Virus record (IMG/VR): IMGVR_UViG_3300002143_000172
Coordinates: 1-64,000 of that record
Source of the DNA: a virus
Direction: 5' to 3' (one strand)
Length of the DNA stretch: 64,000 nucleotides
In this document: in pieces, positions 1-64,000 of the stretch
Position numbering within the stretch: position 1 is the stretch's first letter
Layout: each line of letters begins with the position of its first letter
Program-made: the position numbers and the translations under genes
The notes under the pieces: generated by a model
Seen by the model: only the letters and a program-made list of their open reading frames with translations
Told to the model about the DNA's origin: nothing
Databases searched by the model: none

Positions 1-231
1 TCATTCTTCAATTCCCAATGTAGTTGGATTGTGATCTAATATATTGCCTTTGTCATCTGAATAGAAAGTAGCATCCTCATCTGTTATTGTGATACACAAA
101 TCACTATGACGCAAGTCATAATCAGTATAATCAAAATTGGCTTTATATACTCTAAACCGATACCGACCATCAAAGCACCGAATCAATAATCCTTCTACGC
201 CATTAGCTGATTGTTTAAGTTGTTTGTTCAT
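1..231 (-). CDS. hypothetical phage protein
   Basis: 76 aa ORF overlapping the upstream gene stop (ATGA). Confidence 0.7.
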   Translation of the reverse strand: MNKQLKQSANGVEGLLIRCFDGRYRFRVYKANFDYTDYDLRHSDLCITITDEDATFYSDDKGNILDHNPTTLGIEE

Positions 232-1430
232 TTCATTACTTTTAAGATAATGAGGTCTTCGTTAAACCGCCCATTCATTACAGTTTCAGTTGCCTTGATC
301 TTACCAAACCAAGCTTCAATACGCTTCTGTGTATTCTGCTCTTTGAACTCTTTGAGCTGTTCTGGAGGCTTACGCAAAGTCTTTTGGAAACTCTTGTCAG
401 TAAAGTTAGTAAGGCTTGTACCTTTTACCCCCAACCCTTCGGAACTCTTGGCAATGTACATACCCATCTTTCTATTCTTAGTATTGTAGATTACCACATA
501 CTGTGAACCGATGATTGTTGCCGGAGGTACTGACACGATTCCAAGTTTATCGTCTACTTGACGGAACTTCAACTTCTTGACCAATTCCTCTGCCGGCTTA
601 ACTTTCTTAGCACGGGGCTTCTTCATAATCTTTGCTTCAGCAATAATTTGGTCGCAAGCAGATTGGATGCTTTGATGGAAGTCAATCAATTTTTTAACAT
701 TCTTACGACTAACATTCTTGTAGCCTTCGCGCAACTGTTCATCGGCATTACCACTCGCAAGCTCAAGAAGCTCGTTAAGATTTGACTCAAAGAAATTCTT
801 AATTTGTCGAGCGTGAACACCTTTGGCATTCTTTCCACGCAACAGATTAATCATCTTAAATGCTTTTGGATCAAATTCTTCAGGATCGGTAATCCAGCTA
901 TCGATAGCATAGTCCAGTTCTTCAGTCATCTGACCAGCTTGTTCACGGATACGATCTTGGATGCTAATTTCCGGAACCTTGACAGTAACGACAATTTCCT
1001 CTGGTACTTCTTTAATGTCATTAGCGCCGTCTTTAACGATACGCTTAATTTCAGCCTTAAGCCATTCTGCACTATTTTTACCGTTGTTAAATCCAGGATG
1101 AACAGCGGGCATACCTCTAAGCAAACATGCGGCAATAGCGCCGGCGGTTCCACTACACCGAGTGTCTTTAGTGTCTTTGAATGCTTGGATTTGGTCTCTG
1201 CTATATTCGTTCGCCGCCATCCAATTGATAATAAGGGGCTTCAAATCCTTAGCAGATTTTTCCAAACGGTAATAACCCATAGCACCGTGAAAGAACCTAG
1301 TAAATTGATCACTGGTCCATGTTTCGGTACCCTCCCATTTTGGGCTGTTATCTCTTTTAGCGGTTGTGCGATGCGCCTGCACCTGCTGGCTTGTCACTCG
1401 AACTTTGCGAACTGCGGATTTGGTTGCCAT
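228..1430 (-). CDS. hypothetical jumbo-phage protein (Lys-rich)
   Basis: 400 aa ORF, AGGAG SD, consensus promoter upstream. Confidence 0.85.
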   Translation of the reverse strand: MATKSAVRKVRVTSQQVQAHRTTAKRDNSPKWEGTETWTSDQFTRFFHGAMGYYRLEKSAKDLKPLIINWMAANEYSRDQIQAFKDTKDTRCSGTAGAIAACLLRGMPAVHPGFNNGKNSAEWLKAEIKRIVKDGANDIKEVPEEIVVTVKVPEISIQDRIREQAGQMTEELDYAIDSWITDPEEFDPKAFKMINLLRGKNAKGVHARQIKNFFESNLNELLELASGNADEQLREGYKNVSRKNVKKLIDFHQSIQSACDQIIAEAKIMKKPRAKKVKPAEELVKKLKFRQVDDKLGIVSVPPATIIGSQYVVIYNTKNRKMGMYIAKSSEGLGVKGTSLTNFTDKSFQKTLRKPPEQLKEFKEQNTQKRIEAWFGKIKATETVMNGRFNEDLIILKVMK

Positions 1431-1461
1431 TTACTGCTCCTTTAAGTTTCAATATAGATAT

Positions 1462-1490
1462 ATTATAGCACCGTTTTACCACTTTGTCAA
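1462..1490 (-). promoter_or_regulatory. sigma70-type promoter
   Basis: TTGACA-17 nt-TATAAT; shares TTGACAAAGTGGTAAAA with the promoter at 31655-31683. Confidence 0.85.
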
Positions 1491-1795
1491 GGGTGTCGCA
1501 GATCAATTTTACCAGAATTTGTTAAAAAGTCAGAGTATCTGAGAAAGAAAAGGGTCTTCTTTTTGGCATCAAAAAAATCCAAAGCAATTGAATCCTCACA
1601 ATAGCTTCCACCTATATCTTGACTCCATTTTTGCTGTCGTCTTACGGTAAATCCTAAAACGGATTTCGTCTTTTCTCGAATTAGCAAAACGGATGATGGG
1701 TAATCTTTAGCAATCTGTGTATATATTTTGTTCCATTGTTCGAGAGTCAGGGCCACGCTTTTGATACGGTCAGTAGTTTCTATGTCATTCATCAT
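1487..1795 (-). CDS. hypothetical protein
   Basis: 102 aa ORF in co-oriented gene string. Confidence 0.7.
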   Translation of the reverse strand: MMNDIETTDRIKSVALTLEQWNKIYTQIAKDYPSSVLLIREKTKSVLGFTVRRQQKWSQDIGGSYCEDSIALDFFDAKKKTLFFLRYSDFLTNSGKIDLRHP

Positions 1796-2339
1796 CGTCC
1801 CAAGGCACAGTAACCCATCCCAATTTTTTTAGATCTTCTCGGATTTCGTCAGTTACTACCCCCTCCGGGACATAGTCTCGTCCATCAGGGTCTGGCGTAG
1901 GCTCGTATCCATCCAATCCAAAACCATTTTCCTTGTTTCCAATTCCGCTACAGTACCAGTCAATGTAGTCACCTTTTTCTTGCATGTCAGCAACAATGCC
2001 GCCCGCCGAGCGCCAACTGGCACTCCAGCGTTGATCTTTTAGAATAGGGATTACATCCAATTTGATGAACTGCATATTGCACATGGCCGCATATAAGTTT
2101 TGGGCATAGTTATCCGACCCCTTGACTTTGTCGCATATCCATGCGGTGCCACGGAGATCATACTCCATATTGTCTTTTTGCCATTCTGGATCGTTAATCT
2201 TGTTAGCTTCGTCAATTTTGATCTGTTCCCACATGTCAATATATGCTTGGTTAGGTTCTTCACCCTTTTCTTCTGCTCGCTTGATTGCGCCTTCTTTTTG
2301 GAAGGTGTGTCGTTCAGGACTACTGTTTACTTTGGTCAT
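1785..2339 (-). CDS. hypothetical phage protein
   Basis: 184 aa ORF with YAQNLYAAMCN/WSASWRSAGG/DWYCSG motifs. Confidence 0.8.
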   Translation of the reverse strand: MTKVNSSPERHTFQKEGAIKRAEEKGEEPNQAYIDMWEQIKIDEANKINDPEWQKDNMEYDLRGTAWICDKVKGSDNYAQNLYAAMCNMQFIKLDVIPILKDQRWSASWRSAGGIVADMQEKGDYIDWYCSGIGNKENGFGLDGYEPTPDPDGRDYVPEGVVTDEIREDLKKLGWVTVPWDDDE

Positions 2340-2364
2340 TTGGTTTAGTGGGCCTATTATTACA

Positions 2365-2435
2365 AAAAAGACAATGCCTATCGGCGCAAGTATCCTCTAA
2401 CCATCTGTTACAGGACTCGCAGTAATAGGCATCGT
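2365..2435 (-). terminator. long irregular hairpin plus U-tract
   Basis: ACGAUGCCUAU...AUAGGCAUUGU closing stem followed by CUUUUUU. Confidence 0.5.
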
Positions 2436-2467
2436 GCTCTGCTGAGTATTGTTTAGTTTCTTCGCAA

Positions 2468-3307
2468 TTATGTCCAGAGTCCATGTCGTACCTTAATAAG
2501 CCGAATCATCATGGCCTCATCTTCTTTTTCATAAGCCGCTTCGATCTTTTGAAGTAGCTTGTGTGCCTTGTCGCTCATCTTTTTCATTTCAGGAGTTTTG
2601 TCTCCACCAAAACTTAGACGACCGCCGTTGGCAATTCGGCTTGCCTCGCAGTATTCAGTCCAACCACTTGCATCATAAGCATCTGGACGATTGCGATAGG
2701 TAGTAGTCCACCAAGTATACAAGTCCAGGATCTCCTGAGCTTTGACTGCTTGTTGGGTGAGCTCGCCTAGACCTTTAAAGTCCTTGCCTACTTCTTCTTC
2801 TTTCCAACGAAGCTGTCGTTGCCATTCCAAATTGGCAAGTCCGGCTTCGGGACTGCGCCATGTGCGCCAGCGGAACCATCCTGTGGCATACCAAGGTGAC
2901 TCGAATTGTTTACGGGCTTCTTCATCCCAGACAATATGCCACCAGGCTAACTCCACCTCAACAAAATCAACCAGCTCATTGAATAGGCAAGGCAAAAAGC
3001 GGTCCCCCACATCCTGCCAGTTGCCAGGTTTAATATCGCGGGCATGAGCGGTAAGACTATGAGTCCGACTAACCCAACGGTTGTTAATGTAGTACTTGAT
3101 ATCATATATTTTCCTTACAGGCCATGTGACAAAATCTTGGATGTGTCCCAGTGCTTCTTCCGCCAACCAGTAACGAAAGTTGTGTTTCATTTGGGCCGCA
3201 GTTGTCCAGTCATCCCATTCTTCACTTGTGCCCGCACTGAGTTTCTTAGTTCCGCGAAGCCAATCTGCGAACGGAGTGCAACTCCAGTAGTTTGTATGTT
3301 GTGCCAT
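2468..3307 (-). CDS. hypothetical Trp-rich phage protein
   Basis: ORF; start moved to MAQHTN after GAGGA SD. Confidence 0.8.
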   Translation of the reverse strand: MAQHTNYWSCTPFADWLRGTKKLSAGTSEEWDDWTTAAQMKHNFRYWLAEEALGHIQDFVTWPVRKIYDIKYYINNRWVSRTHSLTAHARDIKPGNWQDVGDRFLPCLFNELVDFVEVELAWWHIVWDEEARKQFESPWYATGWFRWRTWRSPEAGLANLEWQRQLRWKEEEVGKDFKGLGELTQQAVKAQEILDLYTWWTTTYRNRPDAYDASGWTEYCEASRIANGGRLSFGGDKTPEMKKMSDKAHKLLQKIEAAYEKEDEAMMIRLIKVRHGLWT

Positions 3308-3308
3308 T

Positions 3309-3548
3309 TTATCCTCTTGAACTTGTTTGTGTTCGGCTAATAGTTGGACCGTTGCTAACAAAGTCTAGTCCAGCCATTCTGCCTTCGTATAGATATCCAT
3401 TCCATTTCATCGGAAGTTTAACGCTTTTATTAATAATAACAGTAAGACGATCTTTCTCTTCAAAATCGTGAACTACGGCTTCGATAGACTTTTTTGTTTG
3501 ATCCTGCCGAACTTCACAAGTACTGCTGTATCTAATTATTTCGCCCAT
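3309..3548 (-). CDS. hypothetical protein
   Basis: 79 aa ORF in gene string. Confidence 0.7.
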   Translation of the reverse strand: MGEIIRYSSTCEVRQDQTKKSIEAVVHDFEEKDRLTVIINKSVKLPMKWNGYLYEGRMAGLDFVSNGPTISRTQTSSRG

Positions 3549-3559
3549 CGCTGTTTTCC

Positions 3560-3760
3560 TTATGCCATTTTATCTACATTCTGACCAGCTCGATTCATAT
3601 ATCGATTCATTTCAATTCGTTTTTCTTCTTCGTGCTTATGTTGTGCCGCTATTCGATTTTCTTCAACCCGTCGGTCTTCCATCCTATCGCACTCTTTTCT
3701 AATTTCTGCCTGTCTATACAACTCGGCATTCTGTCGGGTAACTCTGGAAATTTCTGACAT
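3560..3760 (-). CDS. hypothetical protein
   Basis: short charged ORF, likely start MSEIS. Confidence 0.6.
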   Translation of the reverse strand: MSEISRVTRQNAELYRQAEIRKECDRMEDRRVEENRIAAQHKHEEEKRIEMNRYMNRAGQNVDKMA

Positions 3761-3764
3761 AATA

Positions 3765-4475
3765 TCAGTCCTTCTTGCCGCCAAACAACTGTAGTAGGTT
3801 AACGAATATGTTAATAAAATCCATATACAAACTTAATGCACCTCGAACTTCGGCAGCATCACTAGTTTCAATACTTAGGTCTTCACGAATCTTTTGTGTA
3901 TCATAAGCGGTTAGTCCGAGAAAAATGATAATAGCCAATGCTGAGATCACCATCTGCCCCACACTACTTCCTACGAATATGTTGATTATACTAGCAATCA
4001 CGATTGCGATCAACCCCACAAGCATAAACTTACCAAGACTGTCTAGATTTTTCTTTGTGAAGTATCCGTAGAAACTTAGCACACCAAACAACACAGCCGC
4101 TCCCATAAAGGCATTAACAATACTGCCCATTTGATAAACTGCAAAGATCATGGAAAAACTTAGACCCATTAGGGCCGCAAAACCATGTAGGCATAATTGG
4201 GCAATTGGTTTGCTTGGATTACTTCCCAATACCATGCTAACACCAAACACTGCTACTAGCGGTGCAAAAATAACTACCCACTTCATTGCACCCGTAAAAA
4301 AGAATTTTAGTAATTCTGGACTCGTACCAACAAAATAACTAACAATCATTGATACAAGGACGGCTAGTCCCATGTGGCCATAGACACGCCCCATGGCACT
4401 ATTAATTTCTTCTGCTGAACGATAATTTAAACGATAATTTAAAATACCGCCATCTGTATAATTTGCACCAAACAT
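3765..4475 (-). CDS. Bax inhibitor-1/YccA family membrane protein
   Basis: about 7 hydrophobic segments; LTAYDTQKI and ALSLYMDFINIF motifs. Confidence 0.9.
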   Translation of the reverse strand: MFGANYTDGGILNYRLNYRSAEEINSAMGRVYGHMGLAVLVSMIVSYFVGTSPELLKFFFTGAMKWVVIFAPLVAVFGVSMVLGSNPSKPIAQLCLHGFAALMGLSFSMIFAVYQMGSIVNAFMGAAVLFGVLSFYGYFTKKNLDSLGKFMLVGLIAIVIASIINIFVGSSVGQMVISALAIIIFLGLTAYDTQKIREDLSIETSDAAEVRGALSLYMDFINIFVNLLQLFGGKKD

Positions 4476-4476
4476 T

Positions 4477-4845
4477 TTATTCTCCTTTGATAAATGGTTT
4501 AAGATTGGGAGGTACCCAGCCCACGGGTTTCAAAACTTTCCCATCTTCACGCTTACGCACCTTGCCTGTGTCATGATCGACCTTGGCAAAGTTAGTACTC
4601 ATAACTTCTTTCCAAGCACCTTCGGCATCAAACCCTGCGCTATGAATAGCACCAATGGTAACAACCAATATGTCAATAAGTGCATCAAGTTGTTCAACTC
4701 GGTCATTGTTTTGTTCCGCAACAGTTAACTCTCCAACTTCCTCATGTATAAGGCTAATATACATATTATATTGTTTTTCGTTAAACTTGTCAACCTCTTG
4801 GTCACATGCCCGCATAAACTTTTCTTGATCTCTAAATGGATTCAC
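4477..4845 (-). CDS. MazG-like NTP pyrophosphohydrolase
   Basis: LIHEEVGEL, DALIDILVV, EVMSTNFAK, REDGKVLKP motifs. Confidence 0.85.
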   Translation of the reverse strand: MNPFRDQEKFMRACDQEVDKFNEKQYNMYISLIHEEVGELTVAEQNNDRVEQLDALIDILVVTIGAIHSAGFDAEGAWKEVMSTNFAKVDHDTGKVRKREDGKVLKPVGWVPPNLKPFIKGE

Positions 4846-4868
4846 TTTACTATTCCTTAGTTAATGTA

Positions 4869-5183
4869 TTATTTAATATCTGGTTTACCAAAACGCAGAT
4901 AAAACTCTGAAAGTTTCTTCTTTTCCATCTCAACGATGATTGCATACCGCCATCCCATATGATAGTGGCTTAGCTCTCGACGCCATTCCGGACTTTCTGG
5001 TATAGCATTTGCCATTGCAAATTTTCCAGCGTCAGATTGTTGCCATTCATATATGGGTGCCGCAACCATTAAGTCCGGATCCTCAACATCGCCCATATTG
5101 ATCGTATGGACTACGACTTTGTGAATCTCTTTAACAATTCGTTCACCGTCTTCATCAGATACTTGCCATCTTACTGTTCCCAT
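4869..5183 (-). CDS. hypothetical protein
   Basis: ORF with GDVEDPDL motif. Confidence 0.7.
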   Translation of the reverse strand: MGTVRWQVSDEDGERIVKEIHKVVVHTINMGDVEDPDLMVAAPIYEWQQSDAGKFAMANAIPESPEWRRELSHYHMGWRYAIIVEMEKKKLSEFYLRFGKPDIK

Positions 5184-5512
5184 GATAAATGAAACACCGT
5201 CAAAAATTTTTCAGCATCCCGTTTTTTTCGAAACTGCCAGGTGTCGTAACTGGTTCTCCGAACATTGGGCCAATTTTCTAATTGGGCAATAGCCCATTCA
5301 ATATGAGTAGCTAAATTATTATCTGCCATTGAAGTATCGATTAAGTTTCTATCTGTGCCGTGCAGTTCTTCTTCTATTCGAACATTCCAGAAATTGCCTT
5401 TCTTATAACAACTTAAAAACAATTCTGGACCTTCTTCGCATAATTTTTTATGTTTTAAATAATCTGGCATTAGCCCTACTAGCATCTCTTGCCACTGGGG
5501 CAATGTGATCAT
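5171..5512 (-). CDS. hypothetical protein
   Basis: 113 aa ORF. Confidence 0.7.
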   Translation of the reverse strand: MITLPQWQEMLVGLMPDYLKHKKLCEEGPELFLSCYKKGNFWNVRIEEELHGTDRNLIDTSMADNNLATHIEWAIAQLENWPNVRRTSYDTWQFRKKRDAEKFLTVFHLSWEQ

Positions 5513-6003
5513 GCTTTAGGCTTTTTCTTAAAGTATCTTCGCTTTGGCGGATGGTCTTTTAAATTCAACGGGGGCATTGTGGAACTTTGCTTGGCTCGTT
5601 CCATTGCGGCATGAATTTCATCGGGACTTGGGTCGTAGTCATCCGAAGTTGATCCCATGCCGTCGTGCCCATCTCCAGTATATTCTTCATCTGGATCATG
5701 TAATGCACCATCTTCCATGACTATACCAACTCGAGACAAAAACTTTTTAGCAGTGACTGGGTCTTGTACAGCTTCTCTAAACGACCCAACCGGTCCTCGT
5801 TGGTCTTGGCTAATATTATGCCAAGTACGAACTTCTAACAGATCTTCAATTTCAGTTGGAACAGCAACAATATAGAAGACTCCGTCATATCCGGTCATTT
5901 GGAATGAATGGACTACTTTTCCTTGCGTAGCTTTATTGCTTAAGGAATTGATACCATAGATCCAAACGATATCTCCTATGTTGTAATGTTTTTTAACTTT
6001 CAT
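5509..6003 (-). CDS. hypothetical protein
   Basis: 164 aa ORF, ATGA overlaps. Confidence 0.75.
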   Translation of the reverse strand: MKVKKHYNIGDIVWIYGINSLSNKATQGKVVHSFQMTGYDGVFYIVAVPTEIEDLLEVRTWHNISQDQRGPVGSFREAVQDPVTAKKFLSRVGIVMEDGALHDPDEEYTGDGHDGMGSTSDDYDPSPDEIHAAMERAKQSSTMPPLNLKDHPPKRRYFKKKPKA

Positions 6004-6164
6004 GATGTGGTGCTAACTTGTCCTTTTGAGTCCAGCAAATCTTTGATGAATTTGATTGCCTTACGATCAGTATCGTAAACATACTCTTGGTCTTCATCTT
6101 CGTGTCGTAATGTTACTATGACACCGTTACATACTTTTCGAATTTCTATGCTTTCAAATAACAT
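6000..6164 (-). CDS. small hypothetical protein (54 aa, not in ORF track)
   Basis: MLFESIEIRKVCNGVIVTL...STTS*, AAGGAA SD, ATGA overlap with next gene. Confidence 0.7.
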   Translation of the reverse strand: MLFESIEIRKVCNGVIVTLRHEDEDQEYVYDTDRKAIKFIKDLLDSKGQVSTTS

Positions 6165-6176
6165 AGGGTTCCTTTC

Positions 6177-6899
6177 TTATTTAGGAACTGATAGATTGTA
6201 GTTAAAGTGGAAAATTCCAATGTGTGCTACTTCTCTACTCAGCTCTTGATCGCACCAGATTTCAAATCCTGCCTTCTGTGCTTGTTGACAAAAATAGATA
6301 TCCTCACCAATTTCAAGATTTAGCGAAGGAATAAATTCCTGTAGATAATGCGGATGCGGTATTTTTTCATATACTGCTCGCTTAACTAACACTACACCAT
6401 GTGGCAGAACATCTATCAACTCCATTGCAGGACTATTATCGGTCGTTTGAAATTCACTAAACTTCCCACTGGTTCCTACCATCCCTGTAAAATTGGGATT
6501 TGGGAAACGGCGTCTACGATAGTTTGCACCTACAATATCTTTGTTGCGGCTTAACAATCTTAGTGGAGTGTCGATAGGGAATTTCATATCGCTATCAATC
6601 CACCAAATATAATCAAAATCGCTCTTTAAGAAAATGTCAACTAGGTTTCTTCGAGCAATAGTGATCACACTACCAATGTTAAACGCACAATTAATTTTAA
6701 TACCATTTGCAACTAAGTTAGCGGCTGACATGGCCAAGTGCTGTGCAAATTCAGCATTAACCATTTCCATTGACGGAACAGCAATCATAATGCTGGGACG
6801 ATTTCCTTGTGCTGGCGCCATAGTCGGTTGGGCCGCTGGTGCCGGCGGCCGTTGTGCCATTTGCTGGCGGTTCGGAATATTGAGTTTGGGTTTTTTCAT
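6177..6899 (-). CDS. GT-A fold glycosyltransferase-like protein
   Basis: ARRNLV, WWIDSDM (DxD), GEDIYFC motifs. Confidence 0.8.
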   Translation of the reverse strand: MKKPKLNIPNRQQMAQRPPAPAAQPTMAPAQGNRPSIMIAVPSMEMVNAEFAQHLAMSAANLVANGIKINCAFNIGSVITIARRNLVDIFLKSDFDYIWWIDSDMKFPIDTPLRLLSRNKDIVGANYRRRRFPNPNFTGMVGTSGKFSEFQTTDNSPAMELIDVLPHGVVLVKRAVYEKIPHPHYLQEFIPSLNLEIGEDIYFCQQAQKAGFEIWCDQELSREVAHIGIFHFNYNLSVPK

Positions 6900-7060
6900 T
6901 TTTTACCTTAAGTTAATTATAACAGAACACTTTTAAAAAAGCAACCTTAAATTTTGCCATTATCGTGGAGCAAATTCTTGTTGCAATTTAATATTATCAA
7001 AGAATTCTTTCTTTGTACTTTGGTCAGTATTAAACGCACCCTTAAGTACAGTAGTCTGTG

Positions 7061-7360
7061 TCATTCTTCAACTCCTTCAACTCCGAAATGTTGTTTAATC
7101 TTCTCAATCGCTGTTTCAGTAGTCCAAAGTATATGATTCAACCCACCCCTATCGGTTCTATCACCAAATACTTCATTTGCTTTTCCAATGTAGGCAATCT
7201 CGTTTATACATTCTGCCACAATCAACTCGGCGAACTTTTCCAGTCCATCAAGTGGTTCTATAACTGTGCCTTCTTTGCTGACAGCAACCATAAACTTGGG
7301 TTCATCGCGAAGTCTGCTGATGCCCGCTTCTAATCTCAGTTCATTTAATTTTGATTTCAT
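7061..7360 (-). CDS. hypothetical phage protein
   Basis: EKFAELIVAEC...IKQHFGVE motif. Confidence 0.7.
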   Translation of the reverse strand: MKSKLNELRLEAGISRLRDEPKFMVAVSKEGTVIEPLDGLEKFAELIVAECINEIAYIGKANEVFGDRTDRGGLNHILWTTETAIEKIKQHFGVEGVEE

Positions 7361-7418
7361 TTGTCACAACATCCATTTTGATAATGTTTATATTATACAA
7401 CAAGTATTTAGGTTTGGA

Positions 7419-8153
7419 TTAGTTTCCATTCCTTGATTGTAATTGAATATTATCAAAAAACTCTTTCTTTGTTCCAGGGTCTGATAAGAAAGCACCTTTT
7501 AACACAGTTGTTTGTGTTAAACTGTTATGAGCCATTACGCCTCGATTCTCTACACACCCGTGTGTCATTTCGATATAAACGCCGACATTTTCCGAATCTG
7601 TGGCCTTACTTATTTCTCTAGCAATATCATTACAAAGTTCCTCTTGAAGAGTACCACGGCGAGCACACCACTGAGCAATACGAGTATACTTGCTAAGACC
7701 AATAAGTTTGTTGGCAGCGATGATACCAATATAAGCAACACCACTAACAGGCTGGTGATGATGACTACACATGCTACGAAGCTCACTACGCACAACCAAC
7801 ATACCTTCGTATCTATCTTTGCCATCATTTGGGAAAGATGTTGCATCTGGTGCAGTAACATATCGTCCCTCCATTACTTCGTTAAAATACATTTTGGCCA
7901 ATCGCTTGGCTGTACCTCTTGAGTTAGGATCCGTTTCGCGATCAATAAGCAATGTATCTAATACTTTTTCAAATGCTTCTGTGGCTTCTTTTATTAGGAT
8001 ATCTTTATGTTCTTCAGTTACATATTCGCTAATGTTATCGCCGGCCCAAAAGCGTTTGCCTTCGCGCTTCATTTTAAAGCGGATAACATCTGCTAGGTTA
8101 CATTCTTCATATCCCTTGTCGTCTATGTTATTATATGTTACTGGTTCGCTCAT
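7419..8153 (-). CDS. folE: GTP cyclohydrolase I
   Basis: SMCSHHHQP, GLSKYTR, LQEEL, HGCVENRG motifs. Confidence 0.95.
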   Translation of the reverse strand: MSEPVTYNNIDDKGYEECNLADVIRFKMKREGKRFWAGDNISEYVTEEHKDILIKEATEAFEKVLDTLLIDRETDPNSRGTAKRLAKMYFNEVMEGRYVTAPDATSFPNDGKDRYEGMLVVRSELRSMCSHHHQPVSGVAYIGIIAANKLIGLSKYTRIAQWCARRGTLQEELCNDIAREISKATDSENVGVYIEMTHGCVENRGVMAHNSLTQTTVLKGAFLSDPGTKKEFFDNIQLQSRNGN

Positions 8154-8210
8154 TTTTATTTTTCTCCGATGTTAAGGCAGAGGATTGCCGTTTGTATTAA
8201 TAATACAGAG

Positions 8211-9080
8211 TTATTTAGGTTCTGTCAACCTTAGTAGTGTATTTTTCTTAACGGCTGCGTCTAAAATATTAAGAGCCACATTGTGCTGTTCGGCAAATTT
8301 TAACATTGCACTTGTGTCTTTTGGAAAACATGCCCCGCCAAACCCAAAGTTACCATCTGGTCCCGGTACTTGTAAGTGACTCGATCCAATGCGATGATCC
8401 ATTCTGATCATTCCGGCAATATTATCATAGTTTAGATTCATTGCCTGAGCAAGTTGATACACCTCGTTCATAAAGACAACCTTAGTGCTCATAAACGAAT
8501 TAATTGCATATTTGGCAAGGCTTGCTTCGCCTATGGTACAATGAACTACATTTTCGCCTAGAGATTGTTGCCCAATTCGGATAAGTCTTTCAGCTTCTCG
8601 TTGATAAACGCCCACCCGTCCGCCAATCATAGCAAACCTACCATTGGCATAATCTGCCTTGGCATTGGCCGCAGTTAGGAATTCCGGAGCATGAACTAGG
8701 TTAGGATACAGTATGTTTAATTGTTCATAGGCATCTGGAGGTGCTGTACACTTACTAATAACCACACCTTGGTAGTACAGTTTTGCTAGATTAGCAAGTA
8801 CATCTTCTAAAATACTTGTATCACAGGTACCGTCTGCATCTTGAGGACTAGGTACACAAACAAACACACCATCACAATCTAACAAATCTTTATATGTATT
8901 ATTGTATCCTTTAGCGGGATCTATCGCTGTTATTCCGCCAAATCCGTGATCCATGGCGGCGGCGATTGCACTACCCACAAATCCCATTCCTACAATTCCA
9001 ACTCTTGTCATCATTTTTTGATTCTTAAAAACTATTTTAGCACCACCTATGGTGCCTGGCATTGACATATTTAAGGTCAT
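8211..9080 (-). CDS. UDP-glucose/GDP-mannose dehydrogenase family
   Basis: GMGFVG, CVPSP, PEFL, GFGGACFPKD motifs; start uncertain. Confidence 0.9.
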   Translation of the reverse strand: MTLNMSMPGTIGGAKIVFKNQKMMTRVGIVGMGFVGSAIAAAMDHGFGGITAIDPAKGYNNTYKDLLDCDGVFVCVPSPQDADGTCDTSILEDVLANLAKLYYQGVVISKCTAPPDAYEQLNILYPNLVHAPEFLTAANAKADYANGRFAMIGGRVGVYQREAERLIRIGQQSLGENVVHCTIGEASLAKYAINSFMSTKVVFMNEVYQLAQAMNLNYDNIAGMIRMDHRIGSSHLQVPGPDGNFGFGGACFPKDTSAMLKFAEQHNVALNILDAAVKKNTLLRLTEPK

Positions 9081-9304
9081 TTAGTGAGACCCATAAAAAT
9101 AAGTTCCCTCTCGTGGACATGAGCAACAGGTTTGAGCCAGCTGTGACGCATACATTCTAGAATAAGATCTTTATAATTTTCCGGGCATCGTTGACTGATT
9201 TCAATTCCTGCTCGATGGGCTTGGACTAATCCGTCATGAATTATAAAATTAGAATCGCCCGGCCTAATGGTGTGTATTTGAGTGCAATGTGTTGTGATAT
9301 TCAT
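9077..9304 (-). CDS. hypothetical protein
   Basis: 75 aa ORF with promoter-like sequence upstream. Confidence 0.65.
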   Translation of the reverse strand: MNITTHCTQIHTIRPGDSNFIIHDGLVQAHRAGIEISQRCPENYKDLILECMRHSWLKPVAHVHERELIFMGLTK

Positions 9305-9335
9305 ACTATAAGTATAGCATGAATTTTGGATTAGG

Positions 9336-10070
9336 TCAACGGTTTATCCAATCCTTATTGAAGTATGGTTTTCCAACTTCAGCTTTGGGCAAATATCGTA
9401 TGATCTTTTTTTGGAGTTTACGGATAACAGGATGTTTGTGTTCGTAGTCAAATGTTTTTAAATACATTCGCCACCCATTAAATCGTCTCTGTAATCCTTT
9501 TTGATCCTGGCCTAGATACTTTATAACTGCTCGCTGGTCGTTTTTAAATTTGTCCATAAGTTCACATGCAATATTAAAACCATATGCATCTATTTCGTCA
9601 GTATTGCCCAGATAAGTTTGCTCGTTTCGTTTTTTTCTAAGTTCTGCTTTACTTTCATATGCAGGTATTTCTTTAAATTTGCGCCTGCGGTATTGTCTCA
9701 TGTGGATTATTTCATGTAGTATGGTGTCAGCAATTAGATAACAAACACGATGGTATCTCCTCGGACTCATTGTTATTTTATCTTCAAACGGATTAAAAAG
9801 AAAAACAACTTCGATGCATCGTTGTTTGTCCCTATCAAGATCGCTGTAGTACGATCCACCTACATAGCAATATCCAAACTCAACCTCCGAGTCTTTTCCT
9901 TTTGTAATTTTTACAGGAAAATAAGTTCTAACAATTTTAGAAAGAGTTGAATGAAACTTAGAGATTAAAATTGACTGGTTGCATAATTCAAAGCGATGTA
10001 ACCAAAGTGTTTGGGCAATAGTTTCCCGATCCAAAATTGACCAGTTGAAATTAACTTTCCGAGAAGCCAC
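9336..10070 (-). CDS. HEXXH zinc metallopeptidase-like protein
   Basis: ILHEIIHMRQ and downstream EIDAY. Confidence 0.7.
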   Translation of the reverse strand: MASRKVNFNWSILDRETIAQTLWLHRFELCNQSILISKFHSTLSKIVRTYFPVKITKGKDSEVEFGYCYVGGSYYSDLDRDKQRCIEVVFLFNPFEDKITMSPRRYHRVCYLIADTILHEIIHMRQYRRRKFKEIPAYESKAELRKKRNEQTYLGNTDEIDAYGFNIACELMDKFKNDQRAVIKYLGQDQKGLQRRFNGWRMYLKTFDYEHKHPVIRKLQKKIIRYLPKAEVGKPYFNKDWINR

Positions 10071-10127
10071 GGTTTTCCTCCTGAACTATCCATAGTATTT
10101 ATTTTATAATTAAATACATGGTTAATG

Positions 10128-11585
10128 TCAATAAACTTTTACTCCATTTATCTGTTCCCATCGAACAGCATCTTCTAAGCTATTTACTAAAGGCTCGCCT
10201 TTTACATTCAAACTAGTATTCATTAGCATCGGGCAACCGGTTTTTTCATACCAAAGTTCAAGTATTGCCCTGAAGTTTTCATTATCTGCGCGGTTAACTG
10301 TCTGTACTCTGCTGGTATTATCAACATGGCAAATACCCGGAAAATCATCGGGCAACCGGCATCGTGCTACGAACTGCATGTAAGGACTAGATTTTACGGG
10401 CATGTCGAAATATGTATCCGCATGTTCTTCTAAGATAGCAGGGGCGAACGGTCTAAATTCTTCACGCTTTTTAAGTTGGTTCATTCGAAGTTTGGCATCT
10501 TTTCCTCTAGGATCGCATAGTAAACTACGATTGCCCAATGCCCTAGGACCAAACTCTGCTCGACCGTTTGCAACTGCTACTACCTTGCCCTTGAGTAGAT
10601 CATTGACGATATTCTCTATGTCTAATGGTCTATCTATATTAGTTCCTAAGAACGGGCCTTTCCAGTATAGTGGTCTTTTCTCCACTGCGGCCACTGCTCC
10701 TATAGCACTACCTGCATCTCCGGGATTGGGCATGACCCACATGTTTTCAAATCCTGCCTTCTTTGCGATAATGCTATTGGCTACACAGTTTAACGCACAC
10801 CCACCCATGAATATTAAATTTTTGCTAGGTAGATTTTGTTTAATCCATTGTGCGGTTTTTAAAAGATATTCTTCCATAACAGCCTGCACACTTGCGGCAA
10901 TATCAAATTTGCTAGCCCCGCTCATGTTGTTCCACCATAGACATCCTTGATGCAGATTATGTCTTAGTTTAAAGTCAGGACCTTCAAACTTTTTAAAGAA
11001 TTGTCTTTTAAAATACTCAGATAACACCGGTTTTCCAAATGCCGCCATGCCCATTAAAATATATTCTTCTTCATTGGGTTTTAGTCCAAGGTACTGCGTC
11101 ATTGCGGTATAGAACAGCCCAATGCTATTTGGATAATTTTTTGACCAAACTTTTTCTAATCCAGCATAGCTTGTTGCTTTCCAGATTGAAACTGTATTCC
11201 ATTCGCCGATAGCATCTACTACTAGTATGCTAGCATCTGAAAAGTTGCTGGTATAAAACCCTGCGGCAGCATGACTATGATGATGCTGTACATGTTCTAC
11301 AGGTAAATGTCCCAACCCCACCCTGGCTAGTTCTTCTTTTGGATCACACCACCACGGTCGTTGACCGCTATAAAGTTTTCTAAGAGATTTAGTAAGGGGG
11401 TTTTCAAACCATACGATAGATTTAGGAGATCCGTACTCGTACATCTCCTTAACCATCTCTAGATTTAGTCTATTGTCGTTTTTAACACGAGAATATCTTT
11501 CTGCGTGTGCGGCCCAGACAATTTCTTCCCCGTCAATTAATGCTAGGCTAGAGTCATGATTCTGCCCATTAATGCCAAGTATCAT
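10128..11585 (-). CDS. carbamoyltransferase (NodU/CmcH family)
   Basis: HDSS, HHHSHAA, DAIGE, EFGPRALGNRS, FRPFAP, NTSLN motifs. Confidence 0.95.
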   Translation of the reverse strand: MILGINGQNHDSSLALIDGEEIVWAAHAERYSRVKNDNRLNLEMVKEMYEYGSPKSIVWFENPLTKSLRKLYSGQRPWWCDPKEELARVGLGHLPVEHVQHHHSHAAAGFYTSNFSDASILVVDAIGEWNTVSIWKATSYAGLEKVWSKNYPNSIGLFYTAMTQYLGLKPNEEEYILMGMAAFGKPVLSEYFKRQFFKKFEGPDFKLRHNLHQGCLWWNNMSGASKFDIAASVQAVMEEYLLKTAQWIKQNLPSKNLIFMGGCALNCVANSIIAKKAGFENMWVMPNPGDAGSAIGAVAAVEKRPLYWKGPFLGTNIDRPLDIENIVNDLLKGKVVAVANGRAEFGPRALGNRSLLCDPRGKDAKLRMNQLKKREEFRPFAPAILEEHADTYFDMPVKSSPYMQFVARCRLPDDFPGICHVDNTSRVQTVNRADNENFRAILELWYEKTGCPMLMNTSLNVKGEPLVNSLEDAVRWEQINGVKVY

Positions 11586-11588
11586 AAT

Positions 11589-11696
11589 TTAGTAGATAAA
11601 TGGATCACGCTTGCGAAGCTCTGCTAGGCGCTTTTCCAATAACCTTTTTTGTTTTCTTCTATGGAACCAATTTTTTATAAGAGTAAAGATGTTCAT
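11589..11696 (-). CDS. 35 aa basic peptide upstream of carbamoyltransferase
   Basis: MNIFTLIKNWF...RKRDPFIY*, TAAATA 5 nt before ATG. Confidence 0.65.
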   Translation of the reverse strand: MNIFTLIKNWFHRRKQKRLLEKRLAELRKRDPFIY

Positions 11697-11739
11697 GCGT
11701 ATATTTATTATGTATGTAGTTAACTAATAAATATTCAAT

Positions 11740-12471
11740 ATGCTAAACTTTGAAGAAATTTTAAAAAATGGTATTACCATAAGTAGTTCTGGAACTAGCG
11801 GAGCTCCAAAGACTTTCTTTCAATCCCCTGCTAAACTCATATCATCAAACCAGGTAGCAATAGAAGCGCAACATATAGTTTCAACTAGTAGAATTTATAC
11901 TTGTTGTAAAACTACCCATGCAGGCGGATTGTTAGCACAAACTCTCCCCGGGTACTCTGTTGGTGCTCAAGTTGACATTGTCCAATTTAATGCTTATCGA
12001 TTTATTGACGAGATAGTAGGGTATACCCATACGCACATAACGCCTCTACACGCAAAAGCCATAATGCTAACCAAGAATTTTAAAAACTTAGATCTTTCTA
12101 ACATATGGGTAACTTGTGGTGCTGATCCAGTTACTTGGGACATTATCGAAGCGTTTGTTGAACGCGGCGCTACTTTTATGACTAATTGGGGTATGAGTGA
12201 AGTGGGTCCGATAGCAATTAACACTACATTTAGATCATTGACAGATGTTAAAGTATATAAGAATGACGCACCTAAAAATTCTACATTATTAGGTAGTACT
12301 GCTTGGTGCCGTTATAAGATCGTTGACCGTGAATTGTATGTAAAAGGTCCTATATCAATTTTTGATGATTGGTACAATACCGGAGATCAAGTTGTAATGC
12401 ATCAAGGTTCGTTATATTATTTAGGCAGGTCAAATACTGAAATAGATTTATGGAATCCAAAAAAAGGTTAA
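11740..12471 (+). CDS. compact AMP-binding (ANL superfamily) enzyme
   Basis: SSGTSGAPK, WGMSE, WYNTGD, YLGR motifs. Confidence 0.85.
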   Translation: MLNFEEILKNGITISSSGTSGAPKTFFQSPAKLISSNQVAIEAQHIVSTSRIYTCCKTTHAGGLLAQTLPGYSVGAQVDIVQFNAYRFIDEIVGYTHTHITPLHAKAIMLTKNFKNLDLSNIWVTCGADPVTWDIIEAFVERGATFMTNWGMSEVGPIAINTTFRSLTDVKVYKNDAPKNSTLLGSTAWCRYKIVDRELYVKGPISIFDDWYNTGDQVVMHQGSLYYLGRSNTEIDLWNPKKG

Positions 12472-13031
12472 CAACGGTTCCTTTCTCAGAGGACCATATA
12501 GATGATCTAGCAGTATTCTGCCGGGCTTGCGATCTGCATGGCTATAAAAATAATAATAGTTTTGACACTATGAGATTAACATGGTGTTTAGAAAACGGGG
12601 GACAATTTTTTCTAACCTATTGCGATGGAATTGTAATAAGTGTAAGTGGATGCCACCCGTTGCCCGAAGTCGGTCCCGATGTATACAGGATTTTATTTAG
12701 GGGAGCAACTCTTAGAAATTATCAAAATCTTTTGGGAATATTAAGTAAAACCCATATGACTTCTATTCCATTTTACGAGCATATTCCGTTAGCACTAGAC
12801 TGGGCTAAAGACAGGGCATCAACTTTTGTAATCACTACTAATTGGTCCAATCCCGATGGTATTGAGTCAATGAGTCGTAGTCATAGCGTTTTAGGACTAC
12901 TTGCACGACAAGGCATTGTTGATTGCTTAATTGAAAAAGTAAATTTATTTCACACAGATCAAACTGTTTGGAAATTAAATGTAGAAAAATACTTTGATGC
13001 TAGAGAAAAATTTAAACAACGAAATGGTTGA
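12450..13031 (+). CDS. putative GNAT-like protein
   Basis: 193 aa ORF; fold guess from VSGCHP/RILFRGAT pattern. Confidence 0.5.
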   Translation: MESKKRLTTVPFSEDHIDDLAVFCRACDLHGYKNNNSFDTMRLTWCLENGGQFFLTYCDGIVISVSGCHPLPEVGPDVYRILFRGATLRNYQNLLGILSKTHMTSIPFYEHIPLALDWAKDRASTFVITTNWSNPDGIESMSRSHSVLGLLARQGIVDCLIEKVNLFHTDQTVWKLNVEKYFDAREKFKQRNG

Positions 13032-13752
13032 TAATAAAAACTATCTTTTTATTTTAGCAAATCCGGGATCTGGAGGACACAGGTTAGGTCGAGGAATTAG
13101 TTCACTTGATTCAGTGTATTGGTATAGTTGCAGCCGCAATGGTATTTCTCCTACCGATGTATACTCTTCTAACAATGTTATTGGAAAAACAATCAGTCAC
13201 TACCATTATGACAGGATTGTAGGAACACAAATGGTTCCCCTAGTAGGAGAACGGATAGAGCAATGGTGGAACACAGATGATCTGGATTTCTTTTATAAAG
13301 AAGTATGGACTTCTCAAATGATTAAATTTTCTAAAGTGCTAGAAACCCAATACTTACATTGGATATTACACGATAATCCTATGCACCTGTTGACTCGATT
13401 TTCAAATGCTAAGGTTATTTCTCTTATCGATACAGACATGCCTGCGATTGTTGATCGACACATGGAAACTACTGCAAAGTTTCCAGCGTATTATAGGATG
13501 GTTAATTTGCGGCCAACTTACTTAACTCAATATTCCCAAGATGTTGAAACTTTAGAACAATTGCGTCCTGGTGCAACTTTACAAGATCTGTGGGAATATC
13601 AAAACCCAAATGGAAATTACAAACAATTTGTTAAGAATAAATTAGAAGAAGATAATAATGAACGCTTAAAAGTAGATCATCCCAGGCATTTAAAAGTTAC
13701 CTGGGATGATCTAAATTTAAAAACTATTGAAGATTTTTTACAAACTGCCTAA
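13024..13752 (+). CDS. P-loop/sulfotransferase-like protein
   Basis: ANPGSGGHRLGR near N-terminus. Confidence 0.55.
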   Translation: MVDNKNYLFILANPGSGGHRLGRGISSLDSVYWYSCSRNGISPTDVYSSNNVIGKTISHYHYDRIVGTQMVPLVGERIEQWWNTDDLDFFYKEVWTSQMIKFSKVLETQYLHWILHDNPMHLLTRFSNAKVISLIDTDMPAIVDRHMETTAKFPAYYRMVNLRPTYLTQYSQDVETLEQLRPGATLQDLWEYQNPNGNYKQFVKNKLEEDNNERLKVDHPRHLKVTWDDLNLKTIEDFLQTA

Positions 13753-14283
13753 TATCGATATCATCTGCATTGAGGTAGTGCTAGTAGTGTTAACTGTAAG
13801 ATCGGAATTAAAAATATGGAGTGCAGTAACATAATTCCACGATGCTGTTACCGCATTATTAATAAAAAAATTGTCCATATCAGTTAGTTGGAGTTCTACA
13901 GTAGTTGCTAAAGTTGCCGTGGTCAAATTCCTTAATTTTCCTCTAGAGAATTCTTTTTGTGCTTCTGGTGTACCTGCTTTTACAAATATAAAAGTTGCGG
14001 TATCTTTATACTGGTTGTAAATACTCTGAATATTTTCTATGATTTGCCATCCGTCAAAGACCAATGCTTCGGCAGATTCTTGTAAAGACATCGTGTTTGA
14101 TATCTCAAACAATGTAGCATTAGCTGGAGTTGTACCATATTCTGCTATTGCAGGATCTTTTCCTAAACTTTGAACAAATATGGTTCCAGGTGTATACTTC
14201 GTTCGTAGTAAGTCAACTAGATCTCCGGCCATTGATCTGTGACCAGAACCAATATAGCCTACGAAAAAATAAATTTTTGCCAT
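13738..14283 (-). CDS. hypothetical protein with degenerate P-loop
   Basis: GYIGSGHRS. Confidence 0.6.
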   Translation of the reverse strand: MAKIYFFVGYIGSGHRSMAGDLVDLLRTKYTPGTIFVQSLGKDPAIAEYGTTPANATLFEISNTMSLQESAEALVFDGWQIIENIQSIYNQYKDTATFIFVKAGTPEAQKEFSRGKLRNLTTATLATTVELQLTDMDNFFINNAVTASWNYVTALHIFNSDLTVNTTSTTSMQMISILGSL

Positions 14284-14448
14284 TTGAAATATCCCATAAG
14301 ATGTTTATTAATGTTATTTAGCAGTTATTTAAAAAGATTTAACTAAATAGGTTGACAAAAAAATTTGTGATTTATCTAAATTTTTTTAACTCTTGAAGAA
14401 ATTTGTTAAATAAAGAGTAAATTTTACATCTACATTAGGAAAAAACAC

Positions 14449-15186
14449 ATGACTACACAAAAATTAGACTTAATGGAAGAAGCGACGGCATTGAGCAACT
14501 ATCATTTTGATAAAAATAAAATTGACCCTAGATTTGACGGAGCACAGGTTTTAGGCAGATTTGAGGGAGACTGGGCAGACGAAGTTACGCAAATGATTGA
14601 AATTTCAAAATCTCGATCATTTGGAACTAGGAATTTACTCGAAGGCCAAGTAAATGTTGATCTAGATAATCCAACCGGTGAAAAAGTTGATTATAAAGAA
14701 ATGATTGAAGGATTTCGTCCTTACGAAAAAGAGTTCTTTGATAAAACTGATTTAGATTATTACGGGTATCCGATCATTAATAAAACTAATGAAATTGGAC
14801 CAAAAGTAACAGCCTTGTTTAATGCATTTAAATTTGCGGCTCCTACCACATACACTGTTCATATTCAAAAGGTAGGACAAATTTTTCCATACCATATTGA
14901 CTTTTTTCATCGCCGCCGATGGAAAGATGCACCGCAAGACAAAGTTATCCGCATTCAAGTTATGTTAAATGACTGGACTCCTGGGCAAGTTTTAGGATAC
15001 GGCAATGATGTTTACACACAATGGAAAGCTGGCGAATTTCATACTTTTGATCATGCTAGTGTACCTCACTGGACTGCTAACGCCGCATACGAACCGCGTG
15101 TATCTTTGCTAATAACCGGTGTTAAAACACTAGAAACTGAAGAATTTCTTTACCAAGCACGAACACAAAAAACTGTAAAAGCATAA
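14449..15186 (+). CDS. 2OG-Fe(II) oxygenase-like protein
   Basis: HID...HWTAN...R facial-triad pattern. Confidence 0.75.
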   Translation: MTTQKLDLMEEATALSNYHFDKNKIDPRFDGAQVLGRFEGDWADEVTQMIEISKSRSFGTRNLLEGQVNVDLDNPTGEKVDYKEMIEGFRPYEKEFFDKTDLDYYGYPIINKTNEIGPKVTALFNAFKFAAPTTYTVHIQKVGQIFPYHIDFFHRRRWKDAPQDKVIRIQVMLNDWTPGQVLGYGNDVYTQWKAGEFHTFDHASVPHWTANAAYEPRVSLLITGVKTLETEEFLYQARTQKTVKA

Positions 15187-15196
15187 AAGGAAATAA

Positions 15197-16654
15197 ATGG
15201 ATTTGCTAACACATTATTTGCCATTTGTACTTGCAGGAACATTATACGGTTTTATTTTTGGAATTATTCCAGTAGCAGGTGCTACCACTGCCCTCTTAAC
15301 TCTATTTGGGTTTATAGAATATTTTAAAGGTGAACCTTACGGACTTGTTGCCTTTTGTGTAGCGGTGTCGGTATCGGCTAGTGTAGGAGATTTGTTTGCT
15401 AGTGTAGTACTGAATATTCCCGGCGGCGGCGGCAGCACTGCTACAATGCTTGACGGATATCCTATGGCTAGGCGTGGAGAATCTGCTAGAGCAATGAGTG
15501 CCGCCGTATTTAGTGCTACTCTGCAGGGGCTATTTTGGGGTGTACTTGCTATTATGCTTTTACCCTACTATAAAGGATTAGTATTAGCATTTGGAATTCC
15601 GGAGATGCTAGCATTCTTAATCTTAGCCTTTGCCTGCGTAACAATGATCAGTAGCGATTATTGGGTTAGGGGTATCATTGGACTAGCATTAGGTATTTTT
15701 GTAGGTCTGATTGGGACTGATCCAGTTAGCGGAGATCAACGATTTACACTTGGCTGGCTATACCTAGCAGATGGAATACAAGCCGCTCCGCTGATGGCAG
15801 GTGTAATGGCCATACCAGAAATTTTAGAAGCATTCAGATCAAAATCGGTATATCTAGAAAGCGCAAAAAATAACTGGGAACAAATTAAACAAGGCGCTCG
15901 AGATGTTTGGGATTCAAAGAAAGATAGTTTTCAGGGTGGAGTCATTGGGGCCATTGTTGGAGCATTGCCTGCCCTAGGCGGTAGCATTAGCGAATGGCTA
16001 TCATATGGACAAGCTGTAGCATCTAATAAAAATCCATCCCCACCGTTTGGTGAGGGCAATGTCAAAGGTATCATTGCACCCGAAGGTGCTAATTTGGCAC
16101 ACAAGGCCACCGCATTTGTACCGACGGTATTATTTGGTGTTCCGGGTGCTCCATTTGAAGTAATTATTATTTCGTTACTAGCCGTCGTAGGATTAGACAT
16201 GGGCAGTAGTAGACTACTAGCCGACACTACTTTTTATTCGGTATTATCGTTTGGGTATATGACTAGTTTAGTAGTCACATTCTTTATTGCGATTGCTTTT
16301 ATTAGATATGCAACATTAATCACTCGTGTTCCATTCATCTATTGGGGGACACCAACTGTGATGTTATTGGTATGGGCATGTGTACAATACACAGGGCTTT
16401 GGGAAGATTATGCCGTCCTAATAGTTTGTATTGCTGTTGGATTTAGTTTAAAATATTTAAAAATAAGTAGGATTAGTTTCATTATTGGTTTTGCCTTGGC
16501 AGATAAAATAGCATTAGTTGGGTTGCAGTTTTTAACATTGTTCAGTATTTCTGATTTGCTAACTCGCCCTATCAGTTTATCACTACTGCTGATTACAGTG
16601 GGGATAATTATTAGAGGATTGTTTTTTACACAATCAAAAATCAAATACATTTAA
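15197..16654 (+). CDS. tctA: tripartite tricarboxylate transporter permease
   Basis: NIPG, DGYPMARRGE, PFGEGNVKGIIAPEGAN, FGVPG motifs. Confidence 0.9.
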   Translation: MDLLTHYLPFVLAGTLYGFIFGIIPVAGATTALLTLFGFIEYFKGEPYGLVAFCVAVSVSASVGDLFASVVLNIPGGGGSTATMLDGYPMARRGESARAMSAAVFSATLQGLFWGVLAIMLLPYYKGLVLAFGIPEMLAFLILAFACVTMISSDYWVRGIIGLALGIFVGLIGTDPVSGDQRFTLGWLYLADGIQAAPLMAGVMAIPEILEAFRSKSVYLESAKNNWEQIKQGARDVWDSKKDSFQGGVIGAIVGALPALGGSISEWLSYGQAVASNKNPSPPFGEGNVKGIIAPEGANLAHKATAFVPTVLFGVPGAPFEVIIISLLAVVGLDMGSSRLLADTTFYSVLSFGYMTSLVVTFFIAIAFIRYATLITRVPFIYWGTPTVMLLVWACVQYTGLWEDYAVLIVCIAVGFSLKYLKISRISFIIGFALADKIALVGLQFLTLFSISDLLTRPISLSLLLITVGIIIRGLFFTQSKIKYI

Positions 16655-16664
16655 AGGATATAAA

Positions 16665-17720
16665 ATGAAAAAAGTGTTAATGGGTATTGTATTTTTAATG
16701 ATGTCAGTAATGTCCCATGCTGAGATGAAAATTGTTGTCCCGGGCAACGGTGGATGGTGGGCGGTAGTTATCCCTGAATTATCAAAGGCGTTAGGTGAAC
16801 CAATTACTCCCGTAGTTATTGAAGGTGCTAAAGCTATCCCTGCTGGAAATAAATTCCATGAAAAATTCCGTTTTGATAACAACACAATGTGGTTTTCACA
16901 AGGCGGGCAAGCAGAGGCGTTTCTAATTGATAGTGCTACTACATACAATTATAAAGATTATGAGCCAATTATAGCACATAACAACACAATCTTAGTTGCT
17001 GTTCAAAAAGGAATTGATCCTTATAAGCTAGACAAGTTTAAGTTTGGATATTCAAACGGATCTAACCCGGATGTTATGTCAATGTTAATGCTGACTTGTG
17101 GAGAACTTCCTAACATGAACGCATACTTAGAATGTTACAAAAAGAAGTTTATCTATGTTAAGGGTATTAGCCAAGCTGAAATTTATCTATCATTCACCCG
17201 CGGCGAATTAAATTCTATGCGTGGACATCCGTCAGAGTGGACTAAAAACTTTGCAGACAAAGATATTGGGTTTGTTTGGTATTCGGGCGGCATCACAAAT
17301 CACAAAACCGGTTCTATTGAACCAGATACTAATTTTCCGGTAGGCAAACAAAGTTTTGAGCAAGTGTACAAAGCCAAATATGGTAAATTACCAAAGGGTG
17401 AATTCTACGATGCCTATGTGCTAGTTAAGAGCTACCGAGATGTATTACAAAAAGTTATTTGGGTCAATAAAGGTAACCCAAATAAGGATCGGTTAATTGC
17501 TGCCGCAAAGAAAATGATTGCTGATTCAGAAAGCCAAAAAGTTATTGAAGAGCGTGTTGGCAAGTATCCTTGGTTAATTGGAGATGAAGTTATTCAGGCT
17601 AAATCTCAGCTTGACAAAAAGTTAACTAAGAAGAATCTAGAAAATCTTGTGTGGTGGACTAAAAACGCTTATGAAATGACCGCTGTTATGAAACCAGAGA
17701 TTGTTAGTATCGCCAAGTAA
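16665..17720 (+). CDS. TctC-like periplasmic substrate-binding protein
   Basis: signal peptide, IVVPG motif, adjacent to tctA. Confidence 0.7.
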   Translation: MKKVLMGIVFLMMSVMSHAEMKIVVPGNGGWWAVVIPELSKALGEPITPVVIEGAKAIPAGNKFHEKFRFDNNTMWFSQGGQAEAFLIDSATTYNYKDYEPIIAHNNTILVAVQKGIDPYKLDKFKFGYSNGSNPDVMSMLMLTCGELPNMNAYLECYKKKFIYVKGISQAEIYLSFTRGELNSMRGHPSEWTKNFADKDIGFVWYSGGITNHKTGSIEPDTNFPVGKQSFEQVYKAKYGKLPKGEFYDAYVLVKSYRDVLQKVIWVNKGNPNKDRLIAAAKKMIADSESQKVIEERVGKYPWLIGDEVIQAKSQLDKKLTKKNLENLVWWTKNAYEMTAVMKPEIVSIAK

Positions 17721-17727
17721 TATAACG

Positions 17728-17753
17728 CAGATAGAGGCAACTCTATCTGCTTT
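17728..17753 (+). terminator. intrinsic terminator-like hairpin
   Basis: GCAGATAGAG-GCAA-CTCTATCTGC-TTT. Confidence 0.7.
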
Positions 17754-17784
17754 AACGCCATAAAAAATTATAACGAGGCAATAT

Positions 17785-18453
17785 TTGAAAAAATTATTAA
17801 TACTAGCAGGCCCCCAAGGTTCAGGAAATCATATTTTTTCTAGAATCTTTAGTATTCATCCCGATGTGCATGGATGGAAAGATCTCAAAGATAAGTATTG
17901 GTTAAAGCATCACGATGAACCATTTAATGAATCGTTTCTTTATCCTAATTTGTTAACTGAAGATCAGTTTGACGGATTTCAACATATATGCACTGGAATC
18001 AGTTATCCTTCAAATTTCGACAGTATCAAATATCAACCTAAAATTTTAGAATTTGCAGCCAAAGCAGATAGTTGGGGGATTGATGTTACTATTGCAATTA
18101 TATGTAGAGATGAACAGATCGTTAGAGAACAACAGATGAGATTGCGTAAAAATGAAACAATTGATGAGTTTAAACTTTATGTAACTAGTGTTTTATTACC
18201 TAGCAAATTTCCTGTACATTTCTTAAGTTTAGAAACATTTTTCTGTTACAAGCAAGAGTACTTGCAGTATCTTTCAAAAGTATTAGATTTTCCTATCGAT
18301 TATACCAATCCTGATATTTTAAAATTTATTACAGAAAGCCCTAATAAAAAATATATCACCCCTATAACAGAACATTGGTTAGATAAAGAGAATTCTGTAG
18401 GCATATTATTAACAGATTTAATACACACCGGGGGTAAAAAACATAATGGGTAA
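17785..18453 (+). CDS. P-loop/sulfotransferase-like protein
   Basis: GPQGSGNH; paralogue of 20026-20718. Confidence 0.65.
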   Translation: MKKLLILAGPQGSGNHIFSRIFSIHPDVHGWKDLKDKYWLKHHDEPFNESFLYPNLLTEDQFDGFQHICTGISYPSNFDSIKYQPKILEFAAKADSWGIDVTIAIICRDEQIVREQQMRLRKNETIDEFKLYVTSVLLPSKFPVHFLSLETFFCYKQEYLQYLSKVLDFPIDYTNPDILKFITESPNKKYITPITEHWLDKENSVGILLTDLIHTGGKKHNG

Positions 18454-18988
18454 TAGGATTATTTTTATAGTGGTTCCATTATCCCCCAAATGGGGTTGGA
18501 TGGCTAACCATATTGACTCTGTAATTGATATCGGTTCAACATCACGCCTTGAATTTAAATTTGGGTCAATGGGAAGAATTGAATCAGCAAAACGCAGAAT
18601 ATTACCAATAGATAGAATTAGAGAAACTATAAAAGAACATCGAGAATTATTTAAAGATGAAATTAAGATATATTATGGATGGGAACTAGTTGAGTGCATA
18701 CATGATCTTATTTTAGAATTTCCCAACGCAGAATTTTTGATAGGACTTTGTCCCTTTGATTCTCAAAAAATTATAGACGCCGCGACTTATCGTAAAGCAC
18801 ATAGTATAAAATCTCCCGAGCGTCGCCGCCGCGGAGATTTTGTAGATTTATTTTATAAAAAGGCAGAATTACAGTATAAGATATTGACTGAATTTTTAAA
18901 AAATCAAAAACTTGAAAATTTTAATATCCCAGATGCCCCTTCTAATTACAAATTTTATTATATTAATAACCCTAAGGCACCAAAATGA
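18446..18988 (+). CDS. hypothetical protein
   Basis: shares YYGWE...EFP motif with 19530-20024. Confidence 0.7.
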   Translation: MGNRIIFIVVPLSPKWGWMANHIDSVIDIGSTSRLEFKFGSMGRIESAKRRILPIDRIRETIKEHRELFKDEIKIYYGWELVECIHDLILEFPNAEFLIGLCPFDSQKIIDAATYRKAHSIKSPERRRRGDFVDLFYKKAELQYKILTEFLKNQKLENFNIPDAPSNYKFYYINNPKAPK

Positions 18989-19533
18989 CCAACGAAGAAT
19001 ATCTTAAAGAATATTTTACAAATAATTCCGACCCTACAAAAAATGGGTATTGGAGGCCAACGCATCTAGATGGAGAGTTTAATGATTACGATGTTATAGC
19101 CTCTGAAATTACAGCCGACTTAGTTGTGCTCGATGTTGGGTGTGGATACCATCCATTTAAAGGAAAAATAAAAAATTTAACAGGGATAGACAAATATAAT
19201 TCCGCCGCCGATGTTGTGGTTGATTTACTAGATTTTCAGCAAGACCCAAATTTTTATGATGTTGTAATTGCGTTAGGGTCTACTAATTTACATTCCTTTG
19301 ATCTAATTGAAAAACAGATAGATAGATTAGTATATTGGTGTAAGCCCGGCGGAAGAATATACATGAGGGTCAATCCAGTATTAGAAAATATTATCTCTCC
19401 TAAGATGGCGGTGTATCCTTGGACACTTAACGATATCGTGTATTTTACCAATAAACATAATTTAAAAATTATCAAACCAGTAACATTAAGTGATAATTTA
19501 CGATTAACATTCACCTGGGTTAAGGAAGGATGA
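18985..19533 (+). CDS. class I SAM-dependent methyltransferase
   Basis: VLDVGCG, KPGG. Confidence 0.85.
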   Translation: MTNEEYLKEYFTNNSDPTKNGYWRPTHLDGEFNDYDVIASEITADLVVLDVGCGYHPFKGKIKNLTGIDKYNSAADVVVDLLDFQQDPNFYDVVIALGSTNLHSFDLIEKQIDRLVYWCKPGGRIYMRVNPVLENIISPKMAVYPWTLNDIVYFTNKHNLKIIKPVTLSDNLRLTFTWVKEG

Positions 19534-20024
19534 AACTAGTATTTGTATGCACACCATTAGGATTTAACAGATTGGGTATCCTGAACAAAATAGAAAAATA
19601 TTTTCCCGTAAGTAATGATGATAACAGAATTTATTTTAATTTTGGACAGTACAGTGACTTACCTAAGAGAGAGGATCCGTTTTTAAAAGTATCATCGGCA
19701 ATAACACAGAATTTAATTGAATTTCCAGACTCTACATTTTTTTATTACGGGTGGGAGGTAACGGAAAGTTTAGACAACTTAATTGAGGAATTTCCAGACG
19801 CAATATTTACCGGAGTCATAACTGATGACAGTAATGTGGATCAACTTACGCAACCAAGGATATTCTCCGGTCGAAGAATGTTACCTTTTTCGGAAATTAA
19901 TCATTCTATCGTTGTAGAATATTATAGTAGACAATATAATAAGTTATATAATTTTTATAAAAACGCGAACAAAGATAATATCATATTTGAAAATAATGGA
20001 ACTAATTTTTTTTATATAAGATAA
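19530..20024 (+). CDS. hypothetical protein
   Basis: paralogue of 18446-18988. Confidence 0.7.
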   Translation: MKLVFVCTPLGFNRLGILNKIEKYFPVSNDDNRIYFNFGQYSDLPKREDPFLKVSSAITQNLIEFPDSTFFYYGWEVTESLDNLIEEFPDAIFTGVITDDSNVDQLTQPRIFSGRRMLPFSEINHSIVVEYYSRQYNKLYNFYKNANKDNIIFENNGTNFFYIR

Positions 20025-20025
20025 C

Positions 20026-20718
20026 ATGAAAAGAAGATTATTAATTTTAACTGGCCCCCAAGGATCGGGCAATCATATGTGGAGCAAAGTGTTCAGTCAA
20101 TCTCCCAAAGTACAAGGCTGGAAACAACTAACTCAAGAGTATTGGGTCGGTCACGGCCTTGAGCCATTTGCAGAAGTTTGGGAAAATCCATCATTGTTTA
20201 AAGACCTCAAATGGCCCCATGATTTTTATTTTACTAGTATAAGTTGCCCGTATGTTCCGTTTAATGGACCATTGATGACCGACGAGAACACTAAGATTCC
20301 TAAATACCAAGAATTTATCGAAACTGCTGAAGAAGCAGGGTTTGATGTTACAGTAGCAGTAATAAGCAGAGATGTAAATATTTTGAGTCATCAACAAACG
20401 AGAGTTAGGCAGCAAGTCACATGGCCTATCTTTATAGAAAATTTTGACAATGCTCTTTCAAAATATAATCCTGTTTTTGTAAGTACTGAGTCTTTGTTTT
20501 TATACAAAAGTCGATACATTTCTCAATTAGAAAGATTATTAGGTTGGCCAATTGAAATTTCTGATCAAAAATTAAATGAGATTCTTGAAACTAATACTAA
20601 CGAAAAGTATTTCAAATATGTCGAGTCATATTGGTTAGATAAACATATGGCCGATGTAGGGATAACACATGACATTCAAAAACCTAAAAATCCTAATTTA
20701 TATAGGGCAACGGAATAA
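20026..20718 (+). CDS. P-loop/sulfotransferase-like protein
   Basis: GPQGSGNH. Confidence 0.65.
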   Translation: MKRRLLILTGPQGSGNHMWSKVFSQSPKVQGWKQLTQEYWVGHGLEPFAEVWENPSLFKDLKWPHDFYFTSISCPYVPFNGPLMTDENTKIPKYQEFIETAEEAGFDVTVAVISRDVNILSHQQTRVRQQVTWPIFIENFDNALSKYNPVFVSTESLFLYKSRYISQLERLLGWPIEISDQKLNEILETNTNEKYFKYVESYWLDKHMADVGITHDIQKPKNPNLYRATE

Positions 20719-21677
20719 TGTCTTATACAGAAAAATTAATCGATGCAATGTCTCAACTTCCTATTGACGACGATCAAATAACGCTCAGGTCTTCTCTGGC
20801 ACAACATGACACCGATACCTCAGCTCAAGGACTAGTTAAAAAATTAGATGATAATAATATTGAAAAAATCGCGATTTTTTCAAGAAGGGGACAACAACCT
20901 AATAAGGTCAATTCTGTTAAAATGTTAAGAGATATGATTCCTGAAAGGATTATACTTGGTACCTCAAAAAGGTTTGATCAGAGGAAAGATTTAACTCCTG
21001 AATATTTTCAAAATTTACTGCATGAAATAGATAATGATGGTTGTGAATTTTTAGGAGAGTTAATGCTTAGCCATGCAGATAAACATGACGGCGAAGAAAA
21101 TGAAAGTTACGAACGACATGTTTGTGCATCGTCGGCCAATGTATGCAGATTGCTTGACGAGATTTCTAAAAATCCTCTACCAGTCATGTTTCATTGGGAA
21201 GTCTATCATTGGAATAGAGATATTGAACATATAACTTATATGCTTGGGTCATATCCTAACATACCATTTGTGTGGCCGCATTCCGGGTTCGGATCACCTG
21301 AGCAGGTAGATTATATCTTATCAAGGTTTTCAAATGTGTATGCTCTGTTGTCTAAAAGAGAAATGATACGAGTAGGTGATCTTTGGGTAAGTCATACAGG
21401 TGATGACCTGGGAGGTTACAATATTGTTAATCAAGAATTTTTAAATCGAGTTGATTGCGGAATGGTTGATAGACAGGGAATAATTAAATCAGATTGGGTA
21501 CAATTACTAGAAAGATACCCAGATAGGTTTATGTGGGGTACAGATGCACATAAGCCACTAAGATGGAAATCTTATGATAGGATTGTTAGGGTTTGGAGAG
21601 ATATTTTATCTCAACTTGACTTTGACTTAGCACAAAAGATTTCCTATTACAATGCAAAGAGATTATATAAAATATGA
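20718..21677 (+). CDS. amidohydrolase family protein
   Basis: GEL, FHWE, WPHSG, PDRFMWGTD, NAKRLY motifs. Confidence 0.8.
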   Translation: MSYTEKLIDAMSQLPIDDDQITLRSSLAQHDTDTSAQGLVKKLDDNNIEKIAIFSRRGQQPNKVNSVKMLRDMIPERIILGTSKRFDQRKDLTPEYFQNLLHEIDNDGCEFLGELMLSHADKHDGEENESYERHVCASSANVCRLLDEISKNPLPVMFHWEVYHWNRDIEHITYMLGSYPNIPFVWPHSGFGSPEQVDYILSRFSNVYALLSKREMIRVGDLWVSHTGDDLGGYNIVNQEFLNRVDCGMVDRQGIIKSDWVQLLERYPDRFMWGTDAHKPLRWKSYDRIVRVWRDILSQLDFDLAQKISYYNAKRLYKI

Positions 21678-22405
21678 CTGAAAAAATAAAAAGAATTTTT
21701 ATTACTGGGGGACCGGGATCTATGTGGTCCGGAGCCGATCGACTCATTCGTTCAGGATTTGCTGGACAAGTAGACAATTCGGACATAAATCATTCTAGGA
21801 ATTGGATTGGACATAGAGGTGTATACTTCAATCCAGGAAACGAACCCGGATATGATTGGATATTAAATTTTGACAAATATGATCGAGAGGAGATTATTCG
21901 TATGTTAGATGGGACACAATCATTTCGTAAATCGACAGACGACAATGAAGACGGGGTGATTAGAACATATAAGAGTCATAATTTTTGTTACTTTTTTGAT
22001 CATATAGAAAAACTATTTCCAGAAGCGGATATTGTGGCAATGACCCAGATACCCTACAAGGCGCTTTATTGGTGGACAGTTTGTGGCGGACATGACCATG
22101 TACACGACCCGTATGATTATTACGATCGAGATTTAGAAAAAATTTGGAATGAAATTAATACGCAAACATCACTAGTTGATGCATGGATAGAAAAACACAA
22201 TCTAAAAAAAGAATATTTAAATTTAGATTTTTTTAGAAACCATTTTGGAGAGCCGTCAGAATTTATGTTAAAAGAATATGAAGATAGGACCCGGTCTCCT
22301 GATGGATTAGATCATCGATGCGGCGCCGGGTCTTTATGTAAAAATTTATCAAATACAGCAATGGTAGTGATAAAGTATGGAACCCCTAGGCAGTTTGAAA
22401 AATGA
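21674..22405 (+). CDS. P-loop/sulfotransferase-like protein
   Basis: TGGPGSMWSG, YFNPG, KSH; paralogue of 23743-24444. Confidence 0.6.
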   Translation: MTEKIKRIFITGGPGSMWSGADRLIRSGFAGQVDNSDINHSRNWIGHRGVYFNPGNEPGYDWILNFDKYDREEIIRMLDGTQSFRKSTDDNEDGVIRTYKSHNFCYFFDHIEKLFPEADIVAMTQIPYKALYWWTVCGGHDHVHDPYDYYDRDLEKIWNEINTQTSLVDAWIEKHNLKKEYLNLDFFRNHFGEPSEFMLKEYEDRTRSPDGLDHRCGAGSLCKNLSNTAMVVIKYGTPRQFEK

Positions 22406-22420
22406 GGATGAATTAAAATT

Positions 22421-23008
22421 ATGCGATTAAACTTTTTTTTAGGTGTCCAACATTCACACCACTTGATTAGAGGGGTATTAAAGGACGACGAGAGGGTAAC
22501 ATCACCGGTGCTGCCTATATATAGGTTAGATGCCTATAACGATCAATCATTATATGATGCTATAAAAAGAATTGGATTCTCAAAACCACTGCTAGAACTG
22601 ATGTTTAACGACCTTACAAAGGAAGAAGGCAATATTGGGTGGATGCAATGGGAAAGAAAAATATTTGATGATCTTCTAAATGCATCTCCTACAGGAACTA
22701 GATTTTGGTTTTTTAAACACAAAAAAATTCAAGAATTAACTAGTAATCATTATGAGTTTGCGTCCAAGTACAAAGACGATGTATCTATAATTAGATCACT
22801 GAATTTTAGAAAATTTCCATTAACTAGAGATACATTGCATGATTTGTTTAACGAAAGGATTGAATATTTTTCTTTATTAGCCAACGGGGTAGGAGCTAGT
22901 AAGTGGGTAGATTTTAACCTAAAAGATTATTTTGAAGATGGAGTAGATAATCCTGTTTTTAATGTAGAAGTGGCATTATATACAAAACCGTTGGTAAACA
23001 ACAAATGA
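22421..23008 (+). CDS. hypothetical protein
   Basis: 195 aa ORF in operon. Confidence 0.65.
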   Translation: MRLNFFLGVQHSHHLIRGVLKDDERVTSPVLPIYRLDAYNDQSLYDAIKRIGFSKPLLELMFNDLTKEEGNIGWMQWERKIFDDLLNASPTGTRFWFFKHKKIQELTSNHYEFASKYKDDVSIIRSLNFRKFPLTRDTLHDLFNERIEYFSLLANGVGASKWVDFNLKDYFEDGVDNPVFNVEVALYTKPLVNNK

Positions 23009-23742
23009 ACTTAAGAATATATAATTTAATAAACAGAAAGGTAAAGGATGCATTTTCTTTGCCGAGATATGAGACTGCTATTCTAACATTATCTCCATTG
23101 ACTATCTTTTTAGAACTACCATGGACTCCGGTTCGATTAGAGAAATTTAAAGAATCGATTGAAGCAGAACTGCAACTTGATAACATTAACTATGAGGGTA
23201 ATATACAAGAGCTTGTTAGTCGACTAAATGACCGGTATATGCATAGATTTTTTGGTGAAATATGGAAACCACGAACTGGATCGTACCAATACAGTGGATG
23301 GGGTTTAGTGGAGGAAATTAATAAAGCAGACCCTAAGGCTGTGTTAGACTTTGGTTGCGGCTACAATCCATTCAAAGGTCGTATCAAGAATCTAGTGGGT
23401 ATTGATCCGTATAACAACTGTGCTGACTATATGGTTGACATTCTAGAGTTTAAGGGTGAGCCCGAAAGTTTTGATCACATTATTGTCTTTGGTAGTTTAA
23501 ACTTTAACAGTAGAGAAGAGATTGAGGAAAGATTTTCTCGTCTAGTTGAAGTGCTTATGCCAGGCGGAAAAATGTACTTTAGGGCTAACCCTGGCATATT
23601 ATGGCCAACTGGTCCATATGTGGATATTTTTCCTTGGAGTTTTGAAGTTGCGTACGAACTAGGAAAGAAACATAATCTAGAACTAGAGACCTTTAAAAAA
23701 GATAACAACGATAGATTATATTTTGTATATGCTAAGTCTTAA
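23005..23742 (+). CDS. class I SAM-dependent methyltransferase
   Basis: VLDFGCGYNPFKG; paralogue of 18985-19533. Confidence 0.85.
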   Translation: MNLRIYNLINRKVKDAFSLPRYETAILTLSPLTIFLELPWTPVRLEKFKESIEAELQLDNINYEGNIQELVSRLNDRYMHRFFGEIWKPRTGSYQYSGWGLVEEINKADPKAVLDFGCGYNPFKGRIKNLVGIDPYNNCADYMVDILEFKGEPESFDHIIVFGSLNFNSREEIEERFSRLVEVLMPGGKMYFRANPGILWPTGPYVDIFPWSFEVAYELGKKHNLELETFKKDNNDRLYFVYAKS

Positions 23743-24444
23743 TTAACTTAGCTTATCTTGATTATATATTGCTATAGTAACATCGTCCATGGTGTTGGTA
23801 TGTGTTAGATGTTTTTCTACCCATGCGCGATGTGTTAAATCTATAATCTCGTCAGTTGTCCAACTAAAGTGTTCTTTTAGAAATTGTGCGTCAAATTTAT
23901 GTTCGACTAAATTATGCTTGTTACAAAAATCTTTCATTAATTGATTGTGTTCAGCTATCATAGCTCTCATTGTATTATCGTCTTTATAGTAAGGGCGATA
24001 ATTAGGATATGATATATTCCACCCATCTGCACCAACCCAACCCCGTTCGCATCTATCATTTGGCCTAAACACCATTATGATAGGATTATTTGTCCATTGT
24101 TCTGCAATAAAATCCAATTGATGCGATAAGAAATGACTCTTTACTAACAGCTTACCGACAGCAGGTTCGTGCCATTCTTTTAAAATTTGTGTTTCAATAT
24201 CAACTGGGTCTAATGTACTCAGTTGATCCCAGTCTTCTCCTATGCCGTGACCGGGTCCAAAATATGCCCCAGTGTGCATAATTCCTCTAGTTAACTCAGT
24301 AGCCCCGGTGTGCTTATATTCTCGCTCGGGAGACCGGTCGGTTGTATTAAAATTTAATGATTGAATAGCCTGCAGAACATTTGCAGTACCTGACCACTTT
24401 GATCCCGGAGCCCCAGTAAACCATACTAATCTATTGTTTCTCAT
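23743..24444 (-). CDS. P-loop/sulfotransferase-like protein
   Basis: TGAPGSKWSG, YFGPG, KSH. Confidence 0.6.
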   Translation of the reverse strand: MRNNRLVWFTGAPGSKWSGTANVLQAIQSLNFNTTDRSPEREYKHTGATELTRGIMHTGAYFGPGHGIGEDWDQLSTLDPVDIETQILKEWHEPAVGKLLVKSHFLSHQLDFIAEQWTNNPIIMVFRPNDRCERGWVGADGWNISYPNYRPYYKDDNTMRAMIAEHNQLMKDFCNKHNLVEHKFDAQFLKEHFSWTTDEIIDLTHRAWVEKHLTHTNTMDDVTIAIYNQDKLS

Positions 24445-24941
24445 TTTGATACCTCTACAAGTAAATGGTATCGATCACTCTCTCCTGTATTTACAGAAGT
24501 GTGAAGTTTAGTAGTATTAGTCCACCAAATTTTTCCTCGTTCAAGATATCTTGATTCATTCTCGATAATCATCAAACTAGCCGGAGTTGTGACTATTGGT
24601 ACATGCACTCTTGGCGTTAGATCCTTATGTAGAGAAAAGCAGGTACGGGCCCCCAGTCTCATAATTCGTATTCTTCCAATGTCGCAATCAGTAAACAAAT
24701 CTAAGAATTTTAACATCCATCCAGATTTTAATGTATCGTCTCTCCATATATTCCATTCAGTTAACCTAACCCCACTTCTAGTTTTGCCTTCACCGTAATC
24801 TATACCGTCCCAAGTTTTTCTTCCTGTTAATCCGTATTGGGTTATATTTTCCGTACGCATTTTTGACATTAATGGAATGAAATAGTTAACCATTTCTGCT
24901 TGGTTTTCAACATTAGATATTACCCTAAAATTCTCACTCAT
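24441..24941 (-). CDS. Asp/Asn beta-hydroxylase-like 2OG-Fe(II) oxygenase
   Basis: HKD, RVHVPI, HTSVN...RYHL. Confidence 0.8.
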   Translation of the reverse strand: MSENFRVISNVENQAEMVNYFIPLMSKMRTENITQYGLTGRKTWDGIDYGEGKTRSGVRLTEWNIWRDDTLKSGWMLKFLDLFTDCDIGRIRIMRLGARTCFSLHKDLTPRVHVPIVTTPASLMIIENESRYLERGKIWWTNTTKLHTSVNTGESDRYHLLVEVSK

Positions 24942-25528
24942 TTCTTTTCTCCAATTAGCATAAATCTATTGTAGTAATCGAGGTTGATCGTCTCCGAGAT
25001 CGTTATTAATAACGGATATTTTTCTTTCATCTCTTCTAGAGAGTTACATGTGTTAGGGTGATCGACTGCTGGATAATCTGTACTATGTAATACTACTATT
25101 GATCCTTTTGAAATATTTAAAAACCAGGTGTTGTCTAAAATATGTTCGCAACTCGGGTTGATAATTAAATCGTATCTCGATATGTCTATATCGTTAACAT
25201 CTAGACTAACACGAGAAAACGATGGGTTACCTCTGTTTAAGTGTGTGGAAAATTTTTCAAGTCTACCATCGGAGTCGACCTCGGTAATATTTTTAAAACC
25301 TAACTTATATAAACACAATGAAGTAAATCCAAACCATCCCCCAACAACCAATACTGTGCTATTTCTATCTTCGCAATGTTTATCTATCGCATTTATTAAA
25401 GATTGCTTGCCCGTGATCTGTTTCCTTCGAAATGCATCTCGTATTTCTTTCAATGATGTTGATTCAAATACTGATTGATCATACAAAGCATTCATTACTT
25501 CTGGTATAAGGTCACATACATTAAGCAT
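24938..25528 (-). CDS. SAM-dependent methyltransferase-like protein
   Basis: VVGGWFG, INPSCEH. Confidence 0.7.
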   Translation of the reverse strand: MLNVCDLIPEVMNALYDQSVFESTSLKEIRDAFRRKQITGKQSLINAIDKHCEDRNSTVLVVGGWFGFTSLCLYKLGFKNITEVDSDGRLEKFSTHLNRGNPSFSRVSLDVNDIDISRYDLIINPSCEHILDNTWFLNISKGSIVVLHSTDYPAVDHPNTCNSLEEMKEKYPLLITISETINLDYYNRFMLIGEKK

Positions 25529-26210
25529 CGTATTTTTCTTTAAAGTAATTTTTTAACCAATCGTAGTCGTTAATAACCAGTGGATCTATATTGTTATTTA
25601 CATACTTAGTTGCATCGAGATAACCATTGTAGCACCACAATGCGTTATTAGACCCATTATCTAAATCCTTGCATGATTTCCAATGGTTTATATATCGATC
25701 AATATTCGTAGCCCGTGGGCGATCCTTAAATATTGTAATTAATTTAACACAGTGTCTAAAAGCAGTTTTCCACGCATCGTACGGCGACGAATTATATTTG
25801 GTAATAGAAAATGGGGGAGCAGGACAGTAATATGTACTCTTTGGTTTTACCGCATTTAAACAAAAATCTCCCTTGCTCATATCACTATTAACTAACGATC
25901 CCTTCCTCCAAAGTTTAACTCCGCCGAGATTAGTAGGTTCGTTTGATATCGGGTCGTCTGCTGTAAACATTATTAAGTCAAGCCATGGAACGATATGTCC
26001 GGGATGTTTTAGCGGTTCTTTTAAGTAATTATCGCCATCTACGGTCCAGAACCAAGTGAATTTTGCCAGATTATCACAGATAACATGCACAATATCAATA
26101 CCTTTTATCCCGTGTAATCTTATTGCCGTGGGATGTAAACTTAAAACTCTTTGCCAGTTTTCTTCTTGGTCTGTTTCGTTGTAACTAATAAAGAAAACAT
26201 CAAACTTCAT
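25521..26210 (-). CDS. glycosyltransferase-like protein
   Basis: DVFFISYNE, FWTVDGD, AWKTAFR. Confidence 0.65.
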   Translation of the reverse strand: MKFDVFFISYNETDQEENWQRVLSLHPTAIRLHGIKGIDIVHVICDNLAKFTWFWTVDGDNYLKEPLKHPGHIVPWLDLIMFTADDPISNEPTNLGGVKLWRKGSLVNSDMSKGDFCLNAVKPKSTYYCPAPPFSITKYNSSPYDAWKTAFRHCVKLITIFKDRPRATNIDRYINHWKSCKDLDNGSNNALWCYNGYLDATKYVNNNIDPLVINDYDWLKNYFKEKYDA

Positions 26211-26724
26211 TTTTAAAAAATTCCCTTGCTTCTTCAAAAGTAATACCTTTGGTGATGCTCCAACTCATAATGATCCTTCTTGCTGGACCATTTATAACAG
26301 AGTGAGGAACACTATTTTTAATTAATGTAGGGCGTGTTAGAGTAAATTCAAAAACTTTATCATTGTTATCACAGTTAACCCAGTTCAATTTTCTTTTATC
26401 GTCATATTCTAAATCTACGGTGTTTGGTAAATTATAGAAAGTGGTCGTTGATTGCTGGGTGCCCTTTAATGGTATGTTCAACGCACAGCTTCTTTCTGAA
26501 TCAATATGACACCCGAGAATCTTGTTGGGCTCAAGATCGTAGAAATTCCAAATTGGACTAAGGATTTGGAATTTGCTTTGTATGGAAGTTAGGTATTGGT
26601 CATTAGTAACTAATCTTTGGTGTTTTAAAAGTGATAGATCTTGTTTGTAGTTGTTTATTAAATTCAAAAGGTATTCAACATCAAAATCGATCGATAATTC
26701 GCAAATATATTCATTGTTAATCAT
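26200..26724 (-). CDS. 2OG-Fe(II) oxygenase-like protein
   Basis: HID, ALNIP, PHSV...R. Confidence 0.7.
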   Translation of the reverse strand: MINNEYICELSIDFDVEYLLNLINNYKQDLSLLKHQRLVTNDQYLTSIQSKFQILSPIWNFYDLEPNKILGCHIDSERSCALNIPLKGTQQSTTTFYNLPNTVDLEYDDKRKLNWVNCDNNDKVFEFTLTRPTLIKNSVPHSVINGPARRIIMSWSITKGITFEEAREFFKNEV

Positions 26725-26808
26725 ATATGAAAATATTTATTCGTGCTACTATAACTAATAAATATTCTTTATGCTACGAGACACAATGAAAAATAGATTT
26801 ACTGCCAA

Positions 26809-27555
26809 ATGGTGGAAATCAACTATGATAAGGTCAATATGAATCAGGGAACAAATAAAGTTGTGCCATTAGGAAAAAGTGGTCGACCTCCAAAGTTTGA
26901 GGTTAGTAAAGTAACACTTGAAACCGTTGCGAATGAGTTGGCATTATTAAATCTTGGAGATTTTGAACCATTAAACATTAGGATTGACACTAATCGATTC
27001 ATGTCGGAGATAGCTCAATTTAATGATGCATGGGTTGATTATCTTCCAAGGACTGATAGACCTAACAATAGACAGGGGTTGGTTCTATCAAATCTCCCGG
27101 GAAAAACGCATCAAGATAATCCTAGCTTACCGCAGGCTAGCATGGAAGCCGGATACCGGCTTAGTGAAAATAGCTTTAATCAACGAACTGAAGTATATGA
27201 TGCTTGTACAAGCCTGCACACATTATTAGATGAATTTCAACCACTCGGCCGAACATTCTTAGTTAAGTCAAATATTGGGGGATACTTTGTACCCCATAGA
27301 GATCATCCTACCATGCCTCGAGAAAGTTTTAGAATTGCAGTGTTCTTAAATAATTGTGCGCCATTGCAGTATGATTGGTTAATTGACACAGATAGAAAAT
27401 TACCTATTGAGCTAGGTCGAGCTTACTATATTAATACTAGAAAAACGCATCGGACCATAAGTTGGGTTAACGATAGCATACATTTAATCATTAACATACC
27501 ATTCACTTCGGCAAATGTTGCAAAAGTGATAGCTCATTTACAACACCCGCATTAA
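26809..27555 (+). CDS. Asp/Asn beta-hydroxylase-like oxygenase
   Basis: FVPHRD, INTRKTH. Confidence 0.75.
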   Translation: MVEINYDKVNMNQGTNKVVPLGKSGRPPKFEVSKVTLETVANELALLNLGDFEPLNIRIDTNRFMSEIAQFNDAWVDYLPRTDRPNNRQGLVLSNLPGKTHQDNPSLPQASMEAGYRLSENSFNQRTEVYDACTSLHTLLDEFQPLGRTFLVKSNIGGYFVPHRDHPTMPRESFRIAVFLNNCAPLQYDWLIDTDRKLPIELGRAYYINTRKTHRTISWVNDSIHLIINIPFTSANVAKVIAHLQHPH

Positions 27556-28256
27556 AGATGTGTGAATATACTCATTCCAAATTTTGATTTAATTCCTTGT
27601 CTTTCAAAATCACTGGCACAATGTAGTCGAGCACTATCAAAGAAAAGTGCGTCAGTTGGTTTCCATCGTAATGCAGAATTAAATGATAATCCTTCTAACC
27701 ATCTAATTTTCAGATGCGTTAGATATTTTTCCATAGTATCCTTATCAATACCCGTGTTGTTCTTATTCAATACTTGCGAATATTCGTAAACTTGTTTATT
27801 GTAATAGGTTGGAATATCACTTGATTTGTTAAAGAATTTAGCACCACCTTCTAGGTACAATTGATCAAAAAAACATAAACTAGGATATCCTGTATCCTTT
27901 CCGATGTATGCTAGTTCTAATGGTAGCGTGATTCCCCTATATACAATTGGGTAATTTATATTATCGTCGTTGTGTATGATATGGGGGCGTTCAACATAAA
28001 AAAAGAAAGCACTGTATATTTCGCAAGGTCCTATAACTTGTTTTATTTTATCAAAAATTGTAACTAAAAGTGGACTAGTTTTAAATTCATCCTTTAGTTC
28101 TATACTGGTTATCGGACCAGTATTTTTACGAATCGTTTTATAGGAATTTGAAAGATCAATAAGACCTGTGACTTCTTCTATAGAAAGGAATCCTTCTTTT
28201 GAAAACGGATCTATTAAATTTTCAATTATTGTTTGTCGATTGAGATCCGTTCTCAT
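27552..28256 (-). CDS. 2OG-Fe(II) oxygenase-like protein
   Basis: HND, FDSARLHCAS. Confidence 0.7.
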   Translation of the reverse strand: MRTDLNRQTIIENLIDPFSKEGFLSIEEVTGLIDLSNSYKTIRKNTGPITSIELKDEFKTSPLLVTIFDKIKQVIGPCEIYSAFFFYVERPHIIHNDDNINYPIVYRGITLPLELAYIGKDTGYPSLCFFDQLYLEGGAKFFNKSSDIPTYYNKQVYEYSQVLNKNNTGIDKDTMEKYLTHLKIRWLEGLSFNSALRWKPTDALFFDSARLHCASDFERQGIKSKFGMSIFTHL

Positions 28257-28708
28257 ACTTGGGTAACCTCTACTCCGGATTTAGTTAAGAATTTGATTCC
28301 CGAATCATCTCTATAGTTTTCACTATAGAAAACACGACTAATGCCTGACTGATAAATGAGCTTGGCACAGTCGAGACAGGGCATGTGAGTAACAAATAGG
28401 TCAGCCCCAGCACCACTGTTGTTAGACTTCGCCAGCTTCGCAATAGCATTTGACTCCGCATGAAGCACCTCTGGTTTGGTTTTTAAATATTTTTCTTCCC
28501 TCATGGGCATACCATATCCGGCACTCACATGTTCTACAAGTTCATCTTCGCAGTTGTTATCCCAGCCTGCGGGCATGCCGTTATACCCGTAACTGATAAC
28601 ACTGTCATCCTTTACAACGACTGCGCCGACCTGTAGCCTACGGGCGTGACTCAATTGGGCTGTTCTTTTTGCCCAGTCCATGTACAACTTTACAAACTTT
28701 TCTTTCAT
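28253..28708 (-). CDS. dCMP deaminase
   Basis: HAESNA, PCLDC. Confidence 0.9.
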   Translation of the reverse strand: MKEKFVKLYMDWAKRTAQLSHARRLQVGAVVVKDDSVISYGYNGMPAGWDNNCEDELVEHVSAGYGMPMREEKYLKTKPEVLHAESNAIAKLAKSNNSGAGADLFVTHMPCLDCAKLIYQSGISRVFYSENYRDDSGIKFLTKSGVEVTQV

Positions 28709-28724
28709 AATTGCCTTATAAATT

Positions 28725-28799
28725 TGGCCGGCCTTGCAGGAGTCGAACCCGCGACTTTTGTTTCGAAGACAAAGATGATATCCATTTCACCAAAGACCG
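28725..28799 (-). tRNA. tRNA-Arg(UCG)
   Basis: cloverleaf, loop CU-UCG-AA, encoded CCA. Confidence 0.9.
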
Positions 28800-28833
28800 A
28801 TAATTGATTATACACTAATAACATATTTAAGTC

Positions 28834-28862
28834 AAAAAAATAGGACTCCGAAGAGTCCTATT
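28834..28862 (-). terminator. intrinsic terminator
   Basis: AUAGGACUC-UUCG-GAGUCCUAU plus U-tract. Confidence 0.9.
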
Positions 28863-28863
28863 A

Positions 28864-29096
28864 ACAGGATGATCGTGCCAATTTGTTTAGTATTCTGGTC
28901 TGGCCAATTATAGCACCCAGACCCTATCAACATTCATGTTGACTATTACATGTTTTTCTGTATGTAAATCATACCCGGTGCTTTGCCGGTCTATCAGTTA
29001 TATTAGCGTCTATTGCTAGAAAGTGTTGCCACTTGCCTTACGGGCCGCCGTCTACTGCATTAAGCGTTAGGTTTAAATTGCTGTATTCATCCAAAA
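28864..29096 (-). ncRNA. CAGCAA-family structured RNA copy 1 (about 230 nt)
   Basis: GGAUGA/UCAUCC closing stem, CAGCAA, three consecutive GNRA hairpins plus further helices. Confidence 0.75.
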
Positions 29097-29099
29097 ATA

Positions 29100-29258
29100 A
29101 CAGGCTAGTTGTCTACTTTTGTTTTTTATCGAGGCAAATATCGAAAACCCTCTATCTAATCCTACTTCATTGCTAACCTTCAAAGCCAATTAAGGCTCCA
29201 GTTAGTAACATAAGATTAGCATTCCATGTAATTATGGATTGCTGAACCTAGCCTAAAA
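29100..29258 (-). ncRNA. CAGCAA-family structured RNA copy 2
   Basis: AGGCUAG/CUAGCCU stem, GUUCAGCAA, internal helices. Confidence 0.75.
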
Positions 29259-29264
29259 AACTAT

Positions 29265-30656
29265 TTATAAAACACTGTAGCGTTCGGTGTCTACAGTTGC
29301 CATCATGATACCATATGGAGTCATGTCAGTGCCCGATAGGACACCCTTCATAACTGCTGGACTGAACCCAGACACCAGAGCAGTTCCCTTCTTATCAAAC
29401 TTAACAGGGACATTGTCCTTAGAGTTTAAGTTCCAGAAAACTACATTTGGTACTTCGTATCCTGCTTCCTTGTACTTACGCTTGATCATCTGCATAGCAG
29501 AGTCGTCGTGCTTGACGCAAGCGTCAAATTGCATGTCGGACAAGATCAGCAAAGTCTTTGGCATGTCACTTGCGTTCACACCGCCCTTGACTGCAATGCG
29601 TAGAATTTCTTCAAACGCCGCATGTAGGTTAGTGTTCATGCCCCAATCGCTAGAGTTCATTTGTGCCATCTTTTCAGATAGCGAACCCTTAACGACCTGT
29701 GCCTTTGGCTTAGCACTGAAAGTCAAGAATGTATCCTTGAATACACCTGTGTTCTTATCAGCACAGTACAGACCTAACGACAAGGCAACATCGATGCACA
29801 TCAAGTTAGCGTTTCCGCCAACTGCACAGCTCATCGAACCGCTAACATCAACCAACGGCATAACGCTAGCATCACCAATGTAGTTTGGTAGTGATGCCCA
29901 TTGAGCATCTGCTACCACGCTATCGCCACCATGACGCAAGGTCTTGATGACATCGTATGGGTAAACAGCCGAAGCATTTACCTTGTCTGTACCCGCAGTC
30001 AACCGAGCCTTGTAGGCTTCGTATGACGCCTTGGCATTACGACCAAAAGCCTTGTTGTAACGAGCAGAAGCCAATGAAGGCAACTTGCCAAACTCGATGC
30101 CATCCCAGTCTTGGGCACACATCTTTGTTTCTACAACATTGGTAAGAGCCACTAGACTCTTACGGTACTGCTTTGGAGTCATCCCGTAAAACTTACGGAT
30201 CTCCACTGCGATCGGCCCTTGACGAGGTATCCACTTGGCACAAAGACCGTTGCGTTCACGCAAAGCATCACCGATTAAAGTATATGCCATGTGCTTGAAC
30301 TTTTCGGTCTTGAATACCAACAGATCATCCCATCGACCAAATTCACTTACGAAAGGCAACACTGATTCCAGAATCTCTGGGTGAAGCATTTCTAGGTGAA
30401 CAAGGAGATCACGAAACAACTGGCGCTCACCAGCACCGCCACGAACATCGCGTGTCCATAAAGCAATTTTCATTGCGATATTGCTATCTTCCTGGAAAGC
30501 CTTTTCGAAGTCTGCGGTTACAGACTTACCACGGCTTGCACCAATCTTGTAGAATAGATCTACAAGGGCATTGCCCGAATGAGCCTTTGCCTTCATACCG
30601 TTTTCGGTACGAGCTACCTCTGGGGTAGACTTAACTGCTTCTGCGAATGTAGTCAT
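29265..30656 (-). CDS. DUF2828 / TROVE-like protein with C-terminal vWA domain
   Basis: RDVRGGAGER, GRWDDL, AKWIPR, DVSGSM (MIDAS), SDMQFD, FWNL, VSGFSP. Confidence 0.85.
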   Translation of the reverse strand: MTTFAEAVKSTPEVARTENGMKAKAHSGNALVDLFYKIGASRGKSVTADFEKAFQEDSNIAMKIALWTRDVRGGAGERQLFRDLLVHLEMLHPEILESVLPFVSEFGRWDDLLVFKTEKFKHMAYTLIGDALRERNGLCAKWIPRQGPIAVEIRKFYGMTPKQYRKSLVALTNVVETKMCAQDWDGIEFGKLPSLASARYNKAFGRNAKASYEAYKARLTAGTDKVNASAVYPYDVIKTLRHGGDSVVADAQWASLPNYIGDASVMPLVDVSGSMSCAVGGNANLMCIDVALSLGLYCADKNTGVFKDTFLTFSAKPKAQVVKGSLSEKMAQMNSSDWGMNTNLHAAFEEILRIAVKGGVNASDMPKTLLILSDMQFDACVKHDDSAMQMIKRKYKEAGYEVPNVVFWNLNSKDNVPVKFDKKGTALVSGFSPAVMKGVLSGTDMTPYGIMMATVDTERYSVL

Positions 30657-30679
30657 CTCGTTCTCCTTTCGTTAAAATG

Positions 30680-30740
30680 ACAGGTTGCTTATTTTTCAAT
30701 TACAAGTTGAATTTTAAAATTTGCTGAACGCAACCTAAAA
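30680..30740 (-). ncRNA. CAGCAA-family RNA copy 3 with anticodon-arm mimic (UGU)
   Basis: AGGUUGC/GCAACCU stem; UUCAA-CUUGUAA-UUGAA. Confidence 0.75.
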
Positions 30741-30765
30741 ACTTATTTTCTTAACTTAAACATTT

Positions 30766-30794
30766 ATTATAGACGAAATAGACATCGTTGTCAA
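30766..30794 (-). promoter_or_regulatory. sigma70-type promoter for copy 3, DUF2828, copy 2, copy 1
   Basis: TTGACA-17 nt-TATAAT. Confidence 0.85.
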
Positions 30795-30812
30795 CATCTA
30801 TTTCATCTATTT

Positions 30813-31424
30813 TTACATCGTAGGACCGTTACCGCTTCTAAAACCTACACTACCACCTTCTTCTTCGATGCGTTTGATAACATCCTCAAACAAGATAGGA
30901 GCAAAGTCTGGAAGTTGTTCCACGCAAACGCAGTGGTATCTTACATCAATCTCATCGCTGTACAAGATCTCTCCTGTCCTTGCGTCAACCCCCCTGGCCT
31001 TACGCACACGATTTGCGTGAGTATGACCGTGGATGTTAACCCCAAAGCGACCAAGACTATCTGAGTGCAACGGAATGTGACTCAAAATCATCCCATTCAT
31101 AACATGATAGGCCCTAAGCTCTCTAAAGTATTGACGGTATTCGTCATCTCTGAAGATGTCGTGGTTACCGCGGATCAATACCTTATCACCATTTAACCTA
31201 GCCAATGTTGATATAGCCTTTCGGTTAATAACAACATCGCCCAAATGGTAAATTTTATCAGTGGGCTTAACTCTTTCGTTCCAAGCCTTGATCATGGCTT
31301 CGTCCATATCCTCTGGACTATCCCACGGTCTCAATTTGGTAACACCATCTTTACGAGTGAATTTACACACGCCCAGGTGTCCAAAATGAGTATCGCTGAC
31401 TAAAAATACACTAGGCATATTCAA
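30813..31424 (-). CDS. calcineurin-like metallophosphoesterase
   Basis: SDTHFGH, HLGD, GNHD, HGHTH. Confidence 0.9.
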   Translation of the reverse strand: MNMPSVFLVSDTHFGHLGVCKFTRKDGVTKLRPWDSPEDMDEAMIKAWNERVKPTDKIYHLGDVVINRKAISTLARLNGDKVLIRGNHDIFRDDEYRQYFRELRAYHVMNGMILSHIPLHSDSLGRFGVNIHGHTHANRVRKARGVDARTGEILYSDEIDVRYHCVCVEQLPDFAPILFEDVIKRIEEEGGSVGFRSGNGPTM

Positions 31425-31648
31425 CTCCTTTCTTTTTTAACGCGGCCAATGCGGCTCGCTTTGTTCCAATCGTAAGCAACGCCATCTGGGCACTTGCCGT
31501 CCTTGATACTGTCAACTCCAAATATACCTACCATTTCAAAGTCTGCACCTTTAATGGTCACAAACTCGTTCATTGACTTAGCAACATTCATTGCCTCGGC
31601 AAGTGTAAGAACTTTGAAGATTTCTTCTTTTCCTATTACTTTATACAT
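31421..31648 (-). CDS. hypothetical protein
   Basis: 75 aa ORF after promoter. Confidence 0.7.
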   Translation of the reverse strand: MYKVIGKEEIFKVLTLAEAMNVAKSMNEFVTIKGADFEMVGIFGVDSIKDGKCPDGVAYDWNKASRIGRVKKERS

Positions 31649-31654
31649 GCCTTA

Positions 31655-31683
31655 ATTATAACATGATTTTACCACTTTGTCAA
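31655..31683 (-). promoter_or_regulatory. sigma70-type promoter
   Basis: TTGACA-17 nt-TATAAT. Confidence 0.85.
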
Positions 31684-32240
31684 TCATTATCTTCTAACTT
31701 TCTACGCTCGCGCCTTGCTTGGGCAAGCATAAAAACCTTTTCATTATCATTGGTCCAATCTACTGCGTGTTTGGGTACAATTAACCCAGAATCCAATGTC
31801 ACACCATTAATGGTGTGAGGCTCATTCTCATCATAAGTCCACCCTAGGTGCTTCATCATACGATGCTTGACACATAGGTTAGGACTGCGGAACACTTCTG
31901 TGTCATCAAAGCCCATCATAACGCCAACCTCGCATACTGCTCCACTACGGCACACACCTGCATGACAATGAACAACGACATTCATACGATTGTCTAATGC
32001 ATGTTGTAGCAAACGGACAAGCTCTGCGGCCTGTTCATTACTACATCGCATTGCTTCTTCCAAACACTCATCGTGTTCTTCAATATCTAAAAATTGGAAT
32101 TGATGGACTTCTTTGAATTGGTGCTTGGGAGTTGGAAAATCTCCGGGCGGATCACAAATTTGGATCAGCATGGAGTTAGGACCACAATCGTGGTGCCGAC
32201 CTTGCTTAATATCAGATAACGCTACATTTTCAATCCACAT
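31680..32240 (-). CDS. Cys-based (PTP/DSP-like) phosphatase
   Basis: HCHAGVCRS (CX5R); start MWIEN after AGGAG. Confidence 0.85.
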   Translation of the reverse strand: MWIENVALSDIKQGRHHDCGPNSMLIQICDPPGDFPTPKHQFKEVHQFQFLDIEEHDECLEEAMRCSNEQAAELVRLLQHALDNRMNVVVHCHAGVCRSGAVCEVGVMMGFDDTEVFRSPNLCVKHRMMKHLGWTYDENEPHTINGVTLDSGLIVPKHAVDWTNDNEKVFMLAQARRERRKLEDND

Positions 32241-32700
32241 ACCAAATCTCCTTAAATCCTTCTTCTTCAGTGGGCTCTTCCCAACTGGCAATCATACTGG
32301 CAACAACATGTTCCGGAACGATCTTTCCAGACTCCCATCGACTGGATAGTCGACGAACAAGTTCTTTATGTTCAGGTGTACGAAACACCACAGCAATATG
32401 TTCATAGTCTGGCAACATACGAAACTTCTTAGCCCGACTAGCAATCGTAGTGCTGGTTTGATCCCAAATAATATCATTGCCCATTTCTCGAATGGCTACA
32501 ACATTTGCGGCCATTAAATTAACTGCCTTGGGCATGTATTCTGTAAAAATTTCCGAATAGGTTTTCTTCAAGCGAGCGGCTTCTAATTCAACCCAATAGT
32601 CAGTCGATACGATATGACATCTCTTGGCCCATTCTTGATTGGCGATCCAGGTACTTTTGCCCGAACCAGGCACTCCGACCATCTGATAACATCTTAGCAT
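32230..32700 (-). CDS. AAA_33 / polynucleotide-kinase-like P-loop kinase
   Basis: GVPGSGKST, VSTD, WDQT. Confidence 0.85.
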   Translation of the reverse strand: MLRCYQMVGVPGSGKSTWIANQEWAKRCHIVSTDYWVELEAARLKKTYSEIFTEYMPKAVNLMAANVVAIREMGNDIIWDQTSTTIASRAKKFRMLPDYEHIAVVFRTPEHKELVRRLSSRWESGKIVPEHVVASMIASWEEPTEEEGFKEIWYVD

Positions 32701-32721
32701 ATAATACTTTCTAAAATAGGT

Positions 32722-32796
32722 TGGTCCCGCTAGGAGGAATCGAACCTCCATCTTAACCTTAGGAGTGTTTTATTCTATCCATTGAACTATAGCGAG
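32722..32796 (-). tRNA. tRNA-Arg(CCU), weak anticodon stem
   Basis: cloverleaf, loop CU-CCU-AA, CCA. Confidence 0.75.
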
Positions 32797-32809
32797 GGGT
32801 TAATAACAC

Positions 32810-32838
32810 ATTATAGCATGATAAATGATTTGTGTCAA
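32810..32838 (-). promoter_or_regulatory. sigma70-type promoter
   Basis: TTGACA-17 nt-TATAAT. Confidence 0.8.
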
Positions 32839-32845
32839 ATGAAAA

Positions 32846-32907
32846 ACAGGATCCGCTTTTTTCAAAGTTGAAGTTTGATTTTTTAATTTGCTGAAAGGAT
32901 CCTAAAA
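32846..32907 (-). ncRNA. CAGCAA-family RNA copy 4 with anticodon-arm mimic (UCA)
   Basis: AGGAUCC/GGAUCCU stem; UCAAA-CUUCAAC-UUUGA. Confidence 0.75.
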
Positions 32908-32908
32908 C

Positions 32909-32985
32909 TGGTTGCAGTGGCAGGATTCGAACCTGCGATTCCCGGCTTATGAGACCGGACGGATAGACCACTTCCATACACTGCG
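32909..32985 (-). tRNA. tRNA-fMet(CAU)
   Basis: CAU anticodon, C1:A72 mismatch. Confidence 0.85.
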
Positions 32986-32990
32986 ATAAT

Positions 32991-33020
32991 TGGTGGAGGA
33001 GACAGGGATCGAACCGATAT
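32991..33020 (-). pseudogene. 3' remnant of a tRNA-Ala
   Basis: CGGUUCGAUCCCUGUCUCCUCCACCA without 5' half. Confidence 0.7.
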
Positions 33021-33023
33021 CTC

Positions 33024-33536
33024 CTAAATGGTGGAGGTTAAGGGGATCGAACCCTTAACTCTGCCTTGCAAAGGCAGCGTGTTCCCATTAGCACTAAACC
33101 CCCATTTGTATTCAACTGCTTGCTCTATTAAAGGAGCAACTTCGTCTTTCCATTTGCTATGTACCATTTCGTGATGATTTGGACATAATGGTATTAAGTT
33201 CTGCGGATCGTTATTATCGTGATTCTCATCTATATGATGTATTGCTACAATCTTATCAAATCCGCAAATAACACATTCGTGTTTCCAATGCTGTAAAGCA
33301 ATAGTCTTATAATGCGTAGCATTATCATTCCACCACTCTTGTCTATTGTTAGCACAACTACGACTACAGAACTTTGCTCGTTCATATGTCTTAGTTTTTA
33401 TGCGTCCTTCAAATATAAACTCTGTACCACAGCGTTCACATTCTTTAGTATGTTTTGCAACAGGACCAAATCGTTTATCGTTCTTTTCCTGTTGTAGGAG
33501 TTTGTATTGTTCAGTGTTATATTTTCCGTTGTTCAT
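33024..33536 (-). CDS. HNH homing endonuclease; C-terminus runs through tRNA-Ala
   Basis: KFCSRSCAN, CVICG, HHID, NLIPLCPNHH. Confidence 0.9.
   Translation of the reverse strand: MNNGKYNTEQYKLLQQEKNDKRFGPVAKHTKECERCGTEFIFEGRIKTKTYERAKFCSRSCANNRQEWWNDNATHYKTIALQHWKHECVICGFDKIVAIHHIDENHDNNDPQNLIPLCPNHHEMVHSKWKDEVAPLIEQAVEYKWGFSANGNTLPLQGRVKGSIPLTSTI
33029..33103 (-). tRNA. tRNA-Ala(UGC)
   Basis: cloverleaf, G3:U70, CCA. Confidence 0.9.
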
Positions 33537-33567
33537 ACTTTATTTATCATAAAGTGCGAAATACGAA

Positions 33568-33596
33568 CGCTGTTCTATCAACTGAGCTACACCCCC
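33568..33596 (-). pseudogene. 5' remnant of a tRNA-Ala
   Basis: GGGGGUGUAGCUCAGUUGAUAGAACAGCG then HNH promoter. Confidence 0.7.
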
Positions 33597-33637
33597 ATTT
33601 ATTCTTTTCTGCTAACAATCCTACAAGGGAACAAACT

Positions 33638-33714
33638 TGGTCGGAGTACAAGGATTCGAACCTTGGACCTCCTGGTCCCAAACCAGGCGCACTACCAGGC
33701 TGTGCTACACTCCG
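33638..33714 (-). tRNA. tRNA-Pro(UGG)
   Basis: canonical cloverleaf. Confidence 0.95.
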
Positions 33715-33721
33715 AATATTC

Positions 33722-33796
33722 TGGTGGGTGATGAGAGGATCGAACTCCCGACAAACTGCGTGTAAGGCAGCGACTCTACCGCTGAGCTAATCACCC
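33722..33796 (-). tRNA. tRNA-Val(UAC)
   Basis: canonical cloverleaf. Confidence 0.95.
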
Positions 33797-33801
33797 AAAT
33801 A

Positions 33802-33875
33802 TGGAGCGGGATGGGAGAATCGAACTCCCAACTTCAGTTTGGAAAACTGAGGTAATACCATTTTACGAATCCCGC
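33802..33875 (-). tRNA. tRNA-Gly(UCC)
   Basis: canonical cloverleaf, U73. Confidence 0.95.
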
Positions 33876-34016
33876 ACTCTCTAATCAAATACATCCATGC
33901 CGTTTTCCTAGAGGGTGGCCGTTCCCAATACCTAGACTACATCTAAGTTAAATGTGTTTTAAAAAAGTTTATCACAGATATTTAGTTTATCAATTTAGTG
34001 GTATATAAATATCTTG

Positions 34017-34697
34017 ATGAATATCGATCACAATCCTTATCAATGCTACGCCAATCAAGAATTGAAATGGCTCCCAATGGATACGGAAAATTTGTATAAA
34101 CGAAATCTCAAAGTTAACTATTTTCTTCTTGAAAAATTTAATTGGCTAAATTCAAATTTTACTTATAAATTTAACAGCCAAGGATTTCGTTGCGATGAGT
34201 TTACTAACAGTCCTTCTATTGTTTTTTTAGGATGTAGTATAACAGTAGGCATTGGAATACCTGTAGAAACAACCTGGGCAAGTTTAGTATCTAATCAATT
34301 AAATCTTTCTTGTTATAACTTAGGTATAGGCGGCTCATCAAACAATACTGCATTTCGATTAGCACATATATGGTTAAAAAAAATTAAACCTAAAGTGGTT
34401 GTATTTTGTCAAACCTATCCAGAAAGATTAGAAGTGTTTAACGAAAATGGAATAATATCTAATATAGCATCGGATTGCGGTGAGTTTTATAATCACTGGT
34501 TGTCCAATGAAAACAACAGCGCATTAAACCAAATTAAAAACAGGTTAGCAATTCAACAGTTATGCAATTCTTTTGATATTAAATTTGTGCATACCAGTGT
34601 GCATAATTTTGAATTTATTGATCAAGCAAGAGACCTGGCACATCCAGGAATTACATCAAATCAAAAGTTTTCGAAGTTAGTGCTAGAACTGATATAG
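34017..34697 (+). CDS. SGNH-like hypothetical protein
   Basis: FNSQGFR, LGCSITVGIG, NLGIGGSSN, ARDLAHPG. Confidence 0.7.
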   Translation: MNIDHNPYQCYANQELKWLPMDTENLYKRNLKVNYFLLEKFNWLNSNFTYKFNSQGFRCDEFTNSPSIVFLGCSITVGIGIPVETTWASLVSNQLNLSCYNLGIGGSSNNTAFRLAHIWLKKIKPKVVVFCQTYPERLEVFNENGIISNIASDCGEFYNHWLSNENNSALNQIKNRLAIQQLCNSFDIKFVHTSVHNFEFIDQARDLAHPGITSNQKFSKLVLELI

Positions 34698-34705
34698 TTA
34701 TAAAA

Positions 34706-34910
34706 GTGTTACTGCCACTTCCACCACAGAAGCCCAATAACTGAGTAGTTACCCTGTCCATAACATTTATTCTTATGGGATGGCGTTAGACCACACCCTA
34801 GACAGTTCTCGGTATTCCCTAAAGAGGAACCGTAAGGTCAAGTTCTAGTGTACCCCCTGGTCTCTCGTTACAGGGACGCTCTTTTATTTACGGCAAAGAG
34901 TAAACCGGGT
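34706..34910 (-). ncRNA. unknown multi-helix RNA (about 205 nt)
   Basis: ORF-free interval with at least five predicted helices, directly 3' of tRNA-Thr. Confidence 0.55.
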
Positions 34911-34915
34911 TATTC

Positions 34916-34989
34916 TGGTGCCCCTTGACAGAATCGAACTGCCATCAACGGATTACAAAACCATTGTATTACCATTATACTAAAGGGGC
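34916..34989 (-). tRNA. tRNA-Thr(UGU)
   Basis: cloverleaf, CCA. Confidence 0.9.
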
Positions 34990-35017
34990 CTTAAGTTTTT
35001 TGTAACACTTCATTATT

Positions 35018-35257
35018 TCACTTATTTTTAGATCCTAATTTATATTCTAAATCTTTAGAAGCATCTAGTATTGTATCTTCGGTGCTCAATATATCTTGAT
35101 ACTCATTCTTACTTACACCTGTATTATCTTCTACCGGAGTATCTGGAATTAGTTTCTTCATATATGTTGGAACATGTTTCCCAAAGATACTTTCAAAATT
35201 ATTATCAAAAGTTTTCCCATCCACACTTTTTGGACGAGGCCTCGAACCTTTACTCAT
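35018..35257 (-). CDS. small phage protein
   Basis: MSKGSRPRP...FDNNFESIFGK. Confidence 0.7.
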   Translation of the reverse strand: MSKGSRPRPKSVDGKTFDNNFESIFGKHVPTYMKKLIPDTPVEDNTGVSKNEYQDILSTEDTILDASKDLEYKLGSKNK

Positions 35258-35481
35258 CTAATCTTCCTTAAATGATCTCTACCAATTTTACCTTCTTCAA
35301 TTTCTTTTAAGGCCAATACTGCGGCGGTACTTCCGTTGTTGTTTTCTACCAACGGCATTGCACCACGCTTCAATTCTCGAACACGGGTTGATGCAATTAA
35401 TACCAAGTCAAATCTACTGCCCCCAACATTCTTAACACATTTTTCAATGTCGTTCATTGTTCGTTCTAGTTTTTTTGTCAT
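35254..35481 (-). CDS. rpoZ: RNA polymerase omega subunit homologue
   Basis: SRFDLVLIASTRVREL and ALKEIEEGKI motifs. Confidence 0.85.
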   Translation of the reverse strand: MTKKLERTMNDIEKCVKNVGGSRFDLVLIASTRVRELKRGAMPLVENNNGSTAAVLALKEIEEGKIGRDHLRKIR

Positions 35482-35503
35482 AGTTGCCTTAGTTAAAAAA
35501 TTG

Positions 35504-35587
35504 TGGTGCCCCAGGCGAGACTCGAACTCGCAACCCTTTCGGGGACGGCTTCTAAGACCGCTGTGTAAACCATTCCACCACCGGGGC
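35504..35587 (-). tRNA. tRNA-Leu(UAG)
   Basis: class II cloverleaf. Confidence 0.95.
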
Positions 35588-35645
35588 ATAATAAAATACA
35601 TTGTAGCAGGATATTTATATCTTGTCAACCTGCTTAAAACAAAAT

Positions 35646-35722
35646 TGGTGGGCCAGATCGGATTCGAACCGATGATCAACGGCTTATGAGGCCGCTGCTT
35701 TAGGCCTCTAAGCTACTGGCCC
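35646..35722 (-). tRNA. tRNA-Ile2/Met(CAU)
   Basis: CAU anticodon, GGGCC acceptor typical of Ile2. Confidence 0.85.
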
Positions 35723-35745
35723 AATTTTAAATACTAAATATTGTT

Positions 35746-36321
35746 ATGAACTTTAACATCTCTGTAGATACACAGTATGGCATAATGCTTAGTGGCGGTA
35801 TTGATAGTGCTATATTGTTCTATCTGTTAATTAAAGAGGAACCAAAAATAAGACTCCAACCGTTTACTATTCCCAAAGTTGACGGCGCATACTTATATGC
35901 TGATCCGCTCATTGATTATTTTAATAATAAATTTAACTTAACAATTCCACACACGATTAAAGTAGGTGATCCGACTTTACATCACACAAAACAGGGTCAA
36001 AGTGGATATACTGATATTCGAAAGTTTTATAAAAATATACAGATCGTATTCTGTGCTCTTAACGCAGTTCCTTTAGAATTACAAGACGGTCGTCATCCTA
36101 TAAGGCTGATGCACGGACCTACTAACCTTAAATTGCCATTTGTTAATATGTTCAAGGATCAAATTCTTCAAATTATGTATGATGAAGGGCAAACTGATCT
36201 TATTGATCTCACCCATTCGTGTACAGAAAGAACTGTGGGACGATGTAATCATTGTTGGCAATGCGGTGAACGCAGTTGGGCATTTAATAAACTAAACAAA
36301 GTTGATACCGGAACAAAATAA
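35746..36321 (+). CDS. QueC-like PP-loop protein
   Basis: SGGIDS and SC...CNHCWQCGER. Confidence 0.75.
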   Translation: MNFNISVDTQYGIMLSGGIDSAILFYLLIKEEPKIRLQPFTIPKVDGAYLYADPLIDYFNNKFNLTIPHTIKVGDPTLHHTKQGQSGYTDIRKFYKNIQIVFCALNAVPLELQDGRHPIRLMHGPTNLKLPFVNMFKDQILQIMYDEGQTDLIDLTHSCTERTVGRCNHCWQCGERSWAFNKLNKVDTGTK

Positions 36322-36323
36322 CA

Positions 36324-36397
36324 TGGTGCCCGGAGCCGGACTCGAACTTGTGATAAAGGCTTATCAAGCCTCCGTTATACCGTTTAACTACAGAGCT
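36324..36397 (-). pseudogene. chimeric pseudo-tRNA (Ile(GAU) 5' part fused to Leu-type 3' end)
   Basis: T-stem ACAAG/CCGGC unpaired; 3' end nearly identical to adjacent tRNA-Leu(UAA). Confidence 0.7.
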
Positions 36398-36409
36398 GTC
36401 TTACTAACT

Positions 36410-36708
36410 TGGTGCTCCGAGCCGGAATCGAACCGGCACGCCATTACAGCGAGGGATTTTCTTACCACTATAGTTTTCACTACCTTTGCAGTTTGGTGGT
36501 CTGGACTATACCTTCATCATAGCATTACTGCCTTAGATGCTCGCCGTCTAGTCTCTACACGTTCAAAGTAATTTCTTACTAAGCTTCGCTCGGTATTAGC
36601 ATGTTAAAGCCTTCACCGAATTTGACGAGTTCTACTCCCGGCATTTCCACCGGGGCACTCAAATTTTACTCTCAAGTCCCTTGTGTCTACCTATTTCACC
36701 ATCAGAGC
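36410..36708 (-). tRNA. tRNA-Leu(UAA) split by group I intron
   Basis: exons 36674-36708 and 36410-36460 join to AGGGA-CU-UAA-AA-UCCCU. Confidence 0.92.
36461..36673 (-). mobile_element. group I intron (IC3-like, no ORF, 213 nt)
   Basis: P AAUUCGGUGAA, Q AAUACCGAGC, R GUAGAGACUAGACGG, S AAGGUAUAGUCC, terminal G, inserted after U34. Confidence 0.92.
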
Positions 36709-37293
36709 AATTAATCTTTTCATTCTTTCGTAGTTGCCGCCTTTTGCAGCTAGTCCTACTTCTAATAATGCTTGTCGTATGTTACTACATTTTGCATATG
36801 CTGTCAATAGCTCTTGGTCAGTTACTTTAACTTTCCCCGAGTTGATATTTCTACCTCTCCATGTTGGAGTTAATGCATGACAGTTACAACATAATAGTTT
36901 AAGATTTTCCCTTGTATTATGTTTGTTATCACCGTCGACATGCTCTAATTCTAACGGTATAGGACTGGACTGCCACTCGGTCAATCCACACCCTTCACAT
37001 TGGTAACCTCGCTCTTGTATAAGAGCCGATTTGTGATTACCAATACCATCGTACTCAAATTTTGTATTGGAATAATTACCTTTATTCCAATTCATTTTAG
37101 TTTTGGTGTCCGCTGGCAAATTTGCATACCTGATTTTTGCAGGCAAACGATTACCTAACTCGTATACTGCTTTAGTTCTTTCTGAGTTAATTGCTTTAAG
37201 TACACTGCATCCTGCGGGTCTGGCGCAACAGCAATTTTTACCATTTTTTAAAACAAACTTAGATGCAGTGTTGCATCCGTAATCACATAACAT
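36691..37293 (-). CDS. HNH homing endonuclease; stop codon inside tRNA-Leu 5' exon
   Basis: CEGCG, LELEHVDG, NLKLLCCNCHA. Confidence 0.9.
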   Translation of the reverse strand: MLCDYGCNTASKFVLKNGKNCCCARPAGCSVLKAINSERTKAVYELGNRLPAKIRYANLPADTKTKMNWNKGNYSNTKFEYDGIGNHKSALIQERGYQCEGCGLTEWQSSPIPLELEHVDGDNKHNTRENLKLLCCNCHALTPTWRGRNINSGKVKVTDQELLTAYAKCSNIRQALLEVGLAAKGGNYERMKRLIALMVK

Positions 37294-37370
37294 AACATAC
37301 TCCTGTTATGTGTATTTAGTAGGTAGGCACAGAATGCTTAACTTAAACTACCAATTACTCTATAAAAACT

Positions 37371-37438
37371 TGGTACACCGTGCGGAATGCGTACCCGCCG
37401 TGAAAGGGTGATGTCCTAGGCCTCTAGACGAACGGGAC
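37371..37438 (-). pseudogene. tRNA-Glu(UUC) pseudogene, T-arm deleted
   Basis: GUCCCGUUCGUCUAGAGGCCUAGGAC 5' half, no UUCGA loop. Confidence 0.75.
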
Positions 37439-37517
37439 AAAAATGTTACTTTTAATTTTTAAAGAGCGTGTTAATTTCTTAACTTATGCATTATTATAGC
37501 ATACTACTGCAGGTGTG

Positions 37518-38195
37518 TCAAGCAGTTTTAACGCTTTGGGAAGGTAATATAAAGTTTCCCGCCTGTGCTTTTTCGATAACTTGCGAAAAATTCATCGATA
37601 AACATTTCAACCTTAGGAACACCCGCTGTTTATCATTGTTCCTTACACCGTGTATGGTATGACCGTTAAACATGCTTGGGTGATCTAGACTGTAATTATA
37701 ACTATAAATTAGATCTCTTTTTGGTATTACTGGATAACTTGTTGCCCGCTGCCAAACAGACCCCGGTGGCATCCTGTAAAAATCAATTGGACTTGCATCA
37801 CTATCGGGTAAGATCGGGAACATGATCCCACAATACATATGAAAGTCTATGTGAGGTACAAAATTATAACCTGGACCATAGATTAAGATATCTACATCGG
37901 CTCCCTGCAACGGTTGGTCAAAGTTGAATTGTTCCACTAATTTTTTTATCGGATCAAAATCTTTTACATGTTTACCCAATGTAAAATAGGTATCGATCGA
38001 ATCAAATAGTCCAGCTGAATCTTCCTTAAACCGTTTATTGTGCGTCATGTTGTTTGATGCGTGTTTATTGGAAAACTTATTCATTAGTTTGCCAAAACTG
38101 ACTTGGTATTGTTTTACACTTTCATACCAATCTTTTAACTCTTCTCGATCGTATGTTATTTCGTCAAACACTACATGATGATCGAATACTTGCAT
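37518..38195 (-). CDS. 2OG-Fe(II) oxygenase-like protein
   Basis: PHID, HGVRN...R. Confidence 0.7.
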   Translation of the reverse strand: MQVFDHHVVFDEITYDREELKDWYESVKQYQVSFGKLMNKFSNKHASNNMTHNKRFKEDSAGLFDSIDTYFTLGKHVKDFDPIKKLVEQFNFDQPLQGADVDILIYGPGYNFVPHIDFHMYCGIMFPILPDSDASPIDFYRMPPGSVWQRATSYPVIPKRDLIYSYNYSLDHPSMFNGHTIHGVRNNDKQRVFLRLKCLSMNFSQVIEKAQAGNFILPSQSVKTA

Positions 38196-38217
38196 GGAAT
38201 TATTTAGTAACCTAACT

Positions 38218-38291
38218 TGGTGCTCAAGAATAGAATCGAACTATTGATTGCTCCTTACCATGGAGCCGTTATTCCATTTAACTACAAGAGC
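38218..38291 (-). tRNA. tRNA-Thr(GGU)
   Basis: cloverleaf with A32 and two U-U acceptor mismatches. Confidence 0.8.
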
Positions 38292-38298
38292 AAAAATA

Positions 38299-38390
38299 TG
38301 GTGGAGAGTGAGAGATTCGAACTCTCGGACCCACTTGCGTGGATCGACAGGTTAGCAACCTGCTGCCTTAGACCACTCGGCCAACTCTCC
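38299..38390 (-). tRNA. tRNA-Ser(GCU)
   Basis: class II cloverleaf, A73. Confidence 0.9.
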
Positions 38391-38400
38391 TAAATCTATT

Positions 38401-38497
38401 CGGTACGACCGGTAGGGTTCGAACCTACAAGGGCTATGTCTAAGACGGTGCCCCATCCTGCTCAACGCAGAGGTCTGCCAATTCCACTCACGGTCGC
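38401..38497 (-). ncRNA. tRNA-like RNA without a normal anticodon loop
   Basis: acceptor, D and T arms intact; 5-nt loop, very long variable arm, ends ACCG. Confidence 0.7.
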
Positions 38498-38541
38498 AAG
38501 TATATTATATACTTATCCGTGGTACTTGTCAACTAAAATAT

Positions 38542-38616
38542 TGGTCCGCCCACCAGGAATCGAACCTGGAATCACACTTTAGAAGAATGTTGTTATATCC
38601 ATTTAACTATGGGCAG
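38542..38616 (-). tRNA. tRNA-Arg(UCU)
   Basis: cloverleaf. Confidence 0.9.
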
Positions 38617-38711
38617 TGAGTCTCTAGTATAACATACTATTTTGTTTATGTCAATTCTGCTCATATAAATAGCTTTATGAATGTTATTTTTTGGAACGGC
38701 GGAATTAAAAT

Positions 38712-38785
38712 TGGCAGGGGCACTAGGGATCGAACCTAGACTAACAGAGTCAAAGTCTGTTGTGCTACCATTACACAATGCCCCA
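38712..38785 (-). tRNA. tRNA-Gln(UUG)
   Basis: cloverleaf. Confidence 0.9.
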
Positions 38786-38795
38786 ACAAAAAGGT

Positions 38796-38945
38796 TTTCA
38801 AGAGCCCAACTATCCTCCTGGGAGGACTCATTGGATTGTCTCGACAAGGCAAGTTTATACAACCGTCATCGCCGTCTGCGGTGTCATACAGCCAACCAAA
38901 ACTGTACTAGGCTTGCGGGACTCGAACCTTGCGTCTATCTTGAAA
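38796..38945 (-). ncRNA. unknown 150-nt structured RNA with T-loop
   Basis: UUUCAAGA/UCUUGAAA closing stem, GG-UUCGAGU-CC, several hairpins. Confidence 0.6.
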
Positions 38946-38947
38946 TT

Positions 38948-39022
38948 TGGTAGTAATGGAAAGAGTCGAACTTTCACAGCGCACCGTATGAAGGTGTTGC
39001 ACTACCATTATGCTACATTACC
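38948..39022 (-). tRNA. tRNA-Met(CAU)
   Basis: cloverleaf, paired 1:72. Confidence 0.85.
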
Positions 39023-39094
39023 ATATGTAAACACACTCAGAGGAGGCGTTCTCCGGCGCCGGAGTACCAAGCTGATCGTAAATGTGTTTGCATA

Positions 39095-39168
39095 TGGTAG
39101 GACCACCCGGACTCGAACCGGGATAGATCGGTTAAAAGCCGACTATTCTACCTTTGAATTATGATCCC
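39095..39168 (-). tRNA. tRNA-Lys(UUU)
   Basis: cloverleaf. Confidence 0.9.
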
Positions 39169-39172
39169 GTAT

Positions 39173-39247
39173 TGGTCCATGCTCTGAGAATCGAACTCAG
39201 TTCCTCCGGTTAAGAGCCGGTTACTTCGCCACTAAAGTTTAGCATGG
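39173..39247 (-). tRNA. tRNA-Lys(CUU)
   Basis: cloverleaf, atypical A8. Confidence 0.85.
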
Positions 39248-39328
39248 GTTGTGTATTAAATTGATTTAATGTGCCAACCCTAGACCAATACGGGATCTAG
39301 AGCGACACTATCGTTTACCTCGTTTCAT
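39242..39328 (-). promoter_or_regulatory. mini-ORF MKRGKR* (39308-39328) plus switch hairpin antisense to tRNA-Lys junction
   Basis: AAGGAG SD; 15-nt perfect inverted repeat 39283-39297 vs 39163-39177. Confidence 0.65.
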
Positions 39329-39329
39329 G

Positions 39330-39458
39330 TCAATCTCCTTTTTTGATATTACGATTTTGTGCTTGGCGTTCTGATTTCCAGAACACTCGTTTCCAATCTT
39401 TCAAATGCTTCCACCATTGTGGAGGCGCTGTCAAGTTACCCTTTTTGACATTTGCCAT
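39330..39458 (-). CDS. 42 aa basic Trp-rich peptide (not in ORF track)
   Basis: MANVKKGNLTAPPQWWKHLKDWKRVFWKSERQ...*, AAGGAA SD. Confidence 0.7.
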   Translation of the reverse strand: MANVKKGNLTAPPQWWKHLKDWKRVFWKSERQAQNRNIKKGD

Positions 39459-39485
39459 ACTGGTTCCTTTTTTAATTTAAAACTA

Positions 39486-40130
39486 TTATTTGCTGTGCAG
39501 TAAATTTACAAACTCTAACAATAGAGCATGATGTCTGCGATTATGCCAATGCTCCGGCATCCATGTATAACTGTCATACCAAAATTTTTCACTTTCTAAA
39601 TGACAGCCCATTAAACCTAAATTTCCCTGTATTATTGCCATAGGGTCTCCGTTGGCATAGGTAGCAACGGTAGTAAACTTTGTTTGATCTCCAATGAAAC
39701 AACATCCGTCATTGTAGAACATCTTGTCCGACTGTCCATTCCAGGTAACTGATATTGCTTTAGTATGTGGTCTATGAGTATCTGCGGTAGGTTGCTTGTA
39801 ATACTGTACAGCGTCTACATCCTCAAGCAGATCAAAGTAATAATGATTGGCCCAATATGCGCCCATACATATTCCTAGATACTTGCCCCCACTATTAACA
39901 AACTCTTTAATAAGATCGGCGTTATTTTTTAGCAGATAATCGTAGCTATCGGAATTTCCAAAACCACCGGGAAATGCAACTATATCAACATCATTGAAAA
40001 AATCTTCTTCTAGCTCGTGCTTGGTAAAGATTTTAAAATCATAATGGCTTTTAAGTGCTTGCATGATACCATTGCCCGACTGTACAGAACACATCGGTTG
40101 ATGTATGAACAGTGCAATCTTAGGTTTCAT
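39486..40130 (-). CDS. BPL_N / class I glutamine amidotransferase-like protein
   Basis: FPGG, GGKYLGICMGAY, HLE. Confidence 0.8.
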   Translation of the reverse strand: MKPKIALFIHQPMCSVQSGNGIMQALKSHYDFKIFTKHELEEDFFNDVDIVAFPGGFGNSDSYDYLLKNNADLIKEFVNSGGKYLGICMGAYWANHYYFDLLEDVDAVQYYKQPTADTHRPHTKAISVTWNGQSDKMFYNDGCCFIGDQTKFTTVATYANGDPMAIIQGNLGLMGCHLESEKFWYDSYTWMPEHWHNRRHHALLLEFVNLLHSK

Positions 40131-40143
40131 AACTTTATTTATA

Positions 40144-40219
40144 TGGCACCCCCGGAGAGAATCGAACTCCCATTCCTGCGTTCGTAGCACAGTGTATGAA
40201 TCCATTATACGACAGGGGT
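40144..40219 (-). tRNA. tRNA-Arg(ACG)
   Basis: cloverleaf. Confidence 0.9.
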
Positions 40220-40231
40220 ATAAATAATTTT

Positions 40232-41437
40232 ATGAAAAACTGGGAAAATGTTAAAAAACTGCACATAGAAATAAGTTCTCAATGTAACGCTGTATGTCCT
40301 ATGTGTACTCGGTATCCAACCGCTAGTTACTTTGAGCACCCGCATATACAGAAAGACTGGATGTGGACTGTAGACACAGTAAAACAACGACTACCTAAAG
40401 AAGATTTAATAGGTATAACTTCATACCTTATCAATGGCACCTTTGGAGATTTTATTATGAACTCCGAAGCAATAGAAATAATACAGTATCTAAATGAATG
40501 TTCACCCGATGCTAGTCTTTATATCAATACCAACGGTTCTGCTAGAAACGCAAGTTGGTGGAAAGAACTTGCAAAGATTCCTAATGTAGTAGTAAATTTT
40601 GCAATCGACGGATTAGAAGATACTCATTCACTTTACAGGAGAAACACTAGCTGGTCTAAGATTATTGACAATGCTAAAACATTTATAAATTCGGGCGGTC
40701 ATGCAGAATGGACAATGATTATATTTGAGCATAATAAGCATCAAGTTGATGCTTGCTTTAATCTCAGCACAACTATTGGATTTAAATCATTTACCAGCCG
40801 AAATAGCGACCGAATCAATACTGATGTTCTTGATAAAAATGGCCTTAGTAAATACGGAATAAAATCTGCCGATCCTACCATTACCAGTTATCGATCCTAC
40901 CATCAATTACAGTGGAAAGAAACTATATTAAAGAAAGGTCAGTTTTACGCAAAGCAAACATACCAAACCGGCGCATTGCCTAGTATAGACTCATGCTCGA
41001 GTATTTCGGAAAGTTCGGTATACATAGGATCAAATTGGTCCGTAATGCCGTGTTGTTTCTTAGGAAACATTACGATGGGTAGGCAGACTGATCATAGGTG
41101 GGCAAATTTCTTAGATGCACTCACTAACGCAGGATTTTCCTTAACCGACTTTGATGCAACAAGTACCAAAACAGTTCGTCAAGTATTTGAGCAAGGGTTT
41201 GACTGGGTATACAATCGCATATTAACCGACAATGCGTTAGTTGCTTGTTCAACAAATTGTCATCCTGTGGACAGTGCATTTCAGAGAAGTATGGCAAGTC
41301 GTCAACATGAAACCCTTAAAAATATGGTGCCGCCCCCAGGGATCGAACCTGGTTCCTCGGTGCTTCAAACCGGTGCTATGACCACATCAGCTAAAGCGGC
41401 ATTGGTACCAGCGGAGGGTATCGAACCCTCTCACTGA
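40232..41437 (+). CDS. radical SAM / SPASM protein
   Basis: CNAVCPMC, NTNGS, VMPCC; 3' end overlaps tRNA-Phe antisense. Confidence 0.9.
   Translation: MKNWENVKKLHIEISSQCNAVCPMCTRYPTASYFEHPHIQKDWMWTVDTVKQRLPKEDLIGITSYLINGTFGDFIMNSEAIEIIQYLNECSPDASLYINTNGSARNASWWKELAKIPNVVVNFAIDGLEDTHSLYRRNTSWSKIIDNAKTFINSGGHAEWTMIIFEHNKHQVDACFNLSTTIGFKSFTSRNSDRINTDVLDKNGLSKYGIKSADPTITSYRSYHQLQWKETILKKGQFYAKQTYQTGALPSIDSCSSISESSVYIGSNWSVMPCCFLGNITMGRQTDHRWANFLDALTNAGFSLTDFDATSTKTVRQVFEQGFDWVYNRILTDNALVACSTNCHPVDSAFQRSMASRQHETLKNMVPPPGIEPGSSVLQTGAMTTSAKAALVPAEGIEPSH
41325..41400 (-). tRNA. tRNA-Phe(GAA)
   Basis: cloverleaf. Confidence 0.9.
41403..41430 (-). pseudogene. 3' tRNA remnant (T-arm plus GGUACCA)
   Basis: GAGGG-UUCGAUA-CCCUC then CGCUGGUACCA. 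Confidence 0.65.
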
Positions 41438-41447
41438 TGTTATCTAT

Positions 41448-41524
41448 TGGTACCTCCGGCGGGAGTCGAACCCCCAACCACCTGCTTCTAAGGCAAGCCG
41501 CACTACCAATTAGCGTACGAAGGC
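41448..41524 (-). tRNA. tRNA with Leu(UAG) anticodon, short variable loop
   Basis: 77-nt class I cloverleaf. Confidence 0.85.
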
Positions 41525-41529
41525 ATATA

Positions 41530-41606
41530 TGGTACCCCGTGTCTGATTCGAACAGACATCCAACTCCTTTTGAGAGAATTCGCACTACCAATTAGCGTAA
41601 CGGGGC
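41530..41606 (-). tRNA. tRNA with Leu(CAA) anticodon, short variable loop
   Basis: 77-nt class I cloverleaf, same D-arm as neighbour. Confidence 0.85.
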
Positions 41607-41616
41607 ATAAAAACTT

Positions 41617-41692
41617 TGGGGTGCTCTATGAGGATCGAACTCATACTACCGGGGTCACAGACCAGTGTGCAGGCCACTACACTAAGAACACC
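41617..41692 (-). tRNA. tRNA-His(GUG)
   Basis: G-1:C73. Confidence 0.9.
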
Positions 41693-41698
41693 ATTGTT

Positions 41699-41775
41699 TG
41701 GAGCACAGGGTGGGACTCGAACCCACGACTTTACGGATTTGCAATCCGCTACATTGGCCGCTCTGTCACCTGTGC
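41699..41775 (-). tRNA. tRNA-Cys(GCA)
   Basis: cloverleaf, U73. Confidence 0.9.
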
Positions 41776-41782
41776 ATATAAT

Positions 41783-41856
41783 TGGAGCGGGTAGCGAGAA
41801 TCGAACTCGCGATTAAACTTCGGCAAAGTTTTAGGTTACCATTACATCATACCCGC
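41783..41856 (-). tRNA. tRNA-Gly(GCC)
   Basis: cloverleaf, U73. Confidence 0.9.
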
Positions 41857-41864
41857 ATTGTTTG

Positions 41865-42464
41865 TTAGCCAAATAATATTTTTTTGGCATCTTTAAAATA
41901 TGTATTACTTTGAATATTTTCCATTATTCTTAGAGTTAATACAACTCTAAGTGAGTTTGATCGACTATTGTCAAAATCATGAAAAATATCTGTGTTAAAC
42001 AATATACATTCATTTGATTTTGCGACCATACTTTTTATCGGTGTATGTTTTGTTTTATCGAAACCAGCACATTCTCTTGAAGTTTTTTTCTGCAAATTGT
42101 CTATTAGATACTCTTTTAAATCTTCATCACTATACCAATTAGTAACACACGCTTCGTCTAAAATTTGAACGGTATAGTTGATACTAAATCGATCAGACAT
42201 TCCGTCCTTGTGTGCCCTGTAATATCCACCGGGCTTTGTCATAAACAAACTAACACGATGTGGCCTTAATGGCATTTGCTTTGCCATTGGTAGTAATGAA
42301 AGAAGATGATTCGCTTGATCTTTTGGAAAAGGGTAATGAATAAAAGTCTCATTATCCTCGATTGAAGGCATATTCTTTTTACAATAGTCAACGATCTTAT
42401 CTAGCCCGTCGTGGGTAAATCTAATATAGTACGGACTGCAATCTTCGATTATTGTATAGGTCAT
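41865..42464 (-). CDS. 2OG-Fe(II) oxygenase-like protein
   Basis: AHKDG, FNTDIFHDFDN...R. Confidence 0.7.
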   Translation of the reverse strand: MTYTIIEDCSPYYIRFTHDGLDKIVDYCKKNMPSIEDNETFIHYPFPKDQANHLLSLLPMAKQMPLRPHRVSLFMTKPGGYYRAHKDGMSDRFSINYTVQILDEACVTNWYSDEDLKEYLIDNLQKKTSRECAGFDKTKHTPIKSMVAKSNECILFNTDIFHDFDNSRSNSLRVVLTLRIMENIQSNTYFKDAKKILFG

Positions 42465-42487
42465 ATAACTATTTACAATCTAAAATT

Positions 42488-42579
42488 TGGCGGAAGACGG
42501 AGGAGTCGAACCCCATCCCATTTCTGAGAACCCAGTTTTCAAGGCTGGTCGGCGCACCAACGCACCTGCATCATCTTCC
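42488..42579 (-). tRNA. tRNA-Ser(UGA), 8/4 fold
   Basis: 8-bp acceptor, 4-bp T-stem, G73, long V-arm. Confidence 0.8.
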
Positions 42580-42585
42580 ATAACT

Positions 42586-42659
42586 TGGTCCTCTCGTATG
42601 GAATCGAACCATCATCTACCGGTTATCAGCCGATTGCTCTACCATTGAGCTACAAGAGG
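42586..42659 (-). tRNA. tRNA-Ile(GAU)
   Basis: cloverleaf. Confidence 0.9.
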
Positions 42660-42666
42660 AAATAAA

Positions 42667-42730
42667 ACAGGATGCATTTTTGGCTTTTTTTCAAGAAAAG
42701 ATTTTTAAATTTGCTGGAAGCATCCTAAAA
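42667..42730 (-). ncRNA. CAGCAA-family RNA copy 5 with anticodon-arm mimic (UGA)
   Basis: AGGAUGC/GCAUCCU stem; CUUUU-CUUGAAA-AAAAG. Confidence 0.75.
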
Positions 42731-42732
42731 CT

Positions 42733-42807
42733 TGGCGGTCTGTGGGGGAATCGAACCCCCGTAAGTGGATAGACAATCCACAGTAATAACCTCTATACGA
42801 ACAGACC
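42733..42807 (-). tRNA. tRNA-Asp(GUC)
   Basis: cloverleaf, unusual U37. Confidence 0.9.
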
Positions 42808-42812
42808 TAAAC

Positions 42813-42887
42813 TGGTACTGCGTACGGGAATCGAACCCGTCTCTTTGGCTTGAAGGGCCAAGGACCTACCCAGAAGTCCAACGCAGT
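42813..42887 (-). tRNA. tRNA-Glu(UUC)
   Basis: cloverleaf, unusual C33. Confidence 0.8.
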
Positions 42888-42894
42888 GTAAAAT

Positions 42895-42970
42895 TGGTCT
42901 CGCATGAAGGACTCGAACCTTCGAAATCCTGGCCCCAAACCAGGTGGCATAGCCGCTAACCGAATGCGAG
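42895..42970 (-). tRNA. tRNA-Pro(UGG)
   Basis: cloverleaf. Confidence 0.9.
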
Positions 42971-42977
42971 ATAAACT

Positions 42978-43052
42978 TGGCGTACCGGGAGGGATTTGAA
43001 CCCCCACTAGCAGTTTTGGAGACTGTCGTGCTGCCGTTAACACTACCGATAC
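42978..43052 (-). tRNA. tRNA-Trp(CCA)
   Basis: cloverleaf. Confidence 0.9.
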
Positions 43053-43098
43053 ATAACTTGGTGGACTCAACAAGCTCATGCTTGCATTTGTCCTTAAT

Positions 43099-43173
43099 TG
43101 GTGGAGGCCGAGGGAATCGAACCCTTCTAGTCACGATGCTTGCAAGGCAACGCCGTAGCCCATTACTGCCCCC
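43099..43173 (-). tRNA. non-canonical tRNA-Ala(UGC), reduced D-arm
   Basis: G3:U70, A73, CU-UGC-AA loop, 8/4-like fold. Confidence 0.7.
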
Positions 43174-43178
43174 AATTG

Positions 43179-43721
43179 TTAGACGACAAGTAATTCTTGC
43201 CATCTTATAACTTTTGATTCATCATAAACATCACGCTTACCTTTTCTTGCGTTTTCGCTTGCCGGTAAGTACTGTAAATTGTCTTGATGATGTAGTCCTC
43301 CGTTTGCTAACGGAATCCTATGATCAACTTGATATCCTTCCGGAACAAATTGATAAATTTTTCTGATTAAATCTAAATCAGCATTGTCAGGTATAGCATT
43401 TCTTTTCCGTGCTCTGTAAGCATAGACATTTGCTTTATTACCTGCTCTTTTATGTTCTTCAGTCACTCTGCCTCTATGGTCCCAGTAAGCATTTCTAGCT
43501 TCTGAAATTTTAGCAGAATGTTCTTGTGTCCTAGGAGGAAGTTTTACACCCTTTCTGTTCGGCATTTTAGACTTACCAGAAACAATAGCTTTCTTAACAC
43601 CGTTAGCAATTTTTTCTTTAGTATCTGCTGTTCTAATTCTACTGTTAGCACATGCTCTTGAGCAAAATTTTCCAGATCCAAAAGATCCATTGTGTGTAGT
43701 GTTACATTTCAGACATTTCAT
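43179..43721 (-). CDS. HNH homing endonuclease
   Basis: KFCSRACAN, VDHRIPL, GGLHHQDNLQ, ENARK. Confidence 0.9.
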   Translation of the reverse strand: MKCLKCNTTHNGSFGSGKFCSRACANSRIRTADTKEKIANGVKKAIVSGKSKMPNRKGVKLPPRTQEHSAKISEARNAYWDHRGRVTEEHKRAGNKANVYAYRARKRNAIPDNADLDLIRKIYQFVPEGYQVDHRIPLANGGLHHQDNLQYLPASENARKGKRDVYDESKVIRWQELLVV

Positions 43722-43776
43722 ATTAGTTCTCCTAATTGTATTTATACAATCGTACTCAGCTAATACAAATTACATT

Positions 43777-43852
43777 TGGCTCCCCAGGTATGGATCGAAC
43801 ATACGACATCTTCGTTAACAGCGAAGCGCAACTACCTCTGTGCTACTGGGGA
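43777..43852 (-). tRNA. tRNA-Asn(GUU)
   Basis: cloverleaf. Confidence 0.9.
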
Positions 43853-43886
43853 ATAAATTAGTGAAGGATTTCACGGAATAGAAAAT

Positions 43887-43974
43887 TGGTGAAGAATGAT
43901 GGAATCGAACCACTTGCCGCCACCCCGCTTAACAATGGCCACCGGGTTACAGCCGGCGACGGGGAACATCCTCC
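43887..43974 (-). tRNA. D-armless tRNA-Tyr(GUA)
   Basis: 8-bp acceptor, GCCGG-CU-GUA-AC-CCGGU, long V-arm, 4-bp T-stem, ACCA. Confidence 0.7.
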
Positions 43975-44036
43975 AAAACACACTCTAGCAGTTTATCTTT
44001 CTGCCTCTTTGTACTATGTACTCGGAACGAATGTGT

Positions 44037-44111
44037 GTATTAAAACAAACTGACTAGCTACGCTCCGACACTAACTTCACAGGTTAGCCGTGTGCCAATT
44101 TGCTTTAATAC
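44037..44111 (-). ncRNA. hairpin RNA enclosing anticodon-arm mimic (GUG)
   Basis: 18-bp closing stem; CUAAC-CUGUGAA-GUUAG. Confidence 0.5.
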
Positions 44112-44237
44112 GAACTAATTTTTAGTCCCACAAGAGGGATTCCATCCTAGTCGCCGCCCGTTTAAGACTTGTTTTAAGTGCGTCTTCAGGACCTCGTTTC
44201 CTGGGCATTGCTGCTCTTACTTTCACACTTTGCGATT

Positions 44238-44390
44238 CTAACGACCTCCGCAGAGTATCTCTCGCTTTCTCATAGTTTCATAACTTTCTACAGCTCTTGT
44301 TAACTTGTTCTGAATAAGTTGTTTAACCTGTTCAGGAGTTAGCGTATGCTGTCGAAGCCAATCTACTTCTTTAATCTTTTTCTCTATCAT
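44238..44390 (-). CDS. 50 aa peptide (not in ORF track)
   Basis: MIEKKIKEVDWLRQHTLTPEQVK...CGGR*, AGGAGA SD. Confidence 0.6.
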   Translation of the reverse strand: MIEKKIKEVDWLRQHTLTPEQVKQLIQNKLTRAVESYETMRKREILCGGR

Positions 44391-44763
44391 TTCTCTCCTG
44401 CTCTACAAATTGTTCAAATCTTGTTGCTAGGTCATCATTTGCAGGATCTGTTGGTATGTTGTATGCGTGTATTCTGCGATGGCAGTTAGCACACACTACA
44501 ACACACTTTCTTAGTTCCCTTAAAACAGAACTTATACTTTTTGTTATTTGTCTAATAACCCCTACCTCTTTCTGGCTAGGATCACTATGATGGAAATCTA
44601 AACAAGCAGAGTCGGTCTCGCCGCATCTACTACATTTTAGTGTTCCTTTCCATTCCTGGAAAACATCAAGTAATTCTTTGTATCTGTTTTTTTGATACTC
44701 TAACAACCTTTCTTTGTTCTTTTCGTAAAACTCTTTTCTCTTCTGTTTGTGTTCTTGTTCCAT
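44371..44763 (-). CDS. HNH endonuclease
   Basis: CSRCG, LDFHH, KCVVVCANCHR. Confidence 0.85.
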   Translation of the reverse strand: MEQEHKQKRKEFYEKNKERLLEYQKNRYKELLDVFQEWKGTLKCSRCGETDSACLDFHHSDPSQKEVGVIRQITKSISSVLRELRKCVVVCANCHRRIHAYNIPTDPANDDLATRFEQFVEQERNDREKD

Positions 44764-44829
44764 AAAGTATCTCCTGATACTGTATTTATACAAAAACACA
44801 TTGTTTTTTGTAATATTTTTAAGGACTAC

Positions 44830-44866
44830 AAAAAACGAAACCCCAGGGTTTTTAATCCTGGGGTCC
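44830..44866 (-). terminator. attenuator terminator
   Basis: GACCCCAGG-loop-CCUGGGGUU followed by UCGUUUUUU. Confidence 0.85.
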
Positions 44867-44890
44867 TTGAAGTTGTTGTGTATTTTTGTG

Positions 44891-45022
44891 TTACACTACA
44901 CGCTCCCGGGACCCCTGGCAAATCTCTGGTGTACGATCATTACTTGATAGTAACCAAGAGGTGGGCATAAAGCCTGCCTGTTTGGCATCTAATCTATAAT
45001 AATGTATCGAACAGTTTTTCAT
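44891..45022 (-). CDS. putative attenuator leader peptide (43 aa, all 20 amino acids)
   Basis: MKNCSIHYYRLDAKQAGFMPTSWLLSSNDRTPEICQGSRERVV*; 3' end forms antiterminator. Confidence 0.75.
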   Translation of the reverse strand: MKNCSIHYYRLDAKQAGFMPTSWLLSSNDRTPEICQGSRERVV

Positions 45023-45080
45023 TTGCTTTCTCTTTATTTCCTAAAAATTTACAAACAGCATTATTGCTGCCTATGTGTTA

Positions 45081-45201
45081 ATTATACAGTTATTTAGCAT
45101 CGCTGTCAACCTCTTTTTATATTTTTGACAAAAAAGATTTTTAACAACTCTTCTTCCTAACCATGTGTCTATTGTATATTTATTTAGCATCGCTGTCAAC
45201 C
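45081..45201 (-). promoter_or_regulatory. tandem sigma70 promoters (direct repeat) heading the tRNA array
   Basis: TTGACA-17-TATAAT (45081-45109) and TTGACA-17-TACAAT (45171-45199), both with TAAATA in spacer. Confidence 0.9.
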
Positions 45202-45234
45202 CCTATATTTGTGGCAAAAATGCCACACTGCGAA

Positions 45235-45999
45235 TTATGCTAATTCATCTTTGATTGGCAAGGACACATGTCGTTGATGTCCGGTTGTGTTTACATAACC
45301 ATCTTGTTTATCGTTTGGACCAGCTAACATGAATGTGTGAAATCCATCCATGATGTAATGTCTGCAAAGATTTCTTTCAACCTGTGCTCCGTCTAATTTA
45401 TTAGCCCAGGGGGCAACATGATCTATGATTGCCTCATATCCTCCGTAGCGTAACCAGTCTTCCATCCTGTGTACACTGGGCTGGAATGTAAATCCGAGGC
45501 CCCATTCTCCATGCATACAGTTGTTAACATTCCAAAATGTAGTATCGTCTAGAGTAAACTGCCTGTGGTATGGAGGAAGTATCCTTGAATGATTTGTTAA
45601 GTTGTTGGGATCCTGGCTTGCAGGTTCCCAAGTAGGGTCGTACTCAGTAAGCCAAACATTTATACAGCAATCATCTGCTTCGAGTATCTTAATGCTAGGT
45701 TCAATAAAACTGTCACGAATAAAAACAAAGTCATCTTCACAATGGAAAACATAGGGAGTGCCGATCAATGGATAATATGTATCGATATTTTTCAATTGCC
45801 CCTGTCTACCTACGGTGTTGATTAAGTCTAATTTTGTAAATGGCAAAATCTCACGAACCCATTCTAGATCCATATCACTATCTTCAACAATGATTCCGTG
45901 TTCAATCGGATAGGTGTTATGTTTGACAAAAGTTTCCAAACACACCTTTAGTAGATCGTGCCGTTTACAGCTGGTTAAAAAGAAGGTTACATTACTCAT
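45235..45999 (-). CDS. GT2-like glycosyltransferase
   Basis: TSCKRHDLL, FHCEDDF. Confidence 0.8.
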   Translation of the reverse strand: MSNVTFFLTSCKRHDLLKVCLETFVKHNTYPIEHGIIVEDSDMDLEWVREILPFTKLDLINTVGRQGQLKNIDTYYPLIGTPYVFHCEDDFVFIRDSFIEPSIKILEADDCCINVWLTEYDPTWEPASQDPNNLTNHSRILPPYHRQFTLDDTTFWNVNNCMHGEWGLGFTFQPSVHRMEDWLRYGGYEAIIDHVAPWANKLDGAQVERNLCRHYIMDGFHTFMLAGPNDKQDGYVNTTGHQRHVSLPIKDELA

Positions 46000-46089
46000 G
46001 CGTCTATTTAAACACACTTCACTGGTCTTGTCAAATAATTTGACAACAAGTTAAGTATGTGCTTAAATATACGATTATGAGGACACCAC

Positions 46090-46815
46090 ATGAGTAGAAC
46101 TCCAGACATTATTAGACAGATCCATACAGTTGAAGAAACATCAATCCGATTATTCGGAGATTGGGAAAGTACAGAAGCAGACATCCTAAGTACATCCTGG
46201 TTAAATTCTTTGGCGCTTGATCATAAATTACCCGACGAAATTAAAACAATGGACGGCATGAGTGGTAAGAAGTACCGATACCTTATTAATAATCTAGTTG
46301 GACTATTGCCCGATGCCCGATATTTAGAAATTGGTAGTTGGGCAGGTAGTACGGCCTGTAGCGCCATGTGGGGTAATAAATGTAAAGTTACCTGTATTGA
46401 TAATTGGAGTGAGTTTGGCGGCCCAAAAGAAGCGTTTTTTGCCAATACTAAGTATTGCACAACTGATGACATTGATTTCAATTTTATTGAAAGTGATTTT
46501 AGAAAGGTTGACTACTCAAATATCGGAAAACACAATGTCTATATGTTTGACGGCCCCCACAGTGAACAAGATCAATACGACGGAATTGCGTTAGTCGAAG
46601 CCGCCCTCGATGATACATATATTTTAGTTGTAGACGACTACAACGGTAGTCATGTTCGTAAGGGAACACAAGACGCACTTGACAAGTGTGGGCATAAAAT
46701 CCTAGCAAAAATTGAAATCATCACCCACATGGTAGACGGAGAACACGCAATAGTTAGCCATCAGTTTAGTGATTGGCACAACGGGTATCTGTTTGCTGTT
46801 GTAAGCAAAAAGTAA
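46090..46815 (+). CDS. class I methyltransferase
   Basis: YLEIGSWAGS, FDGPH, VVDD. Confidence 0.85.
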   Translation: MSRTPDIIRQIHTVEETSIRLFGDWESTEADILSTSWLNSLALDHKLPDEIKTMDGMSGKKYRYLINNLVGLLPDARYLEIGSWAGSTACSAMWGNKCKVTCIDNWSEFGGPKEAFFANTKYCTTDDIDFNFIESDFRKVDYSNIGKHNVYMFDGPHSEQDQYDGIALVEAALDDTYILVVDDYNGSHVRKGTQDALDKCGHKILAKIEIITHMVDGEHAIVSHQFSDWHNGYLFAVVSKK

Positions 46816-48257
46816 TGAAAAGACATTTGTTAATTGTATTACGAACTTGTACCAGTGTTAACATGGTCAATGACACTGGGTCTGGCCGTTACATTAAAGT
46901 TCCAAAGGCACAATTAGTCAATGTGTGTGTTAGTAGTCTTGTTGACAGTATCAATCATGTACAAGGACACGATGTTGAGTTAGTAGTGTTAGATGATCAC
47001 AGCGATGACTCCTGCATAGCAGACATAAAAACAATATTATCTCACTGCAAATTTCCCACAACATTTATTCCTGTAGACGGCGGGACTGGAAACGGATATA
47101 CAATGGGGTTGGTCTATCAGGAAGTTGAGAAAAGGTGTAAAGATTTATGGTACCATGTAGAAGATGACTATCTACATGTACCTGAAGCAATACACGATAT
47201 GATTGATACTGTAGATACTTTTGAGCCAATGACTAATAAACTAGTTGCTATCAACCCCCATGATGACATCTGGCGATATAAGCAAGAAATATATCAAAGT
47301 TTTCTATTGTTGGGTCCTTATCGTCATTATCGAACCGTTCGACACACTACCTTTACCTGTTTAGCCAGTAGAGCGTTATTTGATAAGTATCGAAAATATT
47401 TTAATGACCTAGTTACTCTTACCACACAGAAAGAAGTCTGGGTTGAGAATAAGTCAATTAACTTGGTTTGGCAACAACCAGATGTGGCGTTGTTTAGTCC
47501 TATTCCCGGTTTGGGGTTTCATGTCATGGATGAGAGTGGGAAAGATCCTTTCTTTGATATCGGCGATCTTTGGGACAGTGTGCCTCAACTATGGAAAACT
47601 GAAGATCGCCCCAAACTTGCAATAGTTAGTTTATTCAATGACCGTCACCTTGATCTAGCAAGACATACCTGGAATAACAAATTAGAATATGCCAGGAAGC
47701 ACGGATATAGTGCTTACGCAAAAACTGATAATTTTAGTGCTGAACAGGTTCACTTTGATAAGTTTGTTCATATCTTAGATATCATGAATCAATTTCCATA
47801 TTTAGAATGGATCTGGTGGTTAGACAACGATGCTATGATCACAAATTATGACATTCGAGTTGAGGATCTATTGGATAATGCCTATCATGTTATTATGCCC
47901 ACAGACATCGCGGCATTAAACACAGGTAGCTTTATTGTGCGTAACAGTGTTCAAGGACGAGAATGGTTAGAGTTTCTACTGAGTAAAAAAGCAGAATATA
48001 AAAACGATAAGAAATGGTTTGAACAACAGGCCGTTATTGACTTCTATCCCAAGTTTCAAGAACTGTTTAAAATAATTCCACAACAATGGTTGAATTCCTA
48101 TGACTACAGAATGTATAATATAGAAGGAATTGACCTATTAGGACAAGACGGGCAATGGTATCCGGGCGACTTTGTTATACATTGGCCAGGATTACCGAAC
48201 GATACCCGTGTGAAGTTGGCACAGCAATACCAACCGTTAATACAGGATACAAGATGA
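46815..48257 (+). CDS. two-domain glycosyltransferase (GT2-like plus GT34-like)
   Basis: LDDHS, VEDDYLH; WWLDND, LNTGSF, EQQA, GDFVIHWPG. Confidence 0.8.
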   Translation: MKRHLLIVLRTCTSVNMVNDTGSGRYIKVPKAQLVNVCVSSLVDSINHVQGHDVELVVLDDHSDDSCIADIKTILSHCKFPTTFIPVDGGTGNGYTMGLVYQEVEKRCKDLWYHVEDDYLHVPEAIHDMIDTVDTFEPMTNKLVAINPHDDIWRYKQEIYQSFLLLGPYRHYRTVRHTTFTCLASRALFDKYRKYFNDLVTLTTQKEVWVENKSINLVWQQPDVALFSPIPGLGFHVMDESGKDPFFDIGDLWDSVPQLWKTEDRPKLAIVSLFNDRHLDLARHTWNNKLEYARKHGYSAYAKTDNFSAEQVHFDKFVHILDIMNQFPYLEWIWWLDNDAMITNYDIRVEDLLDNAYHVIMPTDIAALNTGSFIVRNSVQGREWLEFLLSKKAEYKNDKKWFEQQAVIDFYPKFQELFKIIPQQWLNSYDYRMYNIEGIDLLGQDGQWYPGDFVIHWPGLPNDTRVKLAQQYQPLIQDTR

Positions 48258-49093
48258 AAGTTTATGATTGTTTTACATTCTTCAACGAATTAGATGTTTT
48301 AGAAATTAGATTACAAGAGTTATGGGATGTAGTTGATGTTTTTGTTCTAGCAGAATCTAACCTAAGTCATAGTGGTAAGCCTAAGGAGTACATCTTTGAA
48401 AATAACAAAGAACGCTTCACTAAGTATGCTAGTAAAATCCGTAGAGTGCAGGTTGACGATATGCCCAATACTCCGGATAGCTGGGTTCGAGAAAAGTTCC
48501 AACGCTTTTGTTTAAACCGGGGACTAAGCGATGCTGCCGCAGAAGATATTATTATTACTAGTGACCTTGACGAGATTCCTCGGGCCGATGCAATAGCAAT
48601 GATCAAAGAAGATGAAAACGATTGGGATCGTTACATCCTTACTATTCCAATGTTTCAATATAAAATCAATTATATGAAAATTCATGAGATTGTTAAACAA
48701 CCCAACATCATGGTTACCCGGGCAAGGGTCTATACCAATCCACAACAAGAACGAGAATATACATTTCCGTGGGTTCCAAAACCCAATAGTCTAGTAATGA
48801 TCGATCACGGCGGCTGGCATTTTACCTACTTTGGTGATAATGAACATTCTATTACTAAAATACAAAACTTTGCACACACGGAAACAGATACCCCAGAAAT
48901 GATCGCTAAACATAACCTTGAATGGTTTGTAAAGAACAAGTGCGGGCATCACGGACCCACACATCCAGAACGGTTTGAGTATGTTATAGTTGATGAATAT
49001 TTTCCAGATTGTATTACACAAAATTTAGATAAATGGCAACATATGATTGTACCAGATGCGGCATTTCATGTAACTGACCTATATAGAGACTAA
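48254..49093 (+). CDS. GT17 family glycosyltransferase
   Basis: YDCFTFFNELD, SDLDEIP, GGWHFTY. Confidence 0.85.
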   Translation: MKVYDCFTFFNELDVLEIRLQELWDVVDVFVLAESNLSHSGKPKEYIFENNKERFTKYASKIRRVQVDDMPNTPDSWVREKFQRFCLNRGLSDAAAEDIIITSDLDEIPRADAIAMIKEDENDWDRYILTIPMFQYKINYMKIHEIVKQPNIMVTRARVYTNPQQEREYTFPWVPKPNSLVMIDHGGWHFTYFGDNEHSITKIQNFAHTETDTPEMIAKHNLEWFVKNKCGHHGPTHPERFEYVIVDEYFPDCITQNLDKWQHMIVPDAAFHVTDLYRD

Positions 49094-49809
49094 TGTTAAA
49101 CAATAATTTAATTAAAAAATGTTCCTGCGGCAACGATGTTGACTTTTCGGTGTTATTTGTTAACATGTTAGAAGTTGCCAGTTGCGACCAATGCGATGTT
49201 ATGCATCAATATTTAGAAGGTTGGACTGCTGAAAAATACATCAACTTCTATAAAACAGATTATCACACTGATTATCAAAAAAATAGAGGAACAATGACCT
49301 ATGAAGAACGATACGAGCACGATTGTAAAGTTTCAGATTTAAGACTAGATGCTTATAATCTTCCAGAAGGCTCTGTGGGCTTAGACATAGGAAGTAGTAA
49401 TAGCGCATTTGTTCATAGAGCAATATCTAGAAATCTTAGATTTCTAGGGCTTGAACCAGGTAACAACATTGGAGACGATAGTGTTACTATAAGAGGTACT
49501 CTAGAAACCGCATATTTTAATCCGGAGCATTTTGACTTTGTTACCATGCATGACAGTATTGAACATATGGTCAATGTGAATGGCGCACTGAATTCAGTGT
49601 GGGGTATTTTAAAATATGGTGGACAGGCTATTATTGATCTCCCAGATTATTTTAGTCCCCAGGGTCAGCATCATTGGAAACACATTGAGCATTTGTGGTT
49701 CTTTTCAGAAGAACAGTTTGCCAATGTGTTAACTAACAACGGGTTTGCGGTTACTAACATTACACGACCTATTCCCGGTAAGTTAGTATTTTATGCCAAG
49801 AAAGTATGA
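49093..49809 (+). CDS. class I methyltransferase
   Basis: LDIGSS, DSIEH. Confidence 0.8.
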   Translation: MLNNNLIKKCSCGNDVDFSVLFVNMLEVASCDQCDVMHQYLEGWTAEKYINFYKTDYHTDYQKNRGTMTYEERYEHDCKVSDLRLDAYNLPEGSVGLDIGSSNSAFVHRAISRNLRFLGLEPGNNIGDDSVTIRGTLETAYFNPEHFDFVTMHDSIEHMVNVNGALNSVWGILKYGGQAIIDLPDYFSPQGQHHWKHIEHLWFFSEEQFANVLTNNGFAVTNITRPIPGKLVFYAKKV

Positions 49810-50585
49810 AAACATTTAGCCATTCAGGAACTACCGGTGACACATTTAGTAGTTGTGTTGCAGTTAAGATATTAGGTGGTGGTGAGTTTTATCTTCGCCT
49901 ACATAATCTCGACAATGTATTACGAGAAAAATTAGGATGGGGCCCGGCTGGCGGCAGACATGCAGGTCGTATGACTGAACATGACTACGAGATTATGCGT
50001 GAGTTCATGTTGCATCAAAAATACATCACAGACTTTAAGCCATGGAATGGTGAGCGCATTGACCATGAATTAGAAAATGCTGCCTTACATTTAGAAACAC
50101 ATCGATTTCCTCGAAACTTCCCTAACCAACATGCCCTGGCGCAGGGGATAAATCTGGATCTACACTATCGCGAACTACAAGTTGAGCCATACATGGAATG
50201 CCGAGAAGTACGCAAGTTTCCCGGAAGGCCAATTGTTATCAGTCGAGCTCCACATTATCAAGATGGTAATAAACTAGATAGTCCTGTATGGCGTGACATG
50301 ATTGATCGTGGACTATGCGAGCAAGCTGTGTATGTTGGATTGGAAAATGAACACGCATGGTTCGAAGATTGTTTTAAGGTCAAGGTTCCACATTATCGTA
50401 CGCCCGACTTTATGGAATTGGCCCGAGTTATACAGGGTAGTGAGCTGTTTGTTTGTAGCATGACTGCCCCTTGTGCAGTAGCATTGGCATTAGGTAAAAC
50501 TATGTGGGTTGAAACACGCAAGAACGAATCATTCGAACGCTTAGAGATTAATTACCCCGGCAGGATGAATATTAGGTATTTCTAA
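49806..50585 (+). CDS. GT-B (GT9-like) hypothetical protein
   Basis: HSGTTGD, ELARVIQGSELFV. Confidence 0.55.
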   Translation: MKTFSHSGTTGDTFSSCVAVKILGGGEFYLRLHNLDNVLREKLGWGPAGGRHAGRMTEHDYEIMREFMLHQKYITDFKPWNGERIDHELENAALHLETHRFPRNFPNQHALAQGINLDLHYRELQVEPYMECREVRKFPGRPIVISRAPHYQDGNKLDSPVWRDMIDRGLCEQAVYVGLENEHAWFEDCFKVKVPHYRTPDFMELARVIQGSELFVCSMTAPCAVALALGKTMWVETRKNESFERLEINYPGRMNIRYF

Positions 50586-51313
50586 TGAAGGTTGCGATAA
50601 TAACAGCAGGTCAGCCAAGGTTTACTGATGACTTCGTTACAGTATTAAATCAGTTAAAAGGTTTTAGCACCGCTGATCTTTATATTAATCTATGGGACAG
50701 CGATTGGGTAGACGATGTTGCCCAAGGAGTTAACAAGATCAATAAAATTTTACCCAGTAATGTTATTCTTAAAAAACTACAAATAACAACACCACCTGAT
50801 CGGGCGCTACCTACTTCAAATCGAACTGGTAACTTGCAATGGTGGTATGATCGAAGGGTAGGTCAAATACATTGTTTAAAACTAGCATTTGATTTAATTG
50901 AATCACCGTACGACTTAATTGTAAGAGTTAGACCGGACGGATCTCTAGACAGTGATTTAGATATATCGTTGTTGGACTTCACTGCTAATGATATTATATT
51001 TTGTAATAGATTAGTTGGAGCAAATCAAACAGCTCCTAATGATCAATTCTTTGTAGGAACACACCAGGGTATGGAATTCTTGTGTAACCTGTATCTAGAC
51101 TTTGACAGGTATATGATCGAGGGTTGTCCCGACTGGGAAACTAACGAGCACGAATGGGCATTAGAGCATGTAATACGCTACTATTTTGAATCAAATAATA
51201 AGCCTATAATTCGGGGAAACTTTAATCACGATATTAACCGGGTTGGGAAATCTAAGTATACCACAGACAAACATATACACAATCCAATAGCACCTGACCC
51301 AACAGCAACATAG
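50585..51313 (+). CDS. glycan-related hypothetical protein
   Basis: GQPRF, YDLIVRVRPD; paralogue of 51768-52598. Confidence 0.6.
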   Translation: MKVAIITAGQPRFTDDFVTVLNQLKGFSTADLYINLWDSDWVDDVAQGVNKINKILPSNVILKKLQITTPPDRALPTSNRTGNLQWWYDRRVGQIHCLKLAFDLIESPYDLIVRVRPDGSLDSDLDISLLDFTANDIIFCNRLVGANQTAPNDQFFVGTHQGMEFLCNLYLDFDRYMIEGCPDWETNEHEWALEHVIRYYFESNNKPIIRGNFNHDINRVGKSKYTTDKHIHNPIAPDPTAT

Positions 51314-51322
51314 GATAGACAA

Positions 51323-51790
51323 ATGAAATTAATCGCACATCGAGGACTTATAGATGGTCCTAATGAAGTTTTAGAAAATCGACCCGAACATATCAGAAGA
51401 GCAATAAAGTTAGGCTATGACTGTGAGATTGATTTATGGGTCGCTGATTCAAAATTGTATCTAGGTCACGACACAGCCGATTATCCAATATCTGAAGGAT
51501 TCCTTAAACAAGGTGGTCTGTGGATACATTGTAAAAATGTCGAAGCAGTTGAATATTGCCTCGATGATATTAAATTAAATTATTTTTGGCATGACAAGGA
51601 TGATAGGACAATAACTAGCAAAGGCTATATTTGGACTTATCCAGAAAAAGCTCTAACCAAATGGTCTATAAGATTACTGCCAGAATGGCATGACCCAGAA
51701 TTTAAAACTATTTTAGAAACTACATGCTATGGAATTTGTAGCGACTATGTTGGCCGCATTAAAGATATTATTGCCAACGGCCAAAATTAG
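51323..51790 (+). CDS. GDPD/PLC-like phosphodiesterase domain protein
   Basis: IAHRG, EIDLW, LGHD, GICSD. Confidence 0.75.
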   Translation: MKLIAHRGLIDGPNEVLENRPEHIRRAIKLGYDCEIDLWVADSKLYLGHDTADYPISEGFLKQGGLWIHCKNVEAVEYCLDDIKLNYFWHDKDDRTITSKGYIWTYPEKALTKWSIRLLPEWHDPEFKTILETTCYGICSDYVGRIKDIIANGQN

Positions 51791-52598
51791 AAATATAAAT
51801 TTTATTGTGCCATCCCGGAACACTACCAGACGACCATTCTTCGCCTGTAGTTAGGTCTTTCCACATACCTAAATGCCTAAATTCTATTTTAAAGCCGCCG
51901 AAGTTGTGTTTGCATCCATTCCGTTCTAGATGTCTGCCTAACAAAGTTTCTGGATGAAATTTAACACCTGCTTTATTATGATCTAGGGCTTGATTATAAA
52001 GATCGCAGTATATTGTCATAGTTTCCGAAGTACCCATTCCAAATAGGTCGCAAATCCAAACACCGTCATGCCCGCATCCTTTATTATCAGGTGTGATAAC
52101 TGTGTTTGGATTATTATCTAGTTTAGTCTTTACATTGGCCGCATCTATTGTACTTGTAACAGCCACATCGGGCCTAGTTCTGATCACTATATCATAGATA
52201 AAATTGTTTTCTGTCTCATACTTTCTACGAGCTTCGTTTGCCATAAAAAGACTGTACATCATTTTCCATAGATTATCTTGTCTAGTTTCGACAGCAAAAT
52301 TAGATTCTATTGGAAAAGTTTTTACAGAACTCTGATCTGCTAATTCTAATGTTACAATAGTATGCCCAGCAGGAAGTAGTTCCTTAAATTTGTTAAGAGC
52401 CCATTCTTTATCTATATGTTGCCACGCTGGTGCAACTACTTGATGTCCCCCGTTGGCTAATAATTCAGCTGTGGGAAAGTTATCTTCCCACATGTATAGG
52501 AAATAATCAACTTGATCGAATCCTTTTAAATTTTCTAAGAATTGATCAAATTCGGAACAAAATCTAGGATCACCCTGAAGTAGTATAGCGGCTCGCAT
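51768..52598 (-). CDS. glycan-related hypothetical protein
   Basis: GDPRF, YDIVIRTRPD, HPETLL. Confidence 0.6.
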   Translation of the reverse strand: MRAAILLQGDPRFCSEFDQFLENLKGFDQVDYFLYMWEDNFPTAELLANGGHQVVAPAWQHIDKEWALNKFKELLPAGHTIVTLELADQSSVKTFPIESNFAVETRQDNLWKMMYSLFMANEARRKYETENNFIYDIVIRTRPDVAVTSTIDAANVKTKLDNNPNTVITPDNKGCGHDGVWICDLFGMGTSETMTIYCDLYNQALDHNKAGVKFHPETLLGRHLERNGCKHNFGGFKIEFRHLGMWKDLTTGEEWSSGSVPGWHNKIYISNFGRWQ

Positions 52599-52673
52599 TT
52601 GATATTTATCTGATTAAACACGCAGAGAAATATCTTAATGTGAGTTGTAAATAATATATATGGAGTGACACGT

Positions 52674-52952
52674 ATGGGCGATTTCTTTAAATTAGTAGCA
52701 GAACTAGGGTTTCCTATAGCAGGTGCGTGTGCTGCCGGCTATTTTGTTTTCCTTACATTGAAATTCATTCTTGCAGGTGTTACTAGCAGTGTAAATGGTA
52801 TGGGTGGTATTATTAAAGGGCTAGACAGCCGAGTTGATACTATGACCAATCAACTACAGCGTATTGATGTTAAAGTTAGCCATGCATTGGGATTACAACC
52901 AGATTATGATCGTATTTCTCGTGCAGAACAGTCAGATCAAAGAAAGGATTAA
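52674..52952 (+). CDS. small membrane protein (YvrJ-like)
   Basis: LGFPI plus TM helix and coiled coil. Confidence 0.6.
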   Translation: MGDFFKLVAELGFPIAGACAAGYFVFLTLKFILAGVTSSVNGMGGIIKGLDSRVDTMTNQLQRIDVKVSHALGLQPDYDRISRAEQSDQRKD

Positions 52953-52953
52953 T

Positions 52954-53067
52954 ATGTTATCTAAAGAACAAATTCAATTAATACATGCAGTCGGGATCAA
53001 TGTAGATCAAAAATTACAGCCCGAGTTGTACCAGTACCTATGTAATATATTAGAAGGAACTGCGTAA
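52954..53067 (+). CDS. small hypothetical protein
   Basis: 37 aa ORF with AAGGA SD between the two GFPI genes. Confidence 0.45.
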   Translation: MLSKEQIQLIHAVGINVDQKLQPELYQYLCNILEGTA

Positions 53068-53068
53068 G

Positions 53069-53428
53069 ATGGAAGGCATAGTAGATTTAGTTAATAAGTA
53101 TGGATTTCCTATTGTCGCCGCAGGCGGTATGGGATATTTTATTTACTATGTGTGGACATGGGTAACTACTGAAATTAAACCTGTTATTGGACAAGCCAAT
53201 GGTACCCTTATCGCTCTGATTGATCGTATTCGTATGTTAGACAATGATCTTATACGATTAAATCAAAAAGTAGAAACAGTTATGGAACTACGCGGTAAAA
53301 CTATTGAGCAAGAGCGCATTGAAGCTGATAAAGATATTAATGCTAAACGCAAGAAGATTGTAGAAGAAGAACCAATTGGCAAGCGTAGAGCAACCCCCAA
53401 AGAAATCAAAGAAGCGTCGGGCGATTAA
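53069..53428 (+). CDS. small membrane protein (YvrJ-like)
   Basis: YGFPI plus TM helix, LIDRIRMLDNDLIRL. Confidence 0.6.
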   Translation: MEGIVDLVNKYGFPIVAAGGMGYFIYYVWTWVTTEIKPVIGQANGTLIALIDRIRMLDNDLIRLNQKVETVMELRGKTIEQERIEADKDINAKRKKIVEEEPIGKRRATPKEIKEASGD

Positions 53429-55480
53429 TTACTTGCTCGTTGCCCTAAAAATTCCGTCCCAATCAGCAGTAAGATTGGCATGACGCATTTCGTTAATTCG
53501 TTCAACCCATAAATCATAGTAGTGGTCCATGTAACCATTGAATTGACCACGCAGTTGGCTAACCGCTAATAAAGCAACATCCCAATTTTGTGTCCTGTAT
53601 GCATAAAGCATAGTATTATGTTGTTCTCTTGCTCGCTCCCACATATCCATATTAAATTCTGGATTATAGAATACTGTGTAAATGGTAACGCCGTCCTTCT
53701 TACCTTTAACAGCGATACAGTCTAGTTCTATAGTAAAGTATTCTCCATCAAGTCTTTCTGCTGTTGTAGGTCCGAGGACAATTAACACACCGTAATTTTT
53801 ACTCTGTCCTTCTAGGCGTGATGAAAGATTAACGGCATCTCCGAGACAGGTGTAATCAAATCTCTGTTCTCCTCCCATATTACCAACTACAACAACACCA
53901 GTATTACAACCAATACCAAGCCCAAAAGGAGGAACCCCTTCTTTACCAATTTCTTCATTAAATATCTTAACTGCATCTAACATCTCCAGTGCGGCTTTAA
54001 CACTATCTTTTGCATGTTTATGGTTGTCTAATGGTGCATTCCAAAAGCTCATAGTAGCATCGCCGATATACTTGTCTAGCGTTCCTTCATTTTCAAGAAT
54101 AACTTTTGTTACTACAGTCATATAACGATTCATGATTTTAGTAAGGCCTTGCACATCGGCGCCATAGTGCTCGCTGATACTAGTAAATCCACGGACATCA
54201 CTAAATTGAATTGTTAAGTCTTGACTATCGCCACCTAGTCTTAGTAAACTAGGATCCTTAACAAGTTTAGCAACCAAGTCCGGACTCAAATAACTACCGA
54301 ATTGTTTTTTAATCTGTTGCTTTTGTAAGAACTCACTGACGAACTTGACCATGTAGGCATGCAGAGCGACCAAAACTATGCCAACGGCAAAAGCAGTACT
54401 GTCGAATAGGTAAAGGTAATGGCTGTAAGCAAACATGCTACCGTAGATAACACCGCCAACCACAACAACCGTTGCCACAATACCTACATAAGTCCACCTC
54501 ATTAAAAATATTAAAAGAATACCTGCAAACAACATAGAATAAGTTTCTAACTCATCTGCATATCCGGGTCGCTGTATGCTAGTTCCGGAAATCATTGTTC
54601 CCAACAAACTAGCCTGTAGATCCTGGGGCCATATTTCTCCACGGCTAGTAGCAACGGGTTGTACTAGCCCGGCGGCGCTTAATCCTACGATAACAATCTC
54701 ACCGTTAAAATCTTTGGGCAATTTTGCCAGGCTGTGTTGTTTAGGTTGTTGGCTCCAATCGATCCATATTCGACTTAGTGAATCTACTGTGATTTTGCTT
54801 AACTTAGGAACACGGAGTGCTTCGACTCCCTCTTCACCTATTTTAACCTGTATCTTAGTGTCTCCCACTGCAATACGCAATGCATCTAATGACATAGCAG
54901 GATGTATAGTATCTTCGCTCATAATCAGCAAAGGCATACGGCGAACTACACCGTCAATTTCTGGAAAGGTATTTACGATTCCCTTGCCCGCGGCTTTTTC
55001 TTGTAGCATAGGAAGGTTAGCAATGATACCGGGATACTCAACCATTGTGCCGCCGGGTGCGTTCCCAATAACCTGCACTGCTGTTCCAAAGGTTTTATTT
55101 TTACCTTTGACGCTGGCAACTTCGGGTAATACTACAGGATATTTTTCTAGTACTTGGGCCAGTTGATTATCTTGACCAAACCTGTCTTTCTCAGGCATGA
55201 GGATATTAAGGACAACGAGTCCAGCATTTCTATCATACAGGTCTTTAATAATATTAGCATAGGTGCCCCTTGGAAAAGGAAATTGACCATACTTGTCTAA
55301 CGCATCTTCGTCAATATTAACCGTATGTACAGCGATATCTTTAACAGGCTGGCTAGTTACCAATTGATCAAAATAGCGTAGTCTTACAGATTCTATAAAA
55401 CTAGGATCTGTCCATCTTAAACATACCATTATGGCTAAGGTGATTAGTGCTGTCCACGGATTCAGTAATAGTTTTTTCAT
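53429..55480 (-). CDS. CHASE2-domain class III adenylate/guanylate cyclase
   Basis: DGVVRR, TM segments, FSDVRGFT, DKYIGD, GDAVNLSSRLE, VKGK. Confidence 0.92.
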   Translation of the reverse strand: MKKLLLNPWTALITLAIMVCLRWTDPSFIESVRLRYFDQLVTSQPVKDIAVHTVNIDEDALDKYGQFPFPRGTYANIIKDLYDRNAGLVVLNILMPEKDRFGQDNQLAQVLEKYPVVLPEVASVKGKNKTFGTAVQVIGNAPGGTMVEYPGIIANLPMLQEKAAGKGIVNTFPEIDGVVRRMPLLIMSEDTIHPAMSLDALRIAVGDTKIQVKIGEEGVEALRVPKLSKITVDSLSRIWIDWSQQPKQHSLAKLPKDFNGEIVIVGLSAAGLVQPVATSRGEIWPQDLQASLLGTMISGTSIQRPGYADELETYSMLFAGILLIFLMRWTYVGIVATVVVVGGVIYGSMFAYSHYLYLFDSTAFAVGIVLVALHAYMVKFVSEFLQKQQIKKQFGSYLSPDLVAKLVKDPSLLRLGGDSQDLTIQFSDVRGFTSISEHYGADVQGLTKIMNRYMTVVTKVILENEGTLDKYIGDATMSFWNAPLDNHKHAKDSVKAALEMLDAVKIFNEEIGKEGVPPFGLGIGCNTGVVVVGNMGGEQRFDYTCLGDAVNLSSRLEGQSKNYGVLIVLGPTTAERLDGEYFTIELDCIAVKGKKDGVTIYTVFYNPEFNMDMWERAREQHNTMLYAYRTQNWDVALLAVSQLRGQFNGYMDHYYDLWVERINEMRHANLTADWDGIFRATSK

Positions 55481-55532
55481 AGTCAAATATTTAGTCAAGA
55501 TAATAGGGCCGAAGCCCTATCGATTGTTAATG

Positions 55533-56522
55533 TTACTTAACCTGTTGTGCCCAATCTTTGCGGATCTGCGTTTTAACATGTTCGGGTAAAGGAACATAGT
55601 CTAGCTCAATTGCCGATTTGTTACCTTTAGTAAATGCCCAGTCAAAGAACTTAACTACTTCTTTAGTGTTAGCATTGCCTTCTTTAAATATCAGAATAAA
55701 TGTAGCCGCTGTTATTGGCCAGCCACCTTTGTTGTTTAAGTTAACAGCCATACCTGGTGTTTTCCAATCTGCTGACTTTGCGGCTTCGGCAAAAGTTGTA
55801 TCATCTGGTTCTACTGGTTTGCCTTTCTTATCTAGCATACGAACATAGTTCATCTTAGCCTGTTTAACATACGCATACTCTACATAACCGATCGTACCCT
55901 GTAATTGCTGTGTAAATGCCGCAACCCCTGCATTGCCTTTGCCAGCTGTGGTCTGTTGTGATTTCCAACTAACTGCCTTACCGGCGCCTATTTCATTTTT
56001 AAATTCTGTGCTAACCTGTGATAGATAGTCTGTAAAAACCGCTGTTGTTCCGCTACCATCTGCACGAACAACACGAATTATTGATTGGTCAGGAAGCGAA
56101 AGTTTTGGATTCAGCTTCTTGATCGCAGGATCGTTCCAATTGTTAATCTTACCCTGGAAAATATCTGCTAGTGTTTTTCCATCTAGAACTAATTGCCCAA
56201 TTTCAATACCTTTGATATTAATAACAGGAACCACTCCGCCGATCGCGGTAGGGAATTGATTATAGCCTTTGACTTTTATTTCTTCTGCGGTCATTGGATC
56301 GTCTGTTGCACCAAAATCGAGAGTTTTAGCCTCCATTTGTTTAATGCCGCCGGCTGAACCAATTGCTTGGTAATTTATTTTAATGCCGGTTTCTCTGTGG
56401 TATTCACCTGCCCATTTACTATAGATAGGTGCGGCAAATGTTGACCCGCCGCCGTTGATTACTGTCTGTGCCTGTGTGGACATTGCCACCATTGATAATA
56501 GAATAGCAAATAATTTTTTCAC
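55533..56522 (-). CDS. pstS: phosphate ABC transporter substrate-binding protein
   Basis: GGGSTF, DFGATD, RADGSGTT, IGYVE, WPI. Confidence 0.95.
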   Translation of the reverse strand: MKKLFAILLSMVAMSTQAQTVINGGGSTFAAPIYSKWAGEYHRETGIKINYQAIGSAGGIKQMEAKTLDFGATDDPMTAEEIKVKGYNQFPTAIGGVVPVINIKGIEIGQLVLDGKTLADIFQGKINNWNDPAIKKLNPKLSLPDQSIIRVVRADGSGTTAVFTDYLSQVSTEFKNEIGAGKAVSWKSQQTTAGKGNAGVAAFTQQLQGTIGYVEYAYVKQAKMNYVRMLDKKGKPVEPDDTTFAEAAKSADWKTPGMAVNLNNKGGWPITAATFILIFKEGNANTKEVVKFFDWAFTKGNKSAIELDYVPLPEHVKTQIRKDWAQQVK

Positions 56523-56574
56523 TGTAAATCTCCTTTAGTTAGTGAATATGTGTGCGATCGCACATTACTATTTA

Positions 56575-56603
56575 AACACAAAGAGATTACAATATTATTA
56601 CAA
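56575..56603 (-). promoter_or_regulatory. pho-box-like direct repeats
   Basis: TTGTAAT-N4-TTGTAAT-N4-TTGTGTT with 11-bp period upstream of pstS. Confidence 0.7.
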
Positions 56604-56610
56604 TAATCAA

Positions 56611-56642
56611 GAAAAAAGCCCATACCGGGCTTTTTCTTTTTT
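56611..56642. terminator. bidirectional terminator
   Basis: A-tract-GCCC-loop-GGGC-T-tract. Confidence 0.7.
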
Positions 56643-56653
56643 GCTATATGTAA

Positions 56654-57805
56654 TTACTGTTGACCTTGCGTCACGCTAACTGAACATCCGCTCAATGTGG
56701 CACATTGTTGAGTGATATTGATATTTTGTGCTGAAGAACCTTGTTGTACTACTCCGACAGTACTGGCACCACCAACATTGGTTAGATTGATAGTGGCTTT
56801 ATGACTACCTGCATCCCTTTGATTTACAGTGACACTATGGCCGTTGCCACTTAGTGCAAGGTCAAGGTAACTGCCGTTTCCTTGTTGACTGATATCAAAC
56901 ACATTGCTGTTACCATTTACTACTCCAAAGAATATCTTTTCGCCGTTGCCACTTTGTTTTAATGACCCTTGATTACTGTTGCCTACGATATCAATTAACG
57001 CAAAGTGTCCAGAAGAACTAGCACCGTCATTACTTTGTTTAGCGACTACGGTATTGGTATTTCCCGAGACATTCAATCCTAGATAGTGACCGCCGCTTTC
57101 GCTACCATCCTGTAGCCCTGTACTAGGACTCCGTGCTTGCCATACACTGATCGTATTAGAGTCCCCGGCTATGCTAAATTCAATTTGATTTTTCCCGCCC
57201 CCATCACCTTGTTTGATATTAATATTATTACTGCTACCGTTAAGAACAGCATAGTTGGCTCCCAACCCGCTTATCCGATTATAAAAACCTGTTTGCTCTA
57301 TTGTTGTACTGTTATTAGCACTACCTGTCTTAACATCTAAGTTAATTGAATTATTATTGAATAAGTTACCTACATTGGTTTTTGCACTATTGACCACTAT
57401 TGTCTGTGGATTAGTGATATTACTATCATATGATACAGAGCCACCGCCCACTATTACTGGCGGTGGAGGTGGACTGGCAAAACTATAATATCTTCCTGAG
57501 TCCGGCCAAGCTACATTGCCACTACTATCCCTTGTATAAAGTAATAAGGTATCACTGTCGGGTTGTGTGGCATGGTCAATTACATAGCTAGTGCCAGCAC
57601 ATTCTGCGCTAGTACAAGTTGCTGTCCATCCGGATAGATTGTTAAGTCCTTGGGCTACTAATGAATCAAACTCATTGGGATTATTTCCGCGATAGACAAA
57701 TATATAATCACTACCCTGTCCGCTAACATTCATAGCAGGGCCAACCGAAACAGCGCGGACATTGCTAGATATCAGTAAGAGTAGGATTAGTAAAAACTTT
57801 TTCAT
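56654..57805 (-). CDS. curlin-repeat secreted protein
   Basis: signal peptide; repeated QxGxxN units. Confidence 0.75.
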   Translation of the reverse strand: MKKFLLILLLLISSNVRAVSVGPAMNVSGQGSDYIFVYRGNNPNEFDSLVAQGLNNLSGWTATCTSAECAGTSYVIDHATQPDSDTLLLYTRDSSGNVAWPDSGRYYSFASPPPPPVIVGGGSVSYDSNITNPQTIVVNSAKTNVGNLFNNNSINLDVKTGSANNSTTIEQTGFYNRISGLGANYAVLNGSSNNINIKQGDGGGKNQIEFSIAGDSNTISVWQARSPSTGLQDGSESGGHYLGLNVSGNTNTVVAKQSNDGASSSGHFALIDIVGNSNQGSLKQSGNGEKIFFGVVNGNSNVFDISQQGNGSYLDLALSGNGHSVTVNQRDAGSHKATINLTNVGGASTVGVVQQGSSAQNINITQQCATLSGCSVSVTQGQQ

Positions 57806-58932
57806 CTGTAGCTCTGATTAATAACAATCGTTCCGTATGATTTACTGCTTTGGCTGTTAAAGTTGTAAGCATCAGTCTGTCGATCTTGCGTCACTATAAC
57901 CAATGCTTGTGAGTCCATGGATAGTTTTATGTCTACGAAATTACCGGCATTCTGTGTCGTGCTGGTATAACCCCATCCTATTTGCAGAGTCTGGCTGGCA
58001 TCTTTCCAGACTTTATATACATGGTCATTTCCAGTCGATAGATCAGTCACTGCTATATCTAATGATTTAGTATCGATCATCGCCTTGTTTCGATCTCCAT
58101 CTTCTTGTTCTTGCCTTGCCCGCCCCTGTCTTTGTTTATCTTGCTGATCTTTTGAAGCCTGTTGTTCTTCTTTACCGTGATCTTTATCGTCTTTATCATC
58201 TTTGCCGTCTTTATTGCCCTGTCGATCCTTAGTCTTATCCACGGCTGCTCTTGCTGCCGCTACGATGTTCTTACCACCTTCTGTTTTAGGTTGATTTAAT
58301 AATAAGTTTGTACCTATGGCCGTACCTGTTAAACTAACAACTATTGGAGGACTAGGTGCCGCGCCCAGTGTTTCGACCATAGTAGCTTGGAAAGGTTTAT
58401 CCATGGTAACTGTGCCATTACCACTATTAACATCGATCCTACCACTACTACATTTTCCACCCATTGGATCGCAGCCTGCATTTGGCATCAATATGACCAT
58501 AGATGATCCTATTTCATTCACTGCCATAACAAAGTCTGTGCCTCGTACAGCAATGCTAGCCGTAGGTGTTTTAATGTTTACTGACTTGGGATCGTTGTGT
58601 GCTATCTTGCCAGATGCATATCTGACTGTGCCTGCGGCTGCTTTGAGTCCTAACTTACCTGCACCGCTTTTAGGATCGTATACAAAATCGTCTATAACTA
58701 GTGCGCTATGCTCTGTAACTTTAACACTGGTATCATCTTTAAAAATAATAGTAAGACTACCATTTTTAGTTTCTATTTTATCATTCATCTCTATCTCTGC
58801 GCCTTTAGCTACAGAGATAGTTTCCTTACCTCGTTTGATTTGTGCTGATCCTGAAAGTTCAGTCACAGATCCTATACCTGCGTAACATTCTCCCGCAAGA
58901 AATAGTCCCAAGAGAAAGAGAGCAAGTCTCAT
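57802..58932 (-). CDS. FecR-domain protein
   Basis: IKTPTASIAVRGTDF. Confidence 0.85.
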   Translation of the reverse strand: MRLALFLLGLFLAGECYAGIGSVTELSGSAQIKRGKETISVAKGAEIEMNDKIETKNGSLTIIFKDDTSVKVTEHSALVIDDFVYDPKSGAGKLGLKAAAGTVRYASGKIAHNDPKSVNIKTPTASIAVRGTDFVMAVNEIGSSMVILMPNAGCDPMGGKCSSGRIDVNSGNGTVTMDKPFQATMVETLGAAPSPPIVVSLTGTAIGTNLLLNQPKTEGGKNIVAAARAAVDKTKDRQGNKDGKDDKDDKDHGKEEQQASKDQQDKQRQGRARQEQEDGDRNKAMIDTKSLDIAVTDLSTGNDHVYKVWKDASQTLQIGWGYTSTTQNAGNFVDIKLSMDSQALVIVTQDRQTDAYNFNSQSSKSYGTIVINQSYR

Positions 58933-58941
58933 TTTGCTCCT

Positions 58942-59751
58942 TTAGTTCTTTTGCAGTATATTAAATGTACCGCTAGTTGTTCCCGAAGTCTTGATGTTAA
59001 GGTAATTGTTAACACTTCCACTTTGCTCAATGTTCATTGTAGAACCAGTAGTTGATGCCATATCTAAAGCAATATGACTACCGCCGACCGCTGTGCTCTT
59101 TTGAGAAATATTAAATGTGTTACTATCACCAGTTAGACTAATAACCTGACTATGGTCATTACCAAGTTGATCAATAACAAAAGTGTTGGTATTGCCAGTT
59201 ACATCAATATGGCTAAACAAGTTGTCACCTGTACCCCTGTACTGAATGGAGTTCGTGTTGCCGGTAACTCTCCAGTTTATATCTGCTGCCTTACATCCTG
59301 TAAGTGCGGTGCTTCCATCACTAGCTGTTCCGTATCCGCAAGCGGCATCGACAATGTTGCTATCACCTAGTTGACGAATGGTAACTGTAGCACCTTGACT
59401 AGAACCAGATGTTGCATTAGTAACTTCTAAGTTAAGTGTATTGTTGTCACCACTCTGTATAGTGATAATACTTTGATCGATACCCCTCAAACGAACTGCT
59501 CGGCTGGCATCACCTGCGGTGTTACCCGACCCTTCTTGTGTCATATTGACATTGGGATTGGCACCACTTTGATCTAAATAGATCTTGTTGGTTGTTCCAC
59601 TTAATGCCGCTGTGGCTGCTGAAGTGGCTGTTCCGGGAGCATTCATCGATGGAATGGTCGGAGATGTCGGTGCAGTTACCGTAGTCTGTGCCATACTAAC
59701 CATAGGTAGTAAGCAGGTTGCTATTAGTAATGCTATTAGTGTTTTTTTCAT
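58942..59751 (-). CDS. curlin-repeat (CsgA/B-like) protein
   Basis: signal peptide; QxGxxN repeats. Confidence 0.75.
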   Translation of the reverse strand: MKKTLIALLIATCLLPMVSMAQTTVTAPTSPTIPSMNAPGTATSAATAALSGTTNKIYLDQSGANPNVNMTQEGSGNTAGDASRAVRLRGIDQSIITIQSGDNNTLNLEVTNATSGSSQGATVTIRQLGDSNIVDAACGYGTASDGSTALTGCKAADINWRVTGNTNSIQYRGTGDNLFSHIDVTGNTNTFVIDQLGNDHSQVISLTGDSNTFNISQKSTAVGGSHIALDMASTTGSTMNIEQSGSVNNYLNIKTSGTTSGTFNILQKN

Positions 59752-59803
59752 AATTTTGGTCCTTTAAGGTTGGTGTTAGTGTAAATTACCTTCCTATGTT
59801 ATT

Positions 59804-60658
59804 TTACTTAATTGGGTCCTTTTCAAACTTTAATCCTAAGTCCGATTTAGTTTCCGTAGGAACCTCCTTGTACTTCCACAGTCCTTGTTGCTCACCCTTC
59901 TTTAACATCTCGGTTATCCCAGTTTCAATAGCTGAACGCAGAGCATAGTTACCGGGTTCGTTAAATGTTTGGCTTGAATCAAATTCAAATGCTTCTGTTG
60001 CTTTGTTAAAAAATTTCAACGCAGTTATACCATCACTGGTGCTGAGTAGGTTCTTTTCTATCGTAACCGTGGTTAATATCTCTCCGCTGGTTACACTGAC
60101 TAATCGTAAACTAATCACAACAAGATCTTGTGTGTATTGCGTAAATGGGCCTATGCCTAAAAATCTGGCACCGGTTCCCCCTGTCAGAGTATTTGAATTA
60201 TAGTCAATTATACCACCTTCAATAATAACACCAGCTAGGGTTAATGGGGGCAACATCTTTGCCTTGTCGCCATCATAAATCTCGCGTGTCTGCTTGATCA
60301 TCTGTCTTTCTTTTAACAGGTTATCTAGCCCCACACGCTCAACAACGGTAAACCATTTTCCATTACTTGCTTCCTTCAAACTCTTGATCATGTATGCTTC
60401 AGCGCCTTGTGTAACTGCGGTGCTGAACAAACTCAATGTAGAGCTAGGTTTTCTCTGTCCTGTTAAATCTTTAAATCCATAAACTGCTACTGTGATAGGA
60501 GGACCTGCTGGTTCTGGAATATCTTTAAAGCCTTTGTTGATCATTCCAGAAACAGTGGCTTCGCCTTCGATACCAATATCACTCAACGGTCGTATAGTTG
60601 AACAACCTACAAGTGCTGTTAGTGCCAGCGTTAAAAGTGTATTTTTAAATAAGTTCAT
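59804..60658 (-). CDS. csgG: curli secretion channel lipoprotein
   Basis: lipobox LVGC, FKDLTGQRK, STAVTQG, VVERVGLDNLLKERQ. Confidence 0.92.
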   Translation of the reverse strand: MNLFKNTLLTLALTALVGCSTIRPLSDIGIEGEATVSGMINKGFKDIPEPAGPPITVAVYGFKDLTGQRKPSSTLSLFSTAVTQGAEAYMIKSLKEASNGKWFTVVERVGLDNLLKERQMIKQTREIYDGDKAKMLPPLTLAGVIIEGGIIDYNSNTLTGGTGARFLGIGPFTQYTQDLVVISLRLVSVTSGEILTTVTIEKNLLSTSDGITALKFFNKATEAFEFDSSQTFNEPGNYALRSAIETGITEMLKKGEQQGLWKYKEVPTETKSDLGLKFEKDPIK

Positions 60659-60667
60659 TGATACCCT

Positions 60668-61144
60668 TTAAAATCCAAAACTAGCAATTGGTACTATAAC
60701 CGTTGTTACGGTTCCCTTAGAATCAACGACAGTTAATGTAACTTTATCAATAGTCTTTGTCCAAGTTACTGTGTTGCCGTCTAGCAAGAAATTACCTGTA
60801 GTTGGGTTAGTACATCCGGGTATTGTTCCACCATCTGCTGCCGCACAGTTATTTTTAAATAGGTTGTTACTTAATTGAGTTGATAACTGTGCGTAAACTT
60901 GGCTTTGGAACAAGCTCATAAATCTATTCAAAGGGGTATTTAAAAGTTCAGATTCTGCTTTTGCGATGTCTGATTTCTTTTGGGCGTCAATTGTGTCTCT
61001 GCGTGACTTTTCAATGCTGTCAATAGTCAACACATGACTGCTGTACCCTGCGCCACTAAAGGCGGGGTTCTTAAATTGTTGAACTAATTCGGCCGATGCG
61101 GTTCCGCTTAGTAACAAGCATAACGATACTAAGTGTAATCTCAT
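60668..61144 (-). CDS. csgF: curli assembly protein
   Basis: ELVQQFKNPAFSG after signal peptide, adjacent to csgG. Confidence 0.85.
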   Translation of the reverse strand: MRLHLVSLCLLLSGTASAELVQQFKNPAFSGAGYSSHVLTIDSIEKSRRDTIDAQKKSDIAKAESELLNTPLNRFMSLFQSQVYAQLSTQLSNNLFKNNCAAADGGTIPGCTNPTTGNFLLDGNTVTWTKTIDKVTLTVVDSKGTVTTVIVPIASFGF

Positions 61145-61190
61145 GAATAACTCCTTTTACCAAGTATTTAGTAATTTTTAAGGAAAATTA

Positions 61191-61562
61191 TTAGAGTATT
61201 AAGAGGTACCAGGCGATTGCTATGTAGGATATTTGGTGAGCCATTTGGTCTAGACCAAATTGATTCCAAAATAGTGGTTTGGTATTATCTTTACAGCCGT
61301 ATCTAACCTTGGTGTAGTCAACTAGATAATGGTATATGCCCTCTATGGCTACTATTGCTAGGAGAGTTAGGGGTGCTATTGGATGTATGAACGAAAACAA
61401 CAGTAGCACAACTAAAGACGATAGCATATGGTCTCTAGTATGTGTCATTCCAATCGGATCTAACCATACACCCTTTTTAATGGTCTGCATGTAAGTTTGA
61501 ATCTTAAAGTCAGCAAACCAGTGCTTGACTTGTAGAAGGAATAGGAGTAATAGGATTTCCAT
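61191..61562 (-). CDS. DUF3307 family membrane protein
   Basis: KHWFADF, HYLVDYTK, GLDQMAH. Confidence 0.8.
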   Translation of the reverse strand: MEILLLLFLLQVKHWFADFKIQTYMQTIKKGVWLDPIGMTHTRDHMLSSLVVLLLFSFIHPIAPLTLLAIVAIEGIYHYLVDYTKVRYGCKDNTKPLFWNQFGLDQMAHQISYIAIAWYLLIL

Positions 61563-61616
61563 CGTTAAGTATTTATATATCTACTTAACTTATGTATATA
61601 CTTATTTGAGCAAAAA

Positions 61617-62888
61617 TTACACAGTAGGCTGGTCTTGGGCTGTTTTTACAATACTTGTTTGTGGATATGCATATTGCCCGTCGTTGGCAATAGGATATGC
61701 TGTGCCTACGTGTAGACGCAAACCGCCAGCATTTAGGCTTGCATTATCCACAAAGAAGGTGAAAGTTGCAGGATTTATGGTAAGATCTATGTATAAAATA
61801 CCAGAATCTGTTTTATGTGCCATGTAGTTGTTTAGTACACCTACACCATATAATTGCTTTGCTTTACCAGAATTACCGCTTGTGATCGCTGTAACGACTG
61901 CTCCTGCATATTCCGGAACCTTAATAAAGATTTGATCTAGTACTTCGGTTAACTTTGCTTTGTATACAGCCTGCATGTCTGGAGTAAGTTTACCGTACAA
62001 TGTAATTAACCCATCAAGGTTAATACCTGATTTGGTTATCAGTCCTTTGGGAATCTTAGGTACTGCCGATGCTTTTGATTTAGCTTCAACTGTTGGAACT
62101 GGTTGTTCTGGTACCTCTGGCTGCGGAGCTATTACCGGCTGTGGAGCCACCGGTGTAGTTGGTTGTGTAGGAGCACTAGTAGGTTCTGCAGGCTGATCGT
62201 CTGCATAAGGTTTGAATGTTTTTATAAAATCGTTAACAGCATTTTGATAACCAGTACCTGGTTTAACTTGTCGATCAGTGAACCGTCCAGCACCGCCATC
62301 TGTTGTCTTAACTTCAACTGTGCCAAAATTTACAATCTCAATGTCACCTTTGTTTCCAGATGGGTTTTTAATGCGAGGACTTAACACTTTAAGCATAAAT
62401 TCGCCCTTGCCTTTACCTATGCTAGCAACTTGTAGCAAGTCGTCTGTTAATTCTTTAATAGCAGGATTATTGGAATAACCTCTTACAATTTGGTCAATTG
62501 TATGTGTGCCTTTTAGTAATAGGTCCACATTGATAAGACCCCCATCTTTCCACTGCGTTAACATGGATTTTTTATATTCCACCGGAGCATCAAGGCTAAC
62601 GATATATTTGGCCAGTAGTTCTTTGGCCGCCACAACATCTGCATCGGACCAAGAACCTAAATCAGTTAGTGCAGATTTTCTACGGCCGCCTAATTTAACA
62701 GTTGATAGAACATCATTAATTTCGTCTAATGCATGTTGTGTTTGTTCATCTGGTTCGAGTTCTTTAATCTTATGGACAATTGCCAGTTTAAGACTATACA
62801 ATGGATCCGATGTAGGGTCTCCAGGAGTAACCTGTGCAGGCGCCTGGTTTTTTGCTTCAATTAGTTTAAAGAATTCTTTTGCTCTCAT
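61617..62888 (-). CDS. hypothetical protein with PD-(D/E)XK-like motif and Pro-rich linker
   Basis: GKGEF...GDIE...VEVK. Confidence 0.6.
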   Translation of the reverse strand: MRAKEFFKLIEAKNQAPAQVTPGDPTSDPLYSLKLAIVHKIKELEPDEQTQHALDEINDVLSTVKLGGRRKSALTDLGSWSDADVVAAKELLAKYIVSLDAPVEYKKSMLTQWKDGGLINVDLLLKGTHTIDQIVRGYSNNPAIKELTDDLLQVASIGKGKGEFMLKVLSPRIKNPSGNKGDIEIVNFGTVEVKTTDGGAGRFTDRQVKPGTGYQNAVNDFIKTFKPYADDQPAEPTSAPTQPTTPVAPQPVIAPQPEVPEQPVPTVEAKSKASAVPKIPKGLITKSGINLDGLITLYGKLTPDMQAVYKAKLTEVLDQIFIKVPEYAGAVVTAITSGNSGKAKQLYGVGVLNNYMAHKTDSGILYIDLTINPATFTFFVDNASLNAGGLRLHVGTAYPIANDGQYAYPQTSIVKTAQDQPTV

Positions 62889-62897
62889 AATGAATAT

Positions 62898-63572
62898 TTA
62901 GCCAATTTCCGGGAACAACATTTCTTGTACATAGGCCTTAGCTTCTTCTTCGGTAAACCCTAGATGCTGTAAACTAGCAGGGGTTCGGGGATTTTGCTTT
63001 TGATAGTAGCAATAGCGATTATGTGACATATGATAGTCATTTGGCCATTCTTGCGTGTCACCCACGGTATCTAGGTAGTATTTTAGGGTAGTTAGCCCTA
63101 CATCAATAAACTCGTCTAATTCTTCAGAGTTTACAGCGCCAATGGCTACCATGTGATTACTAAAGATATATCTGGCCCATTCCGGTAGATCTCTGGGCTT
63201 ATTCCAGTCAATTCCAGCTACTTTATTGGCAAACCAACGGCACATTGGGTGGTTTTGATCCCCGGATGCACTGTAGTCGTGGAAAGCACCGCTTACCTTA
63301 GTGGGCCCGCATACAATGTCGAATCCGTAAATTGGACTAGAATCGTTAGTATGGGGGAATATGGTAACATGGAGAAGATAGAGCTTTTTAGATTCTCTCG
63401 CATCGATAGTACTTATATGCGCCCTACGATACCGTGAACTAGTGAATACGATATCATTAGAATTAATTTTACTATTTGGACGAACTTCTACAACTTCGCC
63501 ACTTTCTCTTAACTGCTTTTCTATTTTACCTGCACAGGCAATTACTTTGTCAAACAACGAGCTCATTATCAT
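62898..63572 (-). CDS. ferredoxin-dependent bilin reductase (PcyA/PcyX-like)
   Basis: YRRAHI, PIYGFD, GAFHD, RDLPEWA, YQKQNPRT. Confidence 0.85.
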   Translation of the reverse strand: MIMSSLFDKVIACAGKIEKQLRESGEVVEVRPNSKINSNDIVFTSSRYRRAHISTIDARESKKLYLLHVTIFPHTNDSSPIYGFDIVCGPTKVSGAFHDYSASGDQNHPMCRWFANKVAGIDWNKPRDLPEWARYIFSNHMVAIGAVNSEELDEFIDVGLTTLKYYLDTVGDTQEWPNDYHMSHNRYCYYQKQNPRTPASLQHLGFTEEEAKAYVQEMLFPEIG

Positions 63573-64000
63573 ATTCCTTCATCATGCGTATTGCCCAATC
63601 GAAGGCTATGTTAGCTTCATCTCCCATGCTGTCGTTTAACTTAGCACGGATGTTGGTCATCAAAGTTTTTGTATCTTCAAATTCTAAAGCACGGTGACTG
63701 CCTGGAACAATTTTCTTAATCATCTGTCCACCAAACATATCACCCATGTGCCATGTGTATAGATGCGCCATTACCTTATTGGGGTCTTTACTAATACTCA
63801 ATAGATAATTATGATAATCTTGTACCACGGGTCTATAATCTGGACGAGTTTGATCTTTGGACATTTCGCAGTAGTCTTGATAGATGTAGTATGTTCTACG
63901 AAGATCTGGAAGATCATTTAGAAGTCCACAGGCACCGGCAGCGCCTTCTATCGTTCCATAGAACAATGTTTTTTGATATGTCCAATCTACCCACAAACTA
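63550..64000 (-). CDS. heme oxygenase (5'-truncated by window)
   Basis: AHLYTWHMGDMFGGQMIKK, EANIAF. Confidence 0.9.
   Translation of the reverse strand, partial: SLWVDWTYQKTLFYGTIEGAAGACGLLNDLPDLRRTYYIYQDYCEMSKDQTRPDYRPVVQDYHNYLLSISKDPNKVMAHLYTWHMGDMFGGQMIKKIVPGSHRALEFEDTKTLMTNIRAKLNDSMGDEANIAFDWAIRMMKEYDNELVV

Follow-up and report, generated by a model that had tools for sequence, protein, structure and literature searches.

The stretch of DNA analysed here (the window) comprises 64,000 nt of a 159-kb virus record, and ARAGORN identified 31 tRNA genes on its minus strand. Inside this tRNA array, between a 42-aa ORF and two adjacent tRNA-Lys genes in the order CUU then UUU, lies a short leader whose parts are collected in Table 1. 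The initial annotation had described a Shine-Dalgarno (SD) sequence, a mini-ORF ending in UAG and a 15-bp hairpin starting at the G of that stop codon; all of these coordinates were correct when checked on the minus strand, and the hairpin, here termed H1, lies where it had been drawn. AAA occupies both codon 2 of the mini-ORF and codon n-1, the second before UAG (39316-39314). Also borne out was the claim that 39297-39283 is the exact reverse complement of 39177-39163. This antisense segment consists of the 7-nt loop and 4 bp of the upper stem on each side, and its target comprises G72-A73-CCA of tRNA-Lys(CUU), the 4-nt spacer and nucleotides 1-6 of tRNA-Lys(UUU). The alternative pairing proposed for the H1 3' strand was likewise found, 39280-39275 being complementary to 39251-39246, that is, to leader positions -4 to -1 and nucleotides 1 and 2 of tRNA-Lys(CUU).

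The perfect 15-nt complement is the longest perfect inverted repeat listed for positions 32000-44500 (12.5 kb), where, by a rough estimate, about 0.005 such pairs within 400 nt would be expected by chance. The minimum free energy (MFE) structure predicted for the 256-nt region (z = -5.39, to which both tRNAs contribute) is a locked form, in which the H1 apex lies on the tRNA junction and the H1 3' strand on the tRNA-Lys(CUU) leader. Linker positions 39257-39253 can pair with the H1 loop as a possible pseudoknot; across homologues a core of 3-4 bp is conserved with a few compensatory cases and a small permutation signal (4.44 versus 4.28 bp), which is suggestive of such a structure. A search of Rfam 15 over the leader returned only the tRNAs and two chance-level matches on the opposite strand. 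The tRNA-Lys(CUU) gene has a weak Rfam score and an unusual D arm; behind the same lock, homologues have CUU bodies of several widely divergent kinds, a pattern suggestive of modular exchange. On the far side of the pair, a 17-bp stem joins the ACCA end of tRNA-Lys(UUU) to the 5' end of the tRNA that follows, CAU or His depending on the locus. A stem of this kind, with a variable structured interior, is found after 47 of 80 Lys(UUU) spacers versus at most 5 of 36 for any other tRNA, and it probably belongs with the device.

Table 1. Positions of the leader, its predicted structural segments and the neighbouring genes in the window
Feature	Position	Strand	Remarks
42-aa ORF	39330..39458	-	Directly upstream of mini-ORF; TGA stop 1 nt before mini-ORF ATG
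Shine-Dalgarno sequence of mini-ORF	39335..39340	-	AAGGAG
Segment 1	39327..39338	-	SD and start region; predicted to pair with segment 2 in absence of ribosome (helix 1:2)
Mini-ORF MKRGKR	39308..39328	-	ATG at 39328; AAA CGA GGT AAA CGA; TAG 39310-39308
Hairpin H1 (segments 2:3)	39271..39308	-	38 nt, 15 bp; base is G of stop codon; putative ON structure
Antisense segment	39283..39297	-	H1 loop and upper stem; complementary to tRNA-tRNA junction
H1 3' strand, alternative helix H2	39275..39280	-	Putative early decision helix; pairs with tRNA-Lys(CUU) leader and nt 1-2
Linker	39248..39270	-	Small hairpin 39270-39255 extends H2; 39251-39248 is H2 partner in leader
tRNA-Lys(CUU)	39173..39247	-	ARAGORN; atypical, Rfam 31.7 bits
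Segment 4, antisense target	39163..39177	-	CCA end of tRNA-Lys(CUU), spacer, nt 1-6 of tRNA-Lys(UUU)
tRNA-Lys(UUU)	39095..39168	-	Common target in all architectures; G31-C39 pair
Downstream spacer stem, 17 bp	39019..39099	-	Arms 39099-39083 and 39035-39019
tRNA with CAU anticodon	38948..39022	-	5' end covered by downstream spacer stem

The closeness of the 42-aa ORF's stop to the mini-ORF start makes translational coupling possible. This ORF is not a conserved part of the device; its cluster has 160 members, all named 'hypothetical protein' or left without a name, and in 43 of 135 homologues its place is taken by a sigma70-like promoter no more than 90 nt from the mini-ORF ATG and just upstream of the SD. 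A promoter search found no strong promoter adjoining the device in this genome, and so the device seems to form a second tier within a long tRNA transcript. Upstream of that transcript, promoters at 45199 and 45109 precede a 43-codon ORF; the region as a whole (44830-45199, minus strand), with its two consensus sigma70 promoters, the ORF (44891-45022) and a T-tract hairpin ahead of the entire tRNA array, looks like a first-tier attenuator. A covariance model search of the same genome revealed no second copy of the device. Other features of the array include a phage-encoded RNA polymerase omega subunit (PF01192; 35254-35481, minus strand) and, at 36480-37293, a group I intron match (Rfam 50.2 bits; 36480-36683, minus strand) beside a 200-aa HNH-like ORF.

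A near-identical phage is present in lake-water libraries. At 39524-40106 it has 580 other bases in place of 583 nt of a 239-aa ORF, marking a hypervariable cassette. Metatranscriptome contigs of a near-identical phage, from four lake RNA libraries, span 38741-39390; they carry no information on strand, ends or level, and this coverage is therefore not evidence of expression or processing. BLASTn searches against 50,697 GenBank phages returned tRNA-body matches or nothing, and hence no cultured carrier at that sensitivity. A scan of GTDB gave four matches, of which three are real elements on 1.5-3.9 kb contigs of metagenome-assembled genomes. These belong to unrelated taxa (Planktophila, Bacteroidetes and Polynucleobacter) and are probably misbinned phage DNA, so that no host can be assigned from them, and none was indicated by RpoZ homologues. 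The fourth match (L181) was a chance match and not an element.

A family of leaders upstream of phage lysine tRNAs

A 21-nt pattern covering the mini-ORF alone matched 12 viral loci, 11 of which had an immediate hairpin and a tRNA-Lys. Looser patterns were run against viral and metagenome contigs, and all counts from them are lower bounds. After pooling and deduplication, the family set holds at least 237 copies in at least 235 loci, with the hairpin no more than 75 nt from tRNA-Lys; four other pattern matches were tRNA-internal and were left out. Among the matches listed, tRNA-Lys follows the device directly in 237 of 237 copies, and in a second, metagenome set, all 106 of the 106 matches listed are in frame and stand before tRNA-Lys. 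Mean identity among the tRNA bodies behind the device is only 67%, so these are not clonal copies. When every tRNA in these loci was screened, no type other than tRNA-Lys had an upstream antisense of this kind, spacer stems excepted. Across homologues, pairs 6-13 of H1 show 4-6 pair types, with a median ΔG of -19 kcal/mol. RNAalifold recovered just 10 pairs from a MAFFT alignment, because indels misalign the H1 apex, and anchored counts were used in its place. On these comparative grounds the device is a conserved cis-regulatory RNA of many uncultured aquatic phages.

Some loci depart from the common layout. Two contigs (L116, at 3621-3800 and 4029-4285, and L239) carry two copies of the device each; in L116 one copy stands before a single tRNA-Lys(UUU) without a normal CCA end and the other before a CUU-UUU pair. 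In six loci (L032, L108, L114, L131, L140 and L272) the linker is about 32 nt longer through an apparent internal duplication, the device being otherwise intact. In L008 (about 2095-2820), an H1 remnant and the downstream tRNA-Lys(UUU) are some 720 nt apart, separated by an inserted protein gene that looks nuclease-like by eye and carries a hairpin masking its own start; complementarity to the tRNA 5' end survives in part.

The mini-ORF bears the marks of a reading frame. Among the 237 matches listed, the stop is UAG with its G at the hairpin base in every copy, the start is in frame with it in 236, and codon n-1 is AAA in 233 and AAG in 4, so that a lysine codon is kept there throughout. Codon 2 is AAA or AAG, AAA being common at that position in ordinary genes as well (17 of 91), and codon 3 encodes Arg in most copies. 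Its length of 6-9 codons changes by whole codons. A pattern built on the hairpin and linker only, free of the ORF, had UAG at the hairpin base in 131 of 131 real matches listed, with AAA at codon n-1 in 130 and AAG in 1, and a last codon specifying any of seven amino acids (Arg, Leu, Gln, Pro, Ser, Ile and His). This pool includes loci first found by the ORF patterns; among the 42 loci new to the ORF-free scan, codon n-1 was AAA in 41 and AAG in 1. For comparison, of 709 ordinary ORFs in these loci, 39 carry AAA at n-1 and 90 end in UAG. Within the matches listed, AAG at n-1 is confined to copies that have UUU as their first tRNA (4 of 22 versus 0 of 215; p = 6e-5), the four copies being not all mutually independent.

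The encoded peptide takes 35 forms, in which only Met, Lys2 and Lys n-1 are constant. Conservation of the lysine codons, which the initial annotation had named as a check, is therefore found, and its last codon, for Arg, is not conserved. Judged by sequence, the mini-ORF has the makeup of a leader ORF (SD-like 4-mer in 131 of 139 homologues, 6-9 in-frame codons, Lys at 2 and n-1), and its conservation shows it to be selected as a translated frame with lysine at codon 2 and codon n-1 and at a fixed distance from H1. By the standard decoding rules, AAA is read only by tRNA-Lys(UUU), so the sensor would be tuned to that tRNA.

Covariation between the hairpin apex and the tRNA junction

Covariation at the junction was assessed in 122 tandem copies anchored on A76. 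Each offset from -4 to +7 is paired in 112-120 of the 122 tandem copies listed, with A-U, U-A, G-C and G-U exchanges across the spacer. The spacer varies from 2 to 7 nt, and the length of the antisense insert equals that of the target gap in 100 of 120 copies. Cognate duplexes have a mean energy of -25.3 kcal/mol, versus -20.9 +/- 0.3 kcal/mol for permuted partners. When changes were counted as independent pairs on a tree of tRNA bodies, gap length gave 13.9 in the same direction versus 0.1 in the opposite one (p about 1e-4), the first spacer base gave 11.4 versus 0, and H2 was concordant in 12 of 12. The corresponding values on a tree built from the non-pairing leader were 7.0, 6.3 and 6.0, each versus 0 (p = 0.016 for gap length). 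Because both trees derive from short sequences and tRNAs undergo recombination, these counts of independent events are approximate. A swap of A-U for U-A in H2 is concordant in 107 of 107. The compensatory conservation that had been put forward as a check on the 15-nt complementarity is clearly present, both in bases and in length and in tree-independent pairs.

The same targeting can be seen in other architectures. In the metagenome set, the apex spans the tRNA-Lys(UUU) 5' junction with an energy better than -12 kcal/mol in 96 of 96 matches listed. Where the CUU gene is absent (L001, L005, L009, L020, L116 and L179), the apex matches the leader and 5' end of tRNA-Lys(UUU), and in L051, where the CUU gene has shrunk to a stub, the apex match persists. 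The apex thus lies at the tRNA-Lys(UUU) 5' junction in all architectures, which points to the RNase P site of this tRNA as the common target. The initial annotation had set the target at the junction of both tRNA-Lys genes; that placement stands for tandem copies, and the part shared by all copies is the 5' end of tRNA-Lys(UUU). Covariation shows that H1 and the tRNA-masking helices both exist and are mutually exclusive.

Ribosome position and the predicted switch

One part of the structure, the predicted helix 1:2, goes beyond what had been annotated before. Bases -3, -2 and -1 before the start are G, A and C in 96, 100 and 97 of 128 copies, respectively, the duplex has an energy of -8.3 kcal/mol versus -5.1 +/- 0.2 kcal/mol for shuffled segment 1, and of 138 nascent fragments 127 have a pairing probability above 0.5. 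With both strands nearly invariant, covariation is marginal (-8.33 versus -8.08), and the case for the helix is one of conservation and energy. With it, mutually exclusive helices 1:2, 2:3 and 3:4 overlap the ORF end, giving a four-segment logic like that of trpL.

Folding was modelled with the ribosome footprint masked to +13 from the first P-site base, a reach taken from what is known of the entry-tunnel helicase, in models that leave out pseudoknots, tRNA tertiary structure and co-transcriptional timing. Among 201 tandem nascent leaders, the fraction with a masked tRNA 5' end was 0.04 for a ribosome at Lys2, 0.22 at Lys n-1, 0.89 at the last codon and 0.98 at the stop, and 0.66 with no ribosome; the window itself gave masking probabilities of 0.00, 0.25, 0.98, 1.00 and 0.67, respectively. 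The models thereby reproduce the direction of switching postulated by the initial annotation, open when the ribosome is stalled at AAA and masked when it is at UAG. They amend it in that ribosome-free RNA is predicted to be OFF as well, through helix 1:2, and that the ON state would be kinetic. Lys n-1 is the last position that leaves H1 standing, which would explain the fixed spacing. Extending the reach by 2 nt turns Lys n-1 OFF as well (0.77 masked), which would leave Lys2 as the sole sensing codon. For copies with a single tRNA, the modelled nascent fragment, which is without a competing acceptor stem, was masked wherever the ribosome was placed (0.80-1.0).

H2 formed in 204 of 204 models with the ribosome at the stop and remains the MFE structure after ribosome release, so it could preserve the outcome over the roughly 80 nt of transcription that precede the main target. 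With both tRNAs present, and wherever the ribosome is placed, 83-100% of homologues are more stable in the locked than in the ON form. Being the thermodynamic minimum, the locked form implies that ON must be a kinetic state lasting until processing. The estimated barrier to the locked form is 18-22 kcal/mol in homologues with H1 intact versus 10 kcal/mol with the ribosome at the stop, and 20-24 versus 4 kcal/mol in the window. The downstream stem forms in both states in the models (lock 0.93 versus 1.00), so that switching of a relay is not supported by them; its role may be to enforce an order of processing or to relay the lock.

We consider it likely that the leader is an RNA switch of four segments, controlled by a ribosome, through which the speed of AAA decoding determines whether the phage tRNA-Lys matures. 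According to the models, a ribosome waiting on any of codons 2 to n-1 would cover segment 1 and not segment 2, so that H1 would form and the antisense would be hidden. A ribosome at the last codon or at UAG would open H1, whose 3' strand would be caught at once by the tRNA-Lys(CUU) leader, forming H2; with no ribosome, segment 1 would capture segment 2, and the H2 outcome would likewise be the locked one. The freed antisense would pair across the CCA end, the spacer and the tRNA-Lys(UUU) 5' end, breaking both acceptor stems and hiding the RNase P sites. The locked precursor would escape maturation and be degraded, and helix 1:2 would also shut off re-initiation. Such a circuit would act as negative feedback, releasing phage tRNA-Lys only when functional tRNA-Lys(UUU) is scarce, be it through cleavage by a host anticodon nuclease (AriB of PARIS, or PrrC) or through loss of charging or modification. 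The phage tRNA-Lys would, then, probably mature only when ribosomes stall for lack of working tRNA-Lys.

That tRNA maturation is the output is in our judgement probable too. No terminator-like site was found in 39095-39345, and the longest T-run after H1 or after the duplex is no more than 4 in 122 homologues. No SD or protein gene that could serve as a switch target was found downstream, tRNA-Lys occupying that place in all 237 copies listed. In the absence of a terminator, a downstream protein gene and a conserved readthrough frame, a block to maturation is the most economical reading. A sequestered tRNA 5' leader blocks RNase P in Escherichia coli in vivo, as found with a synthetic switch (PMC7897497). 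Here, positions -4 to -1 in the leaders of both tRNAs lie within the OFF helices, as do a CCA end and bases of the acceptor stems, with H2 extending over -4 to +2 of tRNA-Lys(CUU) and the antisense over the whole spacer and +1 to +6 of tRNA-Lys(UUU).

With rather less assurance, we favour a reading in which the tRNA precursor senses missing tRNA-Lys(UUU) through the leader ribosome and unlocks itself when needed to counteract host nucleases that attack tRNA-Lys; the lock might also be passed on to the following tRNA by way of the downstream stem. PrrC is one nuclease with tRNA-Lys as its target. AriB of the PARIS system has tRNA-Lys(UUU) as its main target, and T5 escapes it with a variant tRNA-Lys (PMC12409363). 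Of 129 tRNA-Lys(UUU) genes behind the device, 87 have the G31-C39 pair and none has the exact E. coli AriB site (36-41), a site that may differ in the host; these counts are at most compatible with counter-defence. Release of tRNA-Lys only upon failure of AAA decoding would fit counter-defence and fits poorly with simple supplementation of codon usage. The device makes the question of why phages carry tRNAs directly testable, and as a module of about 100 nt it is small enough for testing in E. coli and for reuse as a reporter of tRNA-Lys-cleaving defence systems.

Competing explanations and known systems

The same sensor and switch could act mainly through loss of the transcript, by Rho-dependent termination or RNase III-type cutting, with the downstream tRNA genes silenced too. 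Leader-peptide attenuators that work through Rho are known (tnaC, mgtL), the locked RNA contains an unbroken helix of about 17 bp with other helices stacked on it, and the Lys(UUU)-specific spacer stem ties the next tRNA to the lock. The pairing, however, tracks the CCA end, the spacer length and the 5' junctions exactly, which a terminator would not need; highly paired locked RNA would be a poor loading site for Rho, and an intrinsic terminator is missing, so that we regard transcript loss as the main output as unlikely. Clearly less probable again is a translation-dependent timer or folding chaperone that is not specific for lysine, in which any slow ribosome or translation stress would open the lock and AAA would be kept as RNA sequence. 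Codons 2 and n-1 change only to AAG whereas variation at adjacent codons is free, no conserved partner with which AAA could pair was observed, and the device stands only before tRNA-Lys in the 237 matches listed; these points outweigh the ON state that the models give for a stall at any of codons 2 to n-1, the Arg at codon 3 of most copies and the very small amount of synonymous change of AAA at n-1.

The unchanging UAG, with a stable hairpin and perhaps a pseudoknot downstream of it, would also suit a signal for stop-codon readthrough or recoding, and the peptide itself might be the functional product. Both ideas leave the tRNA-junction covariation unexplained and are very improbable. H1 lengths fall in all three frames, the extension past UAG runs for 2-75 codons with no conservation, which largely refutes readthrough, and no stop codon but UAG provides the G at the base of H1; the peptide, for its part, varies in length and in sequence. 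The hairpin's UGGU is complementary to ACCA in about 112 of the 122 tandem copies listed, as would be expected of a T-box-like element binding the ACCA end of uncharged tRNA in trans. Such an element is even harder to credit, since the complementarity runs into the unprocessed spacer and the next tRNA and follows both in cis, single-tRNA copies target a leader without CCA, and no Rfam T-box match was obtained at the gathering score or at E up to 10. Least credible of all is chance, or a functionless scar left by duplication of the junction in inverted orientation. Duplications of that kind are known from tRNA clusters, but repeated compensatory base and length changes on independent branches, among tRNA bodies 67% identical on average, together with the retargeting in other architectures, refute it.

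Among known systems, T-box riboswitches also read tRNA status and pair UGGN with an NCCA end, but they do so with no ribosome, on a mature tRNA bound in trans and with termination or initiation as output, and the device has no Rfam T-box match. Theta ribozymes resemble it as cis RNA elements located by phage tRNA genes and tied to tRNA maturation; they are described as self-cleaving, HDV-like and without a mini-ORF sensor or antisense lock (PMC10879173). The tRNA-Lys(UUU) of T5 shows that a phage tRNA can replace the host tRNA cleaved by AriB of PARIS, and conditional control of phage tRNA maturation is not described in the portion of that account available (PMC12409363). In the translational attenuators ermC and cat, as proposed here, a stalled leader-ORF ribosome unmasks a downstream functional site after transcription. 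The site unmasked there is an SD, whereas here it would be a tRNA 5' junction and CCA end, and the stall would depend on codon supply, with no conserved arrest peptide among the 35 forms.

A literature search lying mostly outside subscription journals turned up no natural case in which tRNA processing is linked to a leader ORF, and the only precedent found for such control is the synthetic RNase P riboswitch (PMC7897497). There, too, a helix sequesters the tRNA 5' leader, and efficient cleavage requires -1 to -4 to be unpaired, the positions covered by the OFF helix here. That switch is engineered and driven by theophylline, whereas the device is natural and, on the models, would be driven by the ribosome, its helix also invading the acceptor stems of two tRNAs. 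The closest likeness in logic is to the attenuators trpL, hisL, thrL and pheM (pheST), which have a short SD-led ORF with sensing codons and four segments, with 1:2 and 3:4 formed in the OFF state (ribosome at the stop or none) and 2:3 in the ON state (stalled ribosome). Unlike in these attenuators, helix 3:4 here has no U-tract and is not a terminator, it is formed with tRNA ends, and the gene regulated would be the tRNA that reads the sensing codon. The device would, we infer, work like a leader-peptide attenuator that lacks an intrinsic terminator and has an output without description in nature. If this is true, a tRNA would control its own maturation through its own codon, and stable-RNA processing would become a third output of ribosome-mediated attenuation, after transcription termination and translation initiation.

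Follow-up and report, generated by a model that had tools for sequence, protein, structure and literature searches.

A D-armless tRNA(GUA) gene with a covarying pseudoknotted core in tRNA arrays of phages and Planctomycetota

The window analysed here is a stretch of 64,000 nucleotides of viral DNA (positions 1 to 64,000 of IMG/VR record IMGVR_UViG_3300002143_000172). The whole record is 159 kb long and is rated ~44% complete by CheckV, thus the virus is probably a jumbo phage. ARAGORN detects 31 tRNA genes in the window, on the minus strand and between 28.7 and 43.9 kb; 19 amino acids are served, Tyr being the missing one. This co-oriented array, in which homing-endonuclease-like ORFs are scattered among the tRNAs, is headed by an 88-nt gene (the Tyr gene) read from the sequence as a non-cloverleaf tRNA(GUA) with an encoded CCA (minus strand, 43974 to 43887). 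It fills the single empty slot of an otherwise complete array. Its parts, and the promoters found upstream, are as follows (counts out of 91 refer to the family described below).

43887 to 43974, minus strand: whole gene; the family model R1 gives 96 bits (E = 4e-27)
43967 to 43974, minus strand: acceptor stem, 5' strand GGAGGAUG (8 nt), partner of 43891 to 43898
43965 to 43966, minus strand: UU connector, U8/N9 position (U in 82/91 at the first position and in 73/91 at the second)
43960 to 43964, minus strand: helix X, 5' strand CCCCG, at the position of the D-stem 5' strand, partner of 43923 to 43927
43940 to 43958, minus strand: anticodon arm, 6-bp stem CGCCGG/CCGGUG, loop CUGUAAC, anticodon GUA at 43948 to 43950
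43936 to 43939, minus strand: variable-arm stem V, 5' strand GCC(A), abutting the anticodon stem; its partner is GGC at 43916 to 43918
43928 to 43935, minus strand: A/U-rich first part of the variable-arm loop, UUGUUAAG, with a terminal AAG in nearly all members
43923 to 43927, minus strand: helix X, 3' strand CGGGG, within the variable-arm loop, partner of 43960 to 43964
43919 to 43922, minus strand: conserved UGG(C) 3' of helix X (the two G in 89/91 and 91/91)
43916 to 43918, minus strand: variable-arm stem V, 3' strand GGC, covarying with 43937 to 43939
43899 to 43913, minus strand: T arm, 4-bp stem GUGG/CCAU, loop UUCGAUU (stem 95.5% paired in the family)
43887 to 43898, minus strand: acceptor 3' strand CAUUCUUC (43898 to 43891), discriminator A73 and encoded CCA (43890 to 43887)
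45081 to 45199, minus strand: two consensus sigma-70-like promoters ~1.1 kb upstream of the gene, TTGACA-17-TATAAT (12/12) and TTGACA-17-TACAAT (11/12)

The two promoter candidates are likely, from their sequence, to mark the start of the array transcript. An earlier note on this DNA had described an 8-bp acceptor, a 4-bp T stem and an anticodon arm with GUA, a D-arm replaced by another strand, and a long variable arm carrying a complement to that strand. All of these are found on the minus strand. The acceptor GGAGGAUG/CAUUCUUC has 8 bp, including two G-U pairs. Nine bases, UUCCCCGUC, occupy the place of a D arm; the acceptor is separated from the 6-bp anticodon stem by only 8 nt (UU, CCCCG, U), and the D-arm hairpin is absent. 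The variable region has 26 nt (43939 to 43914, from the 5' strand of V through the AA before the T stem) and includes CGGGG (43927 to 43923), i.e., the complement of CCCCG (43964 to 43960). The note had also called the gene the only Tyr tRNA of the array; pattern scan and family model extend this to the 159-kb record, where it is the sole GUA tRNA-like gene, and some phage and planctomycete relatives carry a canonical tRNA-Tyr as well.

A second GUA pattern match (G000:C1:83865) was rejected, being the 3' end of a permuted tmRNA-like gene. The latter is made of two pieces, lies outside the window (G000:C1, ~83700 to 83950, minus strand; loci L298 and L299) and ends with a T arm followed by GGGUCC-ACCA. 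The Rfam tmRNA_permuted model gives 65.9 bits there (cut-off 47), the match stopping at the end of the examined locus.

When compared with the cloverleaf family (Rfam RF00005), the Tyr gene has the acceptor with A73-CCA, the 7-nt anticodon loop, U33 and a purine at position 37. The T loop is also of the usual GUUCRANYC type (GG-UUCGAUU-CC), G53:C61 and the adjoining pair being invariant in the family. The D arm of the cloverleaf is lacking. ARAGORN makes no call at the Tyr gene, nor at its homologues in the 31 related loci scanned, and RF00005 gives no match there up to E = 1. The only Rfam match is to tRNA-Sec, with 25.8 bits for a cut-off of 47. Folded alone by minimum free energy, the sequence does not look like a tRNA and is level with shuffled sequences (z = 0.02). 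Such a failure of the tRNA finders, together with a fold no better than shuffles, would fit a decaying tRNA-Tyr pseudogene having lost its D arm. Moreover, a 5-nt complement could arise by chance in one sequence; since the fold is uninformative, the evidence for the CCCCG/CGGGG pairing lies in covariation among 88 distinct relatives.

Neither megablast with the neighbourhood nor blastn with the 88-nt gene gave a match in deposited phages, and an exact 25-nt scan of IMG/VR gave none either. The first relative was reached via a neighbouring protein: contig L001 has a homologue at the equivalent place, with a fully compensated acceptor (GGAGCCCU/AGGGCUCC) and CCCGC/GUGGG as the pairing between D region and variable arm. 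IMG/VR was then scanned with a T-arm motif (74 loci) and with a second pattern in which the variable region was left free (107 loci). The covariance model R1 gives 51-104 bits to GUA members of the family and at most 36 bits to ordinary tRNAs. With the scan of genomes included, the relatives amount to 91 matches (88 distinct), from uncultured phages and from chromosomal tRNA arrays of Planctomycetota. Helix statistics were computed on the 88 distinct sequences and base-conservation counts on the 91 matches.

Acceptor helix, 8 bp: 99.6% of cells paired; 8/8 pairs covary; eighth pair GC 68, UA 9, UG 8, AU 2
Helix X (D region with variable-arm loop), 5 bp: 99.8% paired; double changes at 5/5 pairs
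Anticodon stem, 6 bp: 98.7% paired; 6/6 pairs covary
Helix V (bases 3' of the anticodon stem with bases 5' of the T stem), 3 bp: 96% paired; middle pair CG 37, UA 23, GC 17, UG 4, AU 3
T stem, 4 bp: 95.5% paired; 1/4 pairs covary

Taken together, 98.4% of the helix cells are paired, vs. 70.9% when the sequences are shuffled (0/500 shuffles reach the observed value) and 38-53% when the partners are slid. Double changes are found at 23/27 pairs. Covariation of CCCCG with CGGGG had been named beforehand as the check for this locus; it was passed, with all five pairs of helix X doubly changed and 99.8% of them paired over the 88 distinct sequences. Compensatory variants of helix X are CCCGC/GUGGG, CCCUG/CAGGG, CCUCG/CGAGG and ACACA/UGUGU; those of helix V are GCC/GGC, GAC/GUC, GUC/GAC, GGC/GCC and GCU/AGC. 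Because of this covariation decay is excluded, and the pseudogene can be put aside as having next to no probability: 88 distinct sequences keep the helices by compensatory changes, a level that none of the 500 shuffles reaches, and the gene is conserved as a single copy in 17 bacterial genomes. That the intact stems speak against decay, as the earlier note argued, is thus borne out. The same holds for its proposal that the variable arm substitutes for the D stem in a new tRNA architecture, supported by the covariation of helices X and V in a family that is widespread and not a one-off.

The base 5' of the T stem is almost always A and is unpairable with the first base of the acceptor 3' strand, hence the split of the acceptor/T branch is 8/4, not 7/5. 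The variable arm consists in the family of a true stem and a loop of 17-20 nt, five bases of which form helix X. Since helix V covaries, the 3' strand of helix X sits in the loop of a genuine variable arm. The order of the strands is thus X5', V5', X3', V3', i.e., X and V cross and the core is a pseudoknot. A purely nested model (helix X enclosing a 7-bp anticodon stem, with a GCCA/UGGC stem that remained unproven) was dropped because, in the unbiased scan, the variable-arm stem covaries with the GGC next to the T stem and not with the conserved UGGC. The conserved unpaired bases are: (i) the UU connector; (ii) AAG before the 3' strand of helix X, which the second scan pattern imposed in part; (iii) UGG after that strand, imposed by neither pattern; (iv) usually AA before the T stem. 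This UGG, beside helix X, may be a stand-in for G18 G19 of the D loop at the elbow.

Three sequences have a UCU anticodon on the same pseudoknotted scaffold (L008:4738-4822, L011:7325-7411 and L067:1412-1500). One of these Arg-like forms is 9/3, with 9 bp in the acceptor stem and 3 bp in the T stem.

Outside mitochondria tRNAs are taken to be cloverleaves, and gene finders rest on that assumption. The family departs from this rule in a defined and conserved, covarying way. Its acceptor, T and anticodon arms make the RNA a tRNA, yet it lacks the D arm that characterizes both cloverleaf tRNAs and allo-tRNAs. The Tyr gene agrees with canonical class II tRNA-Tyr(GUA) (E. coli tyrT/tyrU, phages T5/SP15 and T6) in several respects: GUA sits in a C32-U33...A37 loop, G1:C72 and A73 are present, the T loop is standard, the variable position carries an arm, and the gene belongs to a phage tRNA array. 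The 5' strand that follows the UU connector (CCC...) is similar to the 5' strand of the D stem in E. coli tRNA-Tyr. The differences are that the D hairpin is absent, the 3' strand of the D-like helix being found in the 17-20-nt loop of the variable arm (pseudoknot), that the acceptor/T split is 8/4 instead of 7/5, that the anticodon stem has 6 bp, and that RF00005 and ARAGORN miss the gene.

The 8/4 and 9/3 tRNAs described by Mukai in 2017 include (8/4) tRNA-Ser and tRNA-His of alpha-proteobacterial phages; all of them have a D arm like that of tRNA-Sec, which in the allo-tRNAs combines a long stem and a tetraloop, and the forms given are Ser, His, Cys and Sec, no Tyr form being described (the word tyrosine is absent and tRNA-Tyr appears in a reference title only; PMC5389517). 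The Tyr gene shares with (8/4) and allo-tRNAs the 12-bp 8/4 branch, the longer anticodon stem, the location in phage tRNA clusters and the weak matches to the tRNA-Sec model. However, these tRNAs keep the tRNA-Sec-like D arm, whereas the Tyr gene has none and has A73 as discriminator. Instead of the serine identity expected for this group, the bases A73, G1:C72 and GUA of the Tyr gene point to Tyr.

Mitochondrial D-armless tRNAs are A/U-rich and have no compensating helix. A review of non-canonical tRNAs of 2020 describes them as truncated and flexible, a connector replacing the D arm, and mentions D-armless tRNAs in mitochondria only, without ever referring to phages (PMC7609411). The absence of a D hairpin between acceptor and anticodon stems is common to these and to the Tyr gene. 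The latter differs by its full length (88 nt), its G+C-rich stems, its full T arm and its covarying pseudoknot. Moreover, the strand replacing the D arm is not an unpaired loop but is base-paired, and the gene occurs not in organelles but in phages and Planctomycetota. A pseudoknot, or the lack of a standard D arm, is also known from the tRNA-like structures of plant viruses (e.g., TYMV) and from the tRNA-like domain of tmRNA, which can still be aminoacylated. In the plant-virus structures it is the acceptor stem that the pseudoknot forms, and tmRNA has no anticodon arm. By contrast, the Tyr gene has standard acceptor, T and anticodon arms and only the D/variable core is rebuilt. Rfam 15 has no entry for the family; a full-text search of the literature for D-armless tRNAs in phages returned nothing relevant, and the pseudoknotted design was not found described in the papers searched.

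The bacterial Tyr identity set, i.e., the bases recognized by TyrRS, consists of G1:C72, A73, G34 U35 A36 and an arm in the variable position. The family has all of these: G1 is found in 89/91, C72 in 89/91, A73 in 88/91 and GUA in 88/91, and the stem V of the arm covaries. C32, U33 and A37 are found in 91/91, whereas the stems vary freely. A TyrRS gene was sought in the 159-kb record (~44% complete) and none was found, thus the RNA, if charged, must depend on the enzyme of the host. As the Tyr identity set of bacteria is kept, the host TyrRS would be expected to charge the RNA. The altered core could nevertheless shift the discrimination among class II tRNAs, so that another synthetase of class II type (LeuRS or SerRS) would charge the RNA, either putting a different amino acid at Tyr codons or serving an aminoacyl transfer outside translation. 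A73 is the main LeuRS identity base too in E. coli. It should be added that allo-tRNAs with non-Ser anticodons are serylated (PMC5389517). Such a charging is however improbable: the combination of G1:C72, A73 and GUA is the bacterial Tyr set and is kept in 88-89/91, and Tyr codons make up 3.9% of the 11,917 codons in the long ORFs of the window, where Tyr-to-Leu or Tyr-to-Ser missense would be costly.

The genome scan with R1 gives one copy each in 17 bacterial assemblies. Of these, 14 are titled Planctomycetota or members of the phylum (Planctomycetaceae, Isosphaeraceae, Phycisphaerae, Pirellulales, Planctomycetia), and a further one is labelled only as bacterium (L213). Several bacterial copies are on contigs of several megabases. 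CCA is not encoded in the 14 planctomycete copies and L213; it is encoded in most phage copies and in the two other assemblies, a Hyphomonadaceae MAG (L237) and a Gammaproteobacteria MAG (L253), which may be phage contigs placed in bacterial bins. In a sample of Planctomycetota, matches were found in 5/121 genomes, a value to be read as a lower bound and not as a frequency since strict filters scored 36 candidates per genome. In one Planctomycetaceae MAG (G002) the family gene lies between Leu and Glu in a dense chromosomal array that serves 18 amino acids and in which it is the sole Tyr gene. The RNA is thus best described as an array-type tRNA(GUA), common to phage and bacterial tRNA arrays.

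The array of G002 (L270, L280, L285; ~653000 to 657200) packs ~35 tRNA genes into roughly 4 kb, and syntenic arrays are found in G001, G007 and G012. Many tRNAs of arrays of this type have unusual anticodon positions in the ARAGORN output.

A 7/5 version with GUA was found, by pattern scan and reading of the sequence, in the Bacteroides phage crAss001 (MH675552.1, ~4141 to 4236). Its helix X is CAUCA/UGAUG and its helix V CUCC/GGAG, with UGG 3' of the 3' strand of X. It lies in an annotation-free gap between tRNA-Lys t16 and tRNA-Phe t17 and is missed by ARAGORN; a pattern scan of the whole record gave no other GUA tRNA-like match. R1 scores this copy at 19 bits only, because the model was built from 8/4 forms and the copy is 7/5; the family is thus wider than R1 reaches. 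That the family has stayed unannotated in phage and bacterial genomes, including crAss001 as a model crAss-like phage, is explained by the cloverleaf assumed by gene finders.

In phages where the gene heads the array, a motif (CU)AGAGUGUGUU is conserved 5-20 nt upstream of it (window positions 43975 to 44000, minus strand; L001, L010, L039, L046, L071). It may be a processing or leader element.

The place of the gene raises another reading, i.e., that of a cis-acting element for processing or regulation of the array transcript (e.g., an RNase P entry site or a leader switch), its likeness to tRNA being incidental. Here and in many close relatives it is indeed the first tRNA-like unit after a ~1.1-kb leader with strong promoters, and AGAGUGUGUU is conserved immediately upstream. 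This reading is very improbable, for the gene is internal to the array in L013, L040, L015, L016, L018, the planctomycete arrays and crAss001, and a processing role leaves the invariant GUA anticodon loop and A73-CCA unexplained.

A canonical class II tRNA-Tyr-like match is found elsewhere in the genome in 5/5 of the planctomycete genomes tested; in G002 ARAGORN confirms it as tRNA-Tyr, in the usual Thr-Tyr-Gly-Thr cluster. Four phage loci (L036, L033, L042, L071) also contain both the pseudoknotted and the canonical class II form. The pseudoknotted gene is thus not always needed as the sole Tyr tRNA, and another role is possible.

Two defence systems of E. coli are pertinent here: Septu and Retron-Eco7 (PtuA-PtuB) stop phages by cleaving the variable arm of the host tRNA-Tyr, and infection is restored by phage tRNA-Tyr genes or by their amplification through homing endonucleases (PMC13096335, PMC12673091). 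A non-translating mimic of tRNA-Tyr would be one way to meet such a nuclease: the RNA would act as a decoy or sponge for it, or for TyrRS or a modification enzyme, and so protect or regulate the real tRNA-Tyr pool. This is the main rival and keeps a small but real share of the probability. It would account for the coexistence with canonical tRNA-Tyr in the four phage loci and the five planctomycete genomes, and overexpressed tRNA-Tyr neutralizes PtuAB toxicity in E. coli (PMC12673091). For a decoy, however, a complete and conserved set of acceptor identity bases would be superfluous, and so would the encoded CCA, the 12 bp of the acceptor/T branch and the standard T loop; moreover, no other GUA tRNA is found in this record nor, by pattern scan, in crAss001.

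On balance, and reasoning from sequence, the gene is rather likely to encode a working tRNA of tyrosine type with a rewired core, charged by the host TyrRS and decoding UAU and UAC, escape from nucleases being a plausible reason for its form. The acceptor/T branch keeps its usual 12 bp, split 8/4, and the anticodon arm is normal save for its 6-bp stem. The strand corresponding to the 5' half of a normal D stem pairs with five bases of the enlarged variable-arm loop, and this D-like helix, by crossing the short variable-arm stem, gives the pseudoknotted core. UGG beside helix X may take the place of G18 G19 at the elbow. Once charged by the host tyrosyl-tRNA synthetase, the RNA would read UAU and UAC as the Tyr tRNA of the phage array. 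Finally, the rebuilt variable arm and core may escape defence nucleases that cleave canonical tRNA-Tyr in its variable arm, such as Septu or Retron-Eco7 PtuAB.

Escape from defence nucleases of this kind is plausible as the selective reason, by analogy with E. coli systems. It would explain that bacteria and some phages keep the pseudoknotted form beside a canonical copy. Mitochondrial D-armless tRNAs depend on adapted factors. In bacteria, a D-armless tRNA is not known to be accepted by EF-Tu, ribosomes or TyrRS (Krahn 2020 review, PMC7609411). This speaks against a working tRNA-Tyr, as do the canonical copies in several relatives and the three members with a UCU anticodon. A bolder statement, i.e., that a full-length non-cloverleaf tRNA works on ordinary bacterial ribosomes with its D stem built as a pseudoknot, and has spread through arrays because variable-arm-cutting nucleases do not recognize it, is at present a tentative possibility.

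If the RNA is charged and decodes, several consequences would follow: (i) a rebuilt D/variable core is acceptable to the TyrRS, EF-Tu, RNase P and ribosome of bacteria; (ii) a new natural scaffold is available for tRNA engineering; (iii) the "missing tRNA-Tyr" of phage arrays is an annotation artefact. If nucleases of the Septu or retron type are evaded, this would be a structural counter-defence, going beyond the loop substitutions known so far. crAss001, as a cultured phage carrying the 7/5 version, is thus a testable system.

Other unusual RNAs were met as well. A second non-canonical tRNA-Tyr(GUA) family is found in other phages, at L007:7721-7812, L041:2494-2585 and 14 further IMG/VR loci (alignment A3). 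The acceptor has 8 bp and the connector 8-9 nt; the D arm resembles that of tRNA-Sec and has a UGGU loop; the anticodon stem is 6 bp long, the variable hairpin is small and covaries, and the T stem is bulged. No such Tyr form is in Mukai 2017. For "type 2" GUA tRNAs, a helix UAAGG/CCUUA analogous to X was ruled out, RNAalifold giving instead a D arm like that of tRNA-Sec, plus a small variable hairpin that covaries.

In the window, ARAGORN misses an (8/4) tRNA-Ser(UGA) at 42489 to 42579 (minus strand). Its acceptor is GGAAGAUG/CGUCUUCC, its D arm combines a long stem and a short loop, its variable arm is long, and it has G73-CCA. The Rfam tRNA-Sec model gives it 35.4 bits, below the cut-off, and it fits the phage (8/4) tRNA-Ser of Mukai 2017. 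Its homologue L001:18000-18084 reaches 50.2 bits, i.e., above the tRNA-Sec cut-off despite its UGA (Ser) anticodon, and thus risks being annotated as a selenocysteine tRNA.

Within the tRNA array, a group I intron match at 36327 to 36683 (minus strand; Rfam 50.2 bits, cut-off 50) adjoins a tRNA match that is weak (27 bits) and an ORF for an HNH endonuclease (36691 to 37293, minus strand). This region may be a tRNA gene interrupted by an intron with its own homing endonuclease. At 41448 to 41606 (minus strand) ARAGORN gives tRNA-Leu(UAG) and tRNA-Leu(CAA) of only 77 nt, which is too short for the long variable arm of class II, so that these Leu tRNAs are unusual. Finally, ARAGORN calls a tRNA-Ile(UAU) at L001:13020-13111, with homologues in L019, L065, L042, L071 and L027; it is 92 nt long and class II-like, its variable arm being long. 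UAU is among the anticodons reported for allo-tRNAs (Mukai 2017, PMC5389517).

Follow-up and report, generated by a model that had tools for sequence, protein, structure and literature searches.

Why should the tRNA genes of a phage lie behind a transcription terminator, and why should that terminator be preceded by a short ORF in which all 20 amino acids occur? The window that we analysed covers positions 1-64,000 of an uncultured virus record of 159 kb, with an estimated completeness of 44%. It carries 33-35 tRNA genes on the minus strand, from 28725 to 43974, and the leader ORF, its promoters and the terminator lie upstream of them (Table 1). We propose, with a probability of about 0.8, that the leader is a ribosome-mediated attenuator that would report a shortage of any aminoacyl-tRNA, with read-through as its default and feedback through the tRNAs that are made. 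Phages that carry it probably make these tRNAs only when a ribosome stalls for want of any working tRNA. Judged from sequence comparison, the element is real, is widespread in large freshwater phages and is under demonstrable selection. Contigs with homologous loci extend to ~350 kb, and the RNA runs that contain parts of the region come mostly from lake water. Among the INPHARED phages, a search found neither a relative of the region or of the small ORF nor any homologous leader, and hence no cultured relative.

Table 1. Features of the leader and the tRNA locus (positions in the 64-kb window)
Feature	Position	Strand	Description
Distal sigma70-type promoter	45171..45199	-	-35 box at 45199, 11/12 consensus
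Proximal sigma70-type promoter	45081..45109	-	-35 box at 45109, 12/12 consensus
5' UTR hairpin	45051..45074	-	close to predicted transcription start
Leader ORF	44891..45022	-	43 codons, all 20 amino acids
Hairpin within ORF	44924..44960	-	closed by positionally conserved Trp codon
Antiterminator hairpin	44857..44918	-	5' strand 44915-44909 pairs with terminator 5' arm 44866-44860
Intrinsic terminator	44830..44866	-	10-bp stem, 9-nt loop, interrupted U-tract
T4-late-promoter-like motif	44783..44790	-	just behind terminator, part of HNH insertion
HNH endonuclease gene	44371..44763	-	inserted here; absent from 38 other representative loci examined
~50-aa ORF	44238..44390	-	first gene behind terminator in most homologues, absent in several
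Conserved structured RNA	43985..44235 (core 44212-44079)	-	anchor of second homologue set
First tRNA block	38712..43974	-	20 tRNA genes, upstream of first internal sigma70 promoter
Distal tRNA region	28725..38654	-	15 further tRNA genes, eight near-consensus promoters inside

The anatomy of the leader agrees with the preliminary description of this locus, which had reported two tandem sigma70 promoters pointing into an ORF with every amino acid. Both promoters are present and form a 72-nt direct repeat with 74% identity. Within the ORF, 18 amino acids are reached by codon 23 (Glu and Val appear later), and the 35 different codons include five for Ser and three for Arg. The leader ATG is also preceded by a promoter in 34 of 38 representative homologues, and the 5' UTR hairpin is missing from those that are nearly leaderless. 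In most homologues, the hairpin within the ORF closely precedes the antiterminator, at variable spacing; its mean z is -1.6 over 37 homologues, with the Trp codon paired in nearly all, and it is a candidate RNA-polymerase pause hairpin. In 54 of 77 loci, the 130 nt that precede the leader start contain a TAAATA hexamer, which often falls in the promoter spacer (e.g. 45183-45177), so the promoter may additionally be read by a late phage factor. The probability that a window such as this one holds all 20 amino acids by chance is ~0.02, whether the null is built from nucleotides or from windows of the phage's own proteins. The window by itself thus proves little, and the complete set is convincing only together with homologues.

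A first set of homologues was collected from viral and metagenome contigs with a DNA pattern derived from the terminator, and comprises at least 228 loci with enough upstream sequence; the pattern had one match among prokaryotic genomes. Among the matches listed, the leader ORF is kept in 226 of 228 loci, at 33-53 codons and ending 15-33 nt before the terminator, and of the 177 distinct leader peptides 146 are complete, 27 lack one amino acid and 4 lack two. The stop codon is TAA in 172 of these 177. The frame itself is also preserved, in that only 6% of shuffled leaders lack a stop and the alternative frames are interrupted by stops in 37/38 and 38/38 cases. When leaders were dereplicated to <60% identity, all 20 amino acids occurred in 25 of 39 representatives, compared to 1.4 expected from a nucleotide null, 1.7 from pooled composition and 4.8 from column shuffling, although a caveat to this count is that the set is conditioned on the terminator sequence and its members are not fully independent. 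Windows of the proteome reach all 20 at a rate of 2-4%. The conserved short ORF with excess amino-acid diversity that had been predicted for related phages was therefore recovered over four nulls.

Because of this conditioning, we built a second set from the conserved RNA motif further downstream, in which the ORF nearest a terminator was chosen and composition was ignored. All 20 amino acids are present in 19 of its 40 leaders at <50% identity, compared to 1.4 expected. We located the excess in both sets. Upstream of the antiterminator, leaders of the first set hold 19.0 amino-acid types versus 15.8 in the null (sd 0.25), and the tail holds 7.2 versus 6.9; the corresponding values in the second set are 17.1 versus 15.0 for the sensed part and 7.7 versus 7.2 for the tail. 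The excess thus lies almost wholly upstream of the antiterminator, in the codons at which a stall would have an effect.

The way in which leaders diverge indicates what is being conserved. Leader peptides that are <40% identical and differ by frequent indels still hold 19-20 amino acids. Across 76 disjoint pairs, which show a dN/dS of ~0.5 and 0.8 indels per pair, residues present in a single copy change in 8.6% of cases and those present in multiple copies in 20.5%, with an odds ratio of 0.28 within amino acid. In 36 events of singleton loss, the residue reappears 33 times at a distance of three columns or more, versus 11.8 expected; in the other direction, 31 of 40 are regained versus 13.3 expected. 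Cysteine, for example, occurs about once per leader (variance/mean 0.12) and is spread across 21 alignment columns. Of 38 leaders, 36 contain an internal Met, which implies that the start codon is no substitute for elongator Met. With the amino acids fixed, codon variety modestly exceeds its null (29.5 versus 27.2, sd 0.3), and leaders usually have codons from both boxes of Ser and of Leu. Singleton protection, regain and the modest codon excess together point to selection on the presence of each amino acid, and not on the peptide sequence or on all codons. What the leader covers is amino acids and, in part, isoacceptor boxes. Previously labelled 'pan-codon', it is pan-amino-acid, with 35 of 61 codons used here. 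We rejected strict coverage of codons, several of which are rare or absent in leaders. There is also an apparent avoidance of C-ending Tyr and Asp codons, which may come from AT bias and hairpin constraints.

The ORF and the terminator are connected through RNA structure. The long hairpin, whose upper stem contains the leader stop codon, is the minimum-energy fold of 44856-44930 (-28 kcal/mol, z -4.4), and the terminator is the fold of 44825-44880 (-18.4 kcal/mol, z -2.8). Since both folds were recovered and 44866-44860 is common to the two, the mutual exclusivity proposed earlier is confirmed; folding of the whole leader gives the antiterminator form (z -4.1). The terminator has one copy only in the genome and its U-tract is broken by two non-U bases. 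It was missed by our scanner because of its 9-nt loop. The antiterminator interior aligned with too many gaps in MAFFT for column-wise pair counts, so covariation was measured in the second homologue set, where the terminator is variable, as the duplex energy of the terminator arm with its own or a swapped ORF end. The terminator 5' arm pairs with its own ORF end at -12.5 kcal/mol versus -9.7 kcal/mol for swapped ends (0 of 20000 permutations) and at -4.7 kcal/mol with an upstream control, and the covariation between antiterminator and terminator that had been anticipated is thus found.

We also modelled how a translating ribosome would affect these folds by setting a ribosome footprint at each codon. 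The median terminator probability was 0.17 over most of the ORF and ~1.0 over the last codons in these calculations, which describe equilibrium and not co-transcriptional folding. The modelled switch is sharp and falls ~11 codons ahead of the stop. At the last codon the terminator probability exceeds 0.9 in 36 of 38 homologues, and the early mean is below 0.3 in 25 of 38. When no ribosome is placed, equilibrium folding favours the antiterminator in 29 of 38 and predicts termination in the other 9. In this model, therefore, ribosome position would decide the structure: a stall upstream would leave the antiterminator, and arrival at the end would give the terminator. The modelled sensing zone covers approximately codons 1-32, and the last 10-11 codons lie on the antiterminator. 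In this window, the modelled switch precedes both Val codons, with Glu and Ile-34 located at its noisy edge. The model agrees with the previous suggestion that Val would go unsensed, and the tRNA-Val gene sits past four internal promoters. In roughly one leader in four, Val falls outside the sensing zone, and the position of Glu is borderline.

If the leader reports on tRNAs, the amino acids that it senses might be expected to correspond to the tRNA genes behind it. The 20 tRNAs of the first block serve 18 amino acids, and the missing two, Thr and Val, are encoded further on. Over homologous loci, we compared the amino acids omitted from the sensing zone with the tRNAs missing from the first block, using margin-preserving swaps as the null. 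Unsensed amino acids coincide with missing tRNAs in 33 of 46 cases versus 22.4 expected at 90% dereplication, in 23 of 34 versus 16.4 at 70%, and in 19 of 30 versus 15.6 at 60% (p 0.03). Conversely, the first block lacks a tRNA for 136 of 426 amino acids that are sensed. In loci L018 and L096, which are probably one clade, Asp, Glu and Tyr are missing from the sensing zone, and exactly those tRNA genes are located upstream of the leader. The comparative data give good support to the reading that selection maintains in the leader ORF every amino acid whose tRNA sits in the unit behind it. As a separate observation, a tRNA-Met(CAU) gene, often with a tRNA-Leu gene, is found just upstream of the leader promoter in L016, L018, L021, L051, L067 and L096; it is 250-720 nt upstream of the terminator, outside the gated unit, and we take it to be possibly an initiator tRNA.

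The downstream region is less simple than a tRNA array directly attached to a terminator. As described previously, the array does follow, but the HNH gene, the ~50-aa ORF and the structured RNA come first. A prediction that homologues would likewise have tRNA arrays downstream was borne out, with a same-strand tRNA at most 1.5 kb away in 94 of 94 loci and in 37 of 37 in the two counts that we made, and a median of 19 amino-acid types in the arrays of loci of at least 8 kb. The proposed gating of the tRNA set would apply to the first 20 of 35 genes, and for the other 15 the switch is bypassed by internal promoters, the first of which is at 38654-38626. The strongest terminator-like hairpin of the distal region is at 28862-28839, and our scans of the tRNA locus found no strong terminator before 28862. 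Read-through could thus add to the expression of the distal 15 tRNAs, but not gate it.

A late-type core motif is found upstream of 19 of 192 ORFs, compared to 0.9 expected, and the copy just behind the terminator is a possible bypass of the switch. Such a motif occurs between the terminator and the first tRNA in only 3 of 77 loci. About one locus in three has a consensus promoter behind the terminator and ahead of the first tRNA (24/77 and 36/115), and these promoters together with the late-type motif mean that gating is partial. Our search of this 44%-complete record for a sigma factor or a clear match to a T4 capsid was negative. Both HNH genes of the array are preceded by a T4-late-like motif (44790-44783 and 43746-43739, minus strand), and a 5-bp hairpin at 44780-44767 encloses the ribosome-binding site, an arrangement that recalls the translational repression of T4 homing endonucleases.

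The elements between terminator and tRNAs raise the question of whether the tRNAs are the main target. The structured RNA is found between terminator and tRNA array in at least 161 loci (e.g. L002:610-743, L008:434-571). It has a covarying 3-bp stem with a 7-nt loop, an invariant G-rich hexamer, and a further stem that bears an invariant anticodon-loop-like segment; RNAalifold recovered only the one covarying stem because the alignment is poor. No Rfam family was matched by the leader or this RNA, at gathering thresholds or at E<=10. The ~50-aa ORF and the leader have no credible match in Pfam, PHROG or Atlas, and a protein search with the former gives four close relatives. An attenuator of the same kind could have the structured RNA and the ~50-aa ORF as its main target, the RNA serving, for example, as a processing or processive-antitermination element, with the tRNAs mostly driven by their own promoters and only boosted by read-through. 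This would account for the presence of the motif behind the terminator in 115 of 138 loci, for a sigma70 promoter between motif and first tRNA in 26 of the 115 (and before the motif in 10), and for the eight promoters within the 16-kb tRNA locus of this window. We consider it unlikely, since 79 of the 115 loci have no promoter before the first tRNA, the small ORF is missing from several loci, and a leader aimed at the RNA does not predict that leader content tracks the tRNA content of the first block.

The composition of the leader bears on two further explanations. If the ORF encoded a functional small protein or an arrest peptide, for instance one used in counter-defence, the terminator would be constitutive or peptide-controlled and the amino-acid coverage incidental. 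A dN/dS below 1 (~0.5) and the fixed positions of the Trp and of a short Asp-Arg-Thr-Pro-Glu motif fit such a peptide; however, the conserved positions coincide with the RNA hairpin, and the leader belongs to no Pfam or PHROG family. Protection follows copy number and not position, lost residues are regained elsewhere, and 19-20 amino acids are kept at <40% identity and through frequent indels, all of which makes this explanation very improbable. That an AT-rich short ORF came to hold 20 amino acids beside an ordinary terminator by chance, with the long hairpin as a folding by-product, is conceivable for the window alone, since P ~0.02 is attainable in a genome-wide search. Homologue statistics already refute it, because the pattern recurs in far more than 100 divergent homologues and also in a differently anchored set, with covariation and compensatory regain.

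An attenuator acting on the tRNA unit would work as follows. Host sigma70 polymerase would initiate at the promoter at 45109 or 45199, and a ribosome would follow on the leader. With all aminoacyl-tRNAs present, this ribosome would reach the last 10-11 codons and cover the 5' strand of the antiterminator, so that the terminator forms and transcription yields a dead-end RNA of ~240 nt. A stall at an earlier codon, or no ribosome loading, would let the antiterminator form first, and transcription would proceed into the small ORF, the structured RNA and the tRNAs. The tRNAs produced would relieve the stall and thereby close the switch, a negative feedback. Of this scheme, the sequence data establish the anatomy, its conservation, the selection on composition, the covariation and the link with tRNA content; the position-dependent switch is modelled, and translation in vivo, pausing, induction and the natural trigger are inferred. 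Host tRNA nucleases, tRNA decay caused by the phage or a shortage of nutrients may each be that trigger. A more tentative extension is that the switch detects the loss of any aminoacyl-tRNA, including through cleavage by host anticodon nucleases, and releases tRNAs as an inducible, self-limiting counter-defence, with the leader re-tuned when tRNA genes move; we regard this as possible, at somewhat less than even odds.

Lake metatranscriptomes provide a view of transcription at the locus. In three of them, possibly from one campaign, the contig depth of the bin 44816-45099 was 891, 737 and 556, compared to at most 172 elsewhere in 8.5 kb, although contig depth sums relatives and tRNAs are poorly captured. 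A 241-nt RNA contig with one mismatch spans 44840-45080 at a depth of 456. We rejected the ends of this contig as transcript ends: its 5' end shares 30 nt with a contig of another run, which is typical of a branch in the assembly graph, and contig ends in general may be such branch points. That the HNH gene is uncovered in RNA contigs carries no evidential weight. The depth over the leader gives a weak hint of abundant terminated leader RNA.

The closest precedent is the mycobacterial whiB7 uORF attenuator, and a broad sensor of uORF stalling is thus already known. In M. smegmatis, the whiB7 uORF contains 19 of the 20 amino acids, sensing works with one Trp codon, and loss of the start codon raises expression and read-through (10.1101/2023.06.02.543512). 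Both systems combine a uORF with a terminator and an antiterminator, and in whiB7 stalling at the codons of many amino acids gives read-through. However, whiB7 uORFs vary in coverage, are enriched in Ala and control a transcription factor, whereas in the viral leaders selection acts on completeness itself within ~46 codons, tRNA genes are the output, and the coverage follows which tRNAs are encoded. Assignment to the whiB7/wblC class does not fit leaders with 5.7% Ala that are followed by a small ORF, an RNA and tRNAs. The E. coli toiL uORF (topAI-yjhQ) also senses many translation stresses by stalling at different positions (PMC12121999), but its targets are a ribosome-binding site and Rho, the signals that it detects are antibiotics, and its design does not serve amino-acid coverage. 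A T-box is not indicated either, as there is no Rfam T-box match and the element has a conserved ORF.

The preliminary description had likened the locus to trp- and his-type attenuators, and this comparison stands: the ORF, the exclusive hairpins, the covariation and the match between codons and product are all found, and the position switch is found in silico. The same attenuator design is used in hisL, pheL, leuL, thrL, the multivalent ilvGMEDA leader and pheM-pheST. The enterobacterial leaders rely on repeated codons for one to three amino acids and regulate genes for biosynthesis or for synthetases, whereas the phage leader contains each amino acid about once or a few times. In trp, the absence of translation favours termination; in the phage leader, the predicted default is read-through. 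What the trp attenuator shares with our element is a short leader ORF, an exclusive antiterminator and terminator, a stop codon that overlaps the antiterminator and a read-out of aminoacyl-tRNA (PMC4615214). Membership in the trp/his/thr/ilv type is not indicated by the composition, which is maximally even, or by Rfam, which gave no leader match at E<=10. The element is a variant of a known mechanism with a new output, tRNA genes, and a new design rule. A literature search, which fell short of most subscription papers, returned no report of attenuation of phage tRNA genes, of a leader with all 20 amino acids or of similar control of tRNA genes.

The purpose of phage tRNAs has long been debated, with codon bias, replacement of degraded host tRNA and escape from anticodon nucleases as proposals. 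In particular, large phage tRNA sets have been proposed to replace cleaved host tRNAs (PMC7824862); this review of tRNA counter-defence mentions no attenuator or leader, and conditional expression is the element added here. Switch-on only at decoding failure would argue for on-demand rescue over constitutive compensation of codon bias, and a 250-nt reporter makes the question testable. If the more tentative counter-defence reading is correct, the leader would be an analogue of the stringent response that uses only the ribosome and needs no sensor protein. The element would provide a small reporter of failing translation, whatever the cause, that requires no protein. The leader also displays an unusual selection on coding sequence, for the presence of each amino acid regardless of position, which can be measured directly here by singleton protection and regain.

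Several other features of the record were observed. A full copy of the element with a 20-amino-acid leader is present at L215:5724-5930, on a 6.2-kb contig of a Polynucleobacter MAG, which is possibly a host lead or a mis-binned phage piece. The first tRNA block includes an atypical tRNA-Tyr (43887-43974, minus strand) that lacks a normal D-arm, has a long variable arm and was missed by default ARAGORN; sequences resembling it were found 3' of the RNA motif in L005, L008 and L017. A radical SAM gene (40196-41437, plus strand) is antisense inside the same block and overlaps tRNA-Phe. The tRNA-Leu(UAA) gene (36410-36708, minus strand) is split by a 213-nt group I intron. A repeat of ~50 nt (family D16) has three copies amid the tRNAs, at 30692-30740, 32859-32907 and 42682-42730, one of which immediately precedes a DUF2828/DUF7788 gene at 30656-29268. 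Finally, a two-piece tmRNA is encoded at genome positions 83521-83942 (minus strand), and tmRNAs were also called in L005, L091 and L096.
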